Shown: positions 1-64,000 of the stretch, piece by piece
Layout: each line of letters begins with the position of its first letter
Position numbering within the stretch: position 1 is the first letter of the stretch
Origin: a virus
Direction: 5' to 3' (one strand)
IMG/VR virus record: IMGVR_UViG_3300030103_004875
DNA length: 64,000 nucleotides
The notes under the pieces: generated by a model
What the model was told of the DNA's origin: nothing
The model's database searches: none
What the model saw: the letters and a program-made list of their open reading frames with translations, nothing else
Made by a program: the position numbers and the translations under genes

Positions 1-2
1 CG

Positions 3-2000
3 GACAAAGACGGTAATATCATATCAGACGACAATTTCTATACAATTTCATCTGATGGAGTGATTGAAAATTGTGGTATTGGATTGCAAGTAACTCTTAA
101 AAATGATACATCGGGTGGGTATACCATTCCCGGTGGAGCAGAAATTACCAAAATTTATAATATAGGATCCATTCAGGGACCGGATGATACATTCTGTGGT
201 ACTGCCGTAGGAAGGTGTTGTGTTCAGGGTGGTTTCCTTCCAATAGGAATATTGAGTGACGGTCAGCCGTGGGGAGTAACGTATAGCGACTGTAGTATAC
301 AGGATGAGGAAACCTGTATTACCACTCTCGGTGGAGAATGGAATGATGATATTAATGATTGTAGTGTTTGTTCATCTGCTCCGGACGATCATAATGACAC
401 CGATATGGGTCTTGCTCCTTGCTGTGATGAGATCCCCGGAAAATGTTGTGTGGATGGCGTATGTGATGACTTTGTTCTTTTCGCTAATTGCACGGGAACT
501 TGGACGAGTTATTATGACGATGCGAATGTTTGTGATGATGCTTGTCCTAATGCCGGACCAGTCTGTGGGTGTGTGGAGACAGGTGCTTGTTGTTGTGGTC
601 CTACCGATTTAAATGGCTCGTGTCATAATGATATCGCTCCGGAAGATTGTGCTCCGGGGCCCGGTTCCCCGTGTTCCCCTCAATCATTTCCACAGTTCCA
701 AGGAATTGGTACATCATGTCCGAGCCAGAATCAGTGCGATAACGGTAGTGTTCCCTCTGATATAAACGAAGCAAAATGTTGTCCTGCACCACCAGAACCA
801 AAAGATTCGTACTGTGGTAGATCTAACTCAGGATTTGGTTCCGCTAGTTGTTGGGATATAGCATCAAATCCTTTAAGTAATCCACGGATGTGCAATGGTG
901 TCAGTAAACTTAATGGGGGAGCATTGGACTATACAAGTCCATGTGATTATAGAGAAATACGTACAGATGCTTCGGGATTCGTCGTAGATGAACCTGAGTA
1001 CTGTGATGTTAATTGTATATGTTCATGTTTCAAAGAAAACGATAATCCGGGTTGTGGAGGAGATTTGCATAGTTTCGGAACATCAACTAATCATCCTCAA
1101 GGTGAATCTCTTAATCTGGCTGCTCTATGTGAACAGGCAGTTTGTAATGTGAGGCCCTCGTGTTGTGTAGAGCAGCCGGAATGTCCCCTTGGTCAAGACT
1201 GTACTCCTCGATGGGACTCCCAATGCGTTTCTATTGCCGAGAGTCTTTGCACAATTAGTAATTTGGTTGGTTCTATCTCCTCGGATGCCGCCGAGGAAAT
1301 GTCCACTGTTCTCCGAAAGGAATATCCCTCTTGTCCGCAAATTGGCCAGGCGACTCCGTGTATAGACGAGACTAATGAGAACTGGTTAGATTGGTCTAGT
1401 TGTAAAAGTAAATTAGGTGTCCCGGAAGGTAGCGGTGAGTTATGTGGTGAAATTGAGTGTCCTTTAGGTAAAGTTTGCAGTGAAATAACCGAGCAGTGTG
1501 TCAATTGGAGTTGTCCTAATGTCCCATGTAAAGATCTATTCCCGAGTGTTTGTGAGTCGGGTTTCTATGATCAGGGCGATTTATTCGGTGGTGAAGGATA
1601 TAGATGGATAACATCAAGCACAGATGGGTGTGCTTTTGATAATTATCCATACGATATCTACACCGGAGGAGCGTACATCCAACTAGGGCCCGGTTCAGAA
1701 ACATTTTGGAATGATTTCAATACGAGTGCGTTAAGGATTGCATTTGGTTCCCCGGAGGATGCAGAAAATTTCAAAAATAATGGTGGAAAGGTTACACTAG
1801 ATATTAATGGTATAACGAAAGATTTCTTTGCGGCAAGTGCCACACAGTTGACAGGAGGATCTAGTTTTATTGTTATATGGAAGTATTTGGCCAGCGCCGA
1901 TCCAGATGTAAAGACAAGTAGTGCATTCAAAGCCGACGATCTACATGCCATATTAGAAGATATGTCTGTTGGACGGACAATACGAATAACCATTACCTAA
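3..2000 (+). CDS. Cysteine-rich repeat protein, probably virion-surface; 5'-truncated by the window edge
   Basis: Frame is open from nt 3 (DKDGNIISDD...) into the listed ORF; very high Cys content with repeated xxCC motifs (GRCC, GKCC, GACCC, PSCC..WDSQCV). Confidence 0.7.
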   Translation, partial: DKDGNIISDDNFYTISSDGVIENCGIGLQVTLKNDTSGGYTIPGGAEITKIYNIGSIQGPDDTFCGTAVGRCCVQGGFLPIGILSDGQPWGVTYSDCSIQDEETCITTLGGEWNDDINDCSVCSSAPDDHNDTDMGLAPCCDEIPGKCCVDGVCDDFVLFANCTGTWTSYYDDANVCDDACPNAGPVCGCVETGACCCGPTDLNGSCHNDIAPEDCAPGPGSPCSPQSFPQFQGIGTSCPSQNQCDNGSVPSDINEAKCCPAPPEPKDSYCGRSNSGFGSASCWDIASNPLSNPRMCNGVSKLNGGALDYTSPCDYREIRTDASGFVVDEPEYCDVNCICSCFKENDNPGCGGDLHSFGTSTNHPQGESLNLAALCEQAVCNVRPSCCVEQPECPLGQDCTPRWDSQCVSIAESLCTISNLVGSISSDAAEEMSTVLRKEYPSCPQIGQATPCIDETNENWLDWSSCKSKLGVPEGSGELCGEIECPLGKVCSEITEQCVNWSCPNVPCKDLFPSVCESGFYDQGDLFGGEGYRWITSSTDGCAFDNYPYDIYTGGAYIQLGPGSETFWNDFNTSALRIAFGSPEDAENFKNNGGKVTLDINGITKDFFAASATQLTGGSSFIVIWKYLASADPDVKTSSAFKADDLHAILEDMSVGRTIRITIT

Positions 2001-2006
2001 TTCTTC

Positions 2007-2034
2007 TTGACATATTTTTTATGTGTGATATAAT
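2007..2034 (+). promoter_or_regulatory. Sigma70-type promoter with extended -10; probably yields a leaderless mRNA
   Basis: TTGACA 2007-2012, 16-nt spacer ending in TGA, TATAAT 2029-2034; ATG at 2041 with no SD. Confidence 0.75.
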
Positions 2035-2040
2035 TACCGC

Positions 2041-3627
2041 ATGACTGTCCCGTACCAACGAAATGATTATGTAATTAATCACGAGGTGAATGTCTGTTTC
2101 GAGGATCTACTCGAAATGACACCCGATGAGTTTCGAGTGTGGGTTGGCAAAATGCGAGATGTACTGAGGCACTCTTGGGACACCTATGACTGCCCTCCTC
2201 GAACTGGCAAACCAGAGTCCAAGATTATTGAAAACTGGAACAAACTAGAAACCTATCCAGTTCATGAATTTGAACACGATGACGAATTGAGTGACACGCC
2301 GAAAGATGTGATTATCAATAAGTCTCGTGGCGGTTCTGAGGTTGATCAATTCTTTGAGAATATGTTCAGGACTCGGATTAATTATACCGATAAAGATAAT
2401 GGGTACTCTATCTACGATTTGATTGCAGATCCCGATAGACTCGATCAGGTGTACAAGGGTTCCCTCAGACACTTCAGACGGGATTCTTTTTACAACTACG
2501 CACTATCTGCTATCAAGAACAGTAAAAAGTATTCAGTCGTATCTGTGGACTCTGGTGAAGAATGGATTCGTGTGTTTTTCGAACAGCCCTCTCTATTCGG
2601 AGATCACGACTTTATATTGGAGCAGGTGAAACTTCGTGACGGACTCAATTCTGGTTACTTTCAACTGGAACAATCAGAAATTCTACAACTGACAAAGGAT
2701 CAAGTTCAGAAATTTAAGGATTGTGGTTGGTTACAGTATCGTCATCATTCTACATTCGATATCGAGAATATGCCCGATGATCGTGTGTATTCTATTCGCC
2801 TCTACACAAAGGGAAAGAAACTGTTCCCTGCTTGCTTTAAGGCTTTTAGAATTGGATATATTCAACCAGCAGTTAATTTTCCTCCCATGACGGCTAAATA
2901 CTTATATGAAAGATTTACTGAACACATCTCCGACAAAACAGATTTGCGAATCTATGATCCGAGTTCTGGTTGGGGTGGCCGTATCCTTGGCGCTATGTCT
3001 GTCCGTGACGATCGCCATATTCGTTACATTGGCACTGATCCCAATCCTGATAATTTCTTTGATGATGGGACTTCTAAATACTCTATGGTTGCGGATTTTT
3101 ACAACACCAAAACCACAAGATCCAATTCTTTCTTCTCCGACACAAATGAATACGAAGTATATCAACTAGGATCAGAAGAGGTTCGTAATGATCCTGATTT
3201 CCAGAGACATAGAGGAAAGGTGGATCTAATATTCACCTCTCCGCCATACTTCAATAGAGAAGCGTATAGCGAAGATGAGAACCAGTCATACAAGAAGTAT
3301 GGTTCTACTTATGAATCGTGGAGAGACGGGTTCCTGCGTCCTACGCTGGAGACCTGTGCGGAGTGGTTGAGGCCGGGAAGATACCTGCTATGGAACATAG
3401 CAGACATTCTGGTAAAGGGAGATTATCTTCCACTAGAAGAGGATTCACAAAAAATCCTCGAAGAAATGGGCTTGGAGTATAAATATAAATTGAAAATGGC
3501 ATTAGAAGGAATGCCCGGACAAAATAGAGTAGGGGAAGATGGAAAGCCTCTTTGTAAGAATTATTGTAAAGTGAATGGAAAACATTTAAAATATGAACCA
3601 GTTTATGTTTTTTGGAAACCACAATGA
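2041..3627 (+). CDS. Amino (N4-C/N6-A) DNA methyltransferase
   Basis: SAM-binding motif YDPSSGWGGR followed by catalytic FTSPPYF. Confidence 0.85.
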   Translation: MTVPYQRNDYVINHEVNVCFEDLLEMTPDEFRVWVGKMRDVLRHSWDTYDCPPRTGKPESKIIENWNKLETYPVHEFEHDDELSDTPKDVIINKSRGGSEVDQFFENMFRTRINYTDKDNGYSIYDLIADPDRLDQVYKGSLRHFRRDSFYNYALSAIKNSKKYSVVSVDSGEEWIRVFFEQPSLFGDHDFILEQVKLRDGLNSGYFQLEQSEILQLTKDQVQKFKDCGWLQYRHHSTFDIENMPDDRVYSIRLYTKGKKLFPACFKAFRIGYIQPAVNFPPMTAKYLYERFTEHISDKTDLRIYDPSSGWGGRILGAMSVRDDRHIRYIGTDPNPDNFFDDGTSKYSMVADFYNTKTTRSNSFFSDTNEYEVYQLGSEEVRNDPDFQRHRGKVDLIFTSPPYFNREAYSEDENQSYKKYGSTYESWRDGFLRPTLETCAEWLRPGRYLLWNIADILVKGDYLPLEEDSQKILEEMGLEYKYKLKMALEGMPGQNRVGEDGKPLCKNYCKVNGKHLKYEPVYVFWKPQ

Positions 3628-4319
3628 ATAGCAGCGAAGAACTAGGATATCGTTTAGAGTCAATGTTTGATGAGTATCTAACCAAGATACAAAATAATGA
3701 ATCTAGTAGAAAGCCTCGATTCTCTAATATTATAGATTCATACAAGACTCCGAAGAAAACTCAAAAAGAATTGTTGGAGATATTTTCTCGCAATCAAGAT
3801 GAGATTCGTTGTGCTATTAGGGGAACAGATCCTCAATGCTCCGAGGCATGGTCTTTTCTGTCTACCACTAAACTTATCAAAATCGATGAGTATCTCACTT
3901 TATTGGTGGATGTTCTAGAGAAAAATAGTAAGATTACACGAAGAAAAAAGAAAATTAATCCTTCTAAACTGATTAAAAATTTGAAGTTTATGAAGGAAGA
4001 CAGTAAGTTAAATATTAAGTCTGTCGATCCAATAAATATAGTTGGTGCGAAGTGTTGTATTCTATATCATAAGAAAAACAATAGAATTGTTTTTCTTGAG
4101 AGTGAAGAGGGATTCACCGTATCAGGCACAACGATCAAGAACTTTAATACAGAAACTTCAGTCATGAAAGCCATACGAAACAACAAACAAATCCTCTCTG
4201 CAATAGTAAACGGCACTCCCCTCTCTGCAAAAAGGCAGATTGATTCTTTAAAATCTAAGTCAATTCCGGCAGTTGGAAGAACAAACGATGAAACGATTAT
4301 ATTGCGGGTGAGTCCATGA
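3612..4319 (+). CDS. Hypothetical protein, resembles conserved T4-like phage proteins
   Basis: 235-aa ORF coupled to its neighbours; basic C-terminal half. Confidence 0.6.
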   Translation: METTMNSSEELGYRLESMFDEYLTKIQNNESSRKPRFSNIIDSYKTPKKTQKELLEIFSRNQDEIRCAIRGTDPQCSEAWSFLSTTKLIKIDEYLTLLVDVLEKNSKITRRKKKINPSKLIKNLKFMKEDSKLNIKSVDPINIVGAKCCILYHKKNNRIVFLESEEGFTVSGTTIKNFNTETSVMKAIRNNKQILSAIVNGTPLSAKRQIDSLKSKSIPAVGRTNDETIILRVSP

Positions 4320-4618
4320 ACGAGAATATTGATTCATTTGTTATTCGCAGAGAATATCAAAAGGGTGATCATTATGACTATGGGGATCTTGTTGAATATA
4401 ATGGAAGTTCATTTTTGGCTTTGCAGTCCGGTAAACTGCCACCACCACTAGTCAACACTGAACTTTGGTATAGATTAAGTTCCATGACAAAATGTTATAG
4501 ATCAGAAACCGCACCTAAATTTTCAGAAGAAGGTGATAAATGGTTGGACCCAACCGCTGGTGTATTGTATACTAGAGTAAAGCAGACAAACGGTGTCATG
4601 TTTTGGATTGAATTTTAG
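4316..4618 (+). CDS. Small fibre-associated-like protein (aromatic beta-module plus GDKW..FWIEF tail)
   Basis: YDYGDLVEYNG module; C-terminus resembles that of the collagen protein at 26086-27489. Confidence 0.55.
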   Translation: MNENIDSFVIRREYQKGDHYDYGDLVEYNGSSFLALQSGKLPPPLVNTELWYRLSSMTKCYRSETAPKFSEEGDKWLDPTAGVLYTRVKQTNGVMFWIEF

Positions 4619-4647
4619 TAACTTTTTTTTTATTTTTGGATTAAACT

Positions 4648-5496
4648 TTGATACTTCTTGATAATAATCAAATACTTCTTGCCAATATTTTTCAGACTAT
4701 GAAACAGGTGGATACTATTGATGAAAATATGCTAAGGCATATGGTTCTCAACACATACAGAATGTATAGATCCATGTTCAAAGACGAGTATGGAGAACTT
4801 GTAATCTGCCATGACTCCAGCAATTGTTGGAGAAAAGACCTATTTTCTTACTATAAGCAAAATAGGAAGACGAAGCAAGATGAATCTGATGTTGATTGGA
4901 AGAGTATATATGATGCTCTCCATGAAATTCGTACAGAAATACAACACAATTTCCCGTACAAGAATATTAAAGTTGACAGAGCAGAGGCTGACGACATCAT
5001 CGCGGTTATTTGTAAAGAGTATCATTCAAAAGAGAAAATTATAATTCTTTCTAATGATAAAGACTTCAAACAACTACAAAAATTTGAAAATGTTAGGCAA
5101 TATTCCTGTATCAAGAAAGATTATCTCATATGTGATGATCCTGATTTTTTTCTAGTTGATCATATTATTAGGGGGGATACCTCTGATGGTATCCCAAATA
5201 TCATGTCAGATGATGATACATTTGTAGTAAAAACTAAAAGACAAAAAAGATTAACTAAAGCCGTTATTTCTGATATTTTAGAAACGTATAACACAACTGG
5301 ATCACCTCCAGAATATTGCTCGGCGGGCTGGGATAGGAATGAAAAATTAATTGACTTGGATTCTGTACCTGATACAATACAGAAAGAAATTATTAACCAA
5401 TACGAAAATAATTCTCACGGAGACAGATCCAAAATTCTTAACTATATGATAGACAATAGACTTAAAAATCTTATAGAGAATCTTGGAGATTTCTGA
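4648..5496 (+). CDS. rnh: T4-type RNase H / 5'-3' flap exonuclease
   Basis: N-terminal ILLD, WRK..F..YK.NR, EADDII, SNDKDF.QL and GDTSDGIPN motifs. Confidence 0.92.
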   Translation: MILLDNNQILLANIFQTMKQVDTIDENMLRHMVLNTYRMYRSMFKDEYGELVICHDSSNCWRKDLFSYYKQNRKTKQDESDVDWKSIYDALHEIRTEIQHNFPYKNIKVDRAEADDIIAVICKEYHSKEKIIILSNDKDFKQLQKFENVRQYSCIKKDYLICDDPDFFLVDHIIRGDTSDGIPNIMSDDDTFVVKTKRQKRLTKAVISDILETYNTTGSPPEYCSAGWDRNEKLIDLDSVPDTIQKEIINQYENNSHGDRSKILNYMIDNRLKNLIENLGDF

Positions 5497-5499
5497 AAA

Positions 5500-5667
5500 A
5501 TGAAAAGAAGTAATAATAAAACAGATGAGTCGGAGGCTTACCGTAAAAGAAAAGAACGATCATATAAAAAAGCCTCTCGAAAAAAAGATAAGAGTTACCT
5601 AAAAAATATTAAAAAGGGTAATATGGATTATGATGATTATATGGAAAAAATGGAGGATCAATTTTGA
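5500..5667 (+). CDS. Small basic hypothetical protein (55 aa), not in the ORF track
   Basis: Read manually: ATG 5500 to TGA 5667, MKRSNNKTDESEAYRKRKERS...; TGATG overlap with gp45. Confidence 0.55.
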   Translation: MKRSNNKTDESEAYRKRKERSYKKASRKKDKSYLKNIKKGNMDYDDYMEKMEDQF

Positions 5668-6359
5668 TGGTAAGTGAAGCAACAAAACTCAGCAAGGAAA
5701 CACTTGCGGTACTTAAGAATTTTTCTAGTTTAAATTCTAACATTTTAGTACAGGAGGGCAATGTTATTGAAACTATTACCCCCACTAAAAATGTTATGGC
5801 TAGAGCAGTAGTTGATGAAGAGTTTTCTACTAAGTTTGGTATTTGGGATCTTAGTAAGTTTTTATCTGTGGTTTCGATGTTTGATTCTCCAGAATTTACT
5901 TTCGATGATAAGTATGTGCTGATTGGTGACGGGAAGAAGAGTTCGGTAAAGTATCATTATTGTGAACCATCTTTACTTACGGTTCCGACTAAACAGGTAA
6001 ATATGCCAGATACTGCGTTGACAATTGACATGACAAATTTTATGTTTAACGAACTAACAAAGGCTTCTTCTGTTCTACAGGTTCAGGACCTAAGAATTTG
6101 TCCGAGTGATGACGGTTCGGAGATACTTGGTATTGTTCATGATGTGAATGATCCTACTAGTAATCATTATTCGATCTCTCTGGGAGAAAACACAGTTGAT
6201 GCCTCATATCAGTTTGATTTTAAGATCAATCTTTTGCGTCTGTTTCCCGGAAATTATACGGTAGATTTTACTGAAACTGTTATCAGTAAGTTTACTCATA
6301 GTGATTTTGATCTTACTTACTGGATTGCACTAGAAACCTCTAGCAAATTTGATGGGTGA
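5667..6359 (+). CDS. 45: Sliding clamp gp45
   Basis: KLSKETLAVLKNFSSLN, FGIWDL..FL, Y.IALE motifs; T4 gene order. Confidence 0.92.
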   Translation: MVSEATKLSKETLAVLKNFSSLNSNILVQEGNVIETITPTKNVMARAVVDEEFSTKFGIWDLSKFLSVVSMFDSPEFTFDDKYVLIGDGKKSSVKYHYCEPSLLTVPTKQVNMPDTALTIDMTNFMFNELTKASSVLQVQDLRICPSDDGSEILGIVHDVNDPTSNHYSISLGENTVDASYQFDFKINLLRLFPGNYTVDFTETVISKFTHSDFDLTYWIALETSSKFDG

Positions 6360-6368
6360 TTATATTAA

Positions 6369-7307
6369 ATGATTGATCATGGATTGTTTGTCGAAAAATA
6401 TCGACCAAAGACAATTGAAGATTGTATACTTCCGCAAAGTTTGAAGGATACTTTGTCTGGGATTATTAAGTCTGGCCAGTCTCAAAATTTACTACTTTAC
6501 GGTGGAGCAGGAGTTGGCAAGACTACAGTTGCTCGTGCAGTTTGTAATGAGTTAAATGCAGATTATATACTCATAAACTGTTCAGAGGAGGGTAACATTG
6601 ACACTCTTCGAACAAAGATTCGTCAGTTTGCAAGCACTGTCTCGCTGAATGGTGGAAGTAAAATTGTTATTCTAGACGAATTTGATTATAGTAATGCACA
6701 AAGTATTCAACCAGCACTTCGTGGTGCAATTGAAGAGTTCTCTAAGAACTGTAGATTTATAATTACATGTAACTATAAGAATAGGATTATATCTCCTATT
6801 CATTCCAGATGTACTAATATTGAGTTTAAAATTCCAGCAAAAGAGAAGCCTGGAATTGCAATTCAAATCCTTTCGAGACTAGAAGAGATTTTAAGCACGG
6901 AGAAAATACCGTATGAGAAGTCTGTTCTTGTTAGTCTAATTACGAAATACTTCCCAGATATTCGAAGGATTCTTAATGAACTCCAGAGATATTCTGTATC
7001 TGGTCTTATTGATGTTGGTATTCTTTCTTCCATAGGGGAGTTGCAAGTAAAGGATCTTGTATCTGCCATGAAGAATCGAGACTTTGCTTCCTGTAGAAAA
7101 TGGGTTGCAGAAAACATAGATAATTCGCAGACGGAACTTTTTCGTAAGATTTATGATGGATTGAATGAACATATGAAGCCGTCTTCAATTCCTCAAGCAA
7201 TTCTTATTATTGCCGAGTATCAATACAAGTCTGCATTCGTTGCAGATCAAGAAATTAACCTTACCGCGTGTATCGTGGAACTTATGATGGAGTGTGAATT
7301 TAAATGA
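6369..7307 (+). CDS. 44: Clamp loader large subunit gp44
   Basis: VEKYRP, Walker A GGAGVGKT, DEFD and SRC motifs. Confidence 0.95.
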   Translation: MIDHGLFVEKYRPKTIEDCILPQSLKDTLSGIIKSGQSQNLLLYGGAGVGKTTVARAVCNELNADYILINCSEEGNIDTLRTKIRQFASTVSLNGGSKIVILDEFDYSNAQSIQPALRGAIEEFSKNCRFIITCNYKNRIISPIHSRCTNIEFKIPAKEKPGIAIQILSRLEEILSTEKIPYEKSVLVSLITKYFPDIRRILNELQRYSVSGLIDVGILSSIGELQVKDLVSAMKNRDFASCRKWVAENIDNSQTELFRKIYDGLNEHMKPSSIPQAILIIAEYQYKSAFVADQEINLTACIVELMMECEFK

Positions 7308-7618
7308 AAAATTTTATGGCGCAGGGAGACTTCCTGTTGGTAGAAAAAATTGATTATGAAGAAGAGAGAACTACGGATTCTGGTATTATTTTTAAAACCA
7401 GCCAAGTTCTAGATACCACCTTTGCAGAGGCAAAGATTATTAGTATGGGCCCCGGAGTTCCCGGAGTGGATGGAAAAATATCCAATCATATTGATTATTC
7501 TGTTGGTGATATTATTCTTTATAATGCAGCCGATCGTATTGGAGTGCATAGCGATTTCGATGTTATTAGACGATCTAATATTATAGCAGTGGTTGGAAAA
7601 TCTGATGAAACTGACTGA
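7304..7618 (+). CDS. GroES-like co-chaperonin (gp31 analogue)
   Basis: GD.LLVE, mobile loop T.SGII, GPG, VGD.I, I.R.S.IIAVV pattern. Confidence 0.75.
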   Translation: MKNFMAQGDFLLVEKIDYEEERTTDSGIIFKTSQVLDTTFAEAKIISMGPGVPGVDGKISNHIDYSVGDIILYNAADRIGVHSDFDVIRRSNIIAVVGKSDETD

Positions 7619-7982
7619 GTATCTAAACTCAATCAATTATGAGAAGAATAATATATTTCTCAATGATCCAGAATTAGCAGAAAAAAACTATCTTCCTTAT
7701 GTCATAAACAGGTGTTTGTCCTATTTTACGGACACAATTTTACATGCAAATCAGATGAATATGCATTCTGATCTTAGTGGTAAAATGCAATATGATTACT
7801 ACATGGAAACCATCAGAAAGAGAAAGAGATTCAGTAAATGGATTAAAAATGAGATAACTGATGACCTTCAGTTGGTAATGGATGAATTTAAATGTTCTGC
7901 TCCAAAAGCAAAAAACATACTACCTCTACTGTCCGATGAGTATATCAGCCATCTAAAGGACCTAAATGTACAGAAAACATAA
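7605..7982 (+). CDS. 62: Clamp loader small subunit gp62
   Basis: YLNSIN..K, Y.PY.INR.LS, MQYDY, RKRKRFSKW.K motifs. Confidence 0.92.
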   Translation: MKLTEYLNSINYEKNNIFLNDPELAEKNYLPYVINRCLSYFTDTILHANQMNMHSDLSGKMQYDYYMETIRKRKRFSKWIKNEITDDLQLVMDEFKCSAPKAKNILPLLSDEYISHLKDLNVQKT

Positions 7983-7985
7983 ATA
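7978..7985 (+). promoter_or_regulatory. T4-like late promoter (CATAAATA) upstream of regA
   Basis: Matches NATAAATA about 30 nt before the ATG. Confidence 0.5.
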
Positions 7986-8016
7986 TTTGTAAAATGTACT
8001 CTTAGTGAGGTGATTT

Positions 8017-8418
8017 ATGGAAACTGAGGATGTCTTTAACGGACTGGGTATTGAAGTTCGACTGGAAGAAGAAGATGATTTTTTAATGGTTAAGGAGACA
8101 TTAACTCGAATGGGTGTCTCCTCCAGAAAAGAAAATAAATTATTCCAATCATGTCATATTCTTCATAAACGTGGAAGATATGCCATTATGCATTTCAAGG
8201 AACTATTCATTCTGGATGGATTGGAAAGTGATATATCGGAATCGGATGTTGGACGTAGGAATTTAATAGCCAAACTGGTAGATGAATGGGAACTCTGTGA
8301 AATCTTAAATCCCGAAAAAATCAAAGATCCAATTGCTAGTATGGGACAGATTAAAATAATCCCCCATAAAGATAAAAAGGATTGGGAACTGATACCTAAA
8401 TACCATATTGGAAAGTAA
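8017..8418 (+). CDS. regA: Translational repressor RegA
   Basis: DDFL.VKETLTR.G, LFQSCHILHKRGRY.I.HFKELF.LDG, W.L..KY.IG. Confidence 0.95.
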   Translation: METEDVFNGLGIEVRLEEEDDFLMVKETLTRMGVSSRKENKLFQSCHILHKRGRYAIMHFKELFILDGLESDISESDVGRRNLIAKLVDEWELCEILNPEKIKDPIASMGQIKIIPHKDKKDWELIPKYHIGK

Positions 8419-8424
8419 TTTATA

Positions 8425-9057
8425 ATGACAAAAGTGATTTCTTTTTATTCTGATGTAAATGAGGATAAATACTACACAAAGTGTGCGGATAGACTTCGGG
8501 AAATGTCTTCCCGTTTTTCTCTAGACTTACACCTAGAGGAAAAGGAATCTCTGGGTTCCTATAGAAATAATTGTTTATCGAAACCAAAGTTTATTAAAGA
8601 TAAACTGGAAGAACTCAAACAACCACTGGTGTGGACTGATGTTGATACAGTTTTTAGGCAATATCCACAGGCATTTGATATGGTTCCGGAACATGTTGAT
8701 GTTGCTTTTTCATCCTCATCTCCTGATCTCAGAGGAATGAAGGCCTCTCCTTTGTATTTTAATTATACGGATGGGGCTTTATTTTTCTTGGACGAATGGA
8801 TAAATCGATCGGAACAGGTTTTATTGGATATGGATGTAAACTTTGATCACGAAGTTTTATTTGGAATATTTGGTTCTTGCCAGGAAATGGTGAAGTATGG
8901 CGTATTCCCACCAACATACTGTGTATGGCCGCAGGATGTGAATGAATATACAGTAATTGAGATGGGAATGTCGGACGTTCCTGATAAGATAGAAGTTTTA
9001 AAGAAAATGGGTATAGATGGTAACCTTTTAGCAATACAAACAGTGGGAATACTATGA
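8425..9057 (+). CDS. Nucleotide-diphospho-sugar transferase (GT-A fold)
   Basis: KP.FI...L and W.DVD (DxD) motifs. Confidence 0.7.
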   Translation: MTKVISFYSDVNEDKYYTKCADRLREMSSRFSLDLHLEEKESLGSYRNNCLSKPKFIKDKLEELKQPLVWTDVDTVFRQYPQAFDMVPEHVDVAFSSSSPDLRGMKASPLYFNYTDGALFFLDEWINRSEQVLLDMDVNFDHEVLFGIFGSCQEMVKYGVFPPTYCVWPQDVNEYTVIEMGMSDVPDKIEVLKKMGIDGNLLAIQTVGIL

Positions 9058-9902
9058 AAAAACTACAGTGTGTGGGTGCTGGATTCAATCCAGATCAATC
9101 TTCTAATTCAAATTTAAAACCAAAAACATTTGAATGGTCAAATGAACATCAAGATATTCAAATCTTGATCGATAACTCTATTCTATATGCAAACAAAATA
9201 GATAAGAGATTTGATCAGAAGAGATATGGATGGGTGTGTGAGTCATCAGCAATAGTTCCTCAACTTGCACAATCACTGGAGGACTTCTATGAAGTTATTA
9301 TAGAAGAAGGTGAGTTCGAGGCTATATTTACTAATAATCAAAAATTGTTAGGTCTTGATGATCGTTTCATTTATAATTCAACTGGTAGTAATTTTCCGTG
9401 GATTCCTGTAGAGTCATGGGGAATGCACGACAAAATAAAATTATGTTCTATGGTTGCTTCTCCTAAATTGGCATGTCCCGGACATCAATATAGGCATGAA
9501 ATTGCTTCTAAGTTTAAAAATAAATTAGATTTATTTGGGGGTGCATGTGACTCTCCCCGAATAGGTATTTCTGATGATTTAAATTTGAAATGGAATGATA
9601 AACGATCTGCTATATGTCCATATATGTTCTCGGTAGTAATGGAGAACGAATCTGTTCCAAATTATTATACAGAAAAGGTGACAGATTGTTTTGCGGTAGG
9701 AACGGTTCCCATTTACTGGGGTGCAACGAACATTGGACATCGATTTGATGATCGTGGAATTATATCATTAGATGATAATTTTGATATAGACTCTTTGAGT
9801 GCGGACTTATATGAATCTATGAAACCTTATATTCAAAATAATTTAGAGACAGTACGATCTTTAGAAATGGCTGATGATGAACTTGCAAACAAAATCCTAT
9901 AA
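9054..9902 (+). CDS. GT10 (fucosyltransferase-like) glycosyltransferase
   Basis: YMFSVVMEN...NYYTEKVTDCF..GTVPIYWG signature. Confidence 0.8.
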   Translation: MKKLQCVGAGFNPDQSSNSNLKPKTFEWSNEHQDIQILIDNSILYANKIDKRFDQKRYGWVCESSAIVPQLAQSLEDFYEVIIEEGEFEAIFTNNQKLLGLDDRFIYNSTGSNFPWIPVESWGMHDKIKLCSMVASPKLACPGHQYRHEIASKFKNKLDLFGGACDSPRIGISDDLNLKWNDKRSAICPYMFSVVMENESVPNYYTEKVTDCFAVGTVPIYWGATNIGHRFDDRGIISLDDNFDIDSLSADLYESMKPYIQNNLETVRSLEMADDELANKIL

Positions 9903-10764
9903 ACCTACAATAAAGAACGGTGATTATCTTTTTTCTGATGAATTAACATTTCCATTTCCGGTGGAAATACATTTTACTCGTATGGAGTCATTCGATAATC
10001 CGAATGCTGTCAAAGTTCTTGTGTTGTCAAATGAATCTATGATGTCACCCAATCGATCTACCATAAGTGAGGTCATTGATAATCATAAAAAGTATGATCT
10101 TATTTTAGGAACCGATGATGAAATTATTGTTTTCTGTGAGAATGCCAAAAAGTTTCCGTATGGTAGCACTTGGTTAAATAGAGGAAACATAAAACACCCT
10201 GATGGATTAGGTAGATATGAAGATAATAGTCCATCTTTTGATGGTATTACTAAAGATTTTAGTGTAAGTTTTCTTGCTTCTTGGTACAATCTAAATCGAC
10301 CTGGTTACGCATTAAGGCAACAAGTTTGGAATAGAAAAGAAGAGATACCTATAGCAAGAAATTTTTATACCAGTGTAAAGTGTTTTTCAAATGCACCCAC
10401 TCCTCTACCCGGAGGGGAGAAAGAGGTACTATTCGATTCTCAATATCACATTTGTATAGAAAATCATGCAATAGGAAACTACTTCACAGAAAAACTGATT
10501 GATTCTTTTCTTACATTGAGCATTCCAATTTATTGGGGATGTACCAATATAGAGGATTATTTTGATGTTGACGGAATGATTTTATTTGATACAATAGATG
10601 ATCTATTAGAGAAACTTAACGATATAACTCCAGAACATTATTTCAATAAACTTGATGTCATGAAAGAAAACAAAAAACGAGCGATAGAGTATGCCAACTT
10701 TGATGAAAGAATTTTTAAGGAAATAATAAAGCATGATCGTACAAATAACAATGACCCGAAATGA
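9874..10764 (+). CDS. GT10 (fucosyltransferase-like) glycosyltransferase, second paralogue
   Basis: YHICIEN...NYFTEKLIDSF....IPIYWG signature. Confidence 0.8.
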   Translation: MMNLQTKSYKPTIKNGDYLFSDELTFPFPVEIHFTRMESFDNPNAVKVLVLSNESMMSPNRSTISEVIDNHKKYDLILGTDDEIIVFCENAKKFPYGSTWLNRGNIKHPDGLGRYEDNSPSFDGITKDFSVSFLASWYNLNRPGYALRQQVWNRKEEIPIARNFYTSVKCFSNAPTPLPGGEKEVLFDSQYHICIENHAIGNYFTEKLIDSFLTLSIPIYWGCTNIEDYFDVDGMILFDTIDDLLEKLNDITPEHYFNKLDVMKENKKRAIEYANFDERIFKEIIKHDRTNNNDPK

Positions 10765-11575
10765 ATTGTTTCTTATCAAAGAAATGATGCCTATTTGGCG
10801 GAAGTATGCAGATGCTTTTGTTTTTATGGATGATTGTTCCACTGACGGAACTAGTGAGTGGTTAGAAGAACATAAAGATGAGTTTAATATTGTGTCTGTT
10901 CTTAAAACCGAGGCTGCTGGAGATGCCACACATAAAGAATCAAATGTGAGACAGGCTTTGTTTGATGAGGCATTTAAGCATTCTGGTAATATTATTTGTT
11001 TGGACAGTGACGAGTATCTAGATGGTCACATAAGCAAGGAACAATTAGAGGAAGCACTTGAAAATAATAAAGATACTCTACTGTATTGTCCGTGGATTCA
11101 GTATACCGGAAAGAATAGAGTAAGAGTTGATGGACCTTGGAAAAATAACTTCAAAGACAGAATATCAAGTTACTCCACTAGACCTGAGTTTAAAAAAGCG
11201 GAGATGCACTCCGAACATCTTCCCCATCCGGGTAGACATGGTGTTGTCAATTCTCCCGGTTTATTTATAGCACATTTACAATGGTTAGACAAACCAACTG
11301 TGGCTGTTAAACAATATTTCTGGAAAGTAACTGATTATGTTAATCATGCTACCTATGGTCATGATGTTACTCCTCCCTCTGCGTATGACGAATCTGTTGC
11401 AAATTTTGATTGGGAATATGTTGACTTCGATTTTGATCTGAAGGTGGATCCTGAGATATATTCTAAACAGGATTTGAAAGAAAGTTACAAATATAAGTTC
11501 ATTAAAGAAAATGTAAAAAAATATAATATTCCAAACCTCAATGATTGGGGAATGAATATTCATGGAGATGTATGA
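10733..11575 (+). CDS. GT2-like glycosyltransferase
   Basis: TRNE, DDCSTDGT and LDSDE motifs. Confidence 0.75.
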   Translation: MIVQITMTRNELFLIKEMMPIWRKYADAFVFMDDCSTDGTSEWLEEHKDEFNIVSVLKTEAAGDATHKESNVRQALFDEAFKHSGNIICLDSDEYLDGHISKEQLEEALENNKDTLLYCPWIQYTGKNRVRVDGPWKNNFKDRISSYSTRPEFKKAEMHSEHLPHPGRHGVVNSPGLFIAHLQWLDKPTVAVKQYFWKVTDYVNHATYGHDVTPPSAYDESVANFDWEYVDFDFDLKVDPEIYSKQDLKESYKYKFIKENVKKYNIPNLNDWGMNIHGDV

Positions 11576-12284
11576 TATGGTAACCGAAACGTGTAAAATT
11601 AATAATTTTAATAAGGACTATTTAAAGTATCTGTTTCCCCAGAGAACCAGACTTACTACAGAATATGCCCTTACCGAAGATTCTCCCCAAGAGGAAGTTG
11701 ACGCGGCATTGACAAAGATGAATCAAACAGACTATGATATGATTAAGGATTATCTTCCACAACTCTGTGAAAATTCTTTGGACATTGGTTGTGGCTTGAG
11801 TTTGATTGATGTGGCAATTTACAATCATTATCCTGATAATTATTATCCAAAGAGTAGGGTTCTTGATATTTTTCTTTTGGATAAAACCGAACTCGATACT
11901 ACAAAGATTTCTGGGTTCAATGAGGAGTATAGAGGATATAACAGCATGAGTGCTGCTCGTGAGATAATGACCGAAAACGGAGTTCCTGATGAAAAAATCC
12001 ACACGTTTGAAGTTGATGAGCATGATGAATTATATGAAAAGAAATTTCATCTCATAACTTCACTCTTGTCATGTGGTTGGCATTATAATGTTGATACCTA
12101 TATGGATTTGTTTGAGAAAACTTTACACCCCGAAGGGCGCATCATTATTGATATTAGACATGATACTGGACAAGTTGAAAAAATGAAGTCTAAATTTAAA
12201 TTGGTTAAACAAATTTATAATCACGCCGAATCTAAGCATACTGGTGGAAACATCGGAGATCGATACGTCTTTAAACATAAGTGA
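11562..12284 (+). CDS. Class I SAM-dependent methyltransferase, likely acting on a sugar
   Basis: LDIGCG motif I; located in the glycan cluster. Confidence 0.75.
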   Translation: MEMYDMVTETCKINNFNKDYLKYLFPQRTRLTTEYALTEDSPQEEVDAALTKMNQTDYDMIKDYLPQLCENSLDIGCGLSLIDVAIYNHYPDNYYPKSRVLDIFLLDKTELDTTKISGFNEEYRGYNSMSAAREIMTENGVPDEKIHTFEVDEHDELYEKKFHLITSLLSCGWHYNVDTYMDLFEKTLHPEGRIIIDIRHDTGQVEKMKSKFKLVKQIYNHAESKHTGGNIGDRYVFKHK

Positions 12285-12301
12285 AGTGATAATTATACAT
12301 T

Positions 12302-13615
12302 ATGAAAGAAATTTTAGAACTAGTAGAAAAATTTATCGATGAAAAGAATGAAAAGAAGTCATGGACACCGGGAAAGGACTGGGTTCAATATGCAGGACCA
12401 TATTTTGGTGTAGAGGAATATACTGCTTCTATTAAAACACTACTTGATGGGTGGTTGGTTCTTGGTAAAAATGGCATTCGATTCGAAAATCAGTTTCCTA
12501 AATTGATGCAAAAGGAGTTTGGTGTATTAACTAACAGTGGAAGCAGTTCCAATCTTATAATGATGTCTGCGTTGACATCAAAAAGATTGACAAATTTTCC
12601 TAAAGGCACTAAAGTAATAACTCCTATTGCCGGATTTCCTACTACAATAAATCCTATATTTCAAGTAGGATTTGAACCTGTATTTGTTGATATTGAATTA
12701 GATACTCTAAATTTAAATTTAGATCAGGTTGAGGAACGTGCGAAGGAGGGTTGTAAGATTATAACCTTTGCACATGTTCTCGGAAACCCCCCTAATATGG
12801 ATCGACTAATGGAGATAATAGATGAGTATGGACTCATTCTATTAGAGGACTGCTGTGACGCTCTGGGATCCACCTACAAGGATAGGGCTTTAGGTAGTTA
12901 CGGTGACTTCGCGTCTTGTTCTTTCTATCCCGCACATCATATCACTATGGGTGAAGGTGGATTTGTTGCATGTAATACCAAGATGCAGGAAATTGTTGCT
13001 AGGAGTTTTCGTGAGTGGGGAAGAGGATGCTATTGTGTGGGTCAAAAGGCAGGTCTTCTGAAGAATGGGACATGTAAGAACCGTTTTTCTAATTGGTTAC
13101 CTGCGTTACCTGATGAAATATTTGATCACAAGTATGTGTACGATGAGATAGGATATAATCTCAAACCTACAGATTTACAGGCAGCGATGGGTCTAGTACA
13201 GTTGGATAGACTCCCGGAGATCATAGAAAAGAGAAAGTATAATCATAAAAGATTATGTGATATATTCTCTAAGTATGATGATTATTTTGTAATTCCCAAG
13301 AAAACAGAGCACTCGGATCCTGCTTGGTTTGCATTTGCTTTGACCATAAAAGATAATGCTCCTTTTGCAAGGAAAGATATAGTAGATCATTTAGAGAATG
13401 CAATGATTCAAACTAGACCGTACTTTGCTGGTAATATTATGTTACAGCCTGCTTACGAAGGCCTCATGGATCAGAATCAAATTGTTCGTGATTATCCAAA
13501 TGCAAGAAAAGTTACCACTGATACATTTTTCTTGGGAACTAGTCCGGTCATTACTCCAGAGCAACTCGATTATATTGAAAAAATTGTGGATCAGTTTTGC
13601 GGGGATTTAAAATGA
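12302..13615 (+). CDS. rfbH: NDP-4-keto-6-deoxyglucose 3-dehydratase (E1, RfbH/DdhC)
   Basis: NSGSS.NL, EDCCDALG, SFYPAHHITMGEGG (His in place of the PLP Lys), WGRGCYC..TC Fe-S cysteines, DHKY.Y..IGYNLK. Confidence 0.9.
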   Translation: MKEILELVEKFIDEKNEKKSWTPGKDWVQYAGPYFGVEEYTASIKTLLDGWLVLGKNGIRFENQFPKLMQKEFGVLTNSGSSSNLIMMSALTSKRLTNFPKGTKVITPIAGFPTTINPIFQVGFEPVFVDIELDTLNLNLDQVEERAKEGCKIITFAHVLGNPPNMDRLMEIIDEYGLILLEDCCDALGSTYKDRALGSYGDFASCSFYPAHHITMGEGGFVACNTKMQEIVARSFREWGRGCYCVGQKAGLLKNGTCKNRFSNWLPALPDEIFDHKYVYDEIGYNLKPTDLQAAMGLVQLDRLPEIIEKRKYNHKRLCDIFSKYDDYFVIPKKTEHSDPAWFAFALTIKDNAPFARKDIVDHLENAMIQTRPYFAGNIMLQPAYEGLMDQNQIVRDYPNARKVTTDTFFLGTSPVITPEQLDYIEKIVDQFCGDLK

Positions 13616-14397
13616 AACGAGTGATTAATTGTTATAATCAGTATCATTTGGGTGATTGTATACAGACGTTGCATTTTTTAATACATGCAACTAAGTGCAA
13701 TAATGTAACTTTTAATTTTCTATGCAATCCAGCATATCACTCCCAATTGAAAGAGTTTATAGGAAATGATGGGGTTAATTTATATTCGGTAGTTCCTGCT
13801 GATACAGATCATGAAAATTTTATTAACACATGGATAGGTGCTCATAATTATTCTCAGATATGTGATGATTCTGATGTAATTTTTGGCGATGATTCTGATC
13901 AAGGAACATTTTTTCTCATTTTATCTAAGATTTTATCCGACAAAATGGGAATAGAATGTCCGTTTTCTAAAAAATCAGACATGATCTACAATGAATCCTC
14001 TTTGGAGTCTTCTTGCGAGACATCCATCGACTCTTACGATTATTTGTTTATCAATAGTCAAAACATGAGCATTCCCTTTCCAAATTTTGAAGAAGAGGTA
14101 TCAAGTTTTATTGAACGGTTGCAGTTTAAGAATAAAAAGGTTATTACAACTACAAAATATCTTGACCTTCCTTGTACTCTGGATTATAATTTTAGTGTAG
14201 TGGACATTGCAAAATTATCTAAAAATGTTAAACATATTGTAGGTGTCAACACGGGTCCACTACACCTTTGCATGAATAAATGGACAATTGAGAATGTGGA
14301 AAGTTTTACAGTATGGTGTCCCGCAGAAACCTTTAATTACGGATCTAAGTTTAGATCCGTAAAATCCCTTGGAGAGATAGATGAGAGTAATCTTTAG
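13612..14397 (+). CDS. Probable GT-B glycosyltransferase (GT9-like)
   Basis: N-terminal HLGD and C-terminal VGVNTGP.H motifs. Confidence 0.55.
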   Translation: MKRVINCYNQYHLGDCIQTLHFLIHATKCNNVTFNFLCNPAYHSQLKEFIGNDGVNLYSVVPADTDHENFINTWIGAHNYSQICDDSDVIFGDDSDQGTFFLILSKILSDKMGIECPFSKKSDMIYNESSLESSCETSIDSYDYLFINSQNMSIPFPNFEEEVSSFIERLQFKNKKVITTTKYLDLPCTLDYNFSVVDIAKLSKNVKHIVGVNTGPLHLCMNKWTIENVESFTVWCPAETFNYGSKFRSVKSLGEIDESNL

Positions 14398-15169
14398 TAT
14401 TATTTTAAATGGCAAACATCATTTGTTACACAATGATCAATATAGATTTATATTAGATAATTGTGATAAGTGGGTGGTAGTAGAAGGCGCATCCCAATCT
14501 AATGGTAGCACTCAGTGGTGTAAAACCATTCCTGATGAATATCACAATAACGGTGCAAGTGTCGATGGTACTAGAGAGTTTATGGAAGAGTTGGCGAAAA
14601 CAGAATCCAATTTAGTATACGTTCCCTCTGATGGTTTCTGGAATTCTAAAGACGATCAGGTAAATCGTGCAATCGAAGAAGTCAAGAAACTCACTGACAA
14701 ATGTTTTCTTTGGGAATTTGACATCGATGAACAGTGGACAGCAGAGGCACTTGATCAGGGAGAGAAAGAACTGACGGAAGGTAATCTAAAGTATGCCGGG
14801 TTTATGAGTAGATATTATGTTGGTAAGAATTTGCTCGCAAAAGGTCATTGGGGTGAAGGAAGGGATGGGGGTTACATCAGACTATGGGATTGGGAAGGTG
14901 AATCTTTTGTTCGTCATGAACCTCCAACTCTGGAGGGATGTGAGGATAAAGAAGGTAAGATGCTGAGTCCTATATTTGATCATTACAGTTATTATTTCGA
15001 CGAGGATGTTAAATTTAAAGATGCTTGGTATAGTGGTCACGAAAACATTTATGAAAGATGGAAGTACGTTAACTCTTTACCCAAAGAAGTTTTCCCGATC
15101 CACATTTCAGCGTTGATCACTGGGTACTGGGGAACAACTGATACTGGTATATTTTGGGAAGATCTATGA
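14381..15169 (+). CDS. Probable GT2-like glycosyltransferase
   Basis: VVEGA, S.DGT and W.FDIDE motifs. Confidence 0.65.
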   Translation: MRVIFSIILNGKHHLLHNDQYRFILDNCDKWVVVEGASQSNGSTQWCKTIPDEYHNNGASVDGTREFMEELAKTESNLVYVPSDGFWNSKDDQVNRAIEEVKKLTDKCFLWEFDIDEQWTAEALDQGEKELTEGNLKYAGFMSRYYVGKNLLAKGHWGEGRDGGYIRLWDWEGESFVRHEPPTLEGCEDKEGKMLSPIFDHYSYYFDEDVKFKDAWYSGHENIYERWKYVNSLPKEVFPIHISALITGYWGTTDTGIFWEDL

Positions 15170-15816
15170 AAAAATTAATATGTTTTAGTCTATGGGGGAA
15201 TGACAAGAAGTATACTAGTGGTGCTATTGAAAACTTAGAATTGGCTTCTACCTATTATCCCGGATGGATTTGTAGATATTATATTTCTAAAGAAAATACT
15301 TCACCTGAACTTATACGAAAAATGAAAGAATATGATAATTGCGAAGTCTTCATGCATGATCAAATAGATTCACAATGTCAAAGACTAATTAGATTCTTCC
15401 CTCTTCAGGAATCTGATGTTGAATATTTTATCGTAAGGGATTTGGATTCTCGGTTAGGCAGAAGAGAGGCCTCTGCTGTGGAGGAGTGGATACAATCTGG
15501 GCATGATTACCATATAATGAGAGACAATGTGGAACATGCAGTTCCTATGATGGCTGGGATGTGGGGAGCAAAGGGTAACCTTGTTCCTGATTTTTCTTCT
15601 CTAGTAGAGAAGCATAAGTTAACATTGGGAGAAGAGTTTGATACCAATGTTCAAGTGGATCAGCAGTTTCTTTGGAATTACATCATACCCAAAATTAAAA
15701 GTGCATTAGTTCATGATGAAAGCACTCATCTTGGGGGAAATAAATATCCTACAGAGAGATTAGAAAATGAAATTCCTGAGTTTATAGGTCAATCATATGA
15801 AGATTTTGTATTATGA
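15166..15816 (+). CDS. GT-A-like glycan cluster protein
   Basis: ICFSLWG...KY..GA..N, RF.P, VRDLDSR, H.MRD...H, MAGMWG and DQ.FL motifs. Confidence 0.6.
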   Translation: MKKLICFSLWGNDKKYTSGAIENLELASTYYPGWICRYYISKENTSPELIRKMKEYDNCEVFMHDQIDSQCQRLIRFFPLQESDVEYFIVRDLDSRLGRREASAVEEWIQSGHDYHIMRDNVEHAVPMMAGMWGAKGNLVPDFSSLVEKHKLTLGEEFDTNVQVDQQFLWNYIIPKIKSALVHDESTHLGGNKYPTERLENEIPEFIGQSYEDFVL

Positions 15817-16781
15817 ATATTGAAGAAAAAAAAGTAGTTTATGTCACTGGATGTCTGGGATTTATTGGATCTTATGTCACTAGATTATGCCTGGATCGTG
15901 GTTGGTATGTAAAGGGTGTTGATAAAATAACCTATGCTGCCAATAAAAATCTTCTCTCGGAGTTTGAATCCTACGATAATTTTTCATTTGTGCATTGTGA
16001 TATAAACGAGTTAAAATTTTTATATGACTGTGATTATGTGATTAATACGGCAGCAGAAACACACGTTGGTAATTCTATTGCGAATAGTGATGATTTTGTT
16101 GAGTCCAATATAAACGGTGTGCATAATATTTTAGAGTTGATAAAAAATTATCGACAAGAACACACCAAGGTTCCTACTCTGTTACATTTCAGCACAGATG
16201 AGGTGTATGGGGATATAGAGGATGGTGCGCACACGGAAAATGATATATTAAAGCCTTCTAACCCTTATTCTGCAACTAAGGCGGCCGCCGACATGTTAGT
16301 GCTGGCGTGGGCCAGAACTTATAATATCCCATATGTGATTGTTCGTCCCACCAATAATTATGGCATTGGCCAGTATGTTGAAAAATTAATACCAAAGGCT
16401 TGTAAGTTCTTGAAACTTGGTAGAAAAATACCACTTCACAATAATGGAACACCTGTCCGAAATTGGTTACATGCAGAGGATACGGCTAACGCTGTTATAA
16501 AGATTATTGAGTCTGGTATGAATAATGAAATTTATAACATCGCTGGCGGGTTTGAACAAACCAACATGGATACTGTTCATAAGTTAATTTCTGTATTGAC
16601 AGACGGGGAAGAATATGATATAAAAGACTATGTTGATACCTCATTTTCTCGTGTGGGACAAGATTTAAGGTATGCTTTGGATGACTCTAAACTTCGCTCT
16701 TTGGGATGGGAACCCAAGAAAGACTTTGATACAGAAATCATCGACATAGTAAATTACTACAAGAATAAATTTATATGGTAA
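15813..16781 (+). CDS. NDP-glucose 4,6-dehydratase (RmlB-like)
   Basis: TGCLGFIG, DKITYA, AAETHV, STDEVYG, YSATK and NNYG motifs. Confidence 0.88.
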   Translation: MNIEEKKVVYVTGCLGFIGSYVTRLCLDRGWYVKGVDKITYAANKNLLSEFESYDNFSFVHCDINELKFLYDCDYVINTAAETHVGNSIANSDDFVESNINGVHNILELIKNYRQEHTKVPTLLHFSTDEVYGDIEDGAHTENDILKPSNPYSATKAAADMLVLAWARTYNIPYVIVRPTNNYGIGQYVEKLIPKACKFLKLGRKIPLHNNGTPVRNWLHAEDTANAVIKIIESGMNNEIYNIAGGFEQTNMDTVHKLISVLTDGEEYDIKDYVDTSFSRVGQDLRYALDDSKLRSLGWEPKKDFDTEIIDIVNYYKNKFIW

Positions 16782-18589
16782 ACGATAGTAAAATTAGGGT
16801 AGCAGATTACATTGCAAATAAGATTCATGAAATGGGAGTGAATCATATTTTCACTATAACTGGCGGTGGTGCCATGTTTTTGAATGATGCAATATTAAGA
16901 AATCCCAATATAGAAGCTATTTGTGGTCACCACGAACAAGCGTCTGCAATGTCAGCCGTTGGTTATTCTAAGTACAGCGGAAAGTTGGGAGTTGTAATGC
17001 CAACAACAGGTTGTGGTGCAACCAATACCATAACGGGGTTATTGGATGCGTGGCAAGATAATGTTCCCATGCTTTTTGTATCGGGTCAGATAAATTCTCA
17101 CCAAACAATGAGTAATTATGATTTACCATTGAGACAGATTGGTGTTCAAGAAGCAGATATTGTTGAGATAGTAAAGAGTATCACTAAATATGCAGTTCTA
17201 GTTGATGATCCAAAACAAATTCGATACCATATGGAACGAGCGATCCACGAGGCCTTTTCGGGTAGACCCGGTCCTGTTTGGTTAGATATTCCTTTGGATA
17301 TTCAATCCACTCTCATAGATCCGGAATCTTTGGTTGGGTATCATCATACCGCCTCCGATGCTTTTGATGAGATATGGTGGTCTTGGCCAAAACCTGATTT
17401 AGAAGAGGTGAGTGAGTATTTTCGTTGTGCTCAACGTCCGGTAATATTAGCGGGTAATGGTGTAAGGTTATCTGGAGCCAGTGAGGAATTTAAACAGTTT
17501 GTAGAGAAATATAATATTCCAGTGGTTAATACTTATCTTGCAGCAGATCTATTACCAACAGATCATCCGCTCAACATAGGTAGAGTTGGAATTAAGGGCA
17601 ATAGAGCAGCCAATTTTGCATTGCAGAATTCTGATCTAGTATTAACGATAGGGACTAGACTAGGAATTCCTGTTACGGGTTACATTTATGAAAACTTTGC
17701 ACGAGAGGCAAAACTTGTTGTTGTCGATATTGATGATAAAGAACATCAAAAGAACACTATAAAGATAGACAAATTTATCCACTCGGACGCAAAAAAGTTT
17801 TTACAAAGATTTGAAGCCTCAAAGTGCCCAGACAACTGGTCCAAACAATGTTTAGGGTGGAAAACTAATTGGCCCGTATTTTCGGAAGAACATTTAAATG
17901 ACAGTGACGGTATAAGTTTTTACGGATTTATGAAAGTTCTTTCTGAATGCACTAGGGACGATGACGTTGTGGTTTCTGATGCCGGATCTGCTTATTATGT
18001 TTCCTCTCAAGCGGTTCATATAGAAAAAAATCAGAGGTATATTACTTCCGGTGCTCAAGCCGATATGGGATTCACGTTGCCTGCCAGCATAGGTGTTTCG
18101 GTTGCAAAAGATAGCGGAGATGTAATTGGTATTGTTGGGGACGGTTCGTTCCAAACAAATATTCAGGAATTGCAAACAATGGTTCACAATAAATTGCCTG
18201 TCAAAATGTTTGTTTGGAATAACAATGGTTATCTCTCTATTAGAACAACACAAAGAAAGTTTTTTGATGACGGATTTATTGGAACCGATGTAGATTCGGG
18301 TGTGTCGTTCCCCGATCTTGAAAAGGTATCAGATGCGTATGGTATAAAGTATATACGATCATCCGATATAAATAAACTGAAAGATGATATTAACGAGTCT
18401 TTGAGTCATAATGGGCCCGTGATATGTGAAGTGATTTGTAAAGAATGGGATGAAGTATTGCCTACTATTAGTAGTAAGAAACTACCAAACGGAAAAATGT
18501 TTTCTAAACCCTTAGAGGACATGTATCCCTTTTTGTCTCGTGAAGAATTTTTGAACAACATGATTGTAACCCCTGTGGAGGAAATTTAA
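16775..18589 (+). CDS. ThDP-dependent acetolactate-synthase-like enzyme (YerE-type carboligase)
   Basis: GGGAMFLND, HHEQA, SGRPGPVWLDIPLD and GDGSF..N.QEL...NNNGY ThDP motif; sugar-cluster context. Confidence 0.82.
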   Translation: MVNDSKIRVADYIANKIHEMGVNHIFTITGGGAMFLNDAILRNPNIEAICGHHEQASAMSAVGYSKYSGKLGVVMPTTGCGATNTITGLLDAWQDNVPMLFVSGQINSHQTMSNYDLPLRQIGVQEADIVEIVKSITKYAVLVDDPKQIRYHMERAIHEAFSGRPGPVWLDIPLDIQSTLIDPESLVGYHHTASDAFDEIWWSWPKPDLEEVSEYFRCAQRPVILAGNGVRLSGASEEFKQFVEKYNIPVVNTYLAADLLPTDHPLNIGRVGIKGNRAANFALQNSDLVLTIGTRLGIPVTGYIYENFAREAKLVVVDIDDKEHQKNTIKIDKFIHSDAKKFLQRFEASKCPDNWSKQCLGWKTNWPVFSEEHLNDSDGISFYGFMKVLSECTRDDDVVVSDAGSAYYVSSQAVHIEKNQRYITSGAQADMGFTLPASIGVSVAKDSGDVIGIVGDGSFQTNIQELQTMVHNKLPVKMFVWNNNGYLSIRTTQRKFFDDGFIGTDVDSGVSFPDLEKVSDAYGIKYIRSSDINKLKDDINESLSHNGPVICEVICKEWDEVLPTISSKKLPNGKMFSKPLEDMYPFLSREEFLNNMIVTPVEEI

Positions 18590-18590
18590 T

Positions 18591-19514
18591 ATGCCAGCGG
18601 ACAGCAAAACTAAAAAAACAATTTTAACACTCAACAACAATAAAAAGAATAATGACCCTACAGTTCTGGTGACTGCGTATGATTATCCTCAAGCAAGGAT
18701 TGCAGACATGGCTGGAGTTGATGCTATCTTGATCGGTGACTCTCTCGGAATGACAACTCTTGGTCACAAGACAACAATTCCGGTTACTATGGATAATATG
18801 ATTGCGTCATCCGAAGCAGTTTGTAGGGGAGCAAAGAATGCCTTAATTATTGGTGACATGCCCTATATGTCATATCAGCAGTCGAATGAACTCGCGGTAG
18901 AGAACGCCGGTAGGTTTATCGTTGCTGGTTGTGATATGGTTAAGGTAGAGGGTGCAATGACGGAGCGAATCAGAGCAATCTGTGATGCTGGTATCATGGT
19001 TATGAGTCACCTTGGACTTACTCCACATACACGAGCAAAACTTGGTGGATATAAGGTTCAGGGCAAGACTGCAAAACAAGCAGAGATTGTTCTGAAGCAA
19101 GCCTTAGAATTACAGGATGCGGGCTGCTCCGCGCTTCTCCTAGAAGCGATGCCAAAGGAACCGGCCGGAATGATTGCAAAGGAATTGGATATTCCTGTCT
19201 ATGGAATTGGTGCAGGTGATGAGGTTGATGGGCAGTTGGTTATTTTCCATGATCTCATGGGACTTTTCTGGGAATTTAAATCTAAGTTTGTTAAGAGATA
19301 CTGTGAAGCAGGTCAAATTATGGCAAGTGCTCTTACCGATTATGTTAATGAAGTTCGTAGCCGACAATTTCCAGCAGAGGAAAACTTCTATGAAATTAAA
19401 GAAGAGGAACTTGAAAAATTGCTTGGAGATTCTAAGTGGAAATATGAAACGGATCAAGGATTCCCGACAAATCACTCAGCAACTCCAAATACGGTAACCG
19501 ATAAAGACAAGTGA
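18591..19514 (+). CDS. panB: Ketopantoate hydroxymethyltransferase family protein
   Basis: TAYDY, L.GDSLGM, GDMPYMSY, VKVEG, HLGLTP, GG.KVQGK, GIGAG..DGQ..I.HD..G. Confidence 0.9.
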   Translation: MPADSKTKKTILTLNNNKKNNDPTVLVTAYDYPQARIADMAGVDAILIGDSLGMTTLGHKTTIPVTMDNMIASSEAVCRGAKNALIIGDMPYMSYQQSNELAVENAGRFIVAGCDMVKVEGAMTERIRAICDAGIMVMSHLGLTPHTRAKLGGYKVQGKTAKQAEIVLKQALELQDAGCSALLLEAMPKEPAGMIAKELDIPVYGIGAGDEVDGQLVIFHDLMGLFWEFKSKFVKRYCEAGQIMASALTDYVNEVRSRQFPAEENFYEIKEEELEKLLGDSKWKYETDQGFPTNHSATPNTVTDKDK

Positions 19515-20290
19515 ATATATTAGTAACAGGTGGTAATGGATATATTGCCAAAAGTCTTGTTAAAGGGTTTTCTGGTAAGTACAATATAACTAGTGTCACT
19601 AGGAATGATTTTGATCTATCGGATCCCGTTCTTACTTCTGAGTGGTTTAGAACTAGAGAATTTGATGTTGTTGTTCATACTGCGGCCGTCGGGGGAAGTA
19701 GGTTGTCTCCCGACGGCCCTGATGTTCTTCGGCAAAATTTGATGATGTATTATAATTTATTGTCAAATAAAAAATCTTTCGGTAGGTTAATATCTTTTGG
19801 ATCTGGTGCAGAACTGTTTCATAAAGAAACTCCATATGGTATGAGCAAGAGCATAATATCTGAGTCCATAAGAAATACTGATAATTTCTATAACCTGAGA
19901 GTATTCGCAGTTTTTGATGAGAACGAACTGGATAGAAGATTTATAAAATCAAGTATAAATCGTTATATTAATAAACAACCAATTATCATACACTCGGAAA
20001 AAATTATGGATTTTTTCTATATGCAAGATTTAATTTCTTTGGTAGAATACTATATTAACAATGATAACCTTGAAAAAGAAATTAATTGTTCGTATCAAGG
20101 GAAAAAAACACTATTAGAAATTGCTTCCATTATAAATGATCTAGATAATTATACTGTTCCTGTTTTTATAGAAACAAAAGATTATGGATTTTATTGTGGG
20201 GTGAGTGATTTGCCTATTAAGACTTATGGGTTGGAATCTGGTATAGAGAAAACCTACAAAATTATGAAAGATAATTGTAATGAAAATTGA
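19511..20290 (+). CDS. NAD-dependent epimerase/reductase (extended SDR)
   Basis: TGGNGYI, FGSGAE and YGMSK motifs. Confidence 0.82.
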   Translation: MNILVTGGNGYIAKSLVKGFSGKYNITSVTRNDFDLSDPVLTSEWFRTREFDVVVHTAAVGGSRLSPDGPDVLRQNLMMYYNLLSNKKSFGRLISFGSGAELFHKETPYGMSKSIISESIRNTDNFYNLRVFAVFDENELDRRFIKSSINRYINKQPIIIHSEKIMDFFYMQDLISLVEYYINNDNLEKEINCSYQGKKTLLEIASIINDLDNYTVPVFIETKDYGFYCGVSDLPIKTYGLESGIEKTYKIMKDNCNEN

Positions 20291-21182
20291 CAATGTAATA
20301 TTTTCCACATCAGAAGAATATAGTAAGTTCTGGAACATCCAGTCCAAAATTTATAAAACTGCTCTGGGAATAGAACCTATCTGCATTCTTTATGGCAAAA
20401 AGAGTAACACCGACATGTCTGAAGAATATGGGACTATTATCGAGAGAGAATTTATTGAAAACTTGCCAAAGGTCTTACAGATAACATGGTCCAAATTTGA
20501 TTATACAAAAACCGATCCAGAAAAAACTTGGATGATTGGTGATATTGATCTTATTCCTCTCAATAAAGAATACTTTACATCGAATATAGATTCTGCACCA
20601 GAAGATTCTTATCTACATTTAAATTTCTCAGCAATATCTGTTGTCAGGCGAGGTGTTCTGGACGGCTTTATAAAGGAAGGTCCGGCGGTTCTTAGGCGAA
20701 TTAGATATGGTTGTCACGATAGTGGTGCAGACTTACCAGCACATTATCATGTTTCTAAGGGTAGTAATTTTATTAATTTGTACGAATTAAATAGATCCTT
20801 TGATGAGCAAATACGTCATATAGTAGACTCTGGAATTTATGGTCACGGAGCACACTGTCAACCCCCGTGGCCAAAACCATCCCAAGATGAACTAATGAAT
20901 TTTGAAAGTTTTTATTGGTTAGCAGAAGAAAATTATTCATCAGTGATGCTTTATAATGCACTATCTGATAATAAGATAAAATTTATAGGTTATCATTACG
21001 ATAATAGAATAAACAGAATCGATAGGAGCATGTGGTCAGATGAGAAAAATGATTATGTGTATGATATTAATCTATTAAAACAGAAACATGTTGTTGATTT
21101 ACATTGTTATCGTCCCTTCGATAAACAAAAAGAACAAATGAATAGAATAATTGATGAGTCTGAAATTTTTTCTGATAAATGA
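20280..21182 (+). CDS. Glycan cluster protein, probable GT-A glycosyltransferase
   Basis: GDIDLIPL DxD motif, C-terminal D.H..RP; context. Confidence 0.5.
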   Translation: MKIDNVIFSTSEEYSKFWNIQSKIYKTALGIEPICILYGKKSNTDMSEEYGTIIEREFIENLPKVLQITWSKFDYTKTDPEKTWMIGDIDLIPLNKEYFTSNIDSAPEDSYLHLNFSAISVVRRGVLDGFIKEGPAVLRRIRYGCHDSGADLPAHYHVSKGSNFINLYELNRSFDEQIRHIVDSGIYGHGAHCQPPWPKPSQDELMNFESFYWLAEENYSSVMLYNALSDNKIKFIGYHYDNRINRIDRSMWSDEKNDYVYDINLLKQKHVVDLHCYRPFDKQKEQMNRIIDESEIFSDK

Positions 21183-22540
21183 AAAATCTTATTTGTATAA
21201 CTGGGAGTTCTGGTGTAGGTAAAAGTACTTTATCTAAGTTTTTATATTTTATTTTTGGGTGTAATGATGTAGTGACTATAAATGGTGATGATGCTCACAA
21301 GTGGGAACGTGGAGATACCAATTGGAACATACACACACATTTGAATCCATCATCTAATAATTTACATGAAGAGATTGAAAGTTTAAAAAAACTAATTTCC
21401 GGTGAATCAATAATGAGAAAAAGATACAATCACGACACTGGAAAATTTGACGCTCCTGTTAATATTGATCCAAAAGAAATCATATTGTATGAGGGTTTAC
21501 ATGCTCTATATGGTACTATGTCTGAATTATGTGACATTGGTATTTTTGTAGAAACAGAGAGAGATTTACTGACACAATGGAAAGTTGAGAGAGATACTAC
21601 AAAGCGGGGATATACTGTTGATGAAGTAAAGTCGGCAATAAAAAGAAGAGAAATTGATGAATCCTTATATATTGAACCACAGAAACAAAAGGCTGATATA
21701 ATTATTAGATTCGAAGAAAAAAGAGATAAAAAGGTTCATCTCGAATGCACATATGTAACGGGTGTCGGTAAGGAAATAGGAAAAAAAATAAAAACCATGT
21801 ATGATAGGCATAGAGATTTTCTTTCTCTTTGCGAAATGACTTCTCTTGAATATGATTTAGTTCAACACCAAGGCGGGAACATCTCCTATAAATTCGAAGA
21901 TAAGATGGTGATAACTTCATCTGGGAAAAATATGGGAGATGTTACTTTACTCGATGGGTTTAGTTTATGTGATAGTGAGGGAAACCTTCTAGACTTTAGT
22001 CAAAATCGACCATCTATGGAGTACGGGGTACATTTAAAGATACCACATAATTTTGTTTTACATACACATCCTATTCATTTGAATACTATTCTTTGCTCCA
22101 AGGAATCTAAAAAAATTGTTTCTGAAATCTTAAAGGATTATGATTATAACTACGTTCCATACTTTACTCCGGGACAAGACTTGAAGAATAACTTTATACC
22201 CAATTCAGAAAACACTATAAATTTATTAGAGAGTCATGGTTTGATTTGTTCGGGTTATTCTTTTCAGGAAGTTTTTACAACTAGTATGGAAATAAACCAA
22301 TTATGTAAAATTTGGTTACTTAAAAACTCTAAGAATTTTAAACAATTTTCCACAAAAAATAAAGTTCATGGGTTTTTATTTCCTGATGCTGTGGTGTTGC
22401 CGGAATCTATGCGATCTGTTAATGATTATATGTTGAGTTTGCACAGAGAAGTCGGACTGACTTCTAATTTTCTTTCGGAAAAGGAAATACATAAACTGAG
22501 TGGTATGGAAGAGGAAAAATATAGGAAATCTTTAGTATGA
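21179..22540 (+). CDS. Fusion of phosphoribulokinase/uridine-kinase-like P-loop kinase and class II aldolase/epimerase
   Basis: GSSGVGKS, D.HKWER, YNH.TG.F, EGLH; C-terminal GGNISYK, ITSSG, PSME...H, HTHP, HG metal motifs. Confidence 0.8.
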   Translation: MKNLICITGSSGVGKSTLSKFLYFIFGCNDVVTINGDDAHKWERGDTNWNIHTHLNPSSNNLHEEIESLKKLISGESIMRKRYNHDTGKFDAPVNIDPKEIILYEGLHALYGTMSELCDIGIFVETERDLLTQWKVERDTTKRGYTVDEVKSAIKRREIDESLYIEPQKQKADIIIRFEEKRDKKVHLECTYVTGVGKEIGKKIKTMYDRHRDFLSLCEMTSLEYDLVQHQGGNISYKFEDKMVITSSGKNMGDVTLLDGFSLCDSEGNLLDFSQNRPSMEYGVHLKIPHNFVLHTHPIHLNTILCSKESKKIVSEILKDYDYNYVPYFTPGQDLKNNFIPNSENTINLLESHGLICSGYSFQEVFTTSMEINQLCKIWLLKNSKNFKQFSTKNKVHGFLFPDAVVLPESMRSVNDYMLSLHREVGLTSNFLSEKEIHKLSGMEEEKYRKSLV

Positions 22541-23364
22541 AAATTATTGTTCCCATGGCCGGGCTAGGTCAAAGATTTGTGGATGCAGGATATACTGATC
22601 CAAAACCGTTAATACATGTTGCAAACAAAAAAGTAATAGAACATATAGTCGATATGTTTTCTGTTGATGATGAGTTTATTTTCATTTGTAATGAGGATCA
22701 TTTGTCCCAAACAAATATGAAAGAAGTTTTACACGAAATTTGCAAAAAATGTAAAATTGTATCGATGCCCTCCCACAAAAAGGGCCCAGTTTTTACCGTT
22801 CAGCAGGTTTACGATTTAATAGATGACGACGAAGAGGTTGTAGTTACTTATTGCGATAACCCATATTTATGGGATAGAGAAGACTTCTTGGAGTATGTGA
22901 AGAAAAATAAGTTAGACGGTTGTATATTGTCGCATTCTGGATTTCATCCGCATACACTCAACAATACAAAAATGGCTTTTATGAGAACTGTTAATAATTT
23001 AGTTACAGAAATAAAAGAAAAAGAGTGCTACACAGATAATCCAATGAATGAACATGCCTCCACCGGAACTTACTACTTTAGTAAAGGTTCTTACATAAAA
23101 AAATATTTTGATGAAGCAGTCATTAATAATATTCAATACAACGGGGAATATTATGTAACTCTTGTATATAACCTATTAATAAATGATGGGTTATTGGTTG
23201 GTTATTATGACACACCTTTTGCCACGGTTATGGGTACACCCGAAGAGGTGGATAATATTGAGGCATGGAACTCTATTTTAAATAAAGGTCAAGTTAAAAA
23301 TGAAGATGACTTATTGAATTGTTATCGCTATTGGAAAGATTATTATGAGAGTGATTTACGTTGA
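22537..23364 (+). CDS. Sugar-phosphate nucleotidyltransferase (BcbE-like)
   Basis: IVPMAG.G.RF..AGY..PKPLI, EK, G.YYF, NGEYY and GTPEE motifs. Confidence 0.82.
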   Translation: MKIIVPMAGLGQRFVDAGYTDPKPLIHVANKKVIEHIVDMFSVDDEFIFICNEDHLSQTNMKEVLHEICKKCKIVSMPSHKKGPVFTVQQVYDLIDDDEEVVVTYCDNPYLWDREDFLEYVKKNKLDGCILSHSGFHPHTLNNTKMAFMRTVNNLVTEIKEKECYTDNPMNEHASTGTYYFSKGSYIKKYFDEAVINNIQYNGEYYVTLVYNLLINDGLLVGYYDTPFATVMGTPEEVDNIEAWNSILNKGQVKNEDDLLNCYRYWKDYYESDLR

Positions 23365-23641
23365 TGTTGACGAAACAATATGCAATACGCCGGACAACCC
23401 AAGAGTGTATGAAGATGCAAAACCGATCCAAGAAAATATCGATAAAATTAATAGACTATATGACGAGGGAAATACAATAGTGTATTGGACTGCAAGAGGA
23501 AGTCGTAGCGGTATTGATTGGTTTGATTTAACAAAATCTCAATTATCTAATTGGGGTGCGAAACATCATAAACTTAGATGTGATAAGCCCTATTACGATA
23601 TTTTCTATGATGATAAGACAATGAGAATTGAAGAAATATGA
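23345..23641 (+). CDS. Minimal HAD phosphatase (capsule biosynthesis phosphatase, BcbF-like)
   Basis: DVDETIC, YWTARG and KP..D...DDK motifs. Confidence 0.82.
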   Translation: MRVIYVDVDETICNTPDNPRVYEDAKPIQENIDKINRLYDEGNTIVYWTARGSRSGIDWFDLTKSQLSNWGAKHHKLRCDKPYYDIFYDDKTMRIEEI

Positions 23642-24081
23642 AATTAATAGCCCACAGGGGAAATACCAACGGTCCCAATTTAAAAAGAGAAAATACTCAA
23701 TCATATATTGATGAGTCTATAGGTAAGGGATATGACGTAGAAATAGATGTTTGGGTGGTAAAGGGTGAATTATTTTTAGGTCATGATGAACCGATTAGTA
23801 TGGTTGATTTGGAATGGTTACTTGGTAGGTCTAAAAATTTATGGATACATTGTAAAAATTTTAATTCTTTGCAGTTTCTATTGAATTATGATCAATTAAA
23901 ATTATTCTTCCATGAAGAAGAAAGATACACAATTATTAGTAATGGTTTAATATGGGCCCATGATTTGAGAGAAGTAAATGATCAGTGTATAATACCGTTG
24001 TTGTCCGAGGAAGATTTGGTTTCTTGGAACCCCACCGAGGTTTTTGGTATTTGTTCTGATTATGTTGATTATTTAAAATAA
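23638..24081 (+). CDS. Short glycerophosphodiester-phosphodiesterase-like protein
   Basis: IAHRGN, EN, DVEIDVW, LGHD, WIHCKN and GICSDY motifs. Confidence 0.78.
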   Translation: MKLIAHRGNTNGPNLKRENTQSYIDESIGKGYDVEIDVWVVKGELFLGHDEPISMVDLEWLLGRSKNLWIHCKNFNSLQFLLNYDQLKLFFHEEERYTIISNGLIWAHDLREVNDQCIIPLLSEEDLVSWNPTEVFGICSDYVDYLK

Positions 24082-24098
24082 AGAACTGGAATATAAAA

Positions 24099-24773
24099 AT
24101 GAGAACTCCCGAGATACACTATGGTACAAATTTTGGTAAATATATTGTTAGTCTAATCGTTAATAATAAATCAATTCAGAGAGTTATAGAGATAGGTTCT
24201 GGTAGCGGCAATGGCTCCACACAATGTCTTGCCGCTGCACTCCAGGCTAATCAGACGGAAAATACTAAACTAGTTTGTATGGAGCCAACTGAATATTTTA
24301 GTGATCTAGAAAAAAATACAGAAAACTTTTCTTTTGTGGAATGTCATAAGAATACCAGTATTTCATATGATTCGTTTTCATTAAAAAATTATGAAGATTA
24401 TATCTCGTACTGTATCGAGCATAGGGAAGTATTGAACTCCTTGAAAGGCAGAGAATTGGAATCTGTACGAGAGGACCTCGAATCCCGTATCAACTGGTAC
24501 AATCAGGATATAGTTCATTTTAAAGGATCAGATACAGGGGTTTTAAATAATCTGACAGAAGACTATGATCTGTGTTTGATTGATGGTAGCGAATTTTCTG
24601 GATATGACGAATTTTTATTAGTTAAAGATAGAGTAAGTATAATTCTTCTCGATGATGATAATGAATATAAAAACTACAAAACTAAACTTCACCTAAGCGA
24701 AGATAATGATTGGATATGTGTTGGACACGAGGCAGAAAGAAATGGGTGGAGTTCATGGATACGTAGGAAATGA
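24099..24773 (+). CDS. Class I SAM-dependent methyltransferase-like protein
   Basis: EIGSGSG.GST, LIDG.EF.G..EF, LDD and RNG motifs. Confidence 0.65.
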   Translation: MRTPEIHYGTNFGKYIVSLIVNNKSIQRVIEIGSGSGNGSTQCLAAALQANQTENTKLVCMEPTEYFSDLEKNTENFSFVECHKNTSISYDSFSLKNYEDYISYCIEHREVLNSLKGRELESVREDLESRINWYNQDIVHFKGSDTGVLNNLTEDYDLCLIDGSEFSGYDEFLLVKDRVSIILLDDDNEYKNYKTKLHLSEDNDWICVGHEAERNGWSSWIRRK

Positions 24774-24775
24774 AC

Positions 24776-24783
24776 TATACATA
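24776..24783 (+). promoter_or_regulatory. Late-promoter variant (TATACATA) upstream of GT2-TPR
   Basis: One mismatch to TATAAATA; intergenic, about 25 nt before the ATG. Confidence 0.4.
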
Positions 24784-24807
24784 CAATGAACAAAAGGATT
24801 TTTTATC

Positions 24808-26043
24808 ATGAAACCAACTATTACTCTGTGTATGATTGTTAAAGATGAAACTCACGTTATCGAGAGGTGTCTGCGTTCCGTCGCTCCCTTCGTAGACCGA
24901 TATGATATCACTGATACGGGATCTACAGACGGAACTCCCGATAAAATAAAAGAAATAATGGATGAATTGGGTGTTCCCGGTGAAGTATACCTTTCTGATT
25001 GGAAGGGATTTGGTAATCATGCAGGTAATATTGGATCTCGTACCGAAGCGTTTCGTAATGCCGATAATAAAGCAGACTATGCGTGGGTTATTGATGCAGA
25101 TGACTCTTTAGTGGGTGAGTTGAAACTACCCGATGATGCTGATGCTGATGCGTACTCCCTAAAAATACAGAGGGGTGACTTTGTATGGTGGAGAAATCAA
25201 ATATTTAAAACTTCTTCTAGGTGGAGATATGAGGGCATACTTCACGAGTATGCAGCGTGTGATAATGAAAATGCAAAAGTTAGTCGATTGTTTGGAAACT
25301 ATAGCGTAGAGGCTAGAACTGAGGGTAATCGAAATGTGGGTATAACTCCAGTAGAAAAGTATGAAAGGGATGCTGAAACTCTGAGAAATGCTTTGGAGGA
25401 TGATCCGGATAATGCGAGGTATCAATTTTACCTAGCACAGTCATACTTCGATTCTCAACAATGGGATAATTCACTCGAAGCGTATCAGAAACGAGTTGAT
25501 ATAGGTGGATGGCCTGAGGAAGTTTTCTATAGCATGTATAGAGTTGCAATTCTTAAGGGCATAAAAGGCGAACCTAATATGGACGTAATTAGAGCATTCG
25601 AGGACTGCTATAACTATAAACCTGACAGAGCAGAACCTTTATATCAGATATCAAGAATTTATCGTTCTATGGGTAAAAATGCTTTGGCATTTATGCACGC
25701 AAGCACTGGTATCGGAATTCCTTATCCAGACAATGATATTCTTTTCATTCAGGAGGAAGTATATAAGTATGGGTTACTGGATGAAATTGGTGCAACTGCT
25801 TTTTATGCAGGTAAACCTCATATGGGATATGCCGCATGTAAACGACTTATTGAGGAAAATTTAATCCCACCAGAACAAAAAGAGAGAGTTAGGCAAAACT
25901 ACGAAAGTTATACTAACATTATGCAGCAAATGCAACAACAACAGATGATGAAGGAAATGGATTCACAAATTGATGATTTGAAGAAAAAGCAACAAAATAA
26001 AGAAACTGCCAAAAAGTATAAAAAGAAGAAAAAGAAGAGATAA
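24808..26043 (+). CDS. GT2 glycosyltransferase with TPR repeats (candidate protein glycosyltransferase)
   Basis: LCMIVKDE..VIERCL.S, DTGSTDGT, DAD, HE; TPR-like RYQFYLAQSY and P.RAEPLY. Confidence 0.85.
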   Translation: MKPTITLCMIVKDETHVIERCLRSVAPFVDRYDITDTGSTDGTPDKIKEIMDELGVPGEVYLSDWKGFGNHAGNIGSRTEAFRNADNKADYAWVIDADDSLVGELKLPDDADADAYSLKIQRGDFVWWRNQIFKTSSRWRYEGILHEYAACDNENAKVSRLFGNYSVEARTEGNRNVGITPVEKYERDAETLRNALEDDPDNARYQFYLAQSYFDSQQWDNSLEAYQKRVDIGGWPEEVFYSMYRVAILKGIKGEPNMDVIRAFEDCYNYKPDRAEPLYQISRIYRSMGKNALAFMHASTGIGIPYPDNDILFIQEEVYKYGLLDEIGATAFYAGKPHMGYAACKRLIEENLIPPEQKERVRQNYESYTNIMQQMQQQQMMKEMDSQIDDLKKKQQNKETAKKYKKKKKKR

Positions 26044-26085
26044 AACTTCTTAATACATAAGAAGTGTAGGTTTAGGAAAAACATA

Positions 26086-27489
26086 ATGTCTCAGTTTGTT
26101 CTTCAATCTAAAATTGATAATAAGTTTTCTAAAAACGATCTTTTCATAAAAGCACCTAACAATGTGGGTGTTGATGAAGTTGTAAATTTTGGAGATGGTA
26201 TTTCTAGTATTGTTCTTGAAACCGAGGACAAAACTTCAGTTATCAAATTTATAGGATCTCATAAAACCATTAATGAGTATTTTAGAGAAATAGAGGAAAC
26301 TGAAAGGGATCAGTATATACTCAAGGAAACTTTAAACTCCTCTCTACAAAGAGGGGATGTTTTATTTTCCACCGATAATTCCCCCAACGTGGAAATTAGA
26401 ATCAGTCCCGGTATACACAGTTTGGATGTAGAAAGCACAGATGGAAATGTTTATCGTTTCAGTGGCAGTAAAAATAACATAGATGAACTTTTTAGATACT
26501 TTCCTACCGAAGTTGTGGAAGAGGAGGAGCAAGTTTTATTGGGTGAACAAGGCCCTCCTGGCCCACAGGGTCCTAGAGGGAAAGAAGGTTCTGTTGGACC
26601 TCGTGGGCCTAAAGGAGAAAAGGGCTCTCCCGGACTTCCGGGTACAGATGGTTCAATAGGACCAAAGGGCGAGCAGGGTGAGCAGGGCCCTGTGGGAGAA
26701 AGGGGACCACAAGGTGATCAGGGTCCTGTGGGAGATCCAGGTCCCTCTGGTAAACCGGGTGTTGACGGTAAAGACGGAGAGGTTGGACCTAAAGGAATAC
26801 AAGGAAACGCTGGAGAAATTGGACCTAAGGGTGATCCCGGCGAAAAGGGGGATCAGGGAGAAATCGGTCAGGTGGGCCCTCAAGGTTTAATTGGACCTAA
26901 GGGTGATCCCGGCGAAAAGGGTAAACAGGGATCCAAAGGATCTAAAGGTTCGAAGGGCGATAAAGGTGATAGGGGTGATCCGGGAACTGATGGTAAGGAG
27001 GGCCCAAGAGGACAACGTGGGTTAGATGGTAAGCAAGGACCAAAAGGTGATAAGGGTGATTCCGGGATTGTATCTGCGAAGTATCCTCTTGTATATGATA
27101 CTAATGGTAATGAGATAAGTTTTGATACAAAAAAACTAGAGGAACTTTTAGGTAAATTTAGTAATTTAGGTCCGGGACAAAATGGTCCTGATTATGCTGC
27201 TATGACAGATTGGCTTGCTGCTGCCGGTGGTGCTGTTGCAATAATAGACGGTAACAATAACAATGCCAAAGTAACAAATTCTTTGGGGGATTTTGTAATA
27301 GAGGGTAGTGGAGTTTCCCTAAATAAGTTAGGTAAGACAGTAACCATGACCATTTCTGGGGGTGGCGGGGCAACTACCGTGGTTAGTGATAATGCTCCCG
27401 ATGGAATTTATGTTACCGGGGATAAATGGATTGAGTCTGATACGGGAACACTTTTTACTAGATATCAAGCCTTTTGGGTAGAATTTTGA
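26086..27489 (+). CDS. Collagen triple-helix (Gly-X-Y) fibre protein
   Basis: Long uninterrupted GXY run (GEQGPPGPQ...GDKGDSG). Confidence 0.9.
26817..26921 (+). repeat. Exact 33-bp direct repeat within the collagen region
   Basis: aattggacctaagggtgatcccggcgaaaaggg at 26817-26849 and 26889-26921 (72-nt offset). Confidence 0.9.
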
Positions 27490-27500
27490 GGTCAAACTAA

Positions 27501-29711
27501 ATGTCGAATTTTCCAACCAATCCATCAACGGGAGCCACTCACGCAATAGGAGACAAAACGTGGGAGTATAATGGTTCTGCATGGCAAAAAATATTCAGCG
27601 GAGATGGTATACGAGCGATAGGAATCTCTGGTGGTGATGTTACGATTGGAAGAAGCGGATTAAATTTTGATTCTGACACTGTTGGCTTGACTCTATCTCT
27701 CCATTCTTCGGGAAACACTGCATCTTTGATAATAAAAGGAGACGCTTTAGCTTCCACATCCGGAAGAGCGGAGTACACATATACCGTTGTGTCTGGTGTG
27801 ATAAATCCCCCAAACGCAACATCCAACGGTCAATTTGTATACAATGATGATACTGGTCAAATATCTATTTTTAAGTTTGACAACGACGGTGGAGATTTTA
27901 GAACTCAATTATCACAAGCGGCCGCCGGAGGAGTGGAGGGAGTTAGTTCTAAAATTAATGTGGTTGTAGGGAATGATAATAGAACAAAAGTCTTCGAGAT
28001 TGACAGTCAACAGGTAACTTACGATGGAACTAAGTTTAATGTTGGGAGTTCCTTCCTACAGGGAAATACTGCTGGAACTGGTAAAAAGGTTACTGTATTT
28101 ATTGATCAGGGAGAACAATTCCTTAGAGCAAAGGAATATAGATTCCCTGACGGAACTTCTGCCTCTTCTATAGTTACTTCATTCAATGGTGAAACGGGTG
28201 ATGTCACCACCACTAGCACGGTTCTTCCTGTTGCTGGAATCACTGCGACATCTGGTATCACTATAGGTGGTGACATCCATGCTCCAAATGAGTTTCATAT
28301 TCGTAACGCGAGCGGTGAGACAGTCATTGATGTTGCTAATAGAAATGTAAGCATAGGAGATGTTGACTCTGGGGGCAATGATACGGACATAAACATTCGT
28401 GATTCTCATAATGCAATTTATCTAAACGCAGGATCTCAGATCAGACTCAATGCTCCAGATGTTTACATTGAACAGGGGGGTCATTTAGGTGCATTGGGCG
28501 ATACGGATACTCATATAAATTTTGCTGGGAGTGATGAATTATTTTTAGTGGCAGGTGGAAACACGCTCATGCAAGCAACCACCAACAATATAATTATTGG
28601 CGGTGTGACATTTGGTGTCACTGGTGGGGGAGCAACATTCGGCGGAATAATACACGCACAGGGCTTAACACTAGGACCCGGCGGAGTTACATTCCCTGAT
28701 GGTACTAATATGAAAACTGCTGCTGCTGGTGGTGGCGGAATAGAAGAACTTAACGGATCTACCGCTGCTGGAATAACTCTTGCTCAGGGCTTTAGATATA
28801 AAGTATCGGCAGTTGCTGCATCACCAAGTTCACCAAGTGCGGGTGAAATCGCAATTAAAGACCTTCTTGGTGCGGGATTGCTCCCCAGTGGTTTCATACT
28901 TCACAAAAATCCTTTTAACTCTGCTATAGATCTAAGTGATACTGATAGTAATGGAAGTTATTTTAAAATGTTTGCCGATGCTGGTGGTATCGCAACAATA
29001 ATAAATGAAAAAACCGGAAAGTCCGCCCAGTTTATTAACACCTCATCTTTTACTTCGAGTAGTAATGTTTTAGAGTATACTGGTAATGCAAATTCAAATG
29101 ATGCTACGAGCGCCCTCGCGTCCGTTGGTGATTTCGTTATCGTTAAATTGGATTTTTATACCGATACTGGAGTAACATCTATTGGTGGAGATTCCTTCCA
29201 AAATAAGGGAGCTTTGGCTTTAGGTAAGGGTATAACTACGGAAAACGCTGGTAGTGGAACGGGCAGACTCAGACTTGAACAGGAAACTATAGGATTTATT
29301 CTTGATGGTGCCGGATCTCCTCTTGGGACAGGAGACAAATTGGACGCTCTTCGTCAAATTCCATATAATATGGAGATTGATTCGACCTCTGCTTTCATTC
29401 CTGCCGGAGTTGCCGGGGTTGATAAAACGATTACATTTTCCATCAAGAAAACTTCTACTCTTAATAGTGTAACTAGTTCTGGAGGTATAACAGGATCTAA
29501 GTTAACTTTAGGAAACACTGCGTCTGCCGATCAGACAGGATTTACCTTTGATGGTATTGTTGGCGGTGTTCTCTTTAGAGAACTGGGTAGTGCCTCATCA
29601 AATGTTGGTGCAACTGTGGATAAAAATGAGTGGATATTCCCAGAAATAACTGGTAACTCTGGTGACATAAATAAATTACAGATATTCATGAAATTAAAAC
29701 CACAGGACTAG
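27501..29711 (+). CDS. Tail-fibre/virion fibre protein
   Basis: N-terminal NFP.NP..G.T...G.KTW.YNG.AW module, two FPDGT motifs, VTSFNG.TGDV; Gly/Thr-rich. Confidence 0.75.
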   Translation: MSNFPTNPSTGATHAIGDKTWEYNGSAWQKIFSGDGIRAIGISGGDVTIGRSGLNFDSDTVGLTLSLHSSGNTASLIIKGDALASTSGRAEYTYTVVSGVINPPNATSNGQFVYNDDTGQISIFKFDNDGGDFRTQLSQAAAGGVEGVSSKINVVVGNDNRTKVFEIDSQQVTYDGTKFNVGSSFLQGNTAGTGKKVTVFIDQGEQFLRAKEYRFPDGTSASSIVTSFNGETGDVTTTSTVLPVAGITATSGITIGGDIHAPNEFHIRNASGETVIDVANRNVSIGDVDSGGNDTDINIRDSHNAIYLNAGSQIRLNAPDVYIEQGGHLGALGDTDTHINFAGSDELFLVAGGNTLMQATTNNIIIGGVTFGVTGGGATFGGIIHAQGLTLGPGGVTFPDGTNMKTAAAGGGGIEELNGSTAAGITLAQGFRYKVSAVAASPSSPSAGEIAIKDLLGAGLLPSGFILHKNPFNSAIDLSDTDSNGSYFKMFADAGGIATIINEKTGKSAQFINTSSFTSSSNVLEYTGNANSNDATSALASVGDFVIVKLDFYTDTGVTSIGGDSFQNKGALALGKGITTENAGSGTGRLRLEQETIGFILDGAGSPLGTGDKLDALRQIPYNMEIDSTSAFIPAGVAGVDKTITFSIKKTSTLNSVTSSGGITGSKLTLGNTASADQTGFTFDGIVGGVLFRELGSASSNVGATVDKNEWIFPEITGNSGDINKLQIFMKLKPQD

Positions 29712-29724
29712 TCTAGGAGTTAAA

Positions 29725-29940
29725 ATGCAATCGTTATACCCATTCGCAGAAATCATGACTGAACTTACAAAGATTGAAGGTCAAATTGTAAAGTTGCAAG
29801 AAATTTTTACTTCTTTGGAAGAAAGAACATCAACCGACGAATCACTTATTGACACTTTTGTTGTAAAAGCCAATGAGTTAGAAACAGCAGCAAACGCACT
29901 CAAGAACATTACCTTCACGAATTTAAATAGGAGTAAATAA
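29725..29940 (+). CDS. Small coiled-coil protein
   Basis: AGGAG SD; heptad-like sequence. Confidence 0.6.
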   Translation: MQSLYPFAEIMTELTKIEGQIVKLQEIFTSLEERTSTDESLIDTFVVKANELETAANALKNITFTNLNRSK

Positions 29941-30254
29941 TGGCAGACATTACGGACCCAGAGGCGATTAAATTCGTCAATGAATATATTAGACCTATGT
30001 GTGAGAACATTCGTTACATGAAAGCACGGGGAGATGATTTTGCACTTAAGTGGGCACAACTAAGTGGTGATTTTCCAAACGACACCTCCCCAGTTGTAGA
30101 CGGAAGAGATGCAGAGGGTATCAGCCGTTTGACTGGTGCAGACATAAACGCAGTCGCTATCATATTCAATACTCTTCTTGGAGATATTGATGCAACAGCG
30201 ACAGCAGTTATTGCAAAACCTTGTGTGCGACCTCTTCTTTACTCGGGTGAATAA
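29940..30254 (+). CDS. Hypothetical protein
   Basis: AGGAG SD; TAATG overlaps on both sides. Confidence 0.65.
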   Translation: MADITDPEAIKFVNEYIRPMCENIRYMKARGDDFALKWAQLSGDFPNDTSPVVDGRDAEGISRLTGADINAVAIIFNTLLGDIDATATAVIAKPCVRPLLYSGE

Positions 30255-31369
30255 TGGCAACCAAGTATTACTACAGTCAAGCAAGTGGTGACAATGACGG
30301 TAGCAGCGAAGCAAACGCCTACACCGATCTCCAGACGGCACTGAACGCTCTTAGTGCTGGTGATCATTTATACTGTAAGAGACACACTTCGCGTGAGGGT
30401 GTTAAGACCACGAACTTAACATTCACAACAAATTCCAACACAAACGCTGGAAATACTATTGTCGAAGGGTACACAACTACGCCAGGTGATGGTGGGATGT
30501 ATCAGACTGCAAGTCCTGTAGACTTCAATGCAGAAGGTGTAGAACTAAGATACTTTGATGTTGACGCTGATGGCGATGCCACCACTGCGATATCAATAGG
30601 CGGAGATGGTAGTATTGCTTATAGGTGCAAGGCTGTAAATGCTTATAGCTTCGGGAATGGGTTTGAACTAATTGATGCTGCCGCTATCGAATGTTTTGCT
30701 CAGGGTAAGGTGACTCAAGCGGGCGACCAAGTTTTTAGTTGCAATCGAGCAACAATGATTAACTGTGTGGTGATCATAGATGCTGCATCTGGATCTGCGG
30801 GTGCAGCGATAGAAGCGGGTGCTGGATTTAGACAGAATCAAATAATAAACTGCTTGATTATCAATGAAGATGGTGCTGAAAGTCATGTCGGTATTAGAGC
30901 CACGGGGAGTTCTAACCAACAACAGACATATGTTAACAATACCATATACAACATGGATATAGGGATTGAGTTCGTGGAGGGACCAGCCTCGGGCAGGGTG
31001 AACGTGCCATCAACTATGTACGGTAATATACTTTATAGTGTTGGTACTGGTATAAAAAACACACAAAACACCAATACTACCACTTTCGGTCTGCTTGCTT
31101 ATCAGAATGCATTCGGGGCAGTTACAACTGCTCAAACCAGTGGTCTTGCCACAGATGTTGATAATTTTACTTTGACCGAAAATCCGTTTATTGACACCAC
31201 CAACTTTCAGTTAAACAACGCGCCTGGCGGCGGAGCGTTAATTAAGGGTAAACTTGGTATTCCCGATCCTAAAGATCCATCCAAATTAACTTCGCTAGTC
31301 AGAACTGACTTTCAGTCTTCTGGTGGTGTCACACCCAATCCAGTCGGTGAAGTTTCCAGATCTTTCTGA
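30254..31369 (+). CDS. Right-handed beta-helix (pectin-lyase-like) protein; candidate receptor-binding protein or depolymerase
   Basis: N-terminal YY....G.NDGSS..NAY..LQ.AL.AL.AGD motif; INC/NNTIY repeats. Confidence 0.7.
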   Translation: MATKYYYSQASGDNDGSSEANAYTDLQTALNALSAGDHLYCKRHTSREGVKTTNLTFTTNSNTNAGNTIVEGYTTTPGDGGMYQTASPVDFNAEGVELRYFDVDADGDATTAISIGGDGSIAYRCKAVNAYSFGNGFELIDAAAIECFAQGKVTQAGDQVFSCNRATMINCVVIIDAASGSAGAAIEAGAGFRQNQIINCLIINEDGAESHVGIRATGSSNQQQTYVNNTIYNMDIGIEFVEGPASGRVNVPSTMYGNILYSVGTGIKNTQNTNTTTFGLLAYQNAFGAVTTAQTSGLATDVDNFTLTENPFIDTTNFQLNNAPGGGALIKGKLGIPDPKDPSKLTSLVRTDFQSSGGVTPNPVGEVSRSF

Positions 31370-31397
31370 TTGACATTTGTTAGTTACAGAGTATAAT
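31370..31397 (+). promoter_or_regulatory. Sigma70-type promoter upstream of the dUTPase-gp43 operon
   Basis: TTGACA 31370-31375, 16-nt spacer, TATAAT 31392-31397. Confidence 0.75.
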
Positions 31398-31427
31398 TCA
31401 TGTAAACCATGTGGAGATTCTATACCT

Positions 31428-32000
31428 ATGTCGGAAACTATGAAAATTTATAAACTGTACCCCAACGTACTTGAACTTACTCAGTCAACACATGAAGCTG
31501 CTTGTCGTGATATTCATGCACATCTTCGTGCGCCAGTTCCTCCAGAGGATAAACCAGCAATCGTTCGTGAAATACAATGGTATGATTGTTACAATCAATT
31601 ACACACCACCATGCCAGATGTGACCTTTGAGTGTGACGTTCCGAATGTCACGTTTGAACTTGGACCTAAGTGTCGTGCTTTAATTCCAACTGGTATGGTA
31701 TTTCACATGGGGGTTGAGTTCTCTGCTAGGATCCATCCAAGATCTGGTATGGCATGGAAGAATGGTATTACGTTAGTCAATGCAGAAGGAGTCATTGACG
31801 CTGATTATGACAAGGAGGTTTTCATCCCTCTCTATAATACCACTAACATTCCATTTAAAATTCACCACGGAGACAGAATCGCACAAGTTGAATTTATTCA
31901 GCCTTTTAAGAGAGTAAGTTATATTACATACACAGAGGCAACCCCGAAGAAAGATCGTTCTTCTAATCGTAAGGGCGGCTTCGGATCAACAGGAGTTTGA
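31428..32000 (+). CDS. dut: Trimeric dUTPase
   Basis: RSG.A, GVIDADY, GDRIAQ and R.GGFGSTG motifs; GGAG SD before ATG 31428. Confidence 0.9.
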   Translation: MSETMKIYKLYPNVLELTQSTHEAACRDIHAHLRAPVPPEDKPAIVREIQWYDCYNQLHTTMPDVTFECDVPNVTFELGPKCRALIPTGMVFHMGVEFSARIHPRSGMAWKNGITLVNAEGVIDADYDKEVFIPLYNTTNIPFKIHHGDRIAQVEFIQPFKRVSYITYTEATPKKDRSSNRKGGFGSTGV

Positions 32001-32001
32001 T

Positions 32002-32388
32002 ATGACAAGAGATGAATTATTAAAATATCATAGTGAAATTTGTAATGCAGCACAGCAACTAATGTCTCTGAAAAATAGAGACTATGCAGGCAGTGATGGT
32101 AATCAACCTTTTGCCAATTTTACCCGAGTGGAGTCAATGGGCATTTGTACTACTGAACAAGGGTTTATGACCAGAGTAACGGACAAGATGAGTAGGTTGT
32201 CTTCATTTCTGGATTCCGGTAAAATGCATGTTGAAGATGAGAGTTTTTCTGATACAATAGTAGATGTAATTAATTATATGGTTCTTCTTTCTGCCTATGT
32301 AAGTGATAAGGAGAAAGTTGATAAGGTTTTTAAAGAACCTGAACTTCTTGTAGAAGATAAGAACAAAGTTTTTCATCATCCGGTTTGA
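32002..32388 (+). CDS. Nucleotide-modification-associated domain protein (DUF1599/Nmad1-like)
   Basis: KN.DY......PF.NF, R..DK..RL and E...DT..D..NY motifs. Confidence 0.7.
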   Translation: MTRDELLKYHSEICNAAQQLMSLKNRDYAGSDGNQPFANFTRVESMGICTTEQGFMTRVTDKMSRLSSFLDSGKMHVEDESFSDTIVDVINYMVLLSAYVSDKEKVDKVFKEPELLVEDKNKVFHHPV

Positions 32389-32403
32389 TTCAAGTGAGAT
32401 TTA

Positions 32404-34929
32404 ATGCAGGAAACTTTTTACACAAATGTAATAATTCGTGGTAATGATATTTTATATCGCGGAATAGAAAATGGTAGGAGAGTTAGAAGAAAGATTCCAT
32501 ATCAACCCACTCTGTATGTCCCTACCAGCAAACAAACAGAATGGAAAACTTTAGATGGTAGAGCGGTAGAAGAATTTAAAGTTGGATCTATTCTAGAGAC
32601 AAATACTTTCATGAAGGAACATAGAAATGTTTCTGGATTGGAGATTCACGGAAATCTAAATTATGTTTATTCCTACATTGCAGATGAGTTTCCCGGCGAT
32701 GTCAATTATGATTTTAATGATCTAGTTATTGCATATATTGATATAGAAACGGAATGTGAAAAGGGTTTCCCCGACTACAAATCACCAAATGAAAGAATCA
32801 TTGCAATAACAATCGCAGTGAATGGTGAGTATCACGTTCTTGGTCTTGGTGATTTTGTCACTAAAAATGAAAACGAGATCGCATATAATTTTGAGACAGA
32901 GGAGCAACTTCTCAACGAATTTTATCGTCTCTGGGATGAACTTCAGCCTGATATTGTTACTGGATGGAACATTAGATTCTTTGATATTCCTTACCTCTAC
33001 AACAGAAGTTGTCGGGTGGTTGGAGAAAGAAAATCAAAGATGCTTTCTCCTTGGAGAACCGTGAGGGAAAAGACAGTTCACCGAATGAATCGTGATCATG
33101 ATGTGTACGAGCCTCTTGGAGTCTCTGTACTAGACTATTATGAGTTGTATCAGACGTTTACTTATACCAACCAAGAGTCGTATAGGTTGGATCACATATC
33201 GTTTGTCGAACTTGGAGAAAAGAAACTTTCTTATGATGAGTTTGACAGTATTGCAGACTTCTACCAGAAAGATTTTCAAAAATTCATTGAGTATAATATT
33301 AAAGATGTGCAGTTGGTTCACCGGCTAGAGCAGAAGATGAAACTTCTGGAACTGGTGGTTGCTCTGACGTACTCCGCCAAAGTTAATATGATGGATGTAT
33401 TTTCTCAGGTTAAAACGTGGGATCAGATTATCTTTCATTATCTCTATGAGAAAAATATTATCATCCCGCCGAAAAACTTTTCGGAAAAGGATGTTCAATA
33501 TGCGGGTGCTTATGTGAAGGATCCGATTGTGGGTAAACATGACTGGGTAGTTTCGTATGACCTTAACTCTCTCTATCCTCACCTTATTATGCAGTATAAT
33601 ATATCGTCTGACACTAAGGTTAGGGGATCTATGTCTCGTAAGGCAATTGAAATTGATGGTATATTGGAGGAAACTCCTGATACCATGAATCGTATCAGGG
33701 AATGGACGAATCAAGGATACTGTGTTGCTGCAAACGGAACGCTATACAGAAAAGACAAGCAAGGGTTTCTGCCCGAACTCATGGAAAAACTCTATACTGA
33801 AAGAAAGAAGTATAAGAGGTTGATGATTGACTTCCAGAAGAGACAGCAAGCGGGGGAGAAGGGCCTTGAAAATGAGATAGCCAAATATGACAACTTTCAG
33901 CAAGTTCGTAAGATTCAATTGAACTCTGCTTATGGTGCAATTGGTAATGAATGGTTTCGCTACTACGATGTGGAAATGGCCGAAGCAATTACACTTTCTG
34001 GACAGTTGAGTATTCGATGGATAGCAAACAAACTCAATGAATTTTTAAATGAACATGTGGGAACTACCGACTATGACTATGTTGTGGCATCTGATACCGA
34101 TTCTGTGTATCTCAGGCTTGGTAATCTTGTGGATCGTTTTTTGGCTGATGGAACTGATGTGGAGAAAATCACAGATTTCCTTGACAAAGCATCAGAAAAA
34201 ATAATAGAACCCTTTATCGACAAGAAGTATGAAGAACTTTCTGGTTTGATGAATGCGTTCGATAACAAGATGGTGATGGAGAGAGAAGTAATCGCAAAGA
34301 CTGGTGTGTGGACCGCAAAGAAAAGGTACATGCTAAGTGTTCATGATTCGGAGGGTATTCGATACAAGACACCTAAGTTGAAGATCATGGGCATTGAGAC
34401 TTCTCGATCATCCACACCGCAAGTGGTTCGTAACAAATTGAAAGAGATGATAAGCACTGTAATGACTGGAACAGAAGATGAACTAATTTCTTCTGTTGGT
34501 GAATTTAAGTCTGAGTTTAACTTTCTTGATCCAGAGGACATAGCATTCCCCCGCGGCGTGTCTAACCTAACGAAGTATCATGATAGTGCCCAAATATACA
34601 GCAAAGGAACACCTATCGCAGTAAAGGGTGCTTTGATTTACAACTACTATATCAACAAGATGAAACTAGGTAGGAAGTATCGTGAAATAATAGAGGGAGA
34701 TAAGATAAAGTTTGTTTATCTCAAGACACCCAATCCGATGGCGGGATCCTTTGGAAAGGATCATGTTCTTTCTTTTCCGAATGGTATTCCGAAGGAATTT
34801 GAACTTACTGATTTCATCGATTATGATAAACAATTTACCAAGTCTTTTTTAGAACCTCTAAATACTATTTTAAAAGCAGTTGGATGGGAGTATGAAAAGA
34901 AAGCATCCCTAGAAACATTTTTTGGATAA
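32404..34929 (+). CDS. 43: Family B DNA polymerase gp43
   Basis: DIET exonuclease motif, DLNSLYP, KIQLNSAYG, DTDS, KKRY; C-terminal clamp-binding SLETFFG. Confidence 0.97.
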   Translation: MQETFYTNVIIRGNDILYRGIENGRRVRRKIPYQPTLYVPTSKQTEWKTLDGRAVEEFKVGSILETNTFMKEHRNVSGLEIHGNLNYVYSYIADEFPGDVNYDFNDLVIAYIDIETECEKGFPDYKSPNERIIAITIAVNGEYHVLGLGDFVTKNENEIAYNFETEEQLLNEFYRLWDELQPDIVTGWNIRFFDIPYLYNRSCRVVGERKSKMLSPWRTVREKTVHRMNRDHDVYEPLGVSVLDYYELYQTFTYTNQESYRLDHISFVELGEKKLSYDEFDSIADFYQKDFQKFIEYNIKDVQLVHRLEQKMKLLELVVALTYSAKVNMMDVFSQVKTWDQIIFHYLYEKNIIIPPKNFSEKDVQYAGAYVKDPIVGKHDWVVSYDLNSLYPHLIMQYNISSDTKVRGSMSRKAIEIDGILEETPDTMNRIREWTNQGYCVAANGTLYRKDKQGFLPELMEKLYTERKKYKRLMIDFQKRQQAGEKGLENEIAKYDNFQQVRKIQLNSAYGAIGNEWFRYYDVEMAEAITLSGQLSIRWIANKLNEFLNEHVGTTDYDYVVASDTDSVYLRLGNLVDRFLADGTDVEKITDFLDKASEKIIEPFIDKKYEELSGLMNAFDNKMVMEREVIAKTGVWTAKKRYMLSVHDSEGIRYKTPKLKIMGIETSRSSTPQVVRNKLKEMISTVMTGTEDELISSVGEFKSEFNFLDPEDIAFPRGVSNLTKYHDSAQIYSKGTPIAVKGALIYNYYINKMKLGRKYREIIEGDKIKFVYLKTPNPMAGSFGKDHVLSFPNGIPKEFELTDFIDYDKQFTKSFLEPLNTILKAVGWEYEKKASLETFFG

Positions 34930-35158
34930 TACTATGAACAATACAATTTATAAATGCGAATTTTCTCTACAGGATTTACAGACGATGTATTATCTTGTGG
35001 AGAAAGAAATGGTATTGACAGAGAGGAACTTATCTGCTAGTCTATCGGATAAGACAGTGAATCTTTCTCGATACGAAGATCTTCTTTCAAAGAAGAATGT
35101 ATTAGAGAAGACACGAAAGCAACTTAAAAATTACTACGGAGATATTGATGTTAAATGA
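34922..35158 (+). CDS. Hypothetical protein
   Basis: Fills the gp43-uvsX gap in the same orientation. Confidence 0.55.
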
Positions 35159-36182
35159 TTTGATAAAAGAAAGTGGAAATAAGTACGCAAGCATCGTTGA
35201 TGACGGAATTTCTGGTTCTGATATTACGGGGTTTGTCGATACTGGTTCCTTTATATTTAATGCTCTCCTTAGTGGGTCAATTTATGGTGGGATACCTGAC
35301 AATAAAATCATTGCACTTGCCGGAGAGTCAGCAACTGGTAAGACGTACTTTGCGTTGGGCGTGGTTCGTAAATTCCTGTCTGACAATCCCGACGCTGTTG
35401 TTCTTTATTTTGATTCTGAGCAAGCAGTAACTTCTGATATGATTCGGGATCGAGGAATTGATCCCAAGAGAGTTGCAGTAATGCCTGTCTCTACGGTAGA
35501 AGAGTTTCGTCACCAAGCAATCAGTATTGTTGATAAGTACACGGAATTGTCAGAAAAGAAACCAATGATGATTGTTCTTGATTCTCTTGGTATGCTTTCT
35601 ACTGAGAAGGAAATGAATGATACTGCCGAAGGTAAGACTACCCGAGATATGACTCGTGCCCAAGTAATTAAAGCCACTTTCCGTGTCTTAACTTTGAAAC
35701 TGGGAGCAGCGGGTATTCCTATGATCATGACGAATCATACCTACGATCAGGTTGGCTCGATGTTTCCCACAAAGCAAATGAGTGGCGGTGCAGGTCTTAA
35801 GTATGCCGCTTCTACTATTATTTTCCTTTCCAAGAAAAAGGTAAAGGAAGGAACTGATGTCATTGGTAACATCATTCATTGTAAATTATATAAGTCCAGA
35901 TTAACAAAAGAGAACGCTATGGTTGACGTTCTTCTAAATTACGATAGTGGACTTCATCTTTACTATGGTCTATTGACTCTTGCTGAAAAGTATGATATAA
36001 TCAAAAAGGTTTCGACGCGATATGAGTTCCCTGACGGAACAAAAGCCTATGAGAAGGCAGTCTATAAGAATCCAGAAAAATACTTTACAGCAGATATCAT
36101 GAAGCAACTCAACGAAGTGGCACTCAAAGAGTTTACTTATGGTTCAGCAGAGGATAGTGATCAAACAAATGAAGGTGACTGA
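35145..36182 (+). CDS. uvsX: RecA-like recombinase UvsX
   Basis: [18 protein letters not shown] and DMTRA motifs. Confidence 0.95.
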
Positions 36183-37575
36183 AGACCTAATTTTAGAAAA
36201 CTTGATGTTCAATGAAAACTTTACTCGTAAAGTAATTCCCTTTCTGAAAGAAGATTACTTTCAGGATACGATTAAGAGAACAATCTTCGTTGAGATCCGG
36301 GAGTTTTTCAACAAGTATAATCAGATGCCATCCAAAGATGCCCTGAATATTCAACTTGAAAAACGAACGAATCTCAACGAGGATCAATTCAAATCTATTC
36401 TTAACTTAGTAGATTCTTTTGTGTATGACGAGGAGTCGGAAAAGTCCGATACTTGGATATACGATGAGACTGAAAACTTCTGCAAAGACCGTGCGATCTA
36501 TAATGCTATTATGGATAGTATCCATATCATAGATGGTAAGTCTAAGACTCAAGATAAGAATGCAATACCAGATCTTCTTAGTACTGCACTCGGTGTTTCT
36601 TTCAATGAGCATATCGGGCACGATTACATTTTTGATGCAGAGGATCGCTTCGATTTCTATCACAGGGTAGAGAAGAAGACTCCTTTCGATCTAGAGTTCT
36701 TCAATACTATTACAAATGGCGGTACACCCAACAAGACACTGAATGTGGTTATCGCCGGTACAGGTGTTGGTAAGTCATTATTTCTTTGTCACCATGCCGC
36801 AAATTGTCTTACCCAGAATCTAAATGTTCTTTATGTCACATGTGAAATGGCCGAGGAGAGAATCGCGGAACGAATTGATGCTAACTTATTCAACATTACT
36901 ATGGATGAACTTAAAGAACTTCCAAAGCAAATGTATGATGCAAAGATCGAGAACATTAAAAAGAGTGTCGGTGGTAATCTTATCATCAAAGAATATCCTA
37001 CGGCCACAGCAAATGTGAATCACTTTCGATCACTGCTAGATGAACTGAAGATTAAAAAGAGATTTGTTCCTGACATCATCTTTATTGATTATCTAAATAT
37101 CTGTGCATCCGCTAGGATTAAAAATGGAGACGGCGGCGGTTCTTACTTTTACATTAAATCAATTGCAGAGGAACTCCGAGGACTTGCTGTTGAAAACAAT
37201 GTTCCAATCTTCACTGCAACACAAACTAACCGAACTGGATTTTCCAGTAGTGATATTGGGTTGGAGGATACTTCGGAATCCTTTGGATTACCTGCTACTG
37301 CCGACTTTATGTTTGCACTAATCTCTACCGAAGAGTTAGAAGAAATGCAGCAAATTATGGTGAAACAACTTAAGAATCGATACAATGATACGGCAGTAAA
37401 TCGTAAATTTATTCTAAATATCAATCGTGCAAAGATGAAACTTGAAGATGTAAAACTAGAGGAACAAAGTTTGATTGATGCCAACCAAACACCAACAGTT
37501 TCTGGTAATGGATTTGATCAGAAAAGTTTTGAAAAGAATTTCGATAAGAACAAATTTGATAATTGGAATATTTGA
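36169..37575 (+). CDS. 41: Replicative helicase gp41
   Basis: [27 protein letters not shown] and [11 protein letters not shown] motifs. Confidence 0.95.
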
Positions 37576-38633
37576 TGAGTGGTTACATTGATAGAAAATA
37601 TATCAATCTAGTTTCCCCCCAACTGGAACGATTTGCATGGAAAAGTGATACTCTTGCAAATTGCAGATGTCCCATTTGCGGAGATTCTCAGAAAAATAAA
37701 AGAAAGGCCCGAGGATTCTTTTATCTAAAGGGTAATGATTATTTTTATAAGTGTCACAATTGCGGAGCAGGACATTCTTTGTATAGATTTTTAGAATCTG
37801 TTTGTGGTTCTTTATCAAAAGAATATTCTCTTGAGAGATGGAGGAACGGAGAAAATGCTCGTTCTAATTATGTAAAACCCAAGGAAGAAAATATGTTTAA
37901 TTTCAAACAACCAAAGTTCAAACCCAAGCATGACTTACTGAAACCTCTGGTGTCCGTGAAAGATCTGCCATCTGATCATATATGTCGAGAATTTGTAGAG
38001 ATGAGAAAAATACCCAAGAAGTTTTATGATGTTCTTTACTATACAGATAACTTCTTGGATTATATGAGGATGATAGACCCTGAACTGAATCCCGCAAAAT
38101 GGACAAACACAGAACCTCGTCTGGTCATTCCCTTCTTCAATAAAGATAATGATGTTGTTGCAGTTCAGGGCCGATCACTTTCATTGAAGGACGAGTACAA
38201 CGCTCGAACCACTCTGCGTTACATCACCGTCAAGTCGGACAAGTCGATTGAACGACTCTGGTATGGTATGTGGCGTGCAAATCCAAAGAAGCGTGTCTAT
38301 GTTGTCGAAGGACCTTTGGATAGTATGTTTGTTCCTAACACCGTGGCAATGGTCGGTGCTGCTGCTATTGATCGAGTGCCGGCACGATTCGCTAATACTG
38401 ACATGGTTTACGTTCTTGACAATGAACCACGAAATCTTCAGATTGTGAAGTTCAATGAAAATCTCATTGAACAAGGTAAGACTGTTTGTATTTGGCCGAA
38501 TGGGATTAGAGATAAAGACATCAATGACATGATCTATAGATTCAGTCCGAAACAAATTAAGAAGATGATGGACGATAACGCAGTGTCCGGACTCGAAGCA
38601 AAAATGAGACTAAATCGATGGAGGAAAGTATAG
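37575..38633 (+). CDS. 61: DNA primase gp61
   Basis: CPICGDS..K.RG, CHNCG zinc finger, EGPLDS TOPRIM, DNEPRN, KDINDM. Confidence 0.95.
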   Translation: MSGYIDRKYINLVSPQLERFAWKSDTLANCRCPICGDSQKNKRKARGFFYLKGNDYFYKCHNCGAGHSLYRFLESVCGSLSKEYSLERWRNGENARSNYVKPKEENMFNFKQPKFKPKHDLLKPLVSVKDLPSDHICREFVEMRKIPKKFYDVLYYTDNFLDYMRMIDPELNPAKWTNTEPRLVIPFFNKDNDVVAVQGRSLSLKDEYNARTTLRYITVKSDKSIERLWYGMWRANPKKRVYVVEGPLDSMFVPNTVAMVGAAAIDRVPARFANTDMVYVLDNEPRNLQIVKFNENLIEQGKTVCIWPNGIRDKDINDMIYRFSPKQIKKMMDDNAVSGLEAKMRLNRWRKV

Positions 38634-38634
38634 A

Positions 38635-39360
38635 ATGAGTGAAACGGTATTAGACAAAGGACATGTTCATTTGGTTGATCATATGGGTTCGGATCTCATG
38701 GTATGCAACGCAGCACGGGTTTCTTTCTCTAAGGATACCGAGTGGGAGGTAGACGAGGAAGCAGTGAAAAGACTTCGTGAGAGTGGATCCTCGTATCATA
38801 AAGAAGACGTACAGAAGTTAGGTGAACGGGATGTGAAGTTACTTAAGTATCTTGCGAAGCACCAACACTGGACACCATTCGCACACCCGCAGATTACTTT
38901 ACGGGTGAAAGCGCCTGTGTCTATTCGTACTCAGATGTTCAAACATAAGCAGGGGTTCGTGGAGAACGAGATTAGTCGTCGTTATGTTTCGTTTGAACCT
39001 GAGTTTTATTCTCCAGAATGGAGAGGAAAACCGACTGATGGCGCAAAACAGGGTAGTGATGATTTCATAGAGATCAAACCAGATATTCAAAAGACATTTG
39101 ATAATATGCTGGAAGGTTGTATGAGAACTTATAATGATCTTCTAGAAGCGGGCGTAGCACCCGAACAGGCAAGATTTATGCTTCCACAGGGAATGTATAC
39201 TGAGTGGTATTGGACGGGTTCCCTTGCTGCCTATGCTCGATTCTACAAGCAACGAATCGATACACATGCACAGTACGAAGTCAGAGAATATGCGAAAGCA
39301 ATCGGTGTTCTAATTTCCCGACTTTTCCCGGTATCGTGGAAATGTCTAACCTGCCATTGA
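38635..39360 (+). CDS. thyX: Flavin-dependent thymidylate synthase
   Basis: NAARVSF, HWTPF.H, NEISRRY and EQAR..LPQ motifs. Confidence 0.93.
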   Translation: MSETVLDKGHVHLVDHMGSDLMVCNAARVSFSKDTEWEVDEEAVKRLRESGSSYHKEDVQKLGERDVKLLKYLAKHQHWTPFAHPQITLRVKAPVSIRTQMFKHKQGFVENEISRRYVSFEPEFYSPEWRGKPTDGAKQGSDDFIEIKPDIQKTFDNMLEGCMRTYNDLLEAGVAPEQARFMLPQGMYTEWYWTGSLAAYARFYKQRIDTHAQYEVREYAKAIGVLISRLFPVSWKCLTCH

Positions 39361-39402
39361 CTATATAAGTAACCAACAAGAATACAAGGAGTTTTCTACA
39401 TT

Positions 39403-41352
39403 ATGCAATTACCATCTTTATACCAGTCATTTATTCATCTTTCTCGTTATTCTCGTTGGTTAGATAATGAAGGTAGAAGAGAAACGTGGCCAGAGACGGT
39501 TTCTAGGTATTTTGATTTTTTCACTGAACATCTAAAAGAAGAATGTAACTATGATGTTCCCGATAAACTCAGAAAGGAATTAGAAAAAGCCGTAACTAAC
39601 CTAGAAATTATGCCTTCTATGCGAGCACTAATGACCGCAGGGGAGGCGTTAAAAAGAGACAATGTTGCAGGGTACAATTGTTCTTACGTCAGTGCAAGTA
39701 AAGTTAAGTCGTTTGATGAGATTCTGTACATCCTCATGTGCGGGACAGGAGTCGGGTTCTCCGTAGAACGCGACCTCATCAAAACCCTACCGACGATAGC
39801 AGAGGAGTTCGAAGACAGTGATACAACAATTATTGTCAAAGATTCAAAAATGGGTTGGGCGAAAGCCTATAGAGAATTGTTTAGCCTTCTCATTGGAGGT
39901 CAAATTCCAAAATGGGACACGAGCAAAGTTCGTCCTGCCGGCGCGCGCCTTAAGACTTTTGGAGGTAGAGCCTCCGGACCCGAACCGCTCGAAGACCTCT
40001 TCAAGTTTACCGTCGAAACTTTCCGAAAAGCAGCAGGTAGAAAACTTACTTCTATCGAATGTCACGATATCATCTGCAAGATTGCGGAGATTGTTGTTGT
40101 CGGAGGTGTTCGAAGATCAGCCCTTATCTCTCTCTCCTCGTTAACTGATGAGAGAATGAGAGACGCGAAGAGTGGTGCATGGTGGGAAGCAGATTCACAG
40201 AGAGCACTTGCGAACAACTCTGTATCCTACAGGGAAAAACCAGAGCCTGGCACATTCATGGAAGAATGGACCGCTCTATACAAGTCTAAGAGTGGTGAGC
40301 GTGGAATCTTCAACCGAGAAGCAGCACAGATGCAGGTTGAAAAGGCAAATGCATTTAGAACCAAGATAGATTCCGAATACCGAACCCGAGACTCGAATCA
40401 CTTGTTTGGAACAAACCCTTGTTCCGAGATTATCCTTCGGGACCGTGAGTTTTGTAATCTTACAGAAGTTGTGGTCCGTGCCGATGATACTGATAAGAGT
40501 CTGACACGCAAGGTTAAACTTGCTACCATTCTTGGCACTTGGCAATCAACTCTTCTCAACTTTCGATTCCTCTCTGGTGAGTGGAAGAAGAATTGTGAAG
40601 AAGAACGCTTGCTCGGTGTGTCACTTACTGGTATAATGGATTGTGATATAACCAGAAGTGGAGATGGGTTGGATTTGAGACTTCAGAGACTTCGTAGTAC
40701 AGCAATCAAGACGAACAAGGAACATGCCGACGATCTCGGTATTCCCCAGTCCGCTGCAATTACATGTGTAAAACCATCGGGAACTGTTTCTCAATTAACT
40801 GACGCAGCATCTGGTATTCATGCTCGTCATAACTCACATTACATTCGCACTGTGAGAGCAGATAATAAAGATCCTTTGTGTTCTTTCATGAAGGATAAGG
40901 GATTTCCGCATGAAGCAGATGTCATGAAACCAGATCATGTCACTGTGTTCTCTTTCCCTGTAAGATCGCCTGCTGGTTGTGTCACTCGCAATGACATGAC
41001 AGCGATCGAACAACTTGAACTTTGGTTAGTTTATCAACGACACTGGTGTGAGCATAAACCATCCGTTACGATCACTGTTCGGGAAGAAGAATGGCCTACT
41101 GTGGGTGGATGGGTATATGATCACTTTGATGAGATTTCTGGTATTTCTTTCTTACCTCATAGTGATCACTCATATCGTCAAGCACCTTATCAGGATTGTA
41201 CTCATGATGAGTTCAACGAATTGCTCGAAAAAATGCCAGTCGATGTTGACTGGAGCGGTCTTGGAGAGTATGAAAAGGAGGATAATACCTCTGGATCCCA
41301 GACAATGGCTTGTTCTGGGAACTCTTGCGAGATTGTAGACTTAACAAACTGA
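39403..41352 (+). CDS. nrdJ: Class II (B12-dependent) ribonucleotide reductase
   Basis: MPSMR, YNC, GGVRRSA, TNPCSEI, CNL, VKPSGT, EHKPS; C-terminal C...C; no small subunit gene nearby. Confidence 0.9.
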   Translation: MQLPSLYQSFIHLSRYSRWLDNEGRRETWPETVSRYFDFFTEHLKEECNYDVPDKLRKELEKAVTNLEIMPSMRALMTAGEALKRDNVAGYNCSYVSASKVKSFDEILYILMCGTGVGFSVERDLIKTLPTIAEEFEDSDTTIIVKDSKMGWAKAYRELFSLLIGGQIPKWDTSKVRPAGARLKTFGGRASGPEPLEDLFKFTVETFRKAAGRKLTSIECHDIICKIAEIVVVGGVRRSALISLSSLTDERMRDAKSGAWWEADSQRALANNSVSYREKPEPGTFMEEWTALYKSKSGERGIFNREAAQMQVEKANAFRTKIDSEYRTRDSNHLFGTNPCSEIILRDREFCNLTEVVVRADDTDKSLTRKVKLATILGTWQSTLLNFRFLSGEWKKNCEEERLLGVSLTGIMDCDITRSGDGLDLRLQRLRSTAIKTNKEHADDLGIPQSAAITCVKPSGTVSQLTDAASGIHARHNSHYIRTVRADNKDPLCSFMKDKGFPHEADVMKPDHVTVFSFPVRSPAGCVTRNDMTAIEQLELWLVYQRHWCEHKPSVTITVREEEWPTVGGWVYDHFDEISGISFLPHSDHSYRQAPYQDCTHDEFNELLEKMPVDVDWSGLGEYEKEDNTSGSQTMACSGNSCEIVDLTN

Positions 41353-41374
41353 TCTAAATCATAAGGAGAAAAAA

Positions 41375-42397
41375 ATGAAAATGATCAATGCTATTATTGC
41401 ATCCTTGGCACTCAGTGGAGTTGCTGCTGCCGGGGAACAGGAAATGGATGTGCTCGATCGCGTCCAGATTGATGCCGCTACTCGCGCATCATTAAAGTCA
41501 GACTGGTTGTCGGTGAACCTCGGCGGTTTTCTTCAAACAGGTTGGCAGTATTCAAACGGTGGTGACCTTCCAGCAGAGAATGGTTTCTTCGTTCAGCGTG
41601 CAAGACTCGAACTTTCAGGAGATATGAGTGATGAATCAATGTCGTATCAGGTCGCAGGTGAGTGGAGCGATTCCACTGGTAGCTTCGATCTTATTGATGC
41701 TAACCTCACTCTTCGCATGTTCGACTTTGCCAATGTCCGGGTCGGCCGGTTCGTCTCCAGTTTTTACACCGGATTCGTTGACAACCCAACCCATCTTACA
41801 ACCAAGAACTACAGTGTCTCAGCCCTCACCTTCGGTCAAGGCCGAGGAGACGGTGTTGAACTCTTCCGAAGTTTCGGGGACATCGAAGTTAGTGCCTTCT
41901 ACAACAATGGTTTCAGCAACCTCGGCGGAGTCGGTAGTAACAACTATGCCCTCGGTATTGTCGGGCGTTATGACCTTGGCGACGGTCTTGCTTTTAGTGG
42001 TGGGTTTGCAAGTAATTCTGTCGGACCGCAAACGGTAAACAATCTTACTGCCAGTGGTTCTTACGTTAGTGGTCCTTGGGACGCTTCCGTTGAGTTTATT
42101 ATCAACAACCAAGGTGAGGACTTTGACAACTGGTCGCTAGTTTCCACGGTTGGTTATCAGTGTACTGATGACTTCCAAGGATTTGCTCAATGGGAGTGGG
42201 GTGATTACGATGGTAGTCTGAACTTACTCACCGTTGGTGGTAACTATGATCTCGGACATAATCTCGTCTGGACCAACACCGTTGGTCTTGCGATGGACAG
42301 TCTTGGATCAAACTTTGTAACGGACAACACTGGATGGCGCGCCGGTAGCGGTGGTGGACAGTGGGTTGCCCGTAGTGTAATTACTTTTAGTTTCTGA
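41375..42397 (+). CDS. Outer-membrane beta-barrel porin (OprO/OprP-like)
   Basis: Signal peptide, GF.VQRARL..SG, amphipathic strands, C-terminal Phe (ITFSF). Confidence 0.75.
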   Translation: MKMINAIIASLALSGVAAAGEQEMDVLDRVQIDAATRASLKSDWLSVNLGGFLQTGWQYSNGGDLPAENGFFVQRARLELSGDMSDESMSYQVAGEWSDSTGSFDLIDANLTLRMFDFANVRVGRFVSSFYTGFVDNPTHLTTKNYSVSALTFGQGRGDGVELFRSFGDIEVSAFYNNGFSNLGGVGSNNYALGIVGRYDLGDGLAFSGGFASNSVGPQTVNNLTASGSYVSGPWDASVEFIINNQGEDFDNWSLVSTVGYQCTDDFQGFAQWEWGDYDGSLNLLTVGGNYDLGHNLVWTNTVGLAMDSLGSNFVTDNTGWRAGSGGGQWVARSVITFSF

Positions 42398-42418
42398 ATT
42401 TAATAAAGGAGATATAAA

Positions 42419-42706
42419 ATGGCTAATAAAGTAGAAACATGTTCAACTTCATGCTGTCCTTGGGGATGGCTCGGTAAGAGATTCTTTGGTCTTTCACTTG
42501 GACTTTGGTTCATTGTGTTTGCAGTTCTTCCGCATACCGTTCAGGGTCTTTCGTGGACTGCTAACATGATTTCCAGTGCCTGGAGACCATCAGAACGTGT
42601 GGTTGTTGTTGAACCAGTTGAGATGCGACCGGTCCGTGCTGAAATGACAGATCCGCGAGGAATCCGTCGTGGGGTTGTTCGACCAACTCCAGCACCTTCC
42701 GAGTAA
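42419..42706 (+). CDS. Small membrane protein
   Basis: AAGGAG SD; one hydrophobic helix; N-terminal CSTSCC. Confidence 0.6.
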   Translation: MANKVETCSTSCCPWGWLGKRFFGLSLGLWFIVFAVLPHTVQGLSWTANMISSAWRPSERVVVVEPVEMRPVRAEMTDPRGIRRGVVRPTPAPSE

Positions 42707-42719
42707 AAATTTATATATA

Positions 42720-42787
42720 GTGTACACTTAAAATTTAAGTGGATCACTCCTGCGCACGGGGATGCATATGCATCCCCGTGTTTTTTT
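42720..42787 (+). ncRNA. Candidate sRNA A carrying a 16S-3'-end-like (anti-SD) motif
   Basis: TATATATA 42712-42719, hairpin cacttaa/ttaagtg, TGGATCACTCCTGC 42740-42753, then terminator and T7. Confidence 0.45.
42755..42787 (+). terminator. Intrinsic terminator
   Basis: 26-nt perfect palindrome cacggggatgcatatgcatccccgtg followed by TTTTTTT. Confidence 0.85.
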
Positions 42788-42795
42788 GATAAATA
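42788..42795 (+). promoter_or_regulatory. Late promoter (GATAAATA) for the RuvC-like gene
   Basis: NATAAATA ending 5 nt before ATG 42801. Confidence 0.55.
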
Positions 42796-42800
42796 ATAGT

Positions 42801-43379
42801 ATGAGCGAAAAGGAATTTATAGCTGGAATAGATTATAGTTTATGTGGACCTGCAATTTGTATCAGTGATATGAATGAGCCATTTGACTTTTATAGTTGTG
42901 AGTTTTTCTTTCTTACTAATATTAAAAAATATGCAAAGAAAATAAAACAAAATATCACTGGAGAGACATTTCTAGACTATAATCAAGAGATTCAGAGATA
43001 TGAAACAATAGCAGACTGGGCAGTGGATAAGGTTGTGGGGTGCTCTCGCATAGGCCTTGAAGGATATGCTTATAACGCTACCGGAAAGATCTTTCATATA
43101 GCAGAAAATACTGGTGTCCTGAAGTATAAATTATACCAAAAATCTCTTCCTGTTGATGTATTCACTCCCAGCGTAATTAAAAAGTTTGCAACTGGCAAGG
43201 GAAACGCGAGTAAAGAAAAAATGTATGAATCGTTCTTGCAGGAGACAGGTGTTCCCCTCAACTCTTTTTTGGGGATGTCTAGGCAAAAAACGGAACCTCA
43301 GAAAATAAAAAGTCCAGTATCTGATATAGTGGACTCATATTATATTTGTAAATTTTTAAGATATGAAATTATTGTTTAG
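42801..43379 (+). CDS. RuvC-like Holliday junction resolvase
   Basis: GIDYS...P, LEGYAY, IAENTG.LK, KKFATGKGNA.K and D.VDSY motifs. Confidence 0.85.
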   Translation: MSEKEFIAGIDYSLCGPAICISDMNEPFDFYSCEFFFLTNIKKYAKKIKQNITGETFLDYNQEIQRYETIADWAVDKVVGCSRIGLEGYAYNATGKIFHIAENTGVLKYKLYQKSLPVDVFTPSVIKKFATGKGNASKEKMYESFLQETGVPLNSFLGMSRQKTEPQKIKSPVSDIVDSYYICKFLRYEIIV

Positions 43380-43584
43380 GTTTTTTGAATTCGTGCCACA
43401 CTAAAAGTCCAACGCCTATTGTTACAGTTCCCCATATGATGTAAGGGAAAATGCTGTCAGATTCCTTTGATTCGCTTTCGTAACTAGGAGGTTTTTCGGT
43501 TCTTGTGTAATCGGATCCTCTTAAAGTTTGAGTGCCAGCACAACCGACTAGGAATATAATGCATCCAATTAGTAAATTTTTCAT
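43369..43584 (-). CDS. Small lipoprotein with C-terminal TM helix
   Basis: Lipobox LVGC; second hydrophobic segment. Confidence 0.6.
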   Translation of the reverse strand: MKNLLIGCIIFLVGCAGTQTLRGSDYTRTEKPPSYESESKESDSIFPYIIWGTVTIGVGLLVWHEFKKPKQ

Positions 43585-44588
43585 GGGGTTTCACCTTTAT
43601 ATAATCTTCTAACTCTTCCTTTTGAGAATTCCACTATTTTACTAAAAAGACTTTCAATGTGATTGTCATAGTAATTCCCTTGCGTTTCTGATAGCAAAGC
43701 GTACCATACTGAGATATGTCTAGTCTCTTTTAGTAGTTGACATATCTCAGTTGCGTTTTGAACATCTGCGTTCTGATTGCTTGATTGATCCGGATTGTTA
43801 TTTGTGTTTCCCTCTGTTTGATGAGAAATGATCGGGATCATTGGTTTTGAATAACCAAACTCTGCTCTTAATGCTCTTCTTATCTGTTTTGCTTGGTATG
43901 TTCTGTCCCCGTTTATGGTTCTTTCATACGCCGGATGTCCCTCTGGGTAATAGTGATAAAACACCGGGGAAAGGAAATCTACCGAATCGTAGAAAGTTCT
44001 GGGAAGTAAGGTGTTTGATTGTCCATTTGAGTCATATACAACTTTTGACGCAGATATGAAGTTATTGATTCTTGTTTCTAGGTTTCCCAGACCTGAATTA
44101 TGACTAGTTCCATATCTCCAAACACCGATCTTTGCTTTCGGAACAAACTCTCTCAGTACCTTTATTCTTTTGATTAGACCTTTAACAAATATTTCAATAT
44201 GTTCTTGTGAAAGATTTTCAATCGAAAGAAAGTTAAATGGTTTCTCTATGTCAATTATGATATAACCTTTTGTCTCTGAGTTAAGGTAAGTGTTCCTTAT
44301 TACCCCTCTTGCGTCACCGTTGTTTATGAGGGTTTCTAATTTTTCTCGGATCTGATCTTCGGTGACTTCATCATATTCTTGTATCGCTTCTGGCCCGGTG
44401 TCATTTATACCAAGCAGATCTGAGTTACCAAACCAGAATATGCTGGTTTTTTTCCCGGTTAGTATGTCCTCCGGATTTGTTGCTACCCTAATTACTCCAG
44501 GCGCCAGAGTTATATCTCTTCGTTTTTTTATACGAAATTTTTTAAACCAAGAAACTAATCTTCCTATTGAAATTTTAATTATTTTCAT
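43581..44588 (-). CDS. Hypothetical protein, possibly TIM-barrel/glycoside-hydrolase-like
   Basis: IIIDIE, P.AKIG.W and DFLSP.FY motifs (weak). Confidence 0.45.
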   Translation of the reverse strand: MKIIKISIGRLVSWFKKFRIKKRRDITLAPGVIRVATNPEDILTGKKTSIFWFGNSDLLGINDTGPEAIQEYDEVTEDQIREKLETLINNGDARGVIRNTYLNSETKGYIIIDIEKPFNFLSIENLSQEHIEIFVKGLIKRIKVLREFVPKAKIGVWRYGTSHNSGLGNLETRINNFISASKVVYDSNGQSNTLLPRTFYDSVDFLSPVFYHYYPEGHPAYERTINGDRTYQAKQIRRALRAEFGYSKPMIPIISHQTEGNTNNNPDQSSNQNADVQNATEICQLLKETRHISVWYALLSETQGNYYDNHIESLFSKIVEFSKGRVRRLYKGETP

Positions 44589-45037
44589 CGGTTCTTTCCT
44601 GCTGCGTTACCGAAGTAGAATCCTACAATGGTAACTAGAATTTGTCTATTCTCCTGAGTAAACAAAAACCCATTTATACTCTCGAAGGAAATGTAAGTAT
44701 TGGTCCCGAATAATCCAAAGAAATCAAGGGGTGCGTAGCGAGTTTCTTTCAACTCTACCACTGTTGGAATTGAGAAAAATGGTAAAATGAATGGTGCCAT
44801 AATGGTCCCAAACAAAATCGATAGAACAATAATTCTACGAACTACTTTTCCTGCTTCGATCGAAACTCGACTGGCGGCCGCATCTGCAACCTCACTATTC
44901 TTATCAATCAGGGACAGGGTTCTTTCGAACCTCTCTTTTTCGTCCTGTCGTCTTTCTGCTATCGATTTGAAGATAAATCCGGCGAGACTTCCGCCTATCA
45001 TCGAGAGAAATTCAGTTGTCAGTAGACTTTCTAGCAT
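44585..45037 (-). CDS. Multi-TM membrane protein, holin-like
   Basis: Hydrophobic segments; ends IVGFYFG; start placed at ATG 45037. Confidence 0.55.
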   Translation of the reverse strand: MLESLLTTEFLSMIGGSLAGFIFKSIAERRQDEKERFERTLSLIDKNSEVADAAASRVSIEAGKVVRRIIVLSILFGTIMAPFILPFFSIPTVVELKETRYAPLDFFGLFGTNTYISFESINGFLFTQENRQILVTIVGFYFGNAAGKNR

Positions 45038-45626
45038 TCTTCTTCTTCTTTCTTCGCTTAAGGAGTCTGTGTAGTGGGTTATCCCTTCGAATTGATTGAG
45101 GGATTCCTTTCCCAAACCCTTCGTATCCTGGCAGTGAATCAAATCCAGCAATTGCATTGGACCGAGAAACTGGATCAGGACTTAAATTCATATTGTTCGC
45201 GCCAAACGCACCTGCACCCATAGAATTTGCGGGTGCATCTTCAAACATTAAATCTATTTTTTCTTCTTTTAAGTTTATTCCATTTTCGGCGAAGAATATG
45301 TCGATACCTTCAATAAGTGATTTACCATCACCGCCAATTTTTTCTGTTTCCTCTCCAAATAATTTTAACGCAGTGATTACGGATTGTAATTGTGCCCTTG
45401 TTTTTGGATCGGGAACTTTACCAAATATTTTCTTTACATTAATTATCATTTGATAATACGGAGAATATGCTTGCTGTTCTTGACCAGTTTTGGGTTCTTT
45501 TATCTTAATACCATTTGCATCAATTATTCCTAGTTTATAGGCTGGGAAGGATGTAAATGGTGCAGTGATATCCTTTATAAATTTGTACATTGTGAATGAT
45601 GTGATGTATGATCCGAGACTGTTCAT
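45012..45626 (-). CDS. Conserved T4-like phage late-region protein
   Basis: Y.FIK....PF....AYKLGIID.NG and E.APANS motifs. Confidence 0.7.
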   Translation of the reverse strand: MNSLGSYITSFTMYKFIKDITAPFTSFPAYKLGIIDANGIKIKEPKTGQEQQAYSPYYQMIINVKKIFGKVPDPKTRAQLQSVITALKLFGEETEKIGGDGKSLIEGIDIFFAENGINLKEEKIDLMFEDAPANSMGAGAFGANNMNLSPDPVSRSNAIAGFDSLPGYEGFGKGIPQSIRRDNPLHRLLKRRKKKKNARKSTDN

Positions 45627-46000
45627 TTTAAGTTTTCCAATGACTTTGCTATTTTACTGTCCACGTTCACATACTTTAAATTCAACTCCGGGATGTCTAT
45701 TGGTAGATATTTTAAATAATCAAGAAAGGCTTTTAGATATGAATGGTGTTCTTGTGTTACATTAAAAAATAACATTCTTACACAAAATTCAGTTCCAAAT
45801 AAATTATTAAGAACTATGATATGATTTAGAATTAGCCTTTCCCTTAGTTCTCCCGACTTGTGATACTTACTGAACAATCGTTTTATGTATTTTATTCTAT
45901 GTAAATCCTCTTGAAACTCTTCCATACTTTCACAAGCAGGATTTTCGTAAGTTTTAAGGGCCATCATAATAAAATTTTGATCAGTAAGTCGAACGCTCAT
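45623..46000 (-). CDS. Conserved T4-like phage protein
   Basis: Y.NP.C...EF.EDL.R.KYIKRL, ERLILNH.I.L.N.FG. Confidence 0.75.
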   Translation of the reverse strand: MSVRLTDQNFIMMALKTYENPACESMEEFQEDLHRIKYIKRLFSKYHKSGELRERLILNHIIVLNNLFGTEFCVRMLFFNVTQEHHSYLKAFLDYLKYLPIDIPELNLKYVNVDSKIAKSLENLK

Positions 46001-46590
46001 TTTTTATACTGTGTAAACGATTCTAGAGTATCTTTTTCTTTCTTTTCTGATTTACCCGGATGAAGAACCTTTGAGTCTGTTTCTGTTGGTTTGTCTTCGA
46101 CATCAAAGGATGCGTTTTCTGAAACCTCAGATACATTTGCTTCTATTCTGTATAGTCCATTTGGAACGTCGATTAACTTTACGTTTAAGGCAAATGCTTT
46201 ACCATCAGAAAATCCATTTGTATTATCAAATTCGTCGATCGGTGTGTCAACTGCTTTACCAAATGTTCCACCGAAGCGAGTTAATTCAAAGGATTTATTT
46301 TCGGTGGTTAGTTCTACTGATTTGTCAATTTTAAAATCTAACCCTGTGAGGTTTAGTTTTGATCGGAGTACACCCAGTGCTGCTCTTGGATCAAGAAACT
46401 CTTTTTGTGTGAACGCATGAATAAATGCATTTACCCTTTTGAGTTGGGCTGGACTTTCGGTTCTATAGACACCTGCATCACTATATGCGGATCTCCCGTG
46501 ACTGTCCTCGGGATCGCCTATTCCGAACCCTCCGCCGTCACCGTATTCGCTTTCGTTTATTTTTTGTAATATTTGATCGTAAGTTTTCAT
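45997..46590 (-). CDS. Hypothetical protein with head-internal-protein-like N-terminus
   Basis: Begins MKTYDQILQKINE. Confidence 0.6.
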   Translation of the reverse strand: MKTYDQILQKINESEYGDGGGFGIGDPEDSHGRSAYSDAGVYRTESPAQLKRVNAFIHAFTQKEFLDPRAALGVLRSKLNLTGLDFKIDKSVELTTENKSFELTRFGGTFGKAVDTPIDEFDNTNGFSDGKAFALNVKLIDVPNGLYRIEANVSEVSENASFDVEDKPTETDSKVLHPGKSEKKEKDTLESFTQYKK

Positions 46591-46609
46591 AGAAGTCTCC
46601 TAACTCTAT

Positions 46610-47872
46610 TTAGCCTTTTTTCCAGCCCCCACCACGCTTCTTATACCATTTTGATGCCCATCCGTTTGCGTATGCACTTGGATAAACATCAAATTTTTTC
46701 TTTGCGAGTGATTTAGCTCTGGACCATAGTGAGGGGTTGGTTGGTACGTTTTTCTCTGTGAGTTCAGTGCCTTCTGGTTCGAAGTGACTCTTTAGGGTTG
46801 CACCGTTGGTTTTGGGATTATACTTGTATTCTGAGGGCTTTCTACCGGATCTCGTTGCAGCACGATCCTTTGCTCTACCCGAAGCACCCATTGATTGTCT
46901 CTTTTTACCATGCTTGGTAAGTTCTTTAGTCCCTGATTTGAAAGAACCAGATTTCTGAAGTTGCATAGTTGCTGTTGCGTGTGCTTTGTCTTTAGGCATT
47001 CCCTTACCTAAAAGTTGAGACACCAGTCTATCATAAAGTTTACCTTCTGAAATTTCATTACCTTCTGGCTCATAAGAACTGTTTAGTGAACCACAATCCC
47101 ATTTTCTGAGTGAAAGGGCCTTTCTAGTTGGTCTTCCTTTCTCGTCTTTCATTGGACCTGGCATACCACTCATACGAGCACAGAATGATTTACGTCTCTT
47201 TGCTGCTTTTCCGCCTTTGCTCTTGGCCGCTTGCTCTCGGGAGACGGGTGCCTTCAGATCACTTCCGGGATTCTCTCGCTCATAGGATTTTCGTCCTGCG
47301 GCGTTGAGCCCACCCTCTTTGTTCTTACCCTCTTTTCTTTGCCATGCAGCAGATTTTTCGTTCAGTTGTTCTTCTCTTACATTGTAATTTTTATCTAGTG
47401 TGGCATACTCTAGGACTTCATTTCCCTTGGAATCTGAAAGAACAATAAGTCTTACGTTTGGGGATATTTTCTCGATGGATTCTACAATGTAAGAAAACCC
47501 ATGATCTTTTAAAATGGTGCAACCCTCTTTTATTTCGGAGAGTGGTAGTTCTACTATTTTTCTCATTGTATTTTCCTTGGTTTCTATTTTATTGGAAACC
47601 ATTACTGGGCTTCCACCTTTACCCGAACGATCAGCAACGGGATCTTTTCTTCTTTTTCTGCGGACAGCAGCAGCCCTTTGTTTCTTTGACATTTTTGCTG
47701 CCTTTTCCCGAGAAAGGCACTTAGGCTTACCCTCTCCAGGCCCTCTTGCACATTTTCCTATGCGTTCACCTTTGGTGTTGTATCTGTCCCAACCACCACC
47801 TCCGACGCCACCCTTGCCGCCGGTTCCGAACCATTTACGAAGATCTTCTTTTAGTCTTTGTTTATCGACCAT
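46610..47872 (-). CDS. Modular, very basic protein; putative head-packaged polyprotein
   Basis: Modules LRKWF...GW, AWQRKEGK..GGLN..FCARM and PSAYANGW..K.YK..GG.W, separated by EPEG..(I/L)xE linkers. Confidence 0.7.
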   Translation of the reverse strand: MVDKQRLKEDLRKWFGTGGKGGVGGGGWDRYNTKGERIGKCARGPGEGKPKCLSREKAAKMSKKQRAAAVRRKRRKDPVADRSGKGGSPVMVSNKIETKENTMRKIVELPLSEIKEGCTILKDHGFSYIVESIEKISPNVRLIVLSDSKGNEVLEYATLDKNYNVREEQLNEKSAAWQRKEGKNKEGGLNAAGRKSYERENPGSDLKAPVSREQAAKSKGGKAAKRRKSFCARMSGMPGPMKDEKGRPTRKALSLRKWDCGSLNSSYEPEGNEISEGKLYDRLVSQLLGKGMPKDKAHATATMQLQKSGSFKSGTKELTKHGKKRQSMGASGRAKDRAATRSGRKPSEYKYNPKTNGATLKSHFEPEGTELTEKNVPTNPSLWSRAKSLAKKKFDVYPSAYANGWASKWYKKRGGGWKKG

Positions 47873-48131
47873 TTTCTTCTAAAGACTTTCTTATCCATAA
47901 CAAATCTGTTTTTATCTCTGCAAGATCTGTCATCAGTGTTGCACGAAAAGTTTCGCTGGTATCGAGTCGTGAATCTAAACTCACTATATCTTTTTCTATG
48001 AACTGTAATCTAGTGGAAAATGAAGCATCCTTTTGACTAATATAAGCCACAGCAGATCCAAAAGTAATGATCCAGCCTAGCACGGCACTTATTACAGAGA
48101 TCTTTATTCCCTGTTTATTAGTATCAGTCAT
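47862..48131 (-). CDS. Single-TM coiled-coil protein
   Basis: N-terminal TM helix followed by heptads. Confidence 0.6.
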   Translation of the reverse strand: MTDTNKQGIKISVISAVLGWIITFGSAVAYISQKDASFSTRLQFIEKDIVSLDSRLDTSETFRATLMTDLAEIKTDLLWIRKSLEENGR

Positions 48132-50694
48132 TTTTTAATTTACCTTTTTTGCGAGAGACTAAATATGGTGTTTTTGCACCGGGAGTACCCTCTATGTAGT
48201 TTTTTAGTAACTTATCTGTCCCTTCGTCTCCGGCTCCGTGCTCCTCACCTAAGCGATGTTTATTGTCTGCTCGATTCGATCTGACTGATCGTACTCTGAG
48301 ATTAGAATCTCCGTTATTGAGTGCGTTTCCATCCTTATGATCTATATCTTTTCCGTCACCTTTACGGGCTTTTCCCTTTTTAATCATTTTTCTTCTAGCA
48401 AGAACGCGATTTGATCTTTTCTTTCTTTGCTTCGCTTTCCCATGAAATGTTCTATACTCATGCTTATAATCTCTCTTTGAGGGATCATCTTGTTCGAAGA
48501 GTGCAGAAAAAGATTCATTCATTTCATCATCTTCCCTATCCTCTACCGTATCAAAGTCCGGTTTTTCGGGTAAAACTGGAATTTTAGTAGTTTTTCCATC
48601 AACTGTTATGACATTGAAAACTTCATCCTCCTGCATTTTGTTATTTGCATCACCACTCACTGAGATATCAAGGGAACTAGAAAGTTCTCTTAAAATTTCT
48701 TGAGGATTTTTTGTATAAAAATCTGAAAGCATTTCTGGAGTCATGATAAACGCCATATCACCATCTGGTTTTATATTGGGCTTATTTTGCTCAACAATCT
48801 CTAATTTTTTCCCTTTGAGTTCGAATCTGAATGTTGGTTGGGTAATTCTTCCTCTGCTTTTTGCCCTGATCCCGACATAAGTCTTAGGCATTAAACTTGA
48901 GACATAATTACCATCAACATCCCCTATTTCCTCAAACCCTGCGGGACTCAATAGGTGGGTTGCTGCTGCATCCGGATTATCTGCAAATGCTCTACTCCCA
49001 GTTAGTGCCTCGTGAACTAAATGTCTTTTGAAGTCCTCGTTATCAGATAAAAAGGTAGTGAAGTCTTGCTGTAGGTCTCTGGTGAGGGAACCCTTATACT
49101 TTTCCCAGTTGTACTTATCTTGAAGTTTACCATTCTTAAACATCTCTTGGAACCAAGGTTTGTCGCCGTGACGATCCATTGCTTCCTCTAAGTTTTTTGG
49201 ATCAATCATCTTATTTGGTAAAGATTTCAAAGATTTAGACACTTTCTTTGCTGCGGACTGCATAAGTTCATTATCTTGTGTGCCGATCGCTGAGGCGAGG
49301 TTCTCCAGCGTTCTAGCGGTTGTCTGAGCACTCTCGCTGGATAGTTGAATGTCACCTTCCATTTTAACGGATATCCGGTTGTCCCCACAAATTAAGTCTG
49401 TTTTTGGTTCTGGCCTACCGAATATACCAACTTCATCTGAGTGTTTCAGACTTCCTCTGCATTCTTCTGGTATATTTTGCACTGTCTTCTTTGCCATTCC
49501 AAAAACATCTTTACCAAACGCTTTCAGATTATTTCCTGCTAATTCATCTCTCTTTGCTAATGCTTCATCGCTAACACCTGCCGATTTTGCTGCGATATAG
49601 GCAATCGCCCATTCAAACTGTACACCTCTACCCTGAGTTATATTCTTTGCAGGACCGGGATACTCGACATTATCTGGGCTCATTGGGGGTTGAGTTGGCA
49701 TAAAAGGATCTAGTGCATCATACTCTGCTTGTGCTTGTTGCTCTGCTGCCGCTGCGATGTCTTCCTCACTCCCCGGATCTTCCGGAGAACCTTGTTCCGC
49801 TTCTTTTTTCTTGGCCTCTGCCTCTTTTTCAGTTTGTTTTTGATCTTTTACATCTTTCATCATATCAGATACGTCGCCAAATATTTCAATTGAAGTTGGT
49901 GTTTGCTTGAACTTCTTTTGATTTATTGCACCCTGAATGTCTGTCATAGTAGGCTTTGGTTTATCTGGGCCTCCCTTTAGAACAGAATCATCAACAGGAT
50001 CTGGTCGAACCACGACCTCTACGTTACCACTTTTCCTTTTCTGCACTAAGTACAGGTCAGGTGGTAGATATTTTGCTACTTCGTTTAGTAATTCGGGCTT
50101 TTCCATAAATTCGTCGAACTCCTGTTGATCAAACCAATCGAGATGTTCTAGATGTGTAGAGAGTGTTGAGTGAATATTTCTTACCTCTCGATCAGAAAGG
50201 TGTTTTGGCATAATAGATTTAAATGATGTCACACCACTCTTCGCTCGCTTTCTGGCCTCTGTTCCAGATGCACGTTCCACTCTATCATGAGAATCTGGAT
50301 CGCGGTGACCGGCAGATACTACGTTTACTGATTTAAGACCAGAGTGCTTTGCTAGAGCATCTGATTTTTTACTCATTTCCTCGTGTCTATCTGACCCCAC
50401 GACTAATGTTGCATGGGAGTATCCATTCTTAGCGGCATGTTCTGCGGCATGAAACATGTTTCTTACCTTTGGATGGGAAACAACATTATGACCCCTCAGA
50501 ACTTTCTTTGCTATACCGTGCTTAACGTCGGGTGGTAATGGGTTTTTCTTTTTGTCGTGAGATTGACTTAAATATACAGCATGATCCGCGTCAATTTTTT
50601 TGGCGTGATCCTTTACCGCATTTGCTAATTTCAGGTGACCAACATGTGGTGGGTTAAATCTACCAAATGTCATTACAAGGTGTTTGTCTGCCAT
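48124..50694 (-). CDS. Multidomain protein: cytidylyltransferase-like + PD-(D/E)xK-like + HNH
   Basis: TFGRFNPPH.GH, VGSDR, SAG.RDPD; central PKTDL..ISVK; C-terminal DIDHKDGN..NN..NLRV. Confidence 0.75.
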   Translation of the reverse strand: MADKHLVMTFGRFNPPHVGHLKLANAVKDHAKKIDADHAVYLSQSHDKKKNPLPPDVKHGIAKKVLRGHNVVSHPKVRNMFHAAEHAAKNGYSHATLVVGSDRHEEMSKKSDALAKHSGLKSVNVVSAGHRDPDSHDRVERASGTEARKRAKSGVTSFKSIMPKHLSDREVRNIHSTLSTHLEHLDWFDQQEFDEFMEKPELLNEVAKYLPPDLYLVQKRKSGNVEVVVRPDPVDDSVLKGGPDKPKPTMTDIQGAINQKKFKQTPTSIEIFGDVSDMMKDVKDQKQTEKEAEAKKKEAEQGSPEDPGSEEDIAAAAEQQAQAEYDALDPFMPTQPPMSPDNVEYPGPAKNITQGRGVQFEWAIAYIAAKSAGVSDEALAKRDELAGNNLKAFGKDVFGMAKKTVQNIPEECRGSLKHSDEVGIFGRPEPKTDLICGDNRISVKMEGDIQLSSESAQTTARTLENLASAIGTQDNELMQSAAKKVSKSLKSLPNKMIDPKNLEEAMDRHGDKPWFQEMFKNGKLQDKYNWEKYKGSLTRDLQQDFTTFLSDNEDFKRHLVHEALTGSRAFADNPDAAATHLLSPAGFEEIGDVDGNYVSSLMPKTYVGIRAKSRGRITQPTFRFELKGKKLEIVEQNKPNIKPDGDMAFIMTPEMLSDFYTKNPQEILRELSSSLDISVSGDANNKMQEDEVFNVITVDGKTTKIPVLPEKPDFDTVEDREDDEMNESFSALFEQDDPSKRDYKHEYRTFHGKAKQRKKRSNRVLARRKMIKKGKARKGDGKDIDHKDGNALNNGDSNLRVRSVRSNRADNKHRLGEEHGAGDEGTDKLLKNYIEGTPGAKTPYLVSRKKGKLKND

Positions 50695-50710
50695 AGTGCA
50701 TTCTCCACCA

Positions 50711-50718
50711 TATTTATA
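50711..50718 (-). promoter_or_regulatory. T4 late promoter TATAAATA
   Basis: Exact consensus on the - strand, followed by GGAG SD and ATG 50694. Confidence 0.7.
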
Positions 50719-50752
50719 AAAAAAATAGGAAGGATGATGCCATCCTTCCTAT
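50718..50752 (-). terminator. Intrinsic terminator
   Basis: 12-bp stem ataggaaggatg/catccttcctat with 4-nt loop, followed by a U-tract on the - strand. Confidence 0.85.
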
Positions 50753-50809
50753 GGACCCGAAATATGTTATTGGATCACCTCCTGCTCTTGAGTATCCGTA
50801 GGTCCATTA
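50718..50809 (-). ncRNA. Candidate sRNA B displaying a 14-nt complement of the 16S rRNA 3' end
   Basis: AATATATA box at 50811-50818; closing stem AUGGACC/GGUCCAU; AGGAGGUGAUCCAA at 50783-50770; terminator. Confidence 0.55.
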
Positions 50810-50816
50810 GTATATA

Positions 50817-51149
50817 TTATTTTTTAGCAACGAAACGGAAATTTTTGTGGTGTTTTCTTTTTCCAGACATAACTTCATATAGAGCAGACTTGGTTAAATT
50901 GTGATCTCGGCAAAATTCTAAAACATTTTCTATCTCAAAAACCTCCCCTTCTCGCTCAAAAACAAGTATTCTTCGCTCTGGGATTTTTTCTAAAGTCTCC
51001 CATTGAAAATATCTTCCCGTTTTATGAAATTCTCCACCATAAGTCTTACAGAAGTTATTCCTGTGAAAATTTGCACGAGAATCCTCGTTAACTTTCACCC
51101 ATGTTCTAGTATTTTTTTTATTTACATTTTTTGGATTGTAATCTGACAT
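50817..51149 (-). CDS. Hypothetical protein with HTH/NUMOD-like C-terminus
   Basis: FCRDHNL.KSALY.V..GKRKHHK pattern. Confidence 0.55.
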   Translation of the reverse strand: MSDYNPKNVNKKNTRTWVKVNEDSRANFHRNNFCKTYGGEFHKTGRYFQWETLEKIPERRILVFEREGEVFEIENVLEFCRDHNLTKSALYEVMSGKRKHHKNFRFVAKK

Positions 51150-51151
51150 TA

Positions 51152-51958
51152 TTATTCTAATCCATTTTTATATGGGGGTTTGTTTTCTTTTACTCTTTCG
51201 TATCTAGGTTTTCCCCATCGATCATACCATTTTTTAACAATTTTTTCTATAGGTTCGTTTGTGCATGGGGAATAGTACACACCTCTTTTTTTGCCATGAT
51301 TCATGGACGATTTAATTCCCTTTGCTTTATTGTACGCTGCAATCCTTCTCATTCTGGGATTACTTCCTGCGCCAAATCGAGAGGACGGAATCTCCACGTG
51401 GTTATTTCTCATCCAATCGAGCATTTCATGGTATTGTTTGTCCGAAATGTGCTCATGTCCATATCCCTTTGTGTAACCAAGGAACTTATAGACTCGATTA
51501 TACTGAACACCTTTACCATTTATGGAAGTTGTCACAATTCCCTTAAGTTCGTCACCATAATGATTTCTATATTGTTCGGAAACAGTTCTTGATGTTGCAA
51601 GCATGGCAATCAATTTACCTATGTTCCAATACCAAGAAATAGGTTGTAGTCCAACACATGTGGATAAATCAACATAATTTCTAAGCACTGTTCCTTTTTC
51701 TGATGGATCCTTTGGAAAGTTCAGGTAATCATCTCGAACACCAAGATTAATAACGGGACTAGAAATACCCATAACACCAATTAATGCTTCATCATGCCAC
51801 ACAGCGTACCCGAATTTTCTTCCGGGTGCAGGCCGAGTTGTTGCTTTACTTGTGTGCTTAAGAATATCGTAGAGATCGGAAACTGGAATTTTTGATATTG
51901 TTATTTGGTTGGGATCAATCTCTAGCACATCTTGAGTATATGTGATTTGATTAACCAA
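51152..51958 (-). CDS. DUF4338/DruA-like protein
   Basis: IG...I.SP...L..RD, C...QP....GKLIA.LA.S, TTS..GK..QYNR and LGYTKG.G motifs. Confidence 0.7.
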   Translation of the reverse strand: MVNQITYTQDVLEIDPNQITISKIPVSDLYDILKHTSKATTRPAPGRKFGYAVWHDEALIGVMGISSPVINLGVRDDYLNFPKDPSEKGTVLRNYVDLSTCVGLQPISWYWNIGKLIAMLATSRTVSEQYRNHYGDELKGIVTTSINGKGVQYNRVYKFLGYTKGYGHEHISDKQYHEMLDWMRNNHVEIPSSRFGAGSNPRMRRIAAYNKAKGIKSSMNHGKKRGVYYSPCTNEPIEKIVKKWYDRWGKPRYERVKENKPPYKNGLE

Positions 51959-52616
51959 TGTGATCTTTCCAGAATTTTTTTGTTGTCTCTACTAAGGGTT
52001 TTACCCATTTGGAAGGAGTTCCGCCAAACACCTGAGTTTCACCAGTTTCGCAAGAGACTAGTATTTTAAACTTGTCTATTTTTTTCCCAGTCATATCTTC
52101 CCAGAGAAGACAGTATGCAGTTGCTTGCATCATGTAGTTATCTACGTGTTTATTTTGTTTTTCTCTTGTGGAACCTTTGAAGTCTATGACACATAATTCA
52201 CCATCATACTCTGCAACACAATCAACTCTTCCTGCTAGTCCTATCTTCGAACTATACAAGGGAACTTCGAGGGCCACTATATTGTCGATCTTGTCGAGTT
52301 CTGGTTTCAGTTGAAGGAATAGATCACACTCAAGGGGAGGAATTTCTGATAGAACCAATTTCTTGTTGTTGAGATAATCTTCTATTACTGAGTGCAACTT
52401 GTTGCCGCGTCGGGTAACTCTTTTGGCTTCTTTGGGGTTTTTTGCACGCCACTTGGCGAAAAATTGTTTTTTATCCCACCCGGTAACGGTAGTAACACTG
52501 GGTAATTTTTTATTGTTCTCGCCCAAATAATAACGACCTTCCTCTGTGGTTTCAGAGGATAAGTCGTTAAAGGTGAACTCGGATTCTATGTGGGTAAATT
52601 TCTTTTGCACAAACAT
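51951..52616 (-). CDS. Cas4-like PD-(D/E)xK exonuclease (phage type)
   Basis: PSVTTV, RG..H...E.YL, AGRVDC.AEYDGEL..IDFK.S, Q..AY. Confidence 0.85.
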   Translation of the reverse strand: MFVQKKFTHIESEFTFNDLSSETTEEGRYYLGENNKKLPSVTTVTGWDKKQFFAKWRAKNPKEAKRVTRRGNKLHSVIEDYLNNKKLVLSEIPPLECDLFLQLKPELDKIDNIVALEVPLYSSKIGLAGRVDCVAEYDGELCVIDFKGSTREKQNKHVDNYMMQATAYCLLWEDMTGKKIDKFKILVSCETGETQVFGGTPSKWVKPLVETTKKFWKDHIG

Positions 52617-52645
52617 AATATACCATAATTTATTCGAAAGTCAAC

Positions 52646-53296
52646 TCAGTATGCGTCCCCGCCAACTGTTCTAGGATTAAATCTTGCAGCCTTTGTCTTC
52701 ATAATTTTTACTTTATCTTTAGGCATTTCTGGTGTTGATGCACCAACACCCTTGTGTAGATCACCGGGAACTGCGTGTGCTGTTACTTGACACGATCGCA
52801 TAGCCTCTGACATTATTTTGTCATAGTTGTTTTCCACGAACTCTTGAATTTCCTCTGGTGTCAGTCTCTTACCAAGAGAATCTTCCAATTCTTCAATGAG
52901 TTTATACGAAACAAATTCCGCTGCCTTTTCGAGTTGCAGTTCACCTGAGTGTGTTTTCGTCGATTCTTGGGGTTCTTCTCTACCACCAGCGACCATAGCA
53001 CTGACACCTTTGACTGCTTTTTTCGCAACCCCTCGGGCGGCTTTAGACGCAACTGCTCTTGCTGCCATTCCGGCAAGTGGTGCCAACATTGGAATTTCAT
53101 CAAGTTGTTCCTGCTCTCCATTTATGTTACCAGTGACCTCGCCGATCGCTTCCATGAGAGTCTTGGAGTTTGACTCAGCGGGAATTGTATGTCGAAGTCT
53201 GGTTTGTTCATCATCAGTGAGATTACCATCATCGAGACGTTTCATTTGTTGATCTTGTAACTGACGAAGCCACTGCTGGTGTGCGTTCTGAGTCAT
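52646..53296 (-). CDS. Hypothetical protein, candidate internal head protein
   Basis: QLDE-IPMLAPLAGMAARA site followed by an amphipathic segment. Confidence 0.6.
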   Translation of the reverse strand: MTQNAHQQWLRQLQDQQMKRLDDGNLTDDEQTRLRHTIPAESNSKTLMEAIGEVTGNINGEQEQLDEIPMLAPLAGMAARAVASKAARGVAKKAVKGVSAMVAGGREEPQESTKTHSGELQLEKAAEFVSYKLIEELEDSLGKRLTPEEIQEFVENNYDKIMSEAMRSCQVTAHAVPGDLHKGVGASTPEMPKDKVKIMKTKAARFNPRTVGGDAY

Positions 53297-53754
53297 TGGT
53301 AGTTATTCCTTATATCTTGTATCTCATCCACGAGATCTTTATGTGAGTCATTTTTAATTTCTATATTTTCGAAGCCTGGTGTCATTCTTATAATCTTTTC
53401 ATTTATGGCAGCATCATTTTGAATGGCAACTAATGAATATGCATTTTCATAGTCTATAGTAAGTTCCTCATCTTTATTGATATCTGTATTGGAAAGTGCG
53501 TAGATATCCTCTCCCATAAACTGTAAATTCATATTTGGTTTAGAAGAATGATTCGTCAATCGACAGAAATCCGTGCGGTCAAATGATTTGTATTCATTTA
53601 TATCGGTATGTTTAAGAAAAAGAAATACAATTTCATTCTCATTAATTTCTGTCGATGCAAATGAACCAGTTCCTTGGATGGATGATTCAGCAAAATAGTG
53701 CCTCGTATCCAACCTTCCGGTATTTTCTGTGATAAATCTTCTGAATGACTTCAT
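53293..53754 (-). CDS. SET-domain methyltransferase
   Basis: S.IQG.G.FA...I, R.TNHS..PN and EELTIDY motifs; begins MKSFRRFITE. Confidence 0.85.
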   Translation of the reverse strand: MKSFRRFITENTGRLDTRHYFAESSIQGTGSFASTEINENEIVFLFLKHTDINEYKSFDRTDFCRLTNHSSKPNMNLQFMGEDIYALSNTDINKDEELTIDYENAYSLVAIQNDAAINEKIIRMTPGFENIEIKNDSHKDLVDEIQDIRNNYQ

Positions 53755-53769
53755 AAAAATATGTATAAT

Positions 53770-54060
53770 TCAACCGGACCAGCGTCTACCAGTATCTCCC
53801 TTATCCAGACCATCTCTTAGCCTTGCAGGTAACCCCGGTTTCATTCTACTCATGAGTTCGTTCCATCGCCCACCTGTTGCGTTGTTTGCTGTAAGATTGG
53901 AATCCGCGGCAAGGGAAGGAAATCCCCCTACTGTTTTCTTTACTTTCTTTTTGTTACATTTGGGACAAGGTTCTTTGGTAGGCTTTTCCATGTTGCTCAT
54001 GGATAAATTCTCTTCAAAGTGGTAATCACACGCTTCACACATATAATCATATATCGGCAT
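53770..54060 (-). CDS. FmdB-family zinc-ribbon protein
   Basis: MPIYDY.CEAC...FE....CPKC; GAGGAG SD before ATG 54060. Confidence 0.85.
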   Translation of the reverse strand: MPIYDYMCEACDYHFEENLSMSNMEKPTKEPCPKCNKKKVKKTVGGFPSLAADSNLTANNATGGRWNELMSRMKPGLPARLRDGLDKGDTGRRWSG

Positions 54061-54099
54061 AACAATCTCCTCTACAGATATATATTCGGGAATAAAAAT

Positions 54100-55239
54100 A
54101 TGAAACCATTTAAAAATTTTCTGATCGAACAAAAAGACAAGCCAAAAGTAGAAACCACCGGGCATTTGGCTCATGCGGGTGATTTTCTCTATTACGGAGA
54201 TCCTGATCACGCTATTCATCATCACGAGAAAATGTTTGACCGTTTACACAATAATACAGAGGATCCAGAGCATCCGATGTCGTTAAAAGTTGACGGTGGT
54301 ATGAGTTTTCTCATGGGCAAGGACGAGGAAGGTAAGCCTTTCGTGTCTTACAAGTCTGCTAAACAACGATTCTATAGTGCGAAGGACATTCTTGCAACAG
54401 GAAAACCACACTATGAAAAACTTCTGATCCCTGCACTATACTCCACTATGAAGATGAAATCTATGCCTGCCGGTACTGCAATTCAAGCCGATCATCTTTA
54501 TGATGAGAAGCCAGGAACAGACAACTTCACCTCAAATACTATTCCATATTCAACACCATCTAGTTCTGCTTCGTTTGGTTTTGCACCACACTCACAATAT
54601 GATGTTCGTGGTAAAGATTTAATCAAGACATCCAATGAGCCAGATCACTCACATTTAAAGTCAGATCAAGTATTTGCACCGAAACTTACATTCGGGGGTA
54701 AAAAATTCAATCCTATGGACGATGAGACTGTTTCTGATATCCAAACTAAAATGGGAACTGCGAGAGCAATATTAAATGATCAAGGACTTCGAAACTTTGC
54801 ATCAACTCTCCCCGACGATAAGAAATTTCATGCAGCATTACAGGGTTATTCCAATCACGTTGCGAGAACATCTGGAGTGAGATCTACGGATGATCTGACT
54901 AAACATGTGGGTACGCATGTTGCACGGAGAAAGGTTAGCGATAGACTGAAGCAGAAAGAATTAGAATCTCATATGCAAAAAATTGAAGACAATAGAGAAC
55001 ATTTTGATTCGCTTTTTTCCGCACATAATAACTTAACCGACGTAAAACATCATATGACGCGACACCTTCGAAACCATCATGATTCCTTTGATATTCGTCC
55101 TCATAAAGATGATGATCACGAAGGAATTGTTGCAACTTCAAATTCAACAGGGACAACTGCTAAATTTGTCCCAGAGGGACCAGATGGGTTTGCTGCAAAG
55201 AATGCTGCTAGATCAGCAGAACTTAGAAAGAAGAAGTAA
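54100..55239 (+). CDS. Conserved T4-like protein (DUF6267-like, ligase-like K.DG...HEG.V motifs)
   Basis: Begins MKPFKNFLIE; HL.H..D, KVDG, HEGIV, KFV...F...N. Confidence 0.6.
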   Translation: MKPFKNFLIEQKDKPKVETTGHLAHAGDFLYYGDPDHAIHHHEKMFDRLHNNTEDPEHPMSLKVDGGMSFLMGKDEEGKPFVSYKSAKQRFYSAKDILATGKPHYEKLLIPALYSTMKMKSMPAGTAIQADHLYDEKPGTDNFTSNTIPYSTPSSSASFGFAPHSQYDVRGKDLIKTSNEPDHSHLKSDQVFAPKLTFGGKKFNPMDDETVSDIQTKMGTARAILNDQGLRNFASTLPDDKKFHAALQGYSNHVARTSGVRSTDDLTKHVGTHVARRKVSDRLKQKELESHMQKIEDNREHFDSLFSAHNNLTDVKHHMTRHLRNHHDSFDIRPHKDDDHEGIVATSNSTGTTAKFVPEGPDGFAAKNAARSAELRKKK

Positions 55240-55744
55240 ACCATCTCTTCCACGATTTGAGAAGGGTCTCCGACATTCTGTTTCTATGAAGTTCTAGCCA
55301 TCTAGGCCTCTTCGGTTTTACACTGAGAGGCATATTACACTCTTGGGGCTTTTTGTTACCTTTGCGGGTGTTGCATTTTGCACATGCAGTAGCCAGATTC
55401 GTCCACGAGGAATCTCCTCCTCGTGATCTGGGTGTGACATGATCTATTGTCAGGTTACACCCTCTTTTGGAGTGATATCCGCAGTACTGACATGTCCACT
55501 TGTCCCGAATGAATATATTTCTTCGAGTCGGGAGTGACTGCTGATGTGGAATGCAAACATATGTCAACAGCATAATTGCTTTCGGTAAGTTGAAAGAACC
55601 TTTTGTTGTTTTTATTTCATAAGAGTCATCATATGCAGTGGGTTTTATTGCTTTTCCGGATAGAAGTAAACATATTGCTTTTCTCCAGTCAACTACGTTG
55701 AGCACTTCTTCGGATGCGTTGAGCAAAAGAACCTGTCGTTGCAT
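55223..55744 (-). CDS. HNH endonuclease
   Basis: VLLLNAS, RD...CQYCG, LTIDHV.PRSRGG...W.N...AC..CN..K. Confidence 0.9.
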   Translation of the reverse strand: MQRQVLLLNASEEVLNVVDWRKAICLLLSGKAIKPTAYDDSYEIKTTKGSFNLPKAIMLLTYVCIPHQQSLPTRRNIFIRDKWTCQYCGYHSKRGCNLTIDHVTPRSRGGDSSWTNLATACAKCNTRKGNKKPQECNMPLSVKPKRPRWLELHRNRMSETLLKSWKRWFTSSF

Positions 55745-55756
55745 GTGATCTCCTAG

Positions 55757-55784
55757 AAAAAACCATGCGACAGTCGCATGGTTT
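55757..55784 (-). terminator. Intrinsic terminator
   Basis: aaaccatgcgac-N-gtcgcatggttt inverted repeat with a U-tract on the - strand. Confidence 0.75.
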
Positions 55785-55816
55785 GATTAAAACGAGTTTT
55801 GTGTTGTTGTGCGAAA

Positions 55817-56119
55817 TCAAAATAAACCGTAAACCTTACATGTTCCTCCGGTTACGAGGGTAGATCCACTGACAAATATATCACCATCTCCTACCGCCGA
55901 TATTGGAAGAATTTCTGCTTCCCCCGGATTGAGGATCGCCGAAGAAATAACAGCAGTGACCCCCGTGGACATGGATATAACACTAACTCCGGCTGTTTCT
56001 TGTTTGCATAAAAATGCCCTAAACTTTTTACTCGGTATTTCAAAAGTTCCACTGCTGGTAAATGAAGCCACCAGTTCCGCGTCTTTGTAATATTCTCTTC
56101 CACCTGCTGGTGTGGCCAT
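55817..56119 (-). CDS. Small hypothetical protein, paralogue 1
   Basis: MATPAGGREYYKDA; GAGGT SD. Confidence 0.65.
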   Translation of the reverse strand: MATPAGGREYYKDAELVASFTSSGTFEIPSKKFRAFLCKQETAGVSVISMSTGVTAVISSAILNPGEAEILPISAVGDGDIFVSGSTLVTGGTCKVYGLF

Positions 56120-56131
56120 ATTTCACCTACC

Positions 56132-56386
56132 TCAATACAATGCATAATACGTTGAATTTGTATCTGTATTATGTTTAATTTGTTTAGGGACAAGAGGCAC
56201 TATTTGATCGGCGGCCGCAGAAATAACTATTTCGGTTCCGCTCGGAAACTTATAAGTGACTGCATCAGTGTCTTTATGTAATATTCCCTTCACTCTTCCT
56301 TTGGGTAAATCCATAAAATCGTCGTCGAGCGCAATCGGCTGTGCGTCCGTGTAGTATTCTCTTCCACCTGCTGTTGTTATTGCCAT
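56132..56386 (-). CDS. Small hypothetical protein, paralogue 2
   Basis: MAITTAGGREYYTDA; GGAGG SD. Confidence 0.65.
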   Translation of the reverse strand: MAITTAGGREYYTDAQPIALDDDFMDLPKGRVKGILHKDTDAVTYKFPSGTEIVISAAADQIVPLVPKQIKHNTDTNSTYYALY

Positions 56387-56410
56387 GTCTCGTCCTCCCT
56401 ATGGCTAAAA

Positions 56411-56836
56411 TTAGTTGGTTTCTTCTTTAGGTTTCTGTGCTTTGATCTGATCTTTGACTTTCTTTTTCAAAGCAGATTGACTTGTGCCTATTCTACGAAG
56501 CATCTTTTGGTACTCTTCTCTGCTGATCTCTCTCATCTTTACTTCTTCATCAACTTTTCTTTTTTCTTTTTTTTCTCTTTTTTTGTCTTCTTCTGCTTTT
56601 CTCTTCGCACCAAACTTCAGAGTAGCTCCACCTTCTTCGCGTGACTTCTCACAGATAGCAGCAGCCTCTTTCTCGCTCATGGACTTCCCCTCTTTACGAG
56701 CCTCTGCTTTCACTTTAGAGATGCAGTCATGAAAGGTATCATCTGCTTGACCTGGCTCTTCTTTTGGACTGAAGTGCTTTGGTCCTTTTTCTTCTCGTAA
56801 TTTAATTTTGTTTAGAAATATTTTAAAGGGATCCAT
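56411..56836 (-). CDS. Highly charged protein
   Basis: MDPFKIFL N-terminus; FHDC..KV...A.AIC motif. Confidence 0.6.
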   Translation of the reverse strand: MDPFKIFLNKIKLREEKGPKHFSPKEEPGQADDTFHDCISKVKAEARKEGKSMSEKEAAAICEKSREEGGATLKFGAKRKAEEDKKREKKEKRKVDEEVKMREISREEYQKMLRRIGTSQSALKKKVKDQIKAQKPKEETN

Positions 56837-56850
56837 GAAAATTTCCTGTT

Positions 56851-56976
56851 CTAGTTTGTATATTTAACAATTGTTGATGTTTTTGGTTGTTTTACTTGCA
56901 ATCCAGTGGTTGTCCTCACAATTTTGTGTGGATTATTAAAACTGGATCGAATTACAATCTTATTCTTTTCGGTCAT
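56851..56976 (-). CDS. 41-aa basic peptide, not in the ORF track
   Basis: Read manually: MTEKNKIVIRSSFNNPHKIVRTT...; ATGA overlap with the upstream stop. Confidence 0.45.
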   Translation of the reverse strand: MTEKNKIVIRSSFNNPHKIVRTTTGLQVKQPKTSTIVKYTN

Positions 56977-57434
56977 TTAGTTACTTCCGGTTCTACTTCA
57001 AATCTACCTTGCAGTATGCGTGTTACTTCGTTTCCCTCGATTAGTTCTAAATCATAAAGATGTCTTCCGGTTGGAATATGTGACATTGATACTGCATCTA
57101 CATCTATGAAAATTCCACCAGTGTTACTCCCAGATCCTCCGGTAAAACTTGCGTTTAAGAGTATTCCACCAGTTCCCCGAACACCATCTAGACTTGAACC
57201 CACCACTCCGGGGGTATAGAACCCAGTTGATCCTCCTCCTGTAACAGCAGGTGCTGTGAATCCTGATCCGGTCAAGAAAAGGAGAATGCCTGAGTTATTT
57301 GAATTCCTGCGAACCTGCATTTCGGCTCTGTGGGAAAACAAATCAATTGCGGTAGAACCAGCAGTTTGATACTCAACAAACAACTTGAAGGTTGAACCTT
57401 GATCTGCTATGATGTCATAGCGACCTGATATCAT
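56973..57434 (-). CDS. Virion structural protein (BppU-N-like DQG.TF domain)
   Basis: YDI..DQGSTF, A.MQVR, G...YDLEL....VTRILQG.F.V.PEVT. Confidence 0.7.
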   Translation of the reverse strand: MISGRYDIIADQGSTFKLFVEYQTAGSTAIDLFSHRAEMQVRRNSNNSGILLFLTGSGFTAPAVTGGGSTGFYTPGVVGSSLDGVRGTGGILLNASFTGGSGSNTGGIFIDVDAVSMSHIPTGRHLYDLELIEGNEVTRILQGRFEVEPEVTK

Positions 57435-58450
57435 TATGGTGAAACTCTATCTACATGATACCATGTCACTTTAACTCCACCGGCGGATCCGGCTTGACCA
57501 CGGGTGACTCCTGAAGTCTCAAACCCAGATATATTCATGTTTGCGGTGACTCCTCCACCACCACCAAAGCCCCAGCCAACTACGTCTGTGAAACTTTGTG
57601 ATAATCCTTCTCTTGGTTCTCCCGTTCCTCGTGGGTTTCCGGTTGCTCCACCATTACCTGCTAAGGCGAGGTAGACTTTACCCCTGTCATCGAGGCCTCT
57701 GAAGTAAACGGGACTAGGAACACCACCTGCTCCACCTAAAGTGAATCCGCCGACATTAGAGGTGACACCACCTGCTCCACCTTCAGTTACTGTAACTTCT
57801 GTGAAGTATGTTGCAGCGGGGTTGGCACTCCATGCTCCGGTTCCGCCAGTTGCCGCTATGTCCTTAGGCATAGTGTTTCCTACCGAACCGGGAAATATTC
57901 TACCAACAATATCACCGTGAGGACTGTCAACTTCGATTGTTGTTCCGTGGGTAAAGTGCATTTCGTTTGGGAATCTAAATCTAATTTCTAGATCATCACT
58001 TCCACTAATATCAACTGCTCTGTTAAATTTGTAAACCAAGTGAGCATAAGCACCAGCACCTCCACCACCCGCGGCGGCCGTTGGCTGCTTATCTTGTGCA
58101 GTCCCCACTAAAACTTCACCACCAGATGCACCGTTAGATATAACTTCAACTCGAACCCTGTTATAGTCTTTGGTTCCGCGGCCTGGCTTGACCGGAGTAG
58201 GCACCGTGCCACCACTAAGTCCGGCAGCGTTACTGTAGTTAAAAACATATTCAACTTCTTGTGGGATATCATATGCATCTTCGTTATACATCATGAATTC
58301 CATCTCTTGAATTTGTTGTTCGCTTAACACAAAACCATTATTAGGGTTAACCCAACCATTTCGTGTTGAGTCCCAATAGTGGGCCTGACCCTCAATTATT
58401 TTCTGTGCTCCATTGTGATAGTGCATTGATTTTCTCCGGATAGTACCCAA
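57434..58450 (-). CDS. Glycine-rich virion/fibre protein; start uncertain
   Basis: GGGGAGAY, GG.GG and G.AGSAGGV motifs typical of Gly-rich tail domains. Confidence 0.6.
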   Translation of the reverse strand: MGTIRRKSMHYHNGAQKIIEGQAHYWDSTRNGWVNPNNGFVLSEQQIQEMEFMMYNEDAYDIPQEVEYVFNYSNAAGLSGGTVPTPVKPGRGTKDYNRVRVEVISNGASGGEVLVGTAQDKQPTAAAGGGGAGAYAHLVYKFNRAVDISGSDDLEIRFRFPNEMHFTHGTTIEVDSPHGDIVGRIFPGSVGNTMPKDIAATGGTGAWSANPAATYFTEVTVTEGGAGGVTSNVGGFTLGGAGGVPSPVYFRGLDDRGKVYLALAGNGGATGNPRGTGEPREGLSQSFTDVVGWGFGGGGGVTANMNISGFETSGVTRGQAGSAGGVKVTWYHVDRVSP

Positions 58451-58496
58451 TATATATCATTTTCATATATAAGGGGAACCCGAGGGATATCAAACT

Positions 58497-59210
58497 ATGA
58501 ATAACGATCCATTTAAAGTTTTTTTACAAAAACAAAGAGATAATCAAGAAATAAATGAAATTGCCGCACTCGGTCGTTTGGCTGCTCCTGCTGCCAGACT
58601 TCTTGCGAAAGGTAAGCCCGCTCCAAGGGTAGTTGGTAAATCTGCTCTGCCCGGTGCTGGTAGATTGGGAGCCACCCGTTCCGCCATAGAGAGATCAATG
58701 AGATCGGACCGCCTCCCCAAGGGAGAAAAAACAGCAATGCTTGCTCGCGGGATTGATCCCGGAGGTAAGACAAAAGAAATGCCCGGTAGGGCGGGCCGCG
58801 TTGCTAAAGCAGCAGCATTAGCAAAGAGAAAGGACCGACCGATTCGTTCCGCAATTGGTTCCGTAGCTTCTGGATTGAAAAAAGGAGTGCAGGCCATCGA
58901 TACTCCACGGAATCGAGAACTTGCAAATAAAGCGGTTAAAGGTGTTGCAGCATTCGCCAAGAAGGGTGGATTCTCATCTGGATTCAACCAACTATACAAG
59001 GATGACATTACAACTGGCTATAGACAAGCAGGTGGTGCTCTCGGCGGTGGACTGAATCGCCTCGTTGGAGTCGGTACAAAGGCCGGAGATCAAGCCGAGA
59101 TAGACAGAAAACGTGGGGAATCTAGTAGATCTCCGAGAGATCCATTTGCAGGACTTACACCAACCGAGAAAAGAAACGCGATGAGGTATGGTGCCGCTTC
59201 GGGTGGCTAA
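58497..59210 (+). CDS. Basic Ala/Gly/Arg-rich candidate internal head protein
   Basis: DPFKVFL...EINE N-terminus; CATATATA box at 58464-58471. Confidence 0.65.
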   Translation: MNNDPFKVFLQKQRDNQEINEIAALGRLAAPAARLLAKGKPAPRVVGKSALPGAGRLGATRSAIERSMRSDRLPKGEKTAMLARGIDPGGKTKEMPGRAGRVAKAAALAKRKDRPIRSAIGSVASGLKKGVQAIDTPRNRELANKAVKGVAAFAKKGGFSSGFNQLYKDDITTGYRQAGGALGGGLNRLVGVGTKAGDQAEIDRKRGESSRSPRDPFAGLTPTEKRNAMRYGAASGG

Positions 59211-59245
59211 TTCATATATAACAAGTAACCCTTAAGGAAACTAAC

Positions 59246-59590
59246 ATGTCAGACAATAATCCACAAAAAACACTTTGCGAAGCAGCAATGGAAGTTAGAC
59301 TCGGCAAGAATGTAGTATACAGTGACAAAGATGCAACTACTGAACCAGTAGAAGAGGTTGTCGAAGAGACAGCAGACGCATCCGAAGGTGTTGTCTACGA
59401 ATATCTTTCGTCTTACTTCGGCGTTGATCTCAATGAGTCGATCGATGAGATCACAGAAGAGCAACTCGAAGAAGCAGTCGAATCACTTAACGTCCTCTGT
59501 GCAGCAGTCAATGAATACTTCGAAATTGAAGAGAACATGTACCTTGCTCCAAAGGGCAAAGGTAAAAAAGCCGCTAAGAAGATGTACTGA
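59246..59590 (+). CDS. Acidic protein with basic tail
   Basis: CATATATA box at 59213-59220; AAGGA SD. Confidence 0.65.
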   Translation: MSDNNPQKTLCEAAMEVRLGKNVVYSDKDATTEPVEEVVEETADASEGVVYEYLSSYFGVDLNESIDEITEEQLEEAVESLNVLCAAVNEYFEIEENMYLAPKGKGKKAAKKMY

Positions 59591-59656
59591 ATAAGCAGAG
59601 CAGGTGTCACGGTGTTTTTGATAAACACCCCAGAGCCTTTTCTCTGCGCCCTCAAC

Positions 59657-59691
59657 CAACCATGTGCCAATTGGCACATGGTTGTATTTTT
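59657..59691 (+). terminator. Intrinsic terminator
   Basis: 28-nt perfect palindrome caaccatgtgccaattggcacatggttg followed by a T-rich tract. Confidence 0.75.
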
Positions 59692-59698
59692 ATAAATA
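59691..59698 (+). promoter_or_regulatory. T4 late promoter TATAAATA
   Basis: Exact consensus, followed by AGGAG SD and ATG 59721. Confidence 0.72.
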
Positions 59699-59720
59699 AT
59701 GGGTACAACAGGAGACTCCC

Positions 59721-60335
59721 ATGTCAGAATCATTACAAGAAGCGATAAACCAAGTCGCTGACACTAGTTCGAAGTATGAAATAATTTCTAGTGCTTTGAA
59801 AGAGATGCGAGTATCTAAAGATGCTCTTGGATCAATGGGCACACGACCTGAAACTGAGTCTCCTTCCGGAGAAATGGCGAGAGCATACGCATCTCAGGGT
59901 AAACGTGGAACCCCAGAAGAAAGATATGAAAAGGCAAAAAAGAAAGTAGAACGTACTTCAACCCAAAGAACAACTGGTAGATCTCCTAAAGTTAAGAGAG
60001 CGACGGATCAGATGAATGCATCAATAGCAAGATCGATGGACGATGCCCGAAAGCGTGGCTTCACTACCGATTCTACTGACTTCAGTGATCGAGTCTTGCA
60101 AGGTGCTTCCGATCTTCTCGAATATAATCCAATAACTCGTGCTGCAAGACTTGGCAAATCTATTGAAGGTAGAGCAACACAAGCGGCACAGGCAGAGACA
60201 GGAAGCGATAATAAAGATCGTCTTATGACGAAACTGCATAAATCAAGAACCAAATTACTTTCATTAGGTTCTAAAGCGGCAGCAGATAAGACAATGGGCG
60301 ATATTACAAGAGATCGCCTCGGGCTGAATAAATAA
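59721..60335 (+). CDS. Basic candidate internal head protein
   Basis: Late promoter upstream; LQE/LKE/LLE sites. Confidence 0.65.
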   Translation: MSESLQEAINQVADTSSKYEIISSALKEMRVSKDALGSMGTRPETESPSGEMARAYASQGKRGTPEERYEKAKKKVERTSTQRTTGRSPKVKRATDQMNASIARSMDDARKRGFTTDSTDFSDRVLQGASDLLEYNPITRAARLGKSIEGRATQAAQAETGSDNKDRLMTKLHKSRTKLLSLGSKAAADKTMGDITRDRLGLNK

Positions 60336-60392
60336 AAACAACCGGCGCCGGTTGATAGTTCCGACGCCGATTGCAAACCAAGGAAACGAACG

Positions 60393-60412
60393 AGGGGGCG
60401 CAAGCCCCCTTA
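60393..60412. terminator. Hairpin terminator between convergent genes
   Basis: agggggc-GCAA-gccccct (GNRA loop on +). Confidence 0.7.
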
Positions 60413-60413
60413 T

Positions 60414-61421
60414 TCAATGGACTAGGATTTCATCAGTATCCGCATCGATCATGATGAGAGTATCTGCGTTCTCGTTGTAGTCGGATCCGAGATCCTGAGG
60501 CAATGCACCCACGAAACGAATCGGATAGCCGTTCGCCCATTCTGATGCGCCGACTGCTTCTAGGATACCATCCAGAAGTTCATTCGCGGTGTCGATGATG
60601 TTCTGCCGCTTCTCTTCGATAGTGGCATCACCAGTCTCCATGGCGCAAATCACAACTTCGGTGGGGTTGTACTTCATACCGTTCGGCCCAACTTCGTTGA
60701 AGTGAGAGATGGCGCGAGCAATGATTCGGTACTCGGATCCCTGCTTCATAACCGCACCGTACACTTCTCGATCGGCGTCCCACCCGAATGCAGTGGTTCT
60801 ACCGTAGTTATCCATGAGAAACGAAGCAGAGTCATTCTCGGACCAGTTGAGCCACTGTTCATGAGAACCATTCTTCTTCACAACCTCGGCGACGATCTGA
60901 TCACGAAGGCCCTTCTTCTTTCCTCGGTACAGAATACCAACCTTCTTACGAATCTCAGACTTCTCATTCACAAGATCTCCTCGTTTAATCTGCTTGCTGA
61001 GAGTATCAACAACGGAGGAGATGTCTGCATCGAGTTGCGGAGGATGGTTGTTCGCGGCCGTCTGTGCGTCTTCTCTTGCCGTTTCATCACGGAAACTGAT
61101 GAGGTGTGCATCGAAAGTCAGCATACCCAGACGAGTGAACGCGGCGATTCGGTGGTTACCGTCAACAATGTAAAACTTCTTGCCGACGTTTTCAGGATTA
61201 GTCATGTCTTCGTATGGAATTCTCTCCAGCACTGGCACTGGAATCGTTTCATCCACCCCGTTCTCTCTGATGTAATCCACCAGACTTTGAACATGGTCCT
61301 CTCGCATTCCCTTGGATCGAGTCTTGTTCCGGGAAATGTTTCCGTTGACATCGGCAATCGAAATCGGAGTCTGTCCGTGATCAGTCACGCCGTCAATATT
61401 TGCAATCTTCTTGTTCAACAT
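60414..61421 (-). CDS. ParB/Srx N-terminal domain protein
   Basis: V..L...I...G....P, IVDGNHRI.A motifs. Confidence 0.75.
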   Translation of the reverse strand: MLNKKIANIDGVTDHGQTPISIADVNGNISRNKTRSKGMREDHVQSLVDYIRENGVDETIPVPVLERIPYEDMTNPENVGKKFYIVDGNHRIAAFTRLGMLTFDAHLISFRDETAREDAQTAANNHPPQLDADISSVVDTLSKQIKRGDLVNEKSEIRKKVGILYRGKKKGLRDQIVAEVVKKNGSHEQWLNWSENDSASFLMDNYGRTTAFGWDADREVYGAVMKQGSEYRIIARAISHFNEVGPNGMKYNPTEVVICAMETGDATIEEKRQNIIDTANELLDGILEAVGASEWANGYPIRFVGALPQDLGSDYNENADTLIMIDADTDEILVH

Positions 61422-61561
61422 TAGTTAATTCTCCATTCTTCGAGGTCACCCTCTTCGAGTTCTTTGCATTCACTGTAGAGATTGGATACTACCATCTCCT
61501 GATCCCAGAATGCGTTCATGTAGTTTTCTCGCGCCCGTTCGATCGCTTCGTCTTTAGACAT
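61421..61561 (-). CDS. Small acidic protein (46 aa)
   Basis: MSKDEAIERARENYM...; GGAGG upstream; overlaps both neighbours. Confidence 0.5.
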   Translation of the reverse strand: MSKDEAIERARENYMNAFWDQEMVVSNLYSECKELEEGDLEEWRIN

Positions 61562-62006
61562 TCCCGCACCTCCAGTATTCGTCTGCCAGTTCATATTGCA
61601 GATCTTTCGCTTCTCGTTCTCCTTCGCCCTTCCAGTGCCCTCGTTCCCACTGCCAGAGATGCACGCACTCATGGAAGATCGTAGCGAGCGTGTCTCGGAT
61701 CGACTGATCGATTGTGATGTCGATTACATAGTCGATCTTATCGCTGTGATCCCACTCGTAGCACTGACCATAGCACTTCAGATCCTTGTATTGCCATGCG
61801 TTGAGGCGAATGTTGATTTCCTCGAATTCGCCATCGAAGTCGTTCAGTTGCATGTTGTACCGATTGAGAAACCATCGCACCGCGTCGAGCATCAAGTGGC
61901 GGGTCTTGTCGTTACAGTGGGCGGGATCGTGGATGATGTAGTTCTTCTTCATGGGTTTCTTCTTCGGTTCGAGTCCGAGATATGCTGTCATGGCCTTGAC
62001 TCTCAC
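61554..62006 (-). CDS. SprT-like zinc metalloprotease
   Basis: HECVH.WQ (HExxH) and downstream E.EA; start placed at a GTG overlapping the upstream stop (ATG 61991 is an alternative). Confidence 0.75.
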   Translation of the reverse strand: MRVKAMTAYLGLEPKKKPMKKNYIIHDPAHCNDKTRHLMLDAVRWFLNRYNMQLNDFDGEFEEINIRLNAWQYKDLKCYGQCYEWDHSDKIDYVIDITIDQSIRDTLATIFHECVHLWQWERGHWKGEGEREAKDLQYELADEYWRCGNV

Positions 62007-62170
62007 TGTGTTTTCTCCATTGCTGCGAGTACGAGTCCGAGGTTGGCGAGGGAGTACGAGATCCAGACGAGTGCCCAAGGGTAATCGTGCCGGATCAAGT
62101 ACCCCACGCCAACGATCGCATACAGAATGCCTGCGATCATGGGGCACACCCTGACGAGTGTGTCAATCAT
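62003..62170 (-). CDS. 55-aa two-TM membrane protein, not in the ORF track
   Basis: Read manually: MIDTLVRVCPMIAGILYAIVGVGYLIRHDYPWALVWISYSLANLGLVLAAMEKTQ; ATGA/GTGA overlaps. Confidence 0.6.
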   Translation of the reverse strand: MIDTLVRVCPMIAGILYAIVGVGYLIRHDYPWALVWISYSLANLGLVLAAMEKTQ

Positions 62171-62532
62171 GCGGACACGACCTCCGTGCCGATGATCATA
62201 GTTTCGCCGTCGTCGGCAGGGAGTTCATCACGAAGACACATATGGTGATACTCCTTGAGTTCTGGCAGGGAGTATGATCCCTTGCCAACTTGACGGGACT
62301 TGTCCTTGACAATCCATGCCGGCGCCCAATCCATTCCGCAGAATCTAGATGACATCATCTTGAGATATGAGCGAGAGTAGGCGTCGAGGAACACTACGTC
62401 TGTGTCCCCGGCATCAGTGAAGATACCCTTGTAAAGTTGCTGAATAAAGAGTTGCTGCTTGGGCTTGAGGTTGTTGTAGGTCTTGTCATTCATAGTAATA
62501 ATACTCCTTGTACTTTCAGGCGTTGATGGCAT
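62167..62532 (-). CDS. Small protein homologous to the N-terminal domain of the adjacent AAA ATPase (start probably ~62493)
   Basis: PKQQ.FI, YSRS.L, APAWIV.D.SR...G...P shared with 62516-63964. Confidence 0.7.
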   Translation of the reverse strand: MPSTPESTRSIITMNDKTYNNLKPKQQLFIQQLYKGIFTDAGDTDVVFLDAYSRSYLKMMSSRFCGMDWAPAWIVKDKSRQVGKGSYSLPELKEYHHMCLRDELPADDGETMIIGTEVVSA

Positions 62533-63964
62533 AGTCGCTCATCGTGGCCCTCTTCTTAGGTTCGTAGTTGTCGAAGAACTCCGTGTTCTTCTTGTAGACT
62601 GATCCGGTGACGGTCCACGACTTGATGCCGGGATCCCACTGTGCGCCATGAGGCTTGACTTCATCCTTCTTCTCAAACGGCACATTGAGGTTGAGGATCT
62701 CATCGTCCTGAACGGACGATGAGTCAAAAGGGTTGTTCTGGCTTCCCTCCTCTTCCGTAGCGGACATACTCTCGTCCACCTTGTCGTAGAGGTTGCGGAA
62801 TGCTTCCTGAGTCTCGTCATCGAATCGGGCGAGTGCCAGGTTGAGTGCAGTGGCACGATCCTTGAAGATCGAGAATGCCTTGCAGATGTTCTCCAGACGG
62901 CGAGTGGTGATGATCTCGTCGATCGCACCCTCACTGAATGCCTTGCGGGTGATCTCCGCCCACGAGGTGAGGTGTTCTGCGAAGTCAGAATCGACGTTGC
63001 CGAACTTCTCCATCTTCTTGATGAGAATCTTCTTCTCGGTCTTGCGAGGAGCGTAGTCCTGCTCCATCGTCCAGTCGAAACGATCGAGGAACGCTTCGTT
63101 GAGGACATTGGTGCCGATGAATCGTCCATCGGAGTCACCCTTACCCTTGGTGTTGGCAGTGGCGATGACAGTGAATCCCTGCTTGGGGGTGATCCATTCT
63201 CCGATCTTCTTGACGAAGACACCCTTACCTTCGAGGACGGGCTGGAGACACATGATCTTGCTGCTGGCAAGATCGATCTCGTCGAGGAGAAGAACCGAAC
63301 CACGCTGCATCGCTTCCACGACAGGTCCGTACACGAACTTCGTCTCACCATTGACGAGGCGGAAACCACCAATCAGATCATCCTCGTCGGTTTCGGTGGT
63401 GATGTTGACACGGAAGCATTCTCGCTTCGCCTTGGCACACGCCTGCTCGATCATCGTGGTCTTGCCGTTACCCGACATACCAGTGATGAAGATGGGGGCG
63501 AAGAAGTTGGATCGGATCACCGACTCCACGTTCTTGAAGTGTCCCCACGCAACGTAGTCACCCATCTTGGATGGGACGAGGCTGGATCGTTCACCACCAG
63601 TCATACCCATGATGGCATTCATCACCGGAGCGGGAGCAGGGTTGCCCTGCTGGTCGCACTTGAACTCGTTGCCGTCGGCATCGTTCATAGAGTATCCGTA
63701 CTTCGGGGGATCGGGAGTCTGCATCGCACGATCGAAGTCAGTGGTGCCAGTGGGCTTGGATGTAACCGCAACGTGTTCAGGGACACGGAAGAACCCACGA
63801 TCGGCACGGCGAGAGGAGTCCTGCACGATCCACGCAGGAGCGTACTTCATCCCGATGCTGTTGGCGATCTCGTTGAGATCGGAGCGGGAGTAAGAGTCTG
63901 CGATTGGGGTTCCAGATGCCGCCATGGCATCGATGAACTTCTGCTGCTTCGGACTGATGGACAT
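62516..63964 (-). CDS. MoxR/CobS-like AAA+ ATPase with C-terminal DUF5710-like domain
   Basis: GMSGNGKT, ETDEDDLIGGFRL, LLLDEID, ATANTKGKG..DGRF, NEAFLDRF, TRRL; LNVPFEKKDE.K..GA.WD...K.W. Confidence 0.88.
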   Translation of the reverse strand: MSISPKQQKFIDAMAASGTPIADSYSRSDLNEIANSIGMKYAPAWIVQDSSRRADRGFFRVPEHVAVTSKPTGTTDFDRAMQTPDPPKYGYSMNDADGNEFKCDQQGNPAPAPVMNAIMGMTGGERSSLVPSKMGDYVAWGHFKNVESVIRSNFFAPIFITGMSGNGKTTMIEQACAKAKRECFRVNITTETDEDDLIGGFRLVNGETKFVYGPVVEAMQRGSVLLLDEIDLASSKIMCLQPVLEGKGVFVKKIGEWITPKQGFTVIATANTKGKGDSDGRFIGTNVLNEAFLDRFDWTMEQDYAPRKTEKKILIKKMEKFGNVDSDFAEHLTSWAEITRKAFSEGAIDEIITTRRLENICKAFSIFKDRATALNLALARFDDETQEAFRNLYDKVDESMSATEEEGSQNNPFDSSSVQDDEILNLNVPFEKKDEVKPHGAQWDPGIKSWTVTGSVYKKNTEFFDNYEPKKRATMSDYAINA

Positions 63965-64000
63965 GGTGGTGTCTCCTTGGTTGGTTTGGTTCGTTTCTGT

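Follow-up and report, generated by a model that had tools for sequence, protein, structure and literature searches.

The closest described counterparts of the locus analyzed here are pathways that build carbon-branched deoxysugars with a carboligase of the YerE type. The CDP-yersiniose A pathway of Yersinia pseudotuberculosis uses a 4,6-dehydratase, an E1 3-dehydrase, a ThDP carboligase, and a reductase; YerE takes pyruvate, so that the YerE/YerF pathway needs no donor-making enzyme, and Yersinia has an E3 reductase (AscD). A "unifying scheme" has been described for the Erw, MMAR, and Myg clusters (ErwI/ErwJ-ErwE-ErwF, MMAR_2331/2332, and MygI/MyGE/MygF; erwiniose, caryophyllose, and gastriose), in which genes for an NDP-4-keto-3,6-dideoxyhexose are combined with a YerE-like carboligase, an adjacent enzyme for a 4-hydroxy-2-oxoacid, and an NAD(P)H-dependent branch reductase (PMC9306805, Steitz et al. 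2022). The 4-hydroxy-2-oxoacid donors of the erwiniose and caryophyllose pathways are made by HpcH/HpaI-type enzymes: for erwiniose, the aldolase ErwI forms 4-hydroxy-2-oxopentanoate for ErwE, which refuses pyruvate and takes 4-hydroxy-2-oxobutanoate (PMC9306805).

The window, that is, the whole 64,000-nucleotide stretch of DNA that was analyzed, comes from an uncultured marine T4-like myovirus. It parallels the yersiniose pathway with a 4,6-dehydratase, an E1 3-dehydrase, a ThDP carboligase, and a candidate reductase, and, with a proposed donor-making enzyme, its gene set resembles that of the unifying scheme. Unlike the Erw, MMAR, and Myg clusters, however, its adjacent enzyme is PanB, which transfers a C1 unit from methylene-tetrahydrofolate, rather than a pyruvate aldolase, and the genes belong to a lytic marine phage, with a dehydratase that is RmlB-like instead of the CDP-glucose type, no membrane export genes, and no E3.

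Layout of the island

The genes form part of a soluble glycan island between regA and the DNA polymerase gene, which contains the RfbH/E1-type 3-dehydrase, three glycosyltransferase-like ORFs, the RmlB-like 4,6-dehydratase, the ThDP enzyme, PanB, and a short SDR. The features are as follows.

8425..12284, + strand: upstream glycosyltransferase array with two GT10-like ORFs, one GT2 ORF, and two ORFs without assignment (Pfam)
12302..13615, + strand: E1/RfbH-type PMP-dependent NDP-4-keto-6-deoxyhexose 3-dehydrase with [2Fe-2S] cysteines (NF011936)
13597..15816, + strand: three overlapping soluble ORFs of 266, 262, and 220 amino acids, probably glycosyltransferases (GT9-like fold lead for the 266-amino-acid ORF)
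15813..16781, + strand: RmlB-like NDP-hexose 4,6-dehydratase (PF16363, 1.7e-56)
16775..18589, + strand: predicted YerE-like ThDP-dependent carboligase (three ThDP domains, JanthE alignment)
18591..19514, + strand: PanB, ketopantoate hydroxymethyltransferase family (TIGR00222, NF001452, PF02548)
19511..20290, + strand: short extended SDR, proposed YerF/ErwF-like branch-carbonyl reductase (PF01370)
20280..26043, + strand: downstream part of the island, from a GT-A-like ORF to a GT2-TPR protein (Pfam, NCBIfam, PHROG, Atlas lead)
26086..27489, + strand: collagen-repeat, tail-fiber-like protein (PF01391, 1.2e-27; tail-fiber PHROGs)

The ORFs and their Pfam and NCBIfam matches bore out the order claimed in an earlier note on this DNA, with 4,6-dehydratase, ThDP enzyme, PanB, and SDR tightly coupled and RfbH/E1 upstream. 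The RmlB-like and ThDP genes overlap by 7 nucleotides, the ThDP-PanB junction reads TAA-T-ATG and is preceded by GGAGG, and the PanB and SDR genes overlap in GTGA. The three ORFs at 13597-15816 were absent from the earlier note; the 266-, 262-, and 220-amino-acid products had no Pfam, NCBIfam, or PHROG match, lie outside the conserved core, and are missing from nearly all related loci. These lineage-specific ORFs split RfbH from the RmlB-like gene, which we counted against our main reading.

Downstream of the SDR, the island encodes a GT-A-like ORF, a PRK/class II aldolase fusion, a nucleotidyltransferase, a HAD-like ORF, an unassigned ORF, a methyltransferase, and the GT2-TPR protein. No transmembrane segments were found in this part or in the upstream array. 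Six island ORFs without a family matched nothing in PHROGs, Pfam, or NCBIfam, and Atlas look-ups of the unassigned island ORFs returned glycosyltransferase-type leads only and no E3-like reductase. The collagen-like fiber gene directly 3' of the island encodes a candidate target of glycosylation. The T4 late promoter TATAAATA occurred at chance level (5 observed versus 4.5 expected). Among 50,697 phage records, no cultured relative was found: megablast with the cassette gave no match, and tblastn with PanB gave distant matches only (at most 46%), the best being to Microcystis phage MaAM05.

The keto-deoxysugar genes

The RfbH protein scored 471.6 bits against the RfbH equivalog NF011936 (cutoff, 423) and 364 bits against the E1 structure 3bcx. 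Its PAHH motif places a His in the column of E1 His220, where SFYPAHHITMGEGG matches E1 identically and the His replaces the aminotransferase Lys. The four-Cys [2Fe-2S] motif is present, with the CC, CxC, and C columns aligning with E1 and a last spacer of 12 residues versus 7. A His at the catalytic column is the hallmark of 3-dehydrases (PMC8987622), and it was found in all 72 of the 72 DegT proteins encoded in PanB loci; these partners are therefore 3-dehydrases, with no transaminase among them.

The earlier note had seen no E3 reductase (DdhD), and this held: no Fer2/FNR domain was detected in the scanned ORFs of the window, nor was Fer2 present in five related viral records. The precedent is SpnQ of the spinosyn forosamine pathway, an E1-type Fe-S 3-dehydrase without a dedicated E3, which acts on a dTDP-sugar and is served by general ferredoxin/flavodoxin reductases (PMC8987622). 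SpnQ differs in belonging to an actinomycete antibiotic pathway and in its 2,6-dideoxy substrate.

The dehydratase scored 301.5 bits against TIGR01181, below the cutoff of 365, and only 74.7 bits against the CDP-glucose type. Across 80 related loci, an RmlB-like gene was present in 60 and RfbH in 70. The pairing of an RmlB-like rather than CDP-type dehydratase with an E1-type dehydrase also was counted against the main reading. The SDR carries the motifs GxxGxxG and YGMSK; it directly follows PanB in the window and was found in 55 of the 80 loci.

The ThDP enzyme

All three domains of the ThDP enzyme were found (PF02776, PF00205, and PF02775). Its best solved relative is JanthE of Janthinobacterium sp. 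HH01 (8rph; PMC12188165), with which it aligns over the full length at 442 bits, versus 255 bits for the best acetohydroxyacid synthase (AHAS). It fell under all AHAS cutoffs, the best AHAS equivalog giving 371 bits versus the required 538. The segments GDGSFQTN and HHEQ align with JanthE, the GDGS..N motif and the Glu of HEQ being retained, although JanthE has a CDG motif where the window enzyme has the canonical GDG, and no PanB link has been reported for JanthE. The gene lies directly 3' of the RmlB-like gene and 3 kb downstream of RfbH. On these alignments and scores, the enzyme is predicted to be YerE-like and not an acetolactate synthase.

This assignment bears on a reading in which the ThDP enzyme, PanB, and SDR would produce a pantoate-like hydroxy acid in free form, to be attached to the glycan as an O- or N-acyl substituent, with no C-branch formed. 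An AHAS-like enzyme, PanB, and a ketoreductase do resemble both ends of the pantoate route, and hydroxyacyl groups, including unusual ones, occur on amino sugars. However, besides the YerE-like character of the ThDP enzyme, the island has no acyl-activating enzyme or acyltransferase and no ilvC/ilvD to join acetolactate with ketoisovalerate, and, since all 72 DegT partners are dehydrases, no amino group would be available for N-acylation. Of all the readings weighed here, we give this one the least credence.

PanB and the vitamin reading

PanB exceeded its equivalog cutoffs (TIGR00222, 283 bits versus 207.55; NF001452, 321.8 bits versus 272) and scored 329 bits against PF02548. D50, S51, D89, K118, E120, H140, and E185, a set that covers the Mg2+ ligands, the Ser and Lys that bind the carboxylate, and the catalytic Glu, were invariant across 83 viral and 77 cellular PanBs. 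Fold, Mg ligands, Lys, and catalytic Glu are shared with the housekeeping enzymes of Escherichia coli (1m3u) and Neisseria meningitidis (1o66; 196 bits against the window PanB). In contrast to these, the window PanB has G139S, Q146H, E175Q, and a conserved, clade-specific C-terminal tail, and it lacks partners of the panC or panE kind. Its clade fixed the changes G139S, Q146H, E175Q, A179C, and P231S and is virus only, with an SH-like support of 100. The phylogeny proposed earlier as a check thus set the window PanB in a virus-specific, cluster-linked clade apart from housekeeping enzymes. E175Q was common to the YerE-linked PanBs of three lineages, while 74 of 77 unlinked PanBs had Glu. We rejected the idea that G139S and Q146H mark YerE-linked PanBs in general: G and Q are kept in L083 and in the second viral PanB type, and of G139S, Q146H, and E175Q only the last is shared.

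PanB might instead serve as a standard auxiliary metabolic gene, raising pantothenate and CoA synthesis of the host during infection, with its position in the island reflecting hitchhiking. The scores over cutoff, the intact catalytic residues, and an identity of about 50% to housekeeping enzymes fit such a role, single pathway steps often are carried by phages, and the viral "pantoate transferase" of marine viromes has been counted in this way (PMC8940887). The clade, however, has fixed substitutions at positions where all 77 cellular PanBs compared agree. Scanning of about 60 window ORFs found no pan or ilv domain, in line with the earlier statement that panC/D/E and ilvC/D are missing from the window, and searches of five large records from related viruses, of which two are at least 90% complete, gave no panC, ApbA/panE, or ilvD. 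With the linkage and the slot swap described below also against it, we consider a vitamin role very improbable.

Linkage of PanB to YerE-like genes

A neighborhood search for panB, yerE, and rfbH, suggested in the earlier note, placed PanB near a YerE-like gene in 79 of 80 related IMG/VR viral loci, with the two mostly side by side, although these counts overstate independence because the loci were picked via PanB and many are close relatives. Because nearly every locus keeps PanB near the ThDP gene, the arrangement is not due to chance. The YerE-like partners belong to at least four deeply diverged lineages and occur in both gene orders, which speaks against the boosting of host pantothenate. 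For the three other ThDP classes beside PanB, the first matches also were JanthE and PpYerE. PanBs that are 71 to 94% identical have ThDP partners that are only 28 to 37% identical to each other, and on a 191-row tree of YerE-like proteins the PanB linkage needs at least 7 to 9 changes. Cellular relatives required an alignment-based scan, as a scan with a single ThDP protein gave only 4 loci.

An aldolase in the slot of PanB

Sister viral loci without PanB have an HpcH/HpaI pyruvate aldolase between the orthologous ThDP and SDR genes. Two of them, L291 and L292, have a ThDP gene with 50% and an SDR gene with 42% identity to the window genes, the SDR of L292 occupying the matching position, and their aldolase gene begins 1 nucleotide past the ThDP stop. 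Homologues of the slot gene matched PF03328 in 11 of 11 cases, with YfaU as the best PDB match. The possibility that the slot gene is a diverged PanB was rejected (pairwise E value, 0.23; HpcH_HpaI in 11 of 11 homologues). Eight cellular loci likewise have this aldolase gene after the ThDP gene; apart from these, the swap was seen in only two to three loci of viruses, which limits its weight. Aldolase and PanB were mutually exclusive (0 of 128 PanB-linked loci versus 11 of 110): neither the window nor the 128 PanB-linked loci have an HpcH/HpaI aldolase, the slot being filled by PanB. Ketopantoate hydroxymethyltransferase and YfaU are interchangeable as carboligases of 2-oxoacids with formaldehyde (PMC7611260).

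Because its slot holds a donor-type HpcH/HpaI aldolase in sister loci, PanB would be a donor maker. Judged from sequence and gene context, it most likely makes a γ-hydroxy-2-oxoacid donor for the YerE-like enzyme. The second alternative of the earlier note was that PanB hydroxymethylates the branch afterwards. In that case, the ThDP enzyme would start by adding an acetyl group derived from pyruvate, as YerE does, and PanB would then act on the acetyl methyl of the sugar-bound α-hydroxyketone or else on a carbon next to the 4-keto group. The gene order from ThDP to PanB would fit, and an α-hydroxyketone could perhaps chelate Mg2+ as a 2-oxoacid does. However, the order from PanB to ThDP is equally common in the other ThDP classes, PanB retains its full catalytic set together with S51 and K118, which bind the carboxylate, the HpcH/HpaI substitute is an aldolase of free pyruvate, and for erwiniose this order of events was tested and rejected (PMC9306805). 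We therefore regard hydroxymethylation after branching as unlikely. The first proposal of the earlier note, in which a 2-oxoacid is hydroxymethylated by PanB and then attached to the 4-keto sugar by the ThDP enzyme, is the best-supported reading, with the YerE-like ThDP enzyme, the virus-specific PanB clade, the aldolase swap, and the erwiniose scheme (PMC9306805) in its favor.

Proposed pathway

From the family assignments, intact catalytic motifs, conserved linkage, and aldolase slot swap, we infer every chemical step below, as well as the donor, the nucleotide carrier, and the glycan target. The five core genes probably build a nucleotide-activated 4-C-branched 3,6-dideoxyhexose by the YerE/ErwE scheme. 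The RmlB-like enzyme would form an NDP-4-keto-6-deoxyhexose, from which the E1-type dehydrase would strip the 3-OH with electrons from a ferredoxin/flavodoxin system of the host, as with SpnQ. PanB would convert methylene-tetrahydrofolate and a host 2-oxoacid, most simply 2-ketoisovalerate, to a 4-hydroxy-2-oxoacid, in that case ketopantoate. The YerE-like enzyme would decarboxylate this acid on ThDP and join the resulting acyl anion to the keto sugar at C4, the SDR would reduce the branch carbonyl, and the many soluble glycosyltransferases would transfer the sugar to a soluble acceptor, which is probably one of the virion proteins, for instance the collagen-like fiber.

A more specific version is tentative: abundant uncultured marine T4-like phages may make a 3,6-dideoxyhexose with a ketopantoate-derived, "pantoyl-like" 4-C-(1,3-dihydroxy-2,2-dimethylpropyl) branch and attach it to proteins of their own virions, such as the collagen-like fiber next to the island, by means of a fully soluble glycosylation machinery. 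C3 of ketopantoate is quaternary, and we know of no ThDP carboligase that takes such a donor, nor of a sugar structure that matches the proposed one.

Implications

Rather than the vitamin assumed in ocean virome surveys, the phage panB gene most likely provides the side chain for a previously undescribed carbon-branched sugar. The cassette most likely extends the known scheme for acyl-branched sugars, with a C1-transfer enzyme of vitamin metabolism in place of the aldolase. From such recruitment, we would expect a new family of branched deoxysugars, along with a new donor scope of ThDP carboligases that is of biocatalytic interest. In at least 111 IMG/VR loci, a gene that is common in marine viruses and has been counted as an "auxiliary metabolic gene" would have to be reread as belonging to glycan synthesis, and, if the branch is indeed pantoyl-like, the most abundant "vitamin" gene of ocean viromes would be a virion-glycan gene. 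Overall, the locus suggests that lytic marine phages have an elaborate glycosylation system that works independently of membranes and may serve virion stability, receptor binding, or evasion.

Gene content and position of the glycan island

The window is from an uncultured marine T4-like myovirus, since it carries T4-type core genes and its clamp loader reached no more than 57% identity with any phage record, with Pelagibacter phage Mosig, Methylophilales Melnitz phages, and cyanomyophages as the best matches. The glycan island, an insertion of approximately 18 kb (8425-26043) between regA and gp43, is made up of genes that share one orientation and for the most part overlap. Upstream are the genes of the gp45 sliding clamp, of both clamp-loader subunits (gp44 and gp62), and of RegA, with a Cpn10/GroES-like gene (7304-7618) as an insertion between gp44 and gp62. 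Downstream are a dUTPase-like gene, gp43 DNA polymerase, UvsX, gp41 helicase, gp61 primase, ThyX, and NrdA. Elsewhere in the window, a 340-aa ORF 3' of NrdA (41375-42397) matched phosphate-selective porin O/P weakly (22 bits), an 856-aa protein (48124-50694, minus strand) combines a cytidylyltransferase-like domain at its N terminus with an HNH motif at its C terminus, and a DruA-like (Druantia) protein (51152-51958, minus strand) adjoins a PD-(D/E)XK nuclease (51951-52616). The ORFs and families of the core cassette were found where the earlier note had placed them.

Genes of the core cassette and the gene that follows the island, in window coordinates
12302-13615: RfbH equivalog (471.6 bits against a cut-off of 423)
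13597-15816: three ORFs without a family match, one with a GT9-like fold lead
15813-16781: NDP-hexose 4,6-dehydratase, RmlB type (301 bits, below the equivalog cut-off)
16775-18589: three-domain ThDP enzyme
18591-19514: PanB, exceeding curated cut-offs
19511-20290: short extended SDR with GxxGxxG and YGMSK motifs
26086-27489: collagen-repeat tail-fibre-like gene, directly after the island and also between regA and gp43

The RfbH ORF gave a full-length alignment with E1 structure 3bcx and kept the two hallmarks of an E1-type dehydrase (PMC8987622): SFYPAHHITMGEGG, with His where an aminotransferase has Lys, and the cysteines of the [2Fe-2S] site (CC, CxC, C). The 4,6-dehydratase scored only 75 bits against the CDP-glucose type. 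The RmlB-like and ThDP genes overlap by 7 nt, the ThDP-PanB junction reads TAA-T-ATG with GGAGG upstream, and the PanB and SDR genes overlap in GTGA. Domain scans of approximately 60 window ORFs detected no pan, ilv, ferredoxin, or FNR domain, in agreement with the earlier observation that panC/D/E, ilvC/D, and an E3 reductase are missing. In the region 21179-24081, a fusion ORF combines a phosphoribulokinase/uridine-kinase domain with a class II aldolase/epimerase domain. Three further ORFs come after it, for a divergent nucleotidyltransferase (phrog_3980), a HAD-like protein of 98 aa (phrog_1238), and an unknown protein of 147 aa. Relatives of these three occurred in 11 to 25 of 80 related viral loci, and the genes of this region possibly provide a route to an activated sugar precursor.

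Assignment of the ThDP enzyme

Judged by its sequence, the window ThDP enzyme is a YerE-type carboligase and not an acetolactate synthase. It fell below every AHAS cut-off (best, 371 bits versus 538), and among solved structures the far leading match, with 442 bits end to end, was 8rph, which is the characterised YerE-like enzyme JanthE (PMC12188165), compared with 255 bits for the best AHAS. These scores disfavour the alternative, raised in the earlier note against its own proposal, that the enzyme makes acetolactate only. Additionally, the enzyme retains the GDG..N motif and the catalytic Glu, and no AHAS small subunit is encoded. The ThDP proteins that partner PanB in the related loci fell into four classes (45, 17, 15, and 2 loci) that are mutually 28 to 37% identical, and all four matched JanthE, and then PpYerE (5ahk), before AHAS.

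Proposed pathway and donor

We infer a five-step pathway. The RmlB-like enzyme would convert an NDP-hexose to its 4-keto-6-deoxy form, and the E1-type dehydrase would produce the 4-keto-3,6-dideoxy form with electrons from host ferredoxin/flavodoxin systems, as SpnQ likewise uses ferredoxin/flavodoxin systems (PMC8987622). PanB would make a γ-hydroxy-2-oxoacid donor, the YerE-like enzyme would graft it onto the sugar to form the C4 tertiary alcohol, and the SDR would reduce the branch carbonyl. The phage encodes ThyX; thus, the host methylene-THF pool is already drawn on by the phage.

In erwiniose synthesis, 4-hydroxy-2-oxopentanoate is provided by the aldolase ErwI, whose gene adjoins that of ErwE; ErwE rejects pyruvate and accepts 4-hydroxy-2-oxobutanoate, -pentanoate, and -hexanoate, and the reductase ErwF acts after it (Steitz et al., PMC9306805). 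The caryophyllose and gastriose clusters are arranged alike, their corresponding gene being of the 'aldolase/citrate lyase family' (PMC9306805). Because the PanB product, a 4-hydroxy-2-oxoacid, is of the same class as that of the erwiniose-type aldolase, and because KPHMT and YfaU are enantiocomplementary catalysts that have been used in parallel to couple 2-oxoacids with formaldehyde (PMC7611260), PanB in place of an aldolase is chemically natural. The simplest donor route, given that PanB still scores as an equivalog, would run from ketoisovalerate to ketopantoate and yield a 1,3-dihydroxy-2,2-dimethylpropyl branch; we give this route about half of the probability assigned to the main hypothesis. 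With its quaternary carbon, ketopantoate may be a poor ThDP substrate.

Conservation of the PanB-ThDP module

The neighbourhood search proposed in the earlier note yielded a ThDP gene no more than a few kb from PanB, and usually next to it, in 79 of 80 PanB-selected viral loci, together with a DegT-family gene in 70, an RmlB-like gene in 60, and a relative of the window's short SDR in 55; these loci, like those chosen via ThDP below, include close relatives. In 78 of the 80 loci, ORF clustering found one or more proteins of the broader SDR superfamily, in a cluster that includes the RmlB-like dehydratase. Both gene orders, ThDP-PanB and PanB-ThDP, were seen. In 12 loci of the PanB-then-ThDP class, among them L007 (8446-9999), a B12-binding radical SAM enzyme is encoded directly upstream of PanB and may methylate the donor or the branch.

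The catalytic column of the DegT proteins was His in 72 of 72 (PAHH, FGHH, FGHQ, or ASHV), and therefore each locus would yield a 3-deoxy-4-keto sugar and none an amino sugar. The E1 CxC motif was kept in about 53 of the 72, the rest being ColD-like in appearance. A free pantoate-like acid serving as an acyl substituent lacks the needed enzymes, with no activating or transferring enzyme present and no amino sugar made for N-acylation.

PanB was found within 10 kb in none of the 80 nearest cellular YerE-like loci (38 to 55% identical); RfbH-like genes were present in 45 of these loci and RmlB-like genes in 39. Viral YerE-like loci with a ThDP protein at least 48% identical to the window's carried PanB in 50 of 57 cases, three of the seven lacking it being truncated, while more distant viral loci carried it in 1 of 23. 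PanB similarity did not follow ThDP class: in class-2 loci, PanB was 77 to 85% identical to the window's and the ThDP protein only approximately 34%. In a tree of 191 YerE-like proteins (a FastTree or quick IQ-TREE build, as is the PanB tree), PanB linkage required at least 7 to 9 changes, two of them artefacts of cut loci, and was spread over at least 4 to 5 lineages with PanB-less cellular clades between them.

Properties of the viral PanB

At least 111 PanB relatives were present in IMG/VR, the best 80 being 71 to 94% identical. In cellular genomes, matches above 60% were limited to two contigs, both with the same phage-type PanB-ThDP pair: one assigned by binning to a Pelagibacter MAG and the other from the Prochlorococcus single-cell genome AG-670-O13 (L081 and L082), which may be host hints or binning artefacts. 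Next came a PanB (59% identical) on the Chloroflexi groundwater MAG contig L083; outside the phage clade, no other contig labelled cellular had ThDP-PanB-DegT-SDR. L083 may be near the source of recruitment or itself viral. The remaining cellular matches were about 50% identical and had no ThDP neighbour. In these scans, the gene set was thus largely confined to viral contigs, occurring in 1 to 3 of 80 cellular PanB loci and in 0 of the 80 cellular YerE-like loci above. The PanB phylogeny, also suggested earlier, resolved a virus-specific, cluster-linked clade, set apart by a branch whose SH-like support was 100, and not a housekeeping group, and the linked PanBs formed at least 2 to 3 groups.

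The catalytic residues D50, S51, D89, K118, E120, H140, and E185 were invariant. The changes G139S and Q146H were fixed in the viral clade, at columns invariant in the 77 compared cellular PanBs. E175Q, A179C, P231S, and L119V were also fixed in the clade, and cellular PanBs lacked its conserved C-terminal tail, LLG..WKYE..NHSATP.T (residues 268-307, window 19390-19514). A second viral PanB type (45 to 55% identical) also adjoins class-0 ThDP genes; it and L083 retained G139 and Q146. Residue 175 was Gln in L083 and in six of seven second-type PanBs (Leu in the seventh, L320) and Glu in 74 of 77 unlinked PanBs. The clade-fixed substitutions beside the catalytic His140 could mark a changed 2-oxoacid.

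Replacement of PanB by an aldolase

PanB was missing from four viral loci nested within ThDP class 0. Two of these, L292 and L291, have a ThDP gene with 50% identity to that of the window. It ends at 7764, and the next gene starts at 7766, the exact PanB position, and encodes a 275-aa HpcH/HpaI aldolase family protein, followed by a 144-aa ORF and a 258-aa SDR 42% identical to the window's. This protein had no detectable similarity to PanB (E value of 0.23). PF03328 was matched by all 11 of its homologues (best E value, 1.3e-11), and their joint profile found YfaU, HpcH/HpaI 'hydroxyketoacid aldolases', and HpaI as the best solved structures. In eight cellular loci and the viral locus L303, the ThDP gene was closely followed by a gene for the same aldolase. 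It co-occurred with PanB in none of 128 PanB-linked loci and was present in 11 of 110 PanB-less loci (Fisher's test, 1.6e-4, with the relatedness of the loci ignored).

The virome literature takes viral PanB as a pantothenate AMG (PMC8940887); this reading is disfavoured here by the near-invariant PanB-ThDP linkage, by the absence of panC, panE, and ilvD from five large related records, and by the aldolase swap. Hydroxymethylation after branching, with PanB acting on the branched sugar, fits poorly, as the carboxylate-binding residues of PanB are unchanged and the substitute in its slot is a free-acid aldolase. The supply of a donor by PanB to the YerE-like enzyme remains our preferred reading. 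As for the purpose of the glycan, no island protein has a TM-like segment, domain and family searches detected no Wzx, Wzy, WecA-type, or ABC-export genes in the island, and a tail-fibre-like gene adjoins it; thus, with low to moderate confidence, the island may serve the cytoplasmic glycosylation of phage proteins.

Follow-up and report, generated by a model that had tools for sequence, protein, structure and literature searches.

The window analysed here, by which we mean the whole 64-kb stretch of DNA, originates from a marine T4-like phage that has not been cultured. The gp61-type primase encoded in it is approximately 40% identical to the primases of cyanomyophages, and the closest cultured relative of its RuvC-like resolvase is that of Pelagibacter phage Mosig (43%). 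A DNA search of cultured phages gave no match, and a scan of the window for tRNA and tmRNA genes found none. Two short units, here called A and B, are found on opposite strands of the window, and each of them is followed by a protein-coding gene on its own strand. The features of both units and of the adjacent genes are collected in Table 1.

Table 1. Positions of units A and B and of the adjacent genes in the window
Feature	Position	Strand	Remarks
Unit A	42712-42787	+	a 95-aa ORF on one side, the RuvC-like gene on the other
Late-type box TATATATA of RNA A	42712..42719	+	putative promoter; predicted +1 at 42725
5' hairpin of RNA A, CACUUAA-AAU-UUAAGUG	42725..42741	+	minimum-energy fold
Unpaired seed UGGAUCACUCCUGC of RNA A	42740..42753	+	imperfect copy of the 16S rRNA 3' tail; complements the RNA B core
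Intrinsic terminator of RNA A	42754..42787	+	terminator scan; 12-bp GC-rich stem (42754-42781) with GGAUG..CAUCC, loop AUAU, U7
Late box GATAAATA, 5-nt spacer and RuvC-like resolvase gene	42788..43379	+	box 42788-42795; ATG at 42801; phrog_159 / PF02075
856-aa gene	48124-50694	-	cytidylyltransferase-like N-terminus, phrog_22045 unknown middle, HNH C-terminus
TATAAATA box	50718-50711	-	ahead of the 856-aa gene
RNA B, ~89 nt	50717..50805	-	closing stem, super-SD loop, terminator, U8
12-bp terminator of RNA B, then U8	50752-50725	-	terminator scan
Closing stem of RNA B, GGACC/GGUCC	50805-50801 with 50757-50753	-	fold
Invariant core AGGAGGUGAUCCA in the loop of RNA B	50771..50783	-	complements the 16S tail exactly
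GCAGGAGGUGAUCCA, stretch of B pairing with A	50785-50771	-	sequence
Late-type box AATATATA of RNA B	50811..50818	-	putative promoter; predicted +1 at 50805

The original prediction, made from the letters of the window, had described unit A as a box followed by a hairpin, a motif, a terminator and a run of seven T residues, and each of these elements was found where it had been placed. RNA A has a predicted length of approximately 63 nt and folds with a z score of -6.4 compared to shuffled sequences; the corresponding score of RNA B is -4.0. According to the fold prediction, the seed of RNA A is unpaired with a probability of 0.88–1.0. The sequence GGAUG..CAUCC is present in both terminators, as had been pointed out, but it is retained only in the closest relative and appears to be incidental.

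Late promoters of phage T4 consist of an 8-bp box at positions -13 to -6, and an A at -13 is a common variant of this box (PMC2988020). With this spacing, the predicted first RNA bases are 42725 for A and 50805 for B, which in both units is the first base of the 5' stem, and we infer that both units are transcribed from their boxes. No RNA sequencing run was found to contain the stretch, and two metatranscriptomes from samples with this DNA yielded no contig matching it, which speaks neither for nor against transcription. The same type of box is also found ahead of genes at 24776, 53767 and 59691; such a box is joined by a structure and by a strong intrinsic terminator only at the A and B sites of the 64-kb window. 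Inspection of the late-type boxes revealed two classes of spacing to the ATG (in the window at 42788-42803 and at 53767-53752 on the minus strand, and in the relatives L143, L149, L107 and L135). In the 5-nt class the predicted +1 is the A of the ATG itself, and the RuvC-like gene, the SET-domain gene and others would give leaderless late mRNAs. In the 15–18-nt class the predicted +1 is the first G of GGAG/GAGG, and the mRNA would start at its own SD. An SD was counted for 32 of 69 phage ORFs, including genes behind late-type boxes, with short leaders that begin at GGAG/GAGG. The distance of 5 nt between the GATAAATA box and the ATG of the RuvC-like gene is kept in relatives, and a leaderless late mRNA is predicted for this gene. 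We regard it as context, and it is not put forward as a target of RNA A.

Relatives of the window were gathered by using the RuvC-like protein as a query against IMG/VR and metagenome contigs. On a RuvC tree the carriers of A and B form one well-supported clade, the core clade, to which a divergent lineage, G005, has to be added. Unit A is carried by 15 lineages, 14 of the core clade and G005, where it is altered, and unit B was found in seven. Covariance models of each unit gave no further copies in approximately 0.6 Mb of more distant relatives. An exact-pattern scan for A in IMG/VR returned 39 matches, five of them real units and the remainder mostly chance or coding matches. The B core is absent from Pelagibacter phage Mosig, where the sole near-match is an unrelated hairpin.

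The box of unit A reads TATA[T/C/A]ATA in all 15 lineages, and CACUU is always located 5 nt downstream of it. The box, UACACUU and AGUGGAUCAC are unchanged across the core-clade lineages, and G005 retains the box and UGGAUCAC. These 8 nt of the seed are invariant in all 15 lineages, whereas the C/U-rich stretch that follows differs; after GGAUCAC the lineages read UCCUGC, UAUCCUGC, CUCAUAU, CUCCAG, CCCAG, ACUCCAUAU or CCUUUUCC. The canonical CCUCC is whole in just one of approximately ten variants and is broken differently in nearly every other lineage. The terminator varies in sequence as well, with compensatory changes at all 11 pairs among nine lineages. The CACU/AGUG stem of the 5' hairpin is identical in all core-clade lineages, so that covariation neither supports nor opposes this stem.

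In several lineages the start of the RuvC-like gene adjoins the A hairpin, whose 3' arm bears the late box. Unit A is undamaged in L135, the closest relative, although an insertion of approximately 2.3 kb (2480-4780) parts it from the RuvC-like gene there. Beyond this insertion, a terminator with the arms CACCUCCC/GGGAGGUG precedes the RuvC-like gene. Members of a different clade (L197, L199, L201-L206, L208, L209 and L211) have another conserved structured element upstream of their RuvC-like gene. It reads GGACUUGGAACUUCGCUACC..., followed by AGGAGGAG and a hairpin-terminator, and it may be another RNA gene.

The 13-nt core of unit B is the same in all seven lineages, while the flanks of the loop, the closing stem and the terminator diverge. 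Compensatory changes are found at 13 of the 15 pairs among these lineages, with 98% of the cells paired. In the core clade the box is located 4–5 nt ahead of the closing stem; the box of G005 is less clear. Reading of the sequences showed no conserved frame behind the super-SD core, and no ATG or GTG frame shared across lineages; short frames within B were seen in just two of five lineages and are non-homologous. A small ORF behind the super-SD was rejected, as it is not conserved across lineages. A type I toxin-antitoxin system was also rejected, since on reading B lacks a conserved small toxic ORF, and so was an alternative fold of the attenuator or anti-terminator type, which on reading is not conserved between lineages. 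According to fold predictions the core is partly masked in each lineage by an internal 16S-like segment, and this segment is lineage-specific (GGAUACC upstream of the core, or CUCC or CACUUUCC downstream). The modelled folds suggest that the core may be a partly locked site.

Homologues of the 856-aa protein, with 28–70% identity, are encoded directly downstream of B in every lineage. The gene is an unusual domain fusion, and in its homologue in G005 the cytidylyltransferase N-terminal part is without detectable similarity. A search for related loci using the N-terminus of the 856-aa protein as a query gave none. Homing-type HNH genes are found on both sides of B. The B units of L083/L107 and L129 carry a 20-nt stretch, GUCAGGAGGUGAUCCAGCAC. 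G001/G002 and the divergent, rearranged G005 share it without a single difference; the remainder of the unit differs. An unrelated family in other viral contigs (IMG/VR L217-L219, L221, L223-L227 and L230-L234) has the same 13-nt super-SD followed by AUCUCCC, which is able to fold back on it, and then CUGUGGGUAAAACAG and a terminator. Three different genes are located upstream of it, and the family may hold a six-codon mini-frame.

Co-occurrence in related genomes had been named as a check on the pair, and both units are indeed present in all six lineages with contigs spanning both sites, despite rearranged genes. In the window, B is located 8 kb from A on the opposite strand; in G005 the gene order is new, and the two units are on the same strand. 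Relative to its own box and terminator, A of G005 keeps the 16S-like sense and B keeps the SD sense. Neither unit was found in L062, a 50-kb contig placed as sister to G005 by the RuvC tree, nor in five contigs of 73–96 kb from more distant relatives. This presence pattern is consistent with joint gain or loss, with few independent events, fragmentary contigs and a co-occurrence that is largely phylogenetic.

After rearrangement each motif still has the sense set by the promoter and terminator of its unit, which suggests a function at the RNA level and speaks against the speculation that the motif common to A and B is a DNA-level site (for protein binding, GATC methylation or recombination). 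Such a site could have been suspected, as TGGATCAC with its GATC is present in both units and homing-type HNH genes flank B. However, the motif tracks promoter and terminator and not the DNA strand, being direct in the window and inverted in G005, and the stems of both units covary as RNA. Nor is coincidence a good explanation, since an exact 13-nt complement of 16S rRNA kept across seven lineages is not due to chance. We consider a DNA site or coincidence highly improbable.

A and B thus share, in conserved form, the features of small RNAs as far as these can be read from sequence: a promoter by the T4 late-box rule, a structured 5' end, an accessible seed, a terminator and no ORF. They also show two properties of a sponge pair, complementary seeds and co-occurring genes. 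By these sequence features, A and B are a real, conserved and uncatalogued pair of phage RNA genes. A search of the whole window against Rfam 15 gave no match at the gathering thresholds, and the best scores on A and B were 19–22 bits compared to thresholds of 40–60.

The motif of A had been proposed to pair with B over 14 bp with one bulged G. This was reproduced, with a duplex energy of -25.0 kcal/mol computed from the seeds (the whole-transcript duplex calculation ignores internal structure). Furthermore, the comparison of duplex energies that had been suggested came out in favour of the pair: the A:B site lies approximately 5 sd below the mean of 12,794 30-nt windows taken from both strands, and it is among the best three to four non-self sites. 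The A seed has some of its best computed off-target sites at copies of GGUGAUCC in the gene at 26086-27489. These copies occur three times at a spacing of 72 nt (26831-26981), which suggests a repeated protein segment.

In each of the seven lineages the own A:B duplex has an energy between -20.6 and -25 kcal/mol, and for pairing of the B core with a generic 16S tail the range is -26.5 to -29.3 kcal/mol. This target, which we take to be nucleotides 1528-1540 of 16S rRNA (E. coli numbering), is matched by the core up to the end of the accessible tail. On a plain SD, the A seeds reach only -5 to -9 kcal/mol, compared to -13 for the 16S tail. The conserved 8-mer UGGAUCAC of A pairs with the non-canonical extension GUGAUCCA of B, which is absent from ordinary ribosome-binding sites. 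Because its core is invariant and pairs more strongly with the 16S tail than with its own A, B appears to be constrained by the rRNA and not by A. The conserved part of A pairs with GUGAUCCA, and its binding to a plain SD is poor, so that A looks tuned to B and not to mRNAs generally. These energies and this pattern of conservation give B the appearance of being matched to 16S rRNA, and A that of being matched to B rather than to ordinary ribosome-binding sites.

Two parts of the original prediction fared less well in this comparison. The terminal GC had been taken as a sign that A and B are matched to each other and not only to rRNA. The own pairs sum to -112.7 and permuted pairs to -106.4 on average, 16 out of 120 permutations being equally good (p about 0.13), and the extensions are found in only two to three lineages. 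Own pairs are not significantly better than permuted ones, and lineage-specific co-adaptation of A and B does not reach significance. The suggestion that A occludes ordinary AGGAG sites is weak in view of its mostly broken CCUCC and the low energies on a plain SD. What remains of the proposed pair at the RNA level is carried by conserved, ORF-free, separately bounded and co-occurring units; the mutual matching through the terminal GC is not part of it.

The explanation we prefer, though tentatively and as something possible rather than probable, is that B docks on the anti-SD of the 30S subunit and that A is its anti-decoy. A and B would be stand-alone small RNAs, each transcribed from a late-type promoter and ended by a terminator that belong to it alone. 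RNA B would expose, in a stem-closed loop, an exact 13-nt complement of the free 16S 3' tail with no start codon behind it, and would most likely serve as a decoy docked on the anti-SD tail of 30S subunits. RNA A would offer an imperfect copy of the 16S tail between its 5' hairpin and its terminator, and would most likely pair with B in competition with the ribosome. The A:B ratio would then set the number of ribosomes with a free anti-SD late in infection. A more far-reaching version, which we regard as doubtful, is an all-RNA rheostat in which B occupies the anti-SD tail of the host 30S subunit and A titrates B, so that the balance of late translation would move between mRNAs led by an SD and leaderless late ones, that of the RuvC-like gene for example.

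Some observations are not easily accommodated by a decoy and its anti-decoy. Both boxes are of the late type, so A and B would be produced together and no timing logic is visible. The genes of the phage use SDs themselves, and a global block of the anti-SD would therefore hurt the phage too. Furthermore, the invariance of the A hairpin stem is left unexplained by this model.

The units could also be read in other ways. RNA A may be a base-pairing repressor sRNA, whose C/U-rich seed masks the ribosome-binding regions of phage or host mRNAs, with B as a sponge that copies the target site. The plan of A, a hairpin, an open seed and a terminator, is the classic layout of a trans-acting sRNA, and pairs of sRNA and anti-sRNA are known from prophages (review PMC12197685). 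This is nevertheless unlikely, since among gene starts in the approximately 10-kb flanks of seven lineages we found none with a conserved pairing to its own A seed, and since CCUCC is not conserved in A and pairing with a plain SD is weak. Moreover, a sponge would be expected to track A, but B is invariant and fits 16S rRNA better than any A does. A protein decoy is less probable still. Here A alone, as a mimic of the 16S tail, or the A:B duplex, as a mimic of the SD:anti-SD helix, would divert a protein such as bS21 or a nuclease that cuts the anti-SD. A mimic of this helix in OLE RNA binds bS21 (PMC12054373), toxins that cut the anti-SD region are described, and the invariant A hairpin beside the seed could serve as a protein site. 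On the other hand, five related contigs, themselves 9–39% complete, have no bS21 gene, the A hairpin does not resemble helix 45, and no candidate partner protein was found.

Each unit is in strict synteny with a single gene downstream, the RuvC-like gene for A (in all but one lineage) and the 856-aa gene for B, and a role in cis fits this as well. A and B might then act independently, and would be complementary to each other only because each of them relates to the SD/anti-SD code. For B this would mean an orphan SD carried either by the 3' UTR of the HNH-like gene upstream or by a leader of the 856-aa gene that arises through read-through, with the task of a stabiliser similar to STAB-SD (see below) or of a ribosome standby pad, and A could be a terminator/leader module ahead of the leaderless RuvC-like gene. 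In support of this speculation, the A hairpin with the late box on its 3' arm abuts the RuvC start in several lineages, an arrangement that recalls that of T4 gene 49. However, a strong terminator and a separate TATAAATA box are located between each unit and its gene, and A is intact despite the 2.3 kb inserted in L135, which suggests independence from the downstream genes. Furthermore, reading of the sequences revealed no conserved anti-terminator alternative, and a role in cis leaves the invariant 16S-tail-like 8-mer of A without a reason. We consider independent action in cis rather improbable.

What the pair suggests is a so far undescribed mechanism, made of RNA alone, by which ribosomes would be tuned during infection. 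The takeover of translation by phages is known to proceed through proteins and their activities, such as RegB, phage-encoded bS21 and ADP-ribosylation. If B is a decoy and A its antagonist, this pair of small RNAs would open a new route, and a very economical one, through the sequence by which every bacterial ribosome selects its mRNAs. In that case B would be expected to attach to the 30S subunits of any bacterium, and A to undo this, and nature would offer a model for tools that turn SD-dependent translation on and off. The mixture, in this clade, of leaderless late genes and late genes whose mRNA starts at the SD may have its explanation here as well. We know of no natural trans-acting anti-SD RNA decoy with its own RNA antagonist, and none was found in the literature searched. 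Neither the full-text search nor a 2025 review of phage sRNAs gave a phage RNA aimed at the 16S tail.

A close parallel to B is STAB-SD, an orphan SD that Agaisse and Lereclus reportedly described in 1996 as a stabiliser in the 5' UTR of cryIIIA of Bacillus thuringiensis. Like B, STAB-SD is an extended SD without a start codon and is thought to bind the 3' end of 16S rRNA. The orphan SD of B complements this end, and a start codon at a suitable distance is lacking. STAB-SD is a cis-acting element of a Gram-positive host, placed at the 5' end of an mRNA, whereas B belongs to a phage and has its own box and terminator as well as a partner RNA. By its sequence context B does not appear to occupy a 5' UTR, as a terminator with U8 and the TATAAATA box precede the next gene in every lineage. 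RNA A has its parallels in small RNAs with C-rich or CU-rich seeds, such as RNAIII and the Rsa RNAs of S. aureus, and RoxS. Both these RNAs and A expose an anti-SD-like stretch beside a terminator. In RNAIII, the Rsa RNAs and RoxS the UCCC/CCUCC core is conserved, whereas in A this core is degenerate and the upstream UGGAUCAC is conserved.

Among ribosome-associated non-coding RNAs, a fragment of tRNA-Val from Haloferax binds the small ribosomal subunit and competes with mRNA (PMC5711459), as is proposed for B. Its sequence logic is not that of A and B, it differs from them in origin and organism too, and it is not known to have an antagonist RNA. P6 of OLE RNA is a natural mimic of the SD:anti-SD helix which binds the ribosomal protein bS21 (PMC12054373). 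P6 is intramolecular, part of a Bacillota RNA of approximately 600 nt, and its SD-like half is short and imperfect, whereas the predicted A:B helix would join two small phage RNAs over 13–14 bp. Finally, prophages encode anti-sRNAs or sponges, AgvB against GcvB and AsxR against FnrS (Tree et al. 2014, cited in PMC12197685). In these systems a phage-encoded RNA neutralises another RNA by copying the binding site of its partner, which is what we propose for A and B. AgvB and AsxR target host sRNAs, whereas both A and B are encoded by the phage and would mimic the anti-SD tail and an ideal SD.

Follow-up and report, generated by a model that had tools for sequence, protein, structure and literature searches.

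A conserved non-coding unit carrying a 13-nt complement of the 16S rRNA 3' tail in a marine T4-like phage lineage

Introduction

Why would a phage carry, in a short unit between two of its genes, a perfect complement of the 3' tail of bacterial 16S rRNA that precedes no start codon? The question was raised by a minus-strand unit, designated RNA1, in the window (the whole 64,000-nt stretch of viral DNA analysed here, IMG/VR record IMGVR_UViG_3300030103_004875), and the original prediction had taken this unit to be a candidate small RNA that might trap 30S subunits through their anti-Shine–Dalgarno (anti-SD) sequence. Phages retune host ribosomes with proteins, among them bS21 copies of their own and, in T4, the RegA and RegB systems; our literature search returned no account of a phage RNA with a direct action on the 16S anti-SD. 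RNA1 belongs to a marine T4-like phage lineage, and it was read here, from sequence, as a non-coding RNA element that may pair with the anti-SD of the 30S subunit, a reading to which a probability of about 0.5 was given.

Layout of the RNA1 unit

RNA1 occupied positions 50718-50818 of the minus strand and displayed the structure AU-rich box, 7-bp closing stem (P1), AGGAGGTGATCCA(A), and terminator of 10-12 bp with U8. Its components and the adjoining signals of the next gene were as follows:

50818-50810, minus strand: AU-rich box AATATATAC, just 5' of the closing stem
50807-50801, minus strand: 5' arm of P1, AUGGACC, pairing with 50757-50751
50792-50797, minus strand: inner 16S-tail-like segment GGAUAC (followed by a further C in relatives), recognized from the folding of all versions
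50783-50770, minus strand: 14-mer AGGAGGTGATCCAA, the loop motif
50771-50783, minus strand: invariant 13-mer AGGAGGUGAUCCA, complement of 16S nt 1528-1540
50758-50770, minus strand: variable A/U-rich 3' part of the loop, differing in length and sequence per sub-lineage
50757-50751, minus strand: 3' arm of P1, GGUCCAU, partner of 50807-50801
50718-50750, minus strand: intrinsic terminator, arms 50750-50741 and 50736-50727, U8 at 50725-50718
50718-50711, minus strand: T4-type late promoter TATAAATA of the next gene, delimiting RNA1 and lying outside the unit
50709-50703, minus strand: SD GGUGGAG of the next gene, with ATG at 50694

The box, the stem, the motif and the terminator all lay at the minus-strand positions given in the original prediction, the loop motif was indeed a perfect 13-14-nt complement of the 16S 3' tail (14 nt with A50770, against UUGG-type 16S), and the next gene had, as claimed, its own promoter and SD beyond the terminator. 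The 12-mer core of the motif was present in a single exact copy within the window, and the 3' part of the loop contained no conserved start codon or ORF. The terminator was composed of the stem arms AGGAAGGAUG and CAUCCUUCCU, the loop GCAU and then U8. The gene behind RNA1 encoded an 856-aa cytidylyltransferase-HNH protein, and its late promoter, SD and ATG (50692-50718) were unchanged in relatives; RNA1 appears to be insulated from this gene by a strong terminator plus the late promoter belonging to the gene itself.

The AU-rich box overlapped the TAA stop (50819-50817) of an upstream 110-aa ORF and differed from the TATAAATA late consensus, and inspection by eye of its surroundings revealed neither a sigma-70 -35 element nor a MotA box at proper spacing. 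The sequence ATATA(A/C) was located 1-3 nt 5' of P1 in 14 of 14 versions of the unit (see below), at a variable position relative to the last codons of the upstream ORF (after, across or inside them), and ATATATAA boxes were also found about 25-30 nt 5' of two real start codons (58465 and 59214). The box is either promoter-like or a processing site.

Conservation among relatives

Fourteen distinct versions of RNA1 were recovered from metagenomic relatives, in which the flanking 856-aa protein was 94% to 44% identical to that of the window; in IMG/VR, a single-protein scan with this protein gave no match and an alignment-based scan succeeded. In all relatives bearing it, RNA1 lay 3' of a gene whose product resembled the DNA-binding tail of HNH homing endonucleases. 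The 13-mer was identical in all 14 versions and the terminator covaried (see below), so that motif and terminator proved to be conserved in related contigs, as would be expected of the small RNA originally proposed. The run of 13 invariant columns had p = 2e-5 by permutation, and in distant relatives the intergenic sequence, with the motif and the T-run/late promoter set aside, was 33-49% identical to that of the window; conservation of the motif exceeds chance.

This 13-mer was the only invariant content of the loop, and the edges of the invariant block were the edges of 16S complementarity (nt 1528-1540): the flanking bases, which would face non-complementary 16S positions, varied between C and U on the 5' side and between A and G on the 3' side, the G at this 3' flank being one that would match CUGG-type 16S.

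Searches beyond these versions gave the following results: (i) L376 and L382, two relatives with 36-38% protein identity, had neither RNA1 nor the 110-aa gene; (ii) the cytidylyltransferase locus of cyanophage S-RIM50 had no spacer and no such element; (iii) GenBank phages gave no DNA match to 49700-51700; (iv) among the matches listed from 14-mer scans of IMG/VR and metagenomes, none outside the family had the RNA1 layout, and these matches fell within coding sequences (GGDP codons) or were true SDs; and (v) no Rfam family (including Ms_IGR-5, RF02471) matched any part of the window at its gathering threshold, and 50600-50900 gave chance-level matches only (E 0.4-10).

RNA structure, motif accessibility and candidate protein partners

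Taken by itself, the window copy had a modest fold z-score (-2.3), and structural support for RNA1 came from covariation rather than from this single-copy score. Five core pairs of P1 were 100% paired in 13 sequences, with compensatory changes at two pairs (AU<->UA in four sequences and CG->UA in one). The terminator stem had a wholly different sequence in four sub-lineages and always kept its pairing, with changes on both sides at all 10 pairs, and every version had a 10-12-bp GC-rich stem followed by U6-U8. Taken together, the two helices had 95% of cells paired versus 75% in shuffles (none of 500 shuffles reached 95%) and double changes in 12 of their 15 pairs, and this signal collapsed when the pairing partners were slid. 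P1 and the terminator framed a loop of 31-45 nt across versions.

Three types of inner structure were predicted within this loop: (i) in class A versions (window, L001-L007, and L158), GGAUACC paired with GGU(G)AUCC of the motif, giving the helix P2, a small SD:anti-SD-like duplex that left CAGGA looped; (ii) in class B versions, GGAUACC was replaced by a downstream ACUCC, which paired with GGAG (4 bp); and (iii) L253 and L373 had no inner helix. The mean unpaired probability of the motif in the predicted folds was 0.45-0.62, with 3-7 of the 13 bases mostly paired; half of the motif was masked by an internal helix in most versions, and this was a different half in each structural class. Masking by a weak internal 16S-like partner suggests that access to the motif is gated. 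An antiterminator, in which the motif would pair with the 3' terminator arm, which is rich in pyrimidines, was considered and rejected, as it offered 3-6 bp only, was not conserved and was kinetically disfavoured.

The SD:anti-SD-like helix of class A also bears on the idea that RNA1 binds a protein instead of rRNA, acting as a decoy or operator that mimics an initiation region without its start codon (an SD with a spacer that is rich in A/U and contains UAA); the translational repressor RegA of the phage, the ribosomal proteins bS21 or S1, or a CsrA-type GGA binder could be the target. A RegA homologue was encoded in the window (PF01818, E = 1e-39, 8017-8418), bS21 is often encoded by aquatic phages (PMC9976891), and for the OLE RNA, bS21 binding has been reported to involve an imitation of the SD-ASD duplex (PMC12054373). 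The bS21 and RegB genes were not found among the ORFs of the window that were scanned (a partial set; small ORFs in the case of bS21). The inner helix, however, was not conserved, since class B used another 4-bp partner and L253/L373 had none; class B lacked the A/U-rich spacer; and 3-8 specific bases suffice for such proteins, against the 13 that are invariant here. As for CsrA/RsmA, RNAs that titrate these proteins have several GGA hairpin loops; RNA1 had one conserved GGA loop, in class A only, its other GGAs falling within the non-conserved terminator stems, and since only one GGA was conserved, RNA1 is not a CsrA sponge. A protein partner was accordingly given little credence.

Coding potential and translation signals

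Neither the window nor any of the 14 versions had an ATG, GTG or TTG 3-13 nt 3' of AGGAGG, in agreement with the original prediction that no start codon stands at SD spacing. The leaderless 10-codon ORF MDLRILKSRR, which had been named as the only ORF of the unit, does exist in the window, yet as a functional gene it was rejected: it was interrupted in L003 by an in-frame TAG after four codons, before the motif, and the motif was read in another frame in L005-L008, L252, and L254. The suggestion that RNA1 holds ribosomes terminating at the UGA of this mini-ORF cannot hold in general, since the mini-ORF was lost or frame-shifted in relatives. An ORF starting at a non-canonical codon just 3' of the motif, the outcome that would have spoken for a ribosome-binding site, did not occur either, the ATA-started frame of 18 codons meeting immediate stops in L002 and L003 and not being conserved. 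As there was no start at SD spacing and the frame across the motif differed, RNA1 is neither a ribosome-binding site nor a recoding site.

SD-like elements stimulate +1 frameshifting in prfB and bypassing in T4 gene 60, and several features of the window copy recall such signals. The motif UGA was in frame with the upstream 110-aa ORF in the window and L001-L003, the upstream ORF of L253 was called right up to this UGA, and ATA stood 7 nt after AGGAGG in the window; the unit might thus be the ribosome-binding site of a tiny or non-canonical ORF, or might act on ribosomes arriving from the 110-aa ORF through an SD-driven frameshift, bypass or termination at the UGA. The frame shifts and early stops described above, together with the missing start codons, speak against both, a fixed frame relation between upstream ORF, SD-like element and downstream continuation was absent across sub-lineages, and there was no continuous downstream frame because the terminator and the promoter intervene. 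A translation signal of this sort was regarded as extremely improbable.

The genes of the phage themselves used ordinary SDs: GGAG/GAGG preceded 30% of ORFs versus 7.6% in background. Leaderless phage messages were not indicated, and the notion that RNA1 would favour them found no support; the gene directly behind RNA1 also had a short SD.

Complementarity with the 16S tail and proposed ribosome docking

The 16S tail GAUCACCUCCU has been reported to be conserved across bacteria (PMC5732282). In a comparison aimed at inferring the host, the porin gene of the window had no close relative among the genome contigs searched. The duplex of the motif with the 16S tail had a predicted energy of -20 to -27 kcal/mol, versus -6 to -9 for the real SDs of the phage, and RNA1-16S binding was predicted to be favourable even with P1 opened, at ddG values of -6 to -10 (lower bounds for binding with P1 opened, since RNAcofold does not allow for intermolecular pairing within a closed loop).

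In the proposed mechanism, RNA1 would be a conserved non-coding element of about 85-95 nt, produced either as a stand-alone small RNA or as the 3' portion, processed or terminal, of the upstream operon's transcript. [quoted passage not shown] Two variants were distinguished: (i) RNA1 may act in trans as a ribosome-docking or trapping RNA that modulates SD-dependent initiation, a possibility put forward tentatively; and (ii) RNA1 may act in cis, the bound 30S subunit shielding or marking the transcript end or serving as a standby site on read-through transcripts, which was considered rather doubtful.

Of the small RNA originally proposed, the conserved, structured and ORF-free unit was retained, with its long 16S complement as the function-defining feature; the motif is not fully exposed, half of it being masked in most versions. 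We infer discrete transcription, 30S binding and an effect of such binding. The sole RNA-library contig covering RNA1 was 306 nt long with a depth of about 3, started inside the box and continued past the terminator into the downstream ORF; as an assembled contig, which shows neither ends nor strand, it was indistinguishable from DNA carry-over. Among the RNA runs analysed, X19 and X20 gave low-depth contigs only, and X21 and X22 gave none. Several considerations run against docking or trapping: because the phage relies on SDs, blocking the anti-SD strongly and globally would impair its own translation as well; pairing of the 3'-terminal CCA of the motif would require invasion of the foot of helix 45; and if the box were a promoter from which transcription starts 6 nt further on, as in T4, the RNA would lack the outer P1 pairs.

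A second unit, RNA2, and its bearing on the possible partner of RNA1

A unit with the same layout as RNA1 was identified elsewhere in the window:

42708-42795, plus strand: RNA2, composed of the box TATATATA, a hairpin, the motif UGGAUCAC-UCCUGC, a terminator, and GATAAATA

The RNA2 motif resembled the 16S tail imperfectly and was likewise imperfectly complementary to the 13-mer, and the covariance model of RNA1 matched RNA2 through box, terminator and promoter (39 bits). A homologue carrying UGGAUCACUAUCCUGC was found in an L005-type phage (L130/L256). Scans with RNA2 patterns revealed no further family members. Two other sequences were discarded as chance matches: a 12-mer in G001, which lay within an ATPase-like coding sequence, and a third 16S-like 13-mer at 5297-5311 (plus strand), which lay within a coding sequence and was not conserved in the 82%-identical relative L260.

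RNA2 might be the true partner of RNA1: the two would form a sense-antisense duplex of 13-14 bp, small transcripts or operon 3' ends regulating each other's stability or activity, and the resemblance to SD and anti-SD would be secondary. The shared box-hairpin-motif-terminator-late-promoter layout, conserved in a second lineage, fits this idea, as do the predicted RNA1-RNA2 duplexes of -25 and -23 kcal/mol and the estimated chance, about 0.01 or less for the window, of a 14-nt intergenic near-complement beside a terminator. The pairing, however, was broken mid-way in both lineages and in different manners (bulged G versus 1x2 internal loop), the RNA1 G at the break being nevertheless invariant; the RNA1 flank before AGGAGG varied (GC, UC or AU) opposite a constant UCCUGC in both RNA2 lineages; and RNA2 was present in only two of about six sub-lineages, most contigs being too short to tell. 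The centre of RNA2 differed between the two lineages (deletion versus UA) and RNA1 was unchanged, the opposite of what a private pair should show. Since RNA2 changed and RNA1 did not, RNA1 is constrained by something invariant, a description that the 16S tail fits. A private RNA pair was judged unlikely.

The two units could instead form a module aimed at the anti-SD of the host, in which RNA1 would clamp the 16S tail and RNA2 would serve as antidote, timer or decoy; RNA1 would then divert initiation, or shield the tail from anti-SD-cutting ribonuclease toxins deployed by the host in abortive infection. This was regarded as a quite unlikely, speculative extension.

Similar units in two places could also point to a DNA-level site, TGGATCAC(C)TCCTG on the plus strand, that would serve recombination or homing or be bound by a protein, for which the neighbouring NUMOD-like protein of 110 aa is a candidate. 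The copies at 42.7 and 50.8 kb were direct repeats on the same strand though their flanking genes were opposed, and the constant place of RNA1 behind a gene resembling a homing endonuclease tail agrees with such a site. The covariation of P1 and the fixed place of the motif between box and terminator, however, point to a transcript; the second copy was non-identical with a varying centre; the unconserved coding copy at 5297-5311 shows that such matches can be chance; and there were no palindromic or repeated half-sites typical of operators. A DNA site was therefore held to be highly improbable.

Implications

RNA1 is a compact and strongly conserved candidate with a simple handle, a predicted transcript of about 90 nt with a 13-nt motif. 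Should it bind ribosomes in trans, it would be a new way of taking over translation and a natural, tunable blocker of the anti-SD; should it act in cis, the STAB-SD principle (see below), described for Gram-positive mRNAs, would extend to marine T4-like phages and to RNAs that stand alone or form a 3' end. The presence of the 16S-tail-like unit RNA2 alongside it adds interest in either case, and the two-RNA module, if true, would amount to phage-host RNA warfare of a kind not described so far.

Comparison with known systems

In the STAB-SD of Bacillus thuringiensis cry3A mRNA, an orphan SD binds the 30S subunit via the 16S 3' end with no initiation (PMC4113751). RNA1 likewise is an SD-like complement of the 16S 3' end that has no start codon, its 30S pairing being predicted. 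A similar polypurine 5' stabiliser was reportedly described in early RNA of Bacillus phage SP82 by Hue, Cohen and Bechhofer in 1995. The STAB-SD and SP82 elements measure about 9 nt, are found close to the 5' end of a long mRNA that is translated, and counter RNase J1 in cis, whereas RNA1 presents a 13-14-nt complement in a loop closed by a covarying stem; because its terminator and the promoter of the next gene follow directly, there is no obvious downstream message for it to protect, though the one low-depth RNA-library contig does join the unit to the downstream ORF.

The extended SD of rpsU (bS21) mRNA in Flavobacteriia forms stable 30S-mRNA complexes even without initiator tRNA (PMC9976891). 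RNA1 shares with it an unusually long motif, and in rpsU it is the information content that is functional, not just strength. Unlike RNA1, however, the rpsU SD precedes a start codon and autoregulates its gene in hosts that otherwise ignore SDs, whereas the genes of the RNA1 phage use ordinary short ones.

The class A helix of RNA1 imitates an SD:anti-SD duplex as does P6 of OLE, an RNA of about 600 nt from Bacillota whose P6 is bound by bS21 (PMC12054373); within the RNA1 family, it is the SD strand that is conserved and not the inner helix. Finally, among ribosome-associated ncRNAs, the Haloferax Val-tRNA fragment is reported to bind the small subunit, where it is in competition with mRNA (PMC5711459); it differs from RNA1 in binding other than via the anti-SD and in belonging to a host stress response instead of being phage-encoded.

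Layout and conservation of RNA1

RNA1 (the minus-strand intergenic unit at 50718-50818) occupied a 122-nt spacer between a 110-aa ORF (50817-51149) and an 856-aa gene (48124-50694), both on the minus strand, and every sequence feature described in the original prediction was recovered in place. The features, from sequence reading, were as follows:
50819-50817, minus strand: stop codon TAA of the 110-aa ORF, overlapping the AU-rich box
50818-50810, minus strand: AU-rich box AATATATAC
50807-50801, minus strand: 5′ arm AUGGACC of the closing stem P1
between the P1 arms, minus strand: 43-nt loop enclosed by P1
50783-50770, minus strand: super-Shine-Dalgarno (super-SD) motif AGGAGGTGATCCAA, inside the P1 loop
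50757-50751, minus strand: 3′ arm GGUCCAU of P1
50750-50741 and 50736-50727, minus strand: terminator arms, with loop GCAU and U8 at 50725-50718
50718-50711, minus strand: T4-type late promoter TATAAATA, 3′ of the terminator
50709-50703, minus strand: GGUGGAG, followed by the ATG of the 856-aa gene at 50694

Relatives were found by protein search with the 856-aa product, contig retrieval, and scanning of IMG/VR and metagenomes by pattern and by profile, yielding 14 distinct spacer versions; the adjoining 856-aa-type proteins displayed 94, 87, 82, 70, 67-68, 53-55, and 44% identity. All relatives with the unit shared the gene order Cas4-like exonuclease, (DruA-like gene), 108-122-aa NUMOD-like ORF, unit, and 856-aa gene. 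Both the small NUMOD-like ORF and the unit were absent from homologues at 36-38% protein identity, and the unit was absent from the cyanophage S-RIM50 locus.

The motif, proposed to be conserved in related phage contigs, was indeed so: the 13-mer, AGGAGGTGATCCA, was unchanged in every spacer version, the 13 consecutive invariant columns having p = 2e-5 by column shuffling. Distant versions had 33-49% identity to the window outside the motif block and the T-run/late promoter. The base 5′ of the invariant block was C (U in contigs L253 and L373), the base 3′ of it was A (G in the L005 type), and the 3′ part of the loop varied in length and sequence, being different in each sub-lineage. The invariant block was the exact complement of GAUCACCUCCU plus two bases whose predicted partners lie at the foot of helix 45; 16S numbering and the helix assignment follow E. 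coli 16S rRNA. Given this exact complement and the varying flanks, the edges of the conserved block coincided with those of 16S complementarity. GAUCACCUCCU is reported to be conserved across bacteria (PMC5732282).

The predicted duplex of RNA1 with the 16S tail had -20 to -27 kcal/mol, compared with -6 to -9 kcal/mol for the SDs of the phage's own genes, and pairing was still favorable by -6 to -10 kcal/mol when P1 had to open, a lower bound since the program could not put a helix within a closed loop. Pairing of the 13-mer with the anti-SD of the 30S subunit would be the best explanation of the unit (probability about 0.5), its outcome being either (i) a trans-acting trap or modulator or (ii) a cis-acting docking site.

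Structure and covariation

The minimum free energy fold of the window copy recovered the closing stem and the terminator, with a z-score of -2.3, modest for one sequence. The spacer versions served to build a covariance model and were then realigned with it; this check, proposed in the original prediction, supported both helices by covariation. The five-pair P1 core was paired in 13/13 sequences, with two-sided changes in two core pairs (four sequences with U-A in place of A-U, and one with U-A in place of C-G), and the terminator had double changes at 10/10 pairs. Pairing over all cells was 95% vs 75% in shuffles (0/500 shuffles as high), and it fell to 39-60% when partners were slid by 1-3 columns. 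This covariation indicates that selection acts on RNA1 as a folded strand whose transcription runs in the direction of the flanking genes, which speaks against a DNA site, a rather improbable reading under which the invariant block would act as DNA. The 12-mer core of the motif had a single exact copy across the window.

Predicted folds of all versions masked the motif in two ways, plus an L253 type with the motif largely open: (i) in class A (window, L001-L007, and L158), upstream GGAUACC, resembling 16S GGAUCACC with one base fewer, paired with GGU(G)AUCC, leaving the 3′ half masked and CAGGA in a loop, and (ii) in class B (L008, L157, L252, and L254), downstream ACUCC paired with GGAG, leaving the 5′ half masked. 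These models suggest that a weak internal mimic of the anti-SD gates access to the motif; because the intramolecular partner varied, it did not explain the invariance of the 13 bases.

Coding potential and SD usage

Cryptic translation or recoding, by which the motif would serve a hidden reading frame, was the least probable reading. The predicted lack of a start codon at SD spacing held in all spacer versions, none having ATG/GTG/TTG 3-13 nt 3′ of AGGAGG. The predicted 10-codon ORF was present in the window but was not conserved: it was broken by TAG in L003, and the motif fell in another frame in L005-L008, L252, and L254. An ATA-started frame met an immediate stop in L002 and L003. In L253, the upstream ORF extended to UGA within the motif, which was not general among versions. 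The tiny-ORF reading was rejected for these missing starts and unkept frames, and the recoding reading for the shift of frame across the motif between sub-lineages.

GGAG or GAGG was found at -20 to -4 of 30% of 66 coding-strand ORFs vs 7.6% background, and GGUGGAG of the 856-aa gene was conserved in relatives. The host therefore uses SD-anti-SD pairing; the phage SDs were all short, making the 13-mer a clear outlier. The suggested gain through leaderless phage messages was made less likely by this SD usage, under which an unrestrained global anti-SD block would be costly for the phage.

Transcription

An ATATA(A/C) box was kept 1-3 nt 5′ of the stem, irrespective of whether it followed, spanned, or lay inside the 3′ end of the upstream ORF. 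ATATATAA boxes also preceded two genes (58465-58472 and 59214-59221, plus strand, ~25-30 nt 5′ of start codons), which favors a promoter-like role for the unit's box; with a start 6 nt 3′ of it, the outer P1 pairs would drop out of the RNA. An AU-rich RNase E-type processing site was an equally good reading. The ATATATAA boxes resembled the unit's box and could represent another class of promoter alongside TATAAATA, which lay at 50718-50711 (minus strand) and 59691 (plus strand), in each case 5′ of a start codon.

Fragments of the region were present in two marine metatranscriptome runs of one study, and one 306-nt contig (L001-like variant, depth ~3) ran from inside the box through unit and terminator to 178 nt into the downstream ORF, although such assembled RNA-library contigs show neither ends nor strand and DNA carry-over was possible for this one. 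Transcription of the unit is plausible, with a discrete small RNA as a candidate only.

In T4, late transcription starts 6 nt after the promoter box. With the same start after TATAAATA, the 5′ end of the 856-aa gene's late mRNA would fall within the conserved GGUGGAG, giving an 11-nt leader with a partial SD only.

A second unit, RNA2

RNA2 (42708-42795, plus strand) had the layout of RNA1: TATATATA box, hairpin, UGGAUCAC-UCCUGC, terminator, and GATAAATA. The RNA1 covariance model detected it at 39 bits via the common box, terminator, and promoter. Its homologue in L005-type phage (contigs L130, 7445-7535, and L256) contained UGGAUCACUAUCCUGC, with the center differing by a UA insertion; no RNA2 was found in other sub-lineages, for which mostly short contigs were examined. 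Each of the two RNA2 motifs copied the 16S 3′ tail and complemented RNA1, imperfectly in both respects, with predicted RNA1-RNA2 duplexes of -25 and -23 kcal/mol. Conservation of RNA1 through pairing with RNA2 was nevertheless unlikely, if the strongest of the alternatives: the RNA2 center differed between lineages while RNA1 was unchanged, the G of RNA1 bulged in this pairing was invariant, and the variable 5′ flank of RNA1 was not followed by RNA2. A changed RNA2 center beside a constant RNA1 argues that RNA1 would be held by an external, invariant partner. A further 13-nt identity to the 16S tail, CTGGATCACCTCCAG at 5297-5311 (plus strand) inside a 282-aa ORF, was probably chance because it was not kept in the 82%-identical relative L260.

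Phage and gene neighborhood

Judged by its genes, the window derives from a T4-like myovirus, which occurs in marine metagenomes; no DNA-level relative of the region was found among GenBank phages. It encoded a gp43-type family-B DNA polymerase (~50% identity to cyanophage polymerases), a clamp-loader subunit, ThyX, RNR, and a RegA translational repressor (8017-8418, plus strand; PF01818, E = 1e-39; T4 RegA family). With this RegA homologue, the phage owns a protein binding ribosome-binding regions, as a protein decoy or operator could use, a reading that we consider improbable. The A/U-rich, UAA-containing spacer 3′ of the class A super-SD was loosely like RegA-type targets.

The 110-aa protein had similarity only to the C-terminal NUMOD-like DNA-binding part of HNH homing endonucleases. 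This ORF (108-122 aa) lacked the nuclease domain and was stably kept 5′ of the unit in all relatives with the unit, which points to domestication of the gene and not to a homing-endonuclease remnant in decay. The 856-aa protein had a cytidylyltransferase-like domain joined to an HNH domain.

Comparison with known systems

The 14-mer of RNA1, again lacking a start codon at SD spacing, was found in other IMG/VR phage contigs, among the matches listed: L061 (8758-8771), L035 (2126-2139), L023, L056, L116, and L016 (8333-8346). It was followed by a terminator-like hairpin in L061, and by a hairpin plus a real SD and ATG 30-55 nt further in the others. Such copies may represent STAB-SD-like or standby elements of unrelated phages.

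No Rfam family matched the unit, and no phage RNA acting on the anti-SD was found described in the literature searched. Comparative evidence confirmed the unit as an RNA element that is conserved, structured, and free of ORFs, with the 13-nt complement of the 16S tail as the feature under selection. If it forms with RNA2 a two-RNA module acting on ribosomes in trans, there would be a real chance of something new. Related themes were (i) the extended SD of Flavobacterial rpsU, forming stable complexes independent of tRNA (PMC9976891), (ii) OLE RNA, with an SD-ASD duplex mimic bound by bS21 (PMC12054373), and (iii) ribosome-associated ncRNAs (PMC5711459). The nearest established mechanism is STAB-SD on cry3A mRNA, an mRNA-stabilizing orphan SD through which a 30S subunit is held on the message by pairing with the 16S 3′ end (PMC4113751). 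The unit shared the defining orphan SD but may differ from STAB-SD in the defining 5′ UTR position, since it is followed by a terminator that is conserved and by a promoter of its own for the next gene; it is best classed with orphan-SD, ribosome-docking elements.
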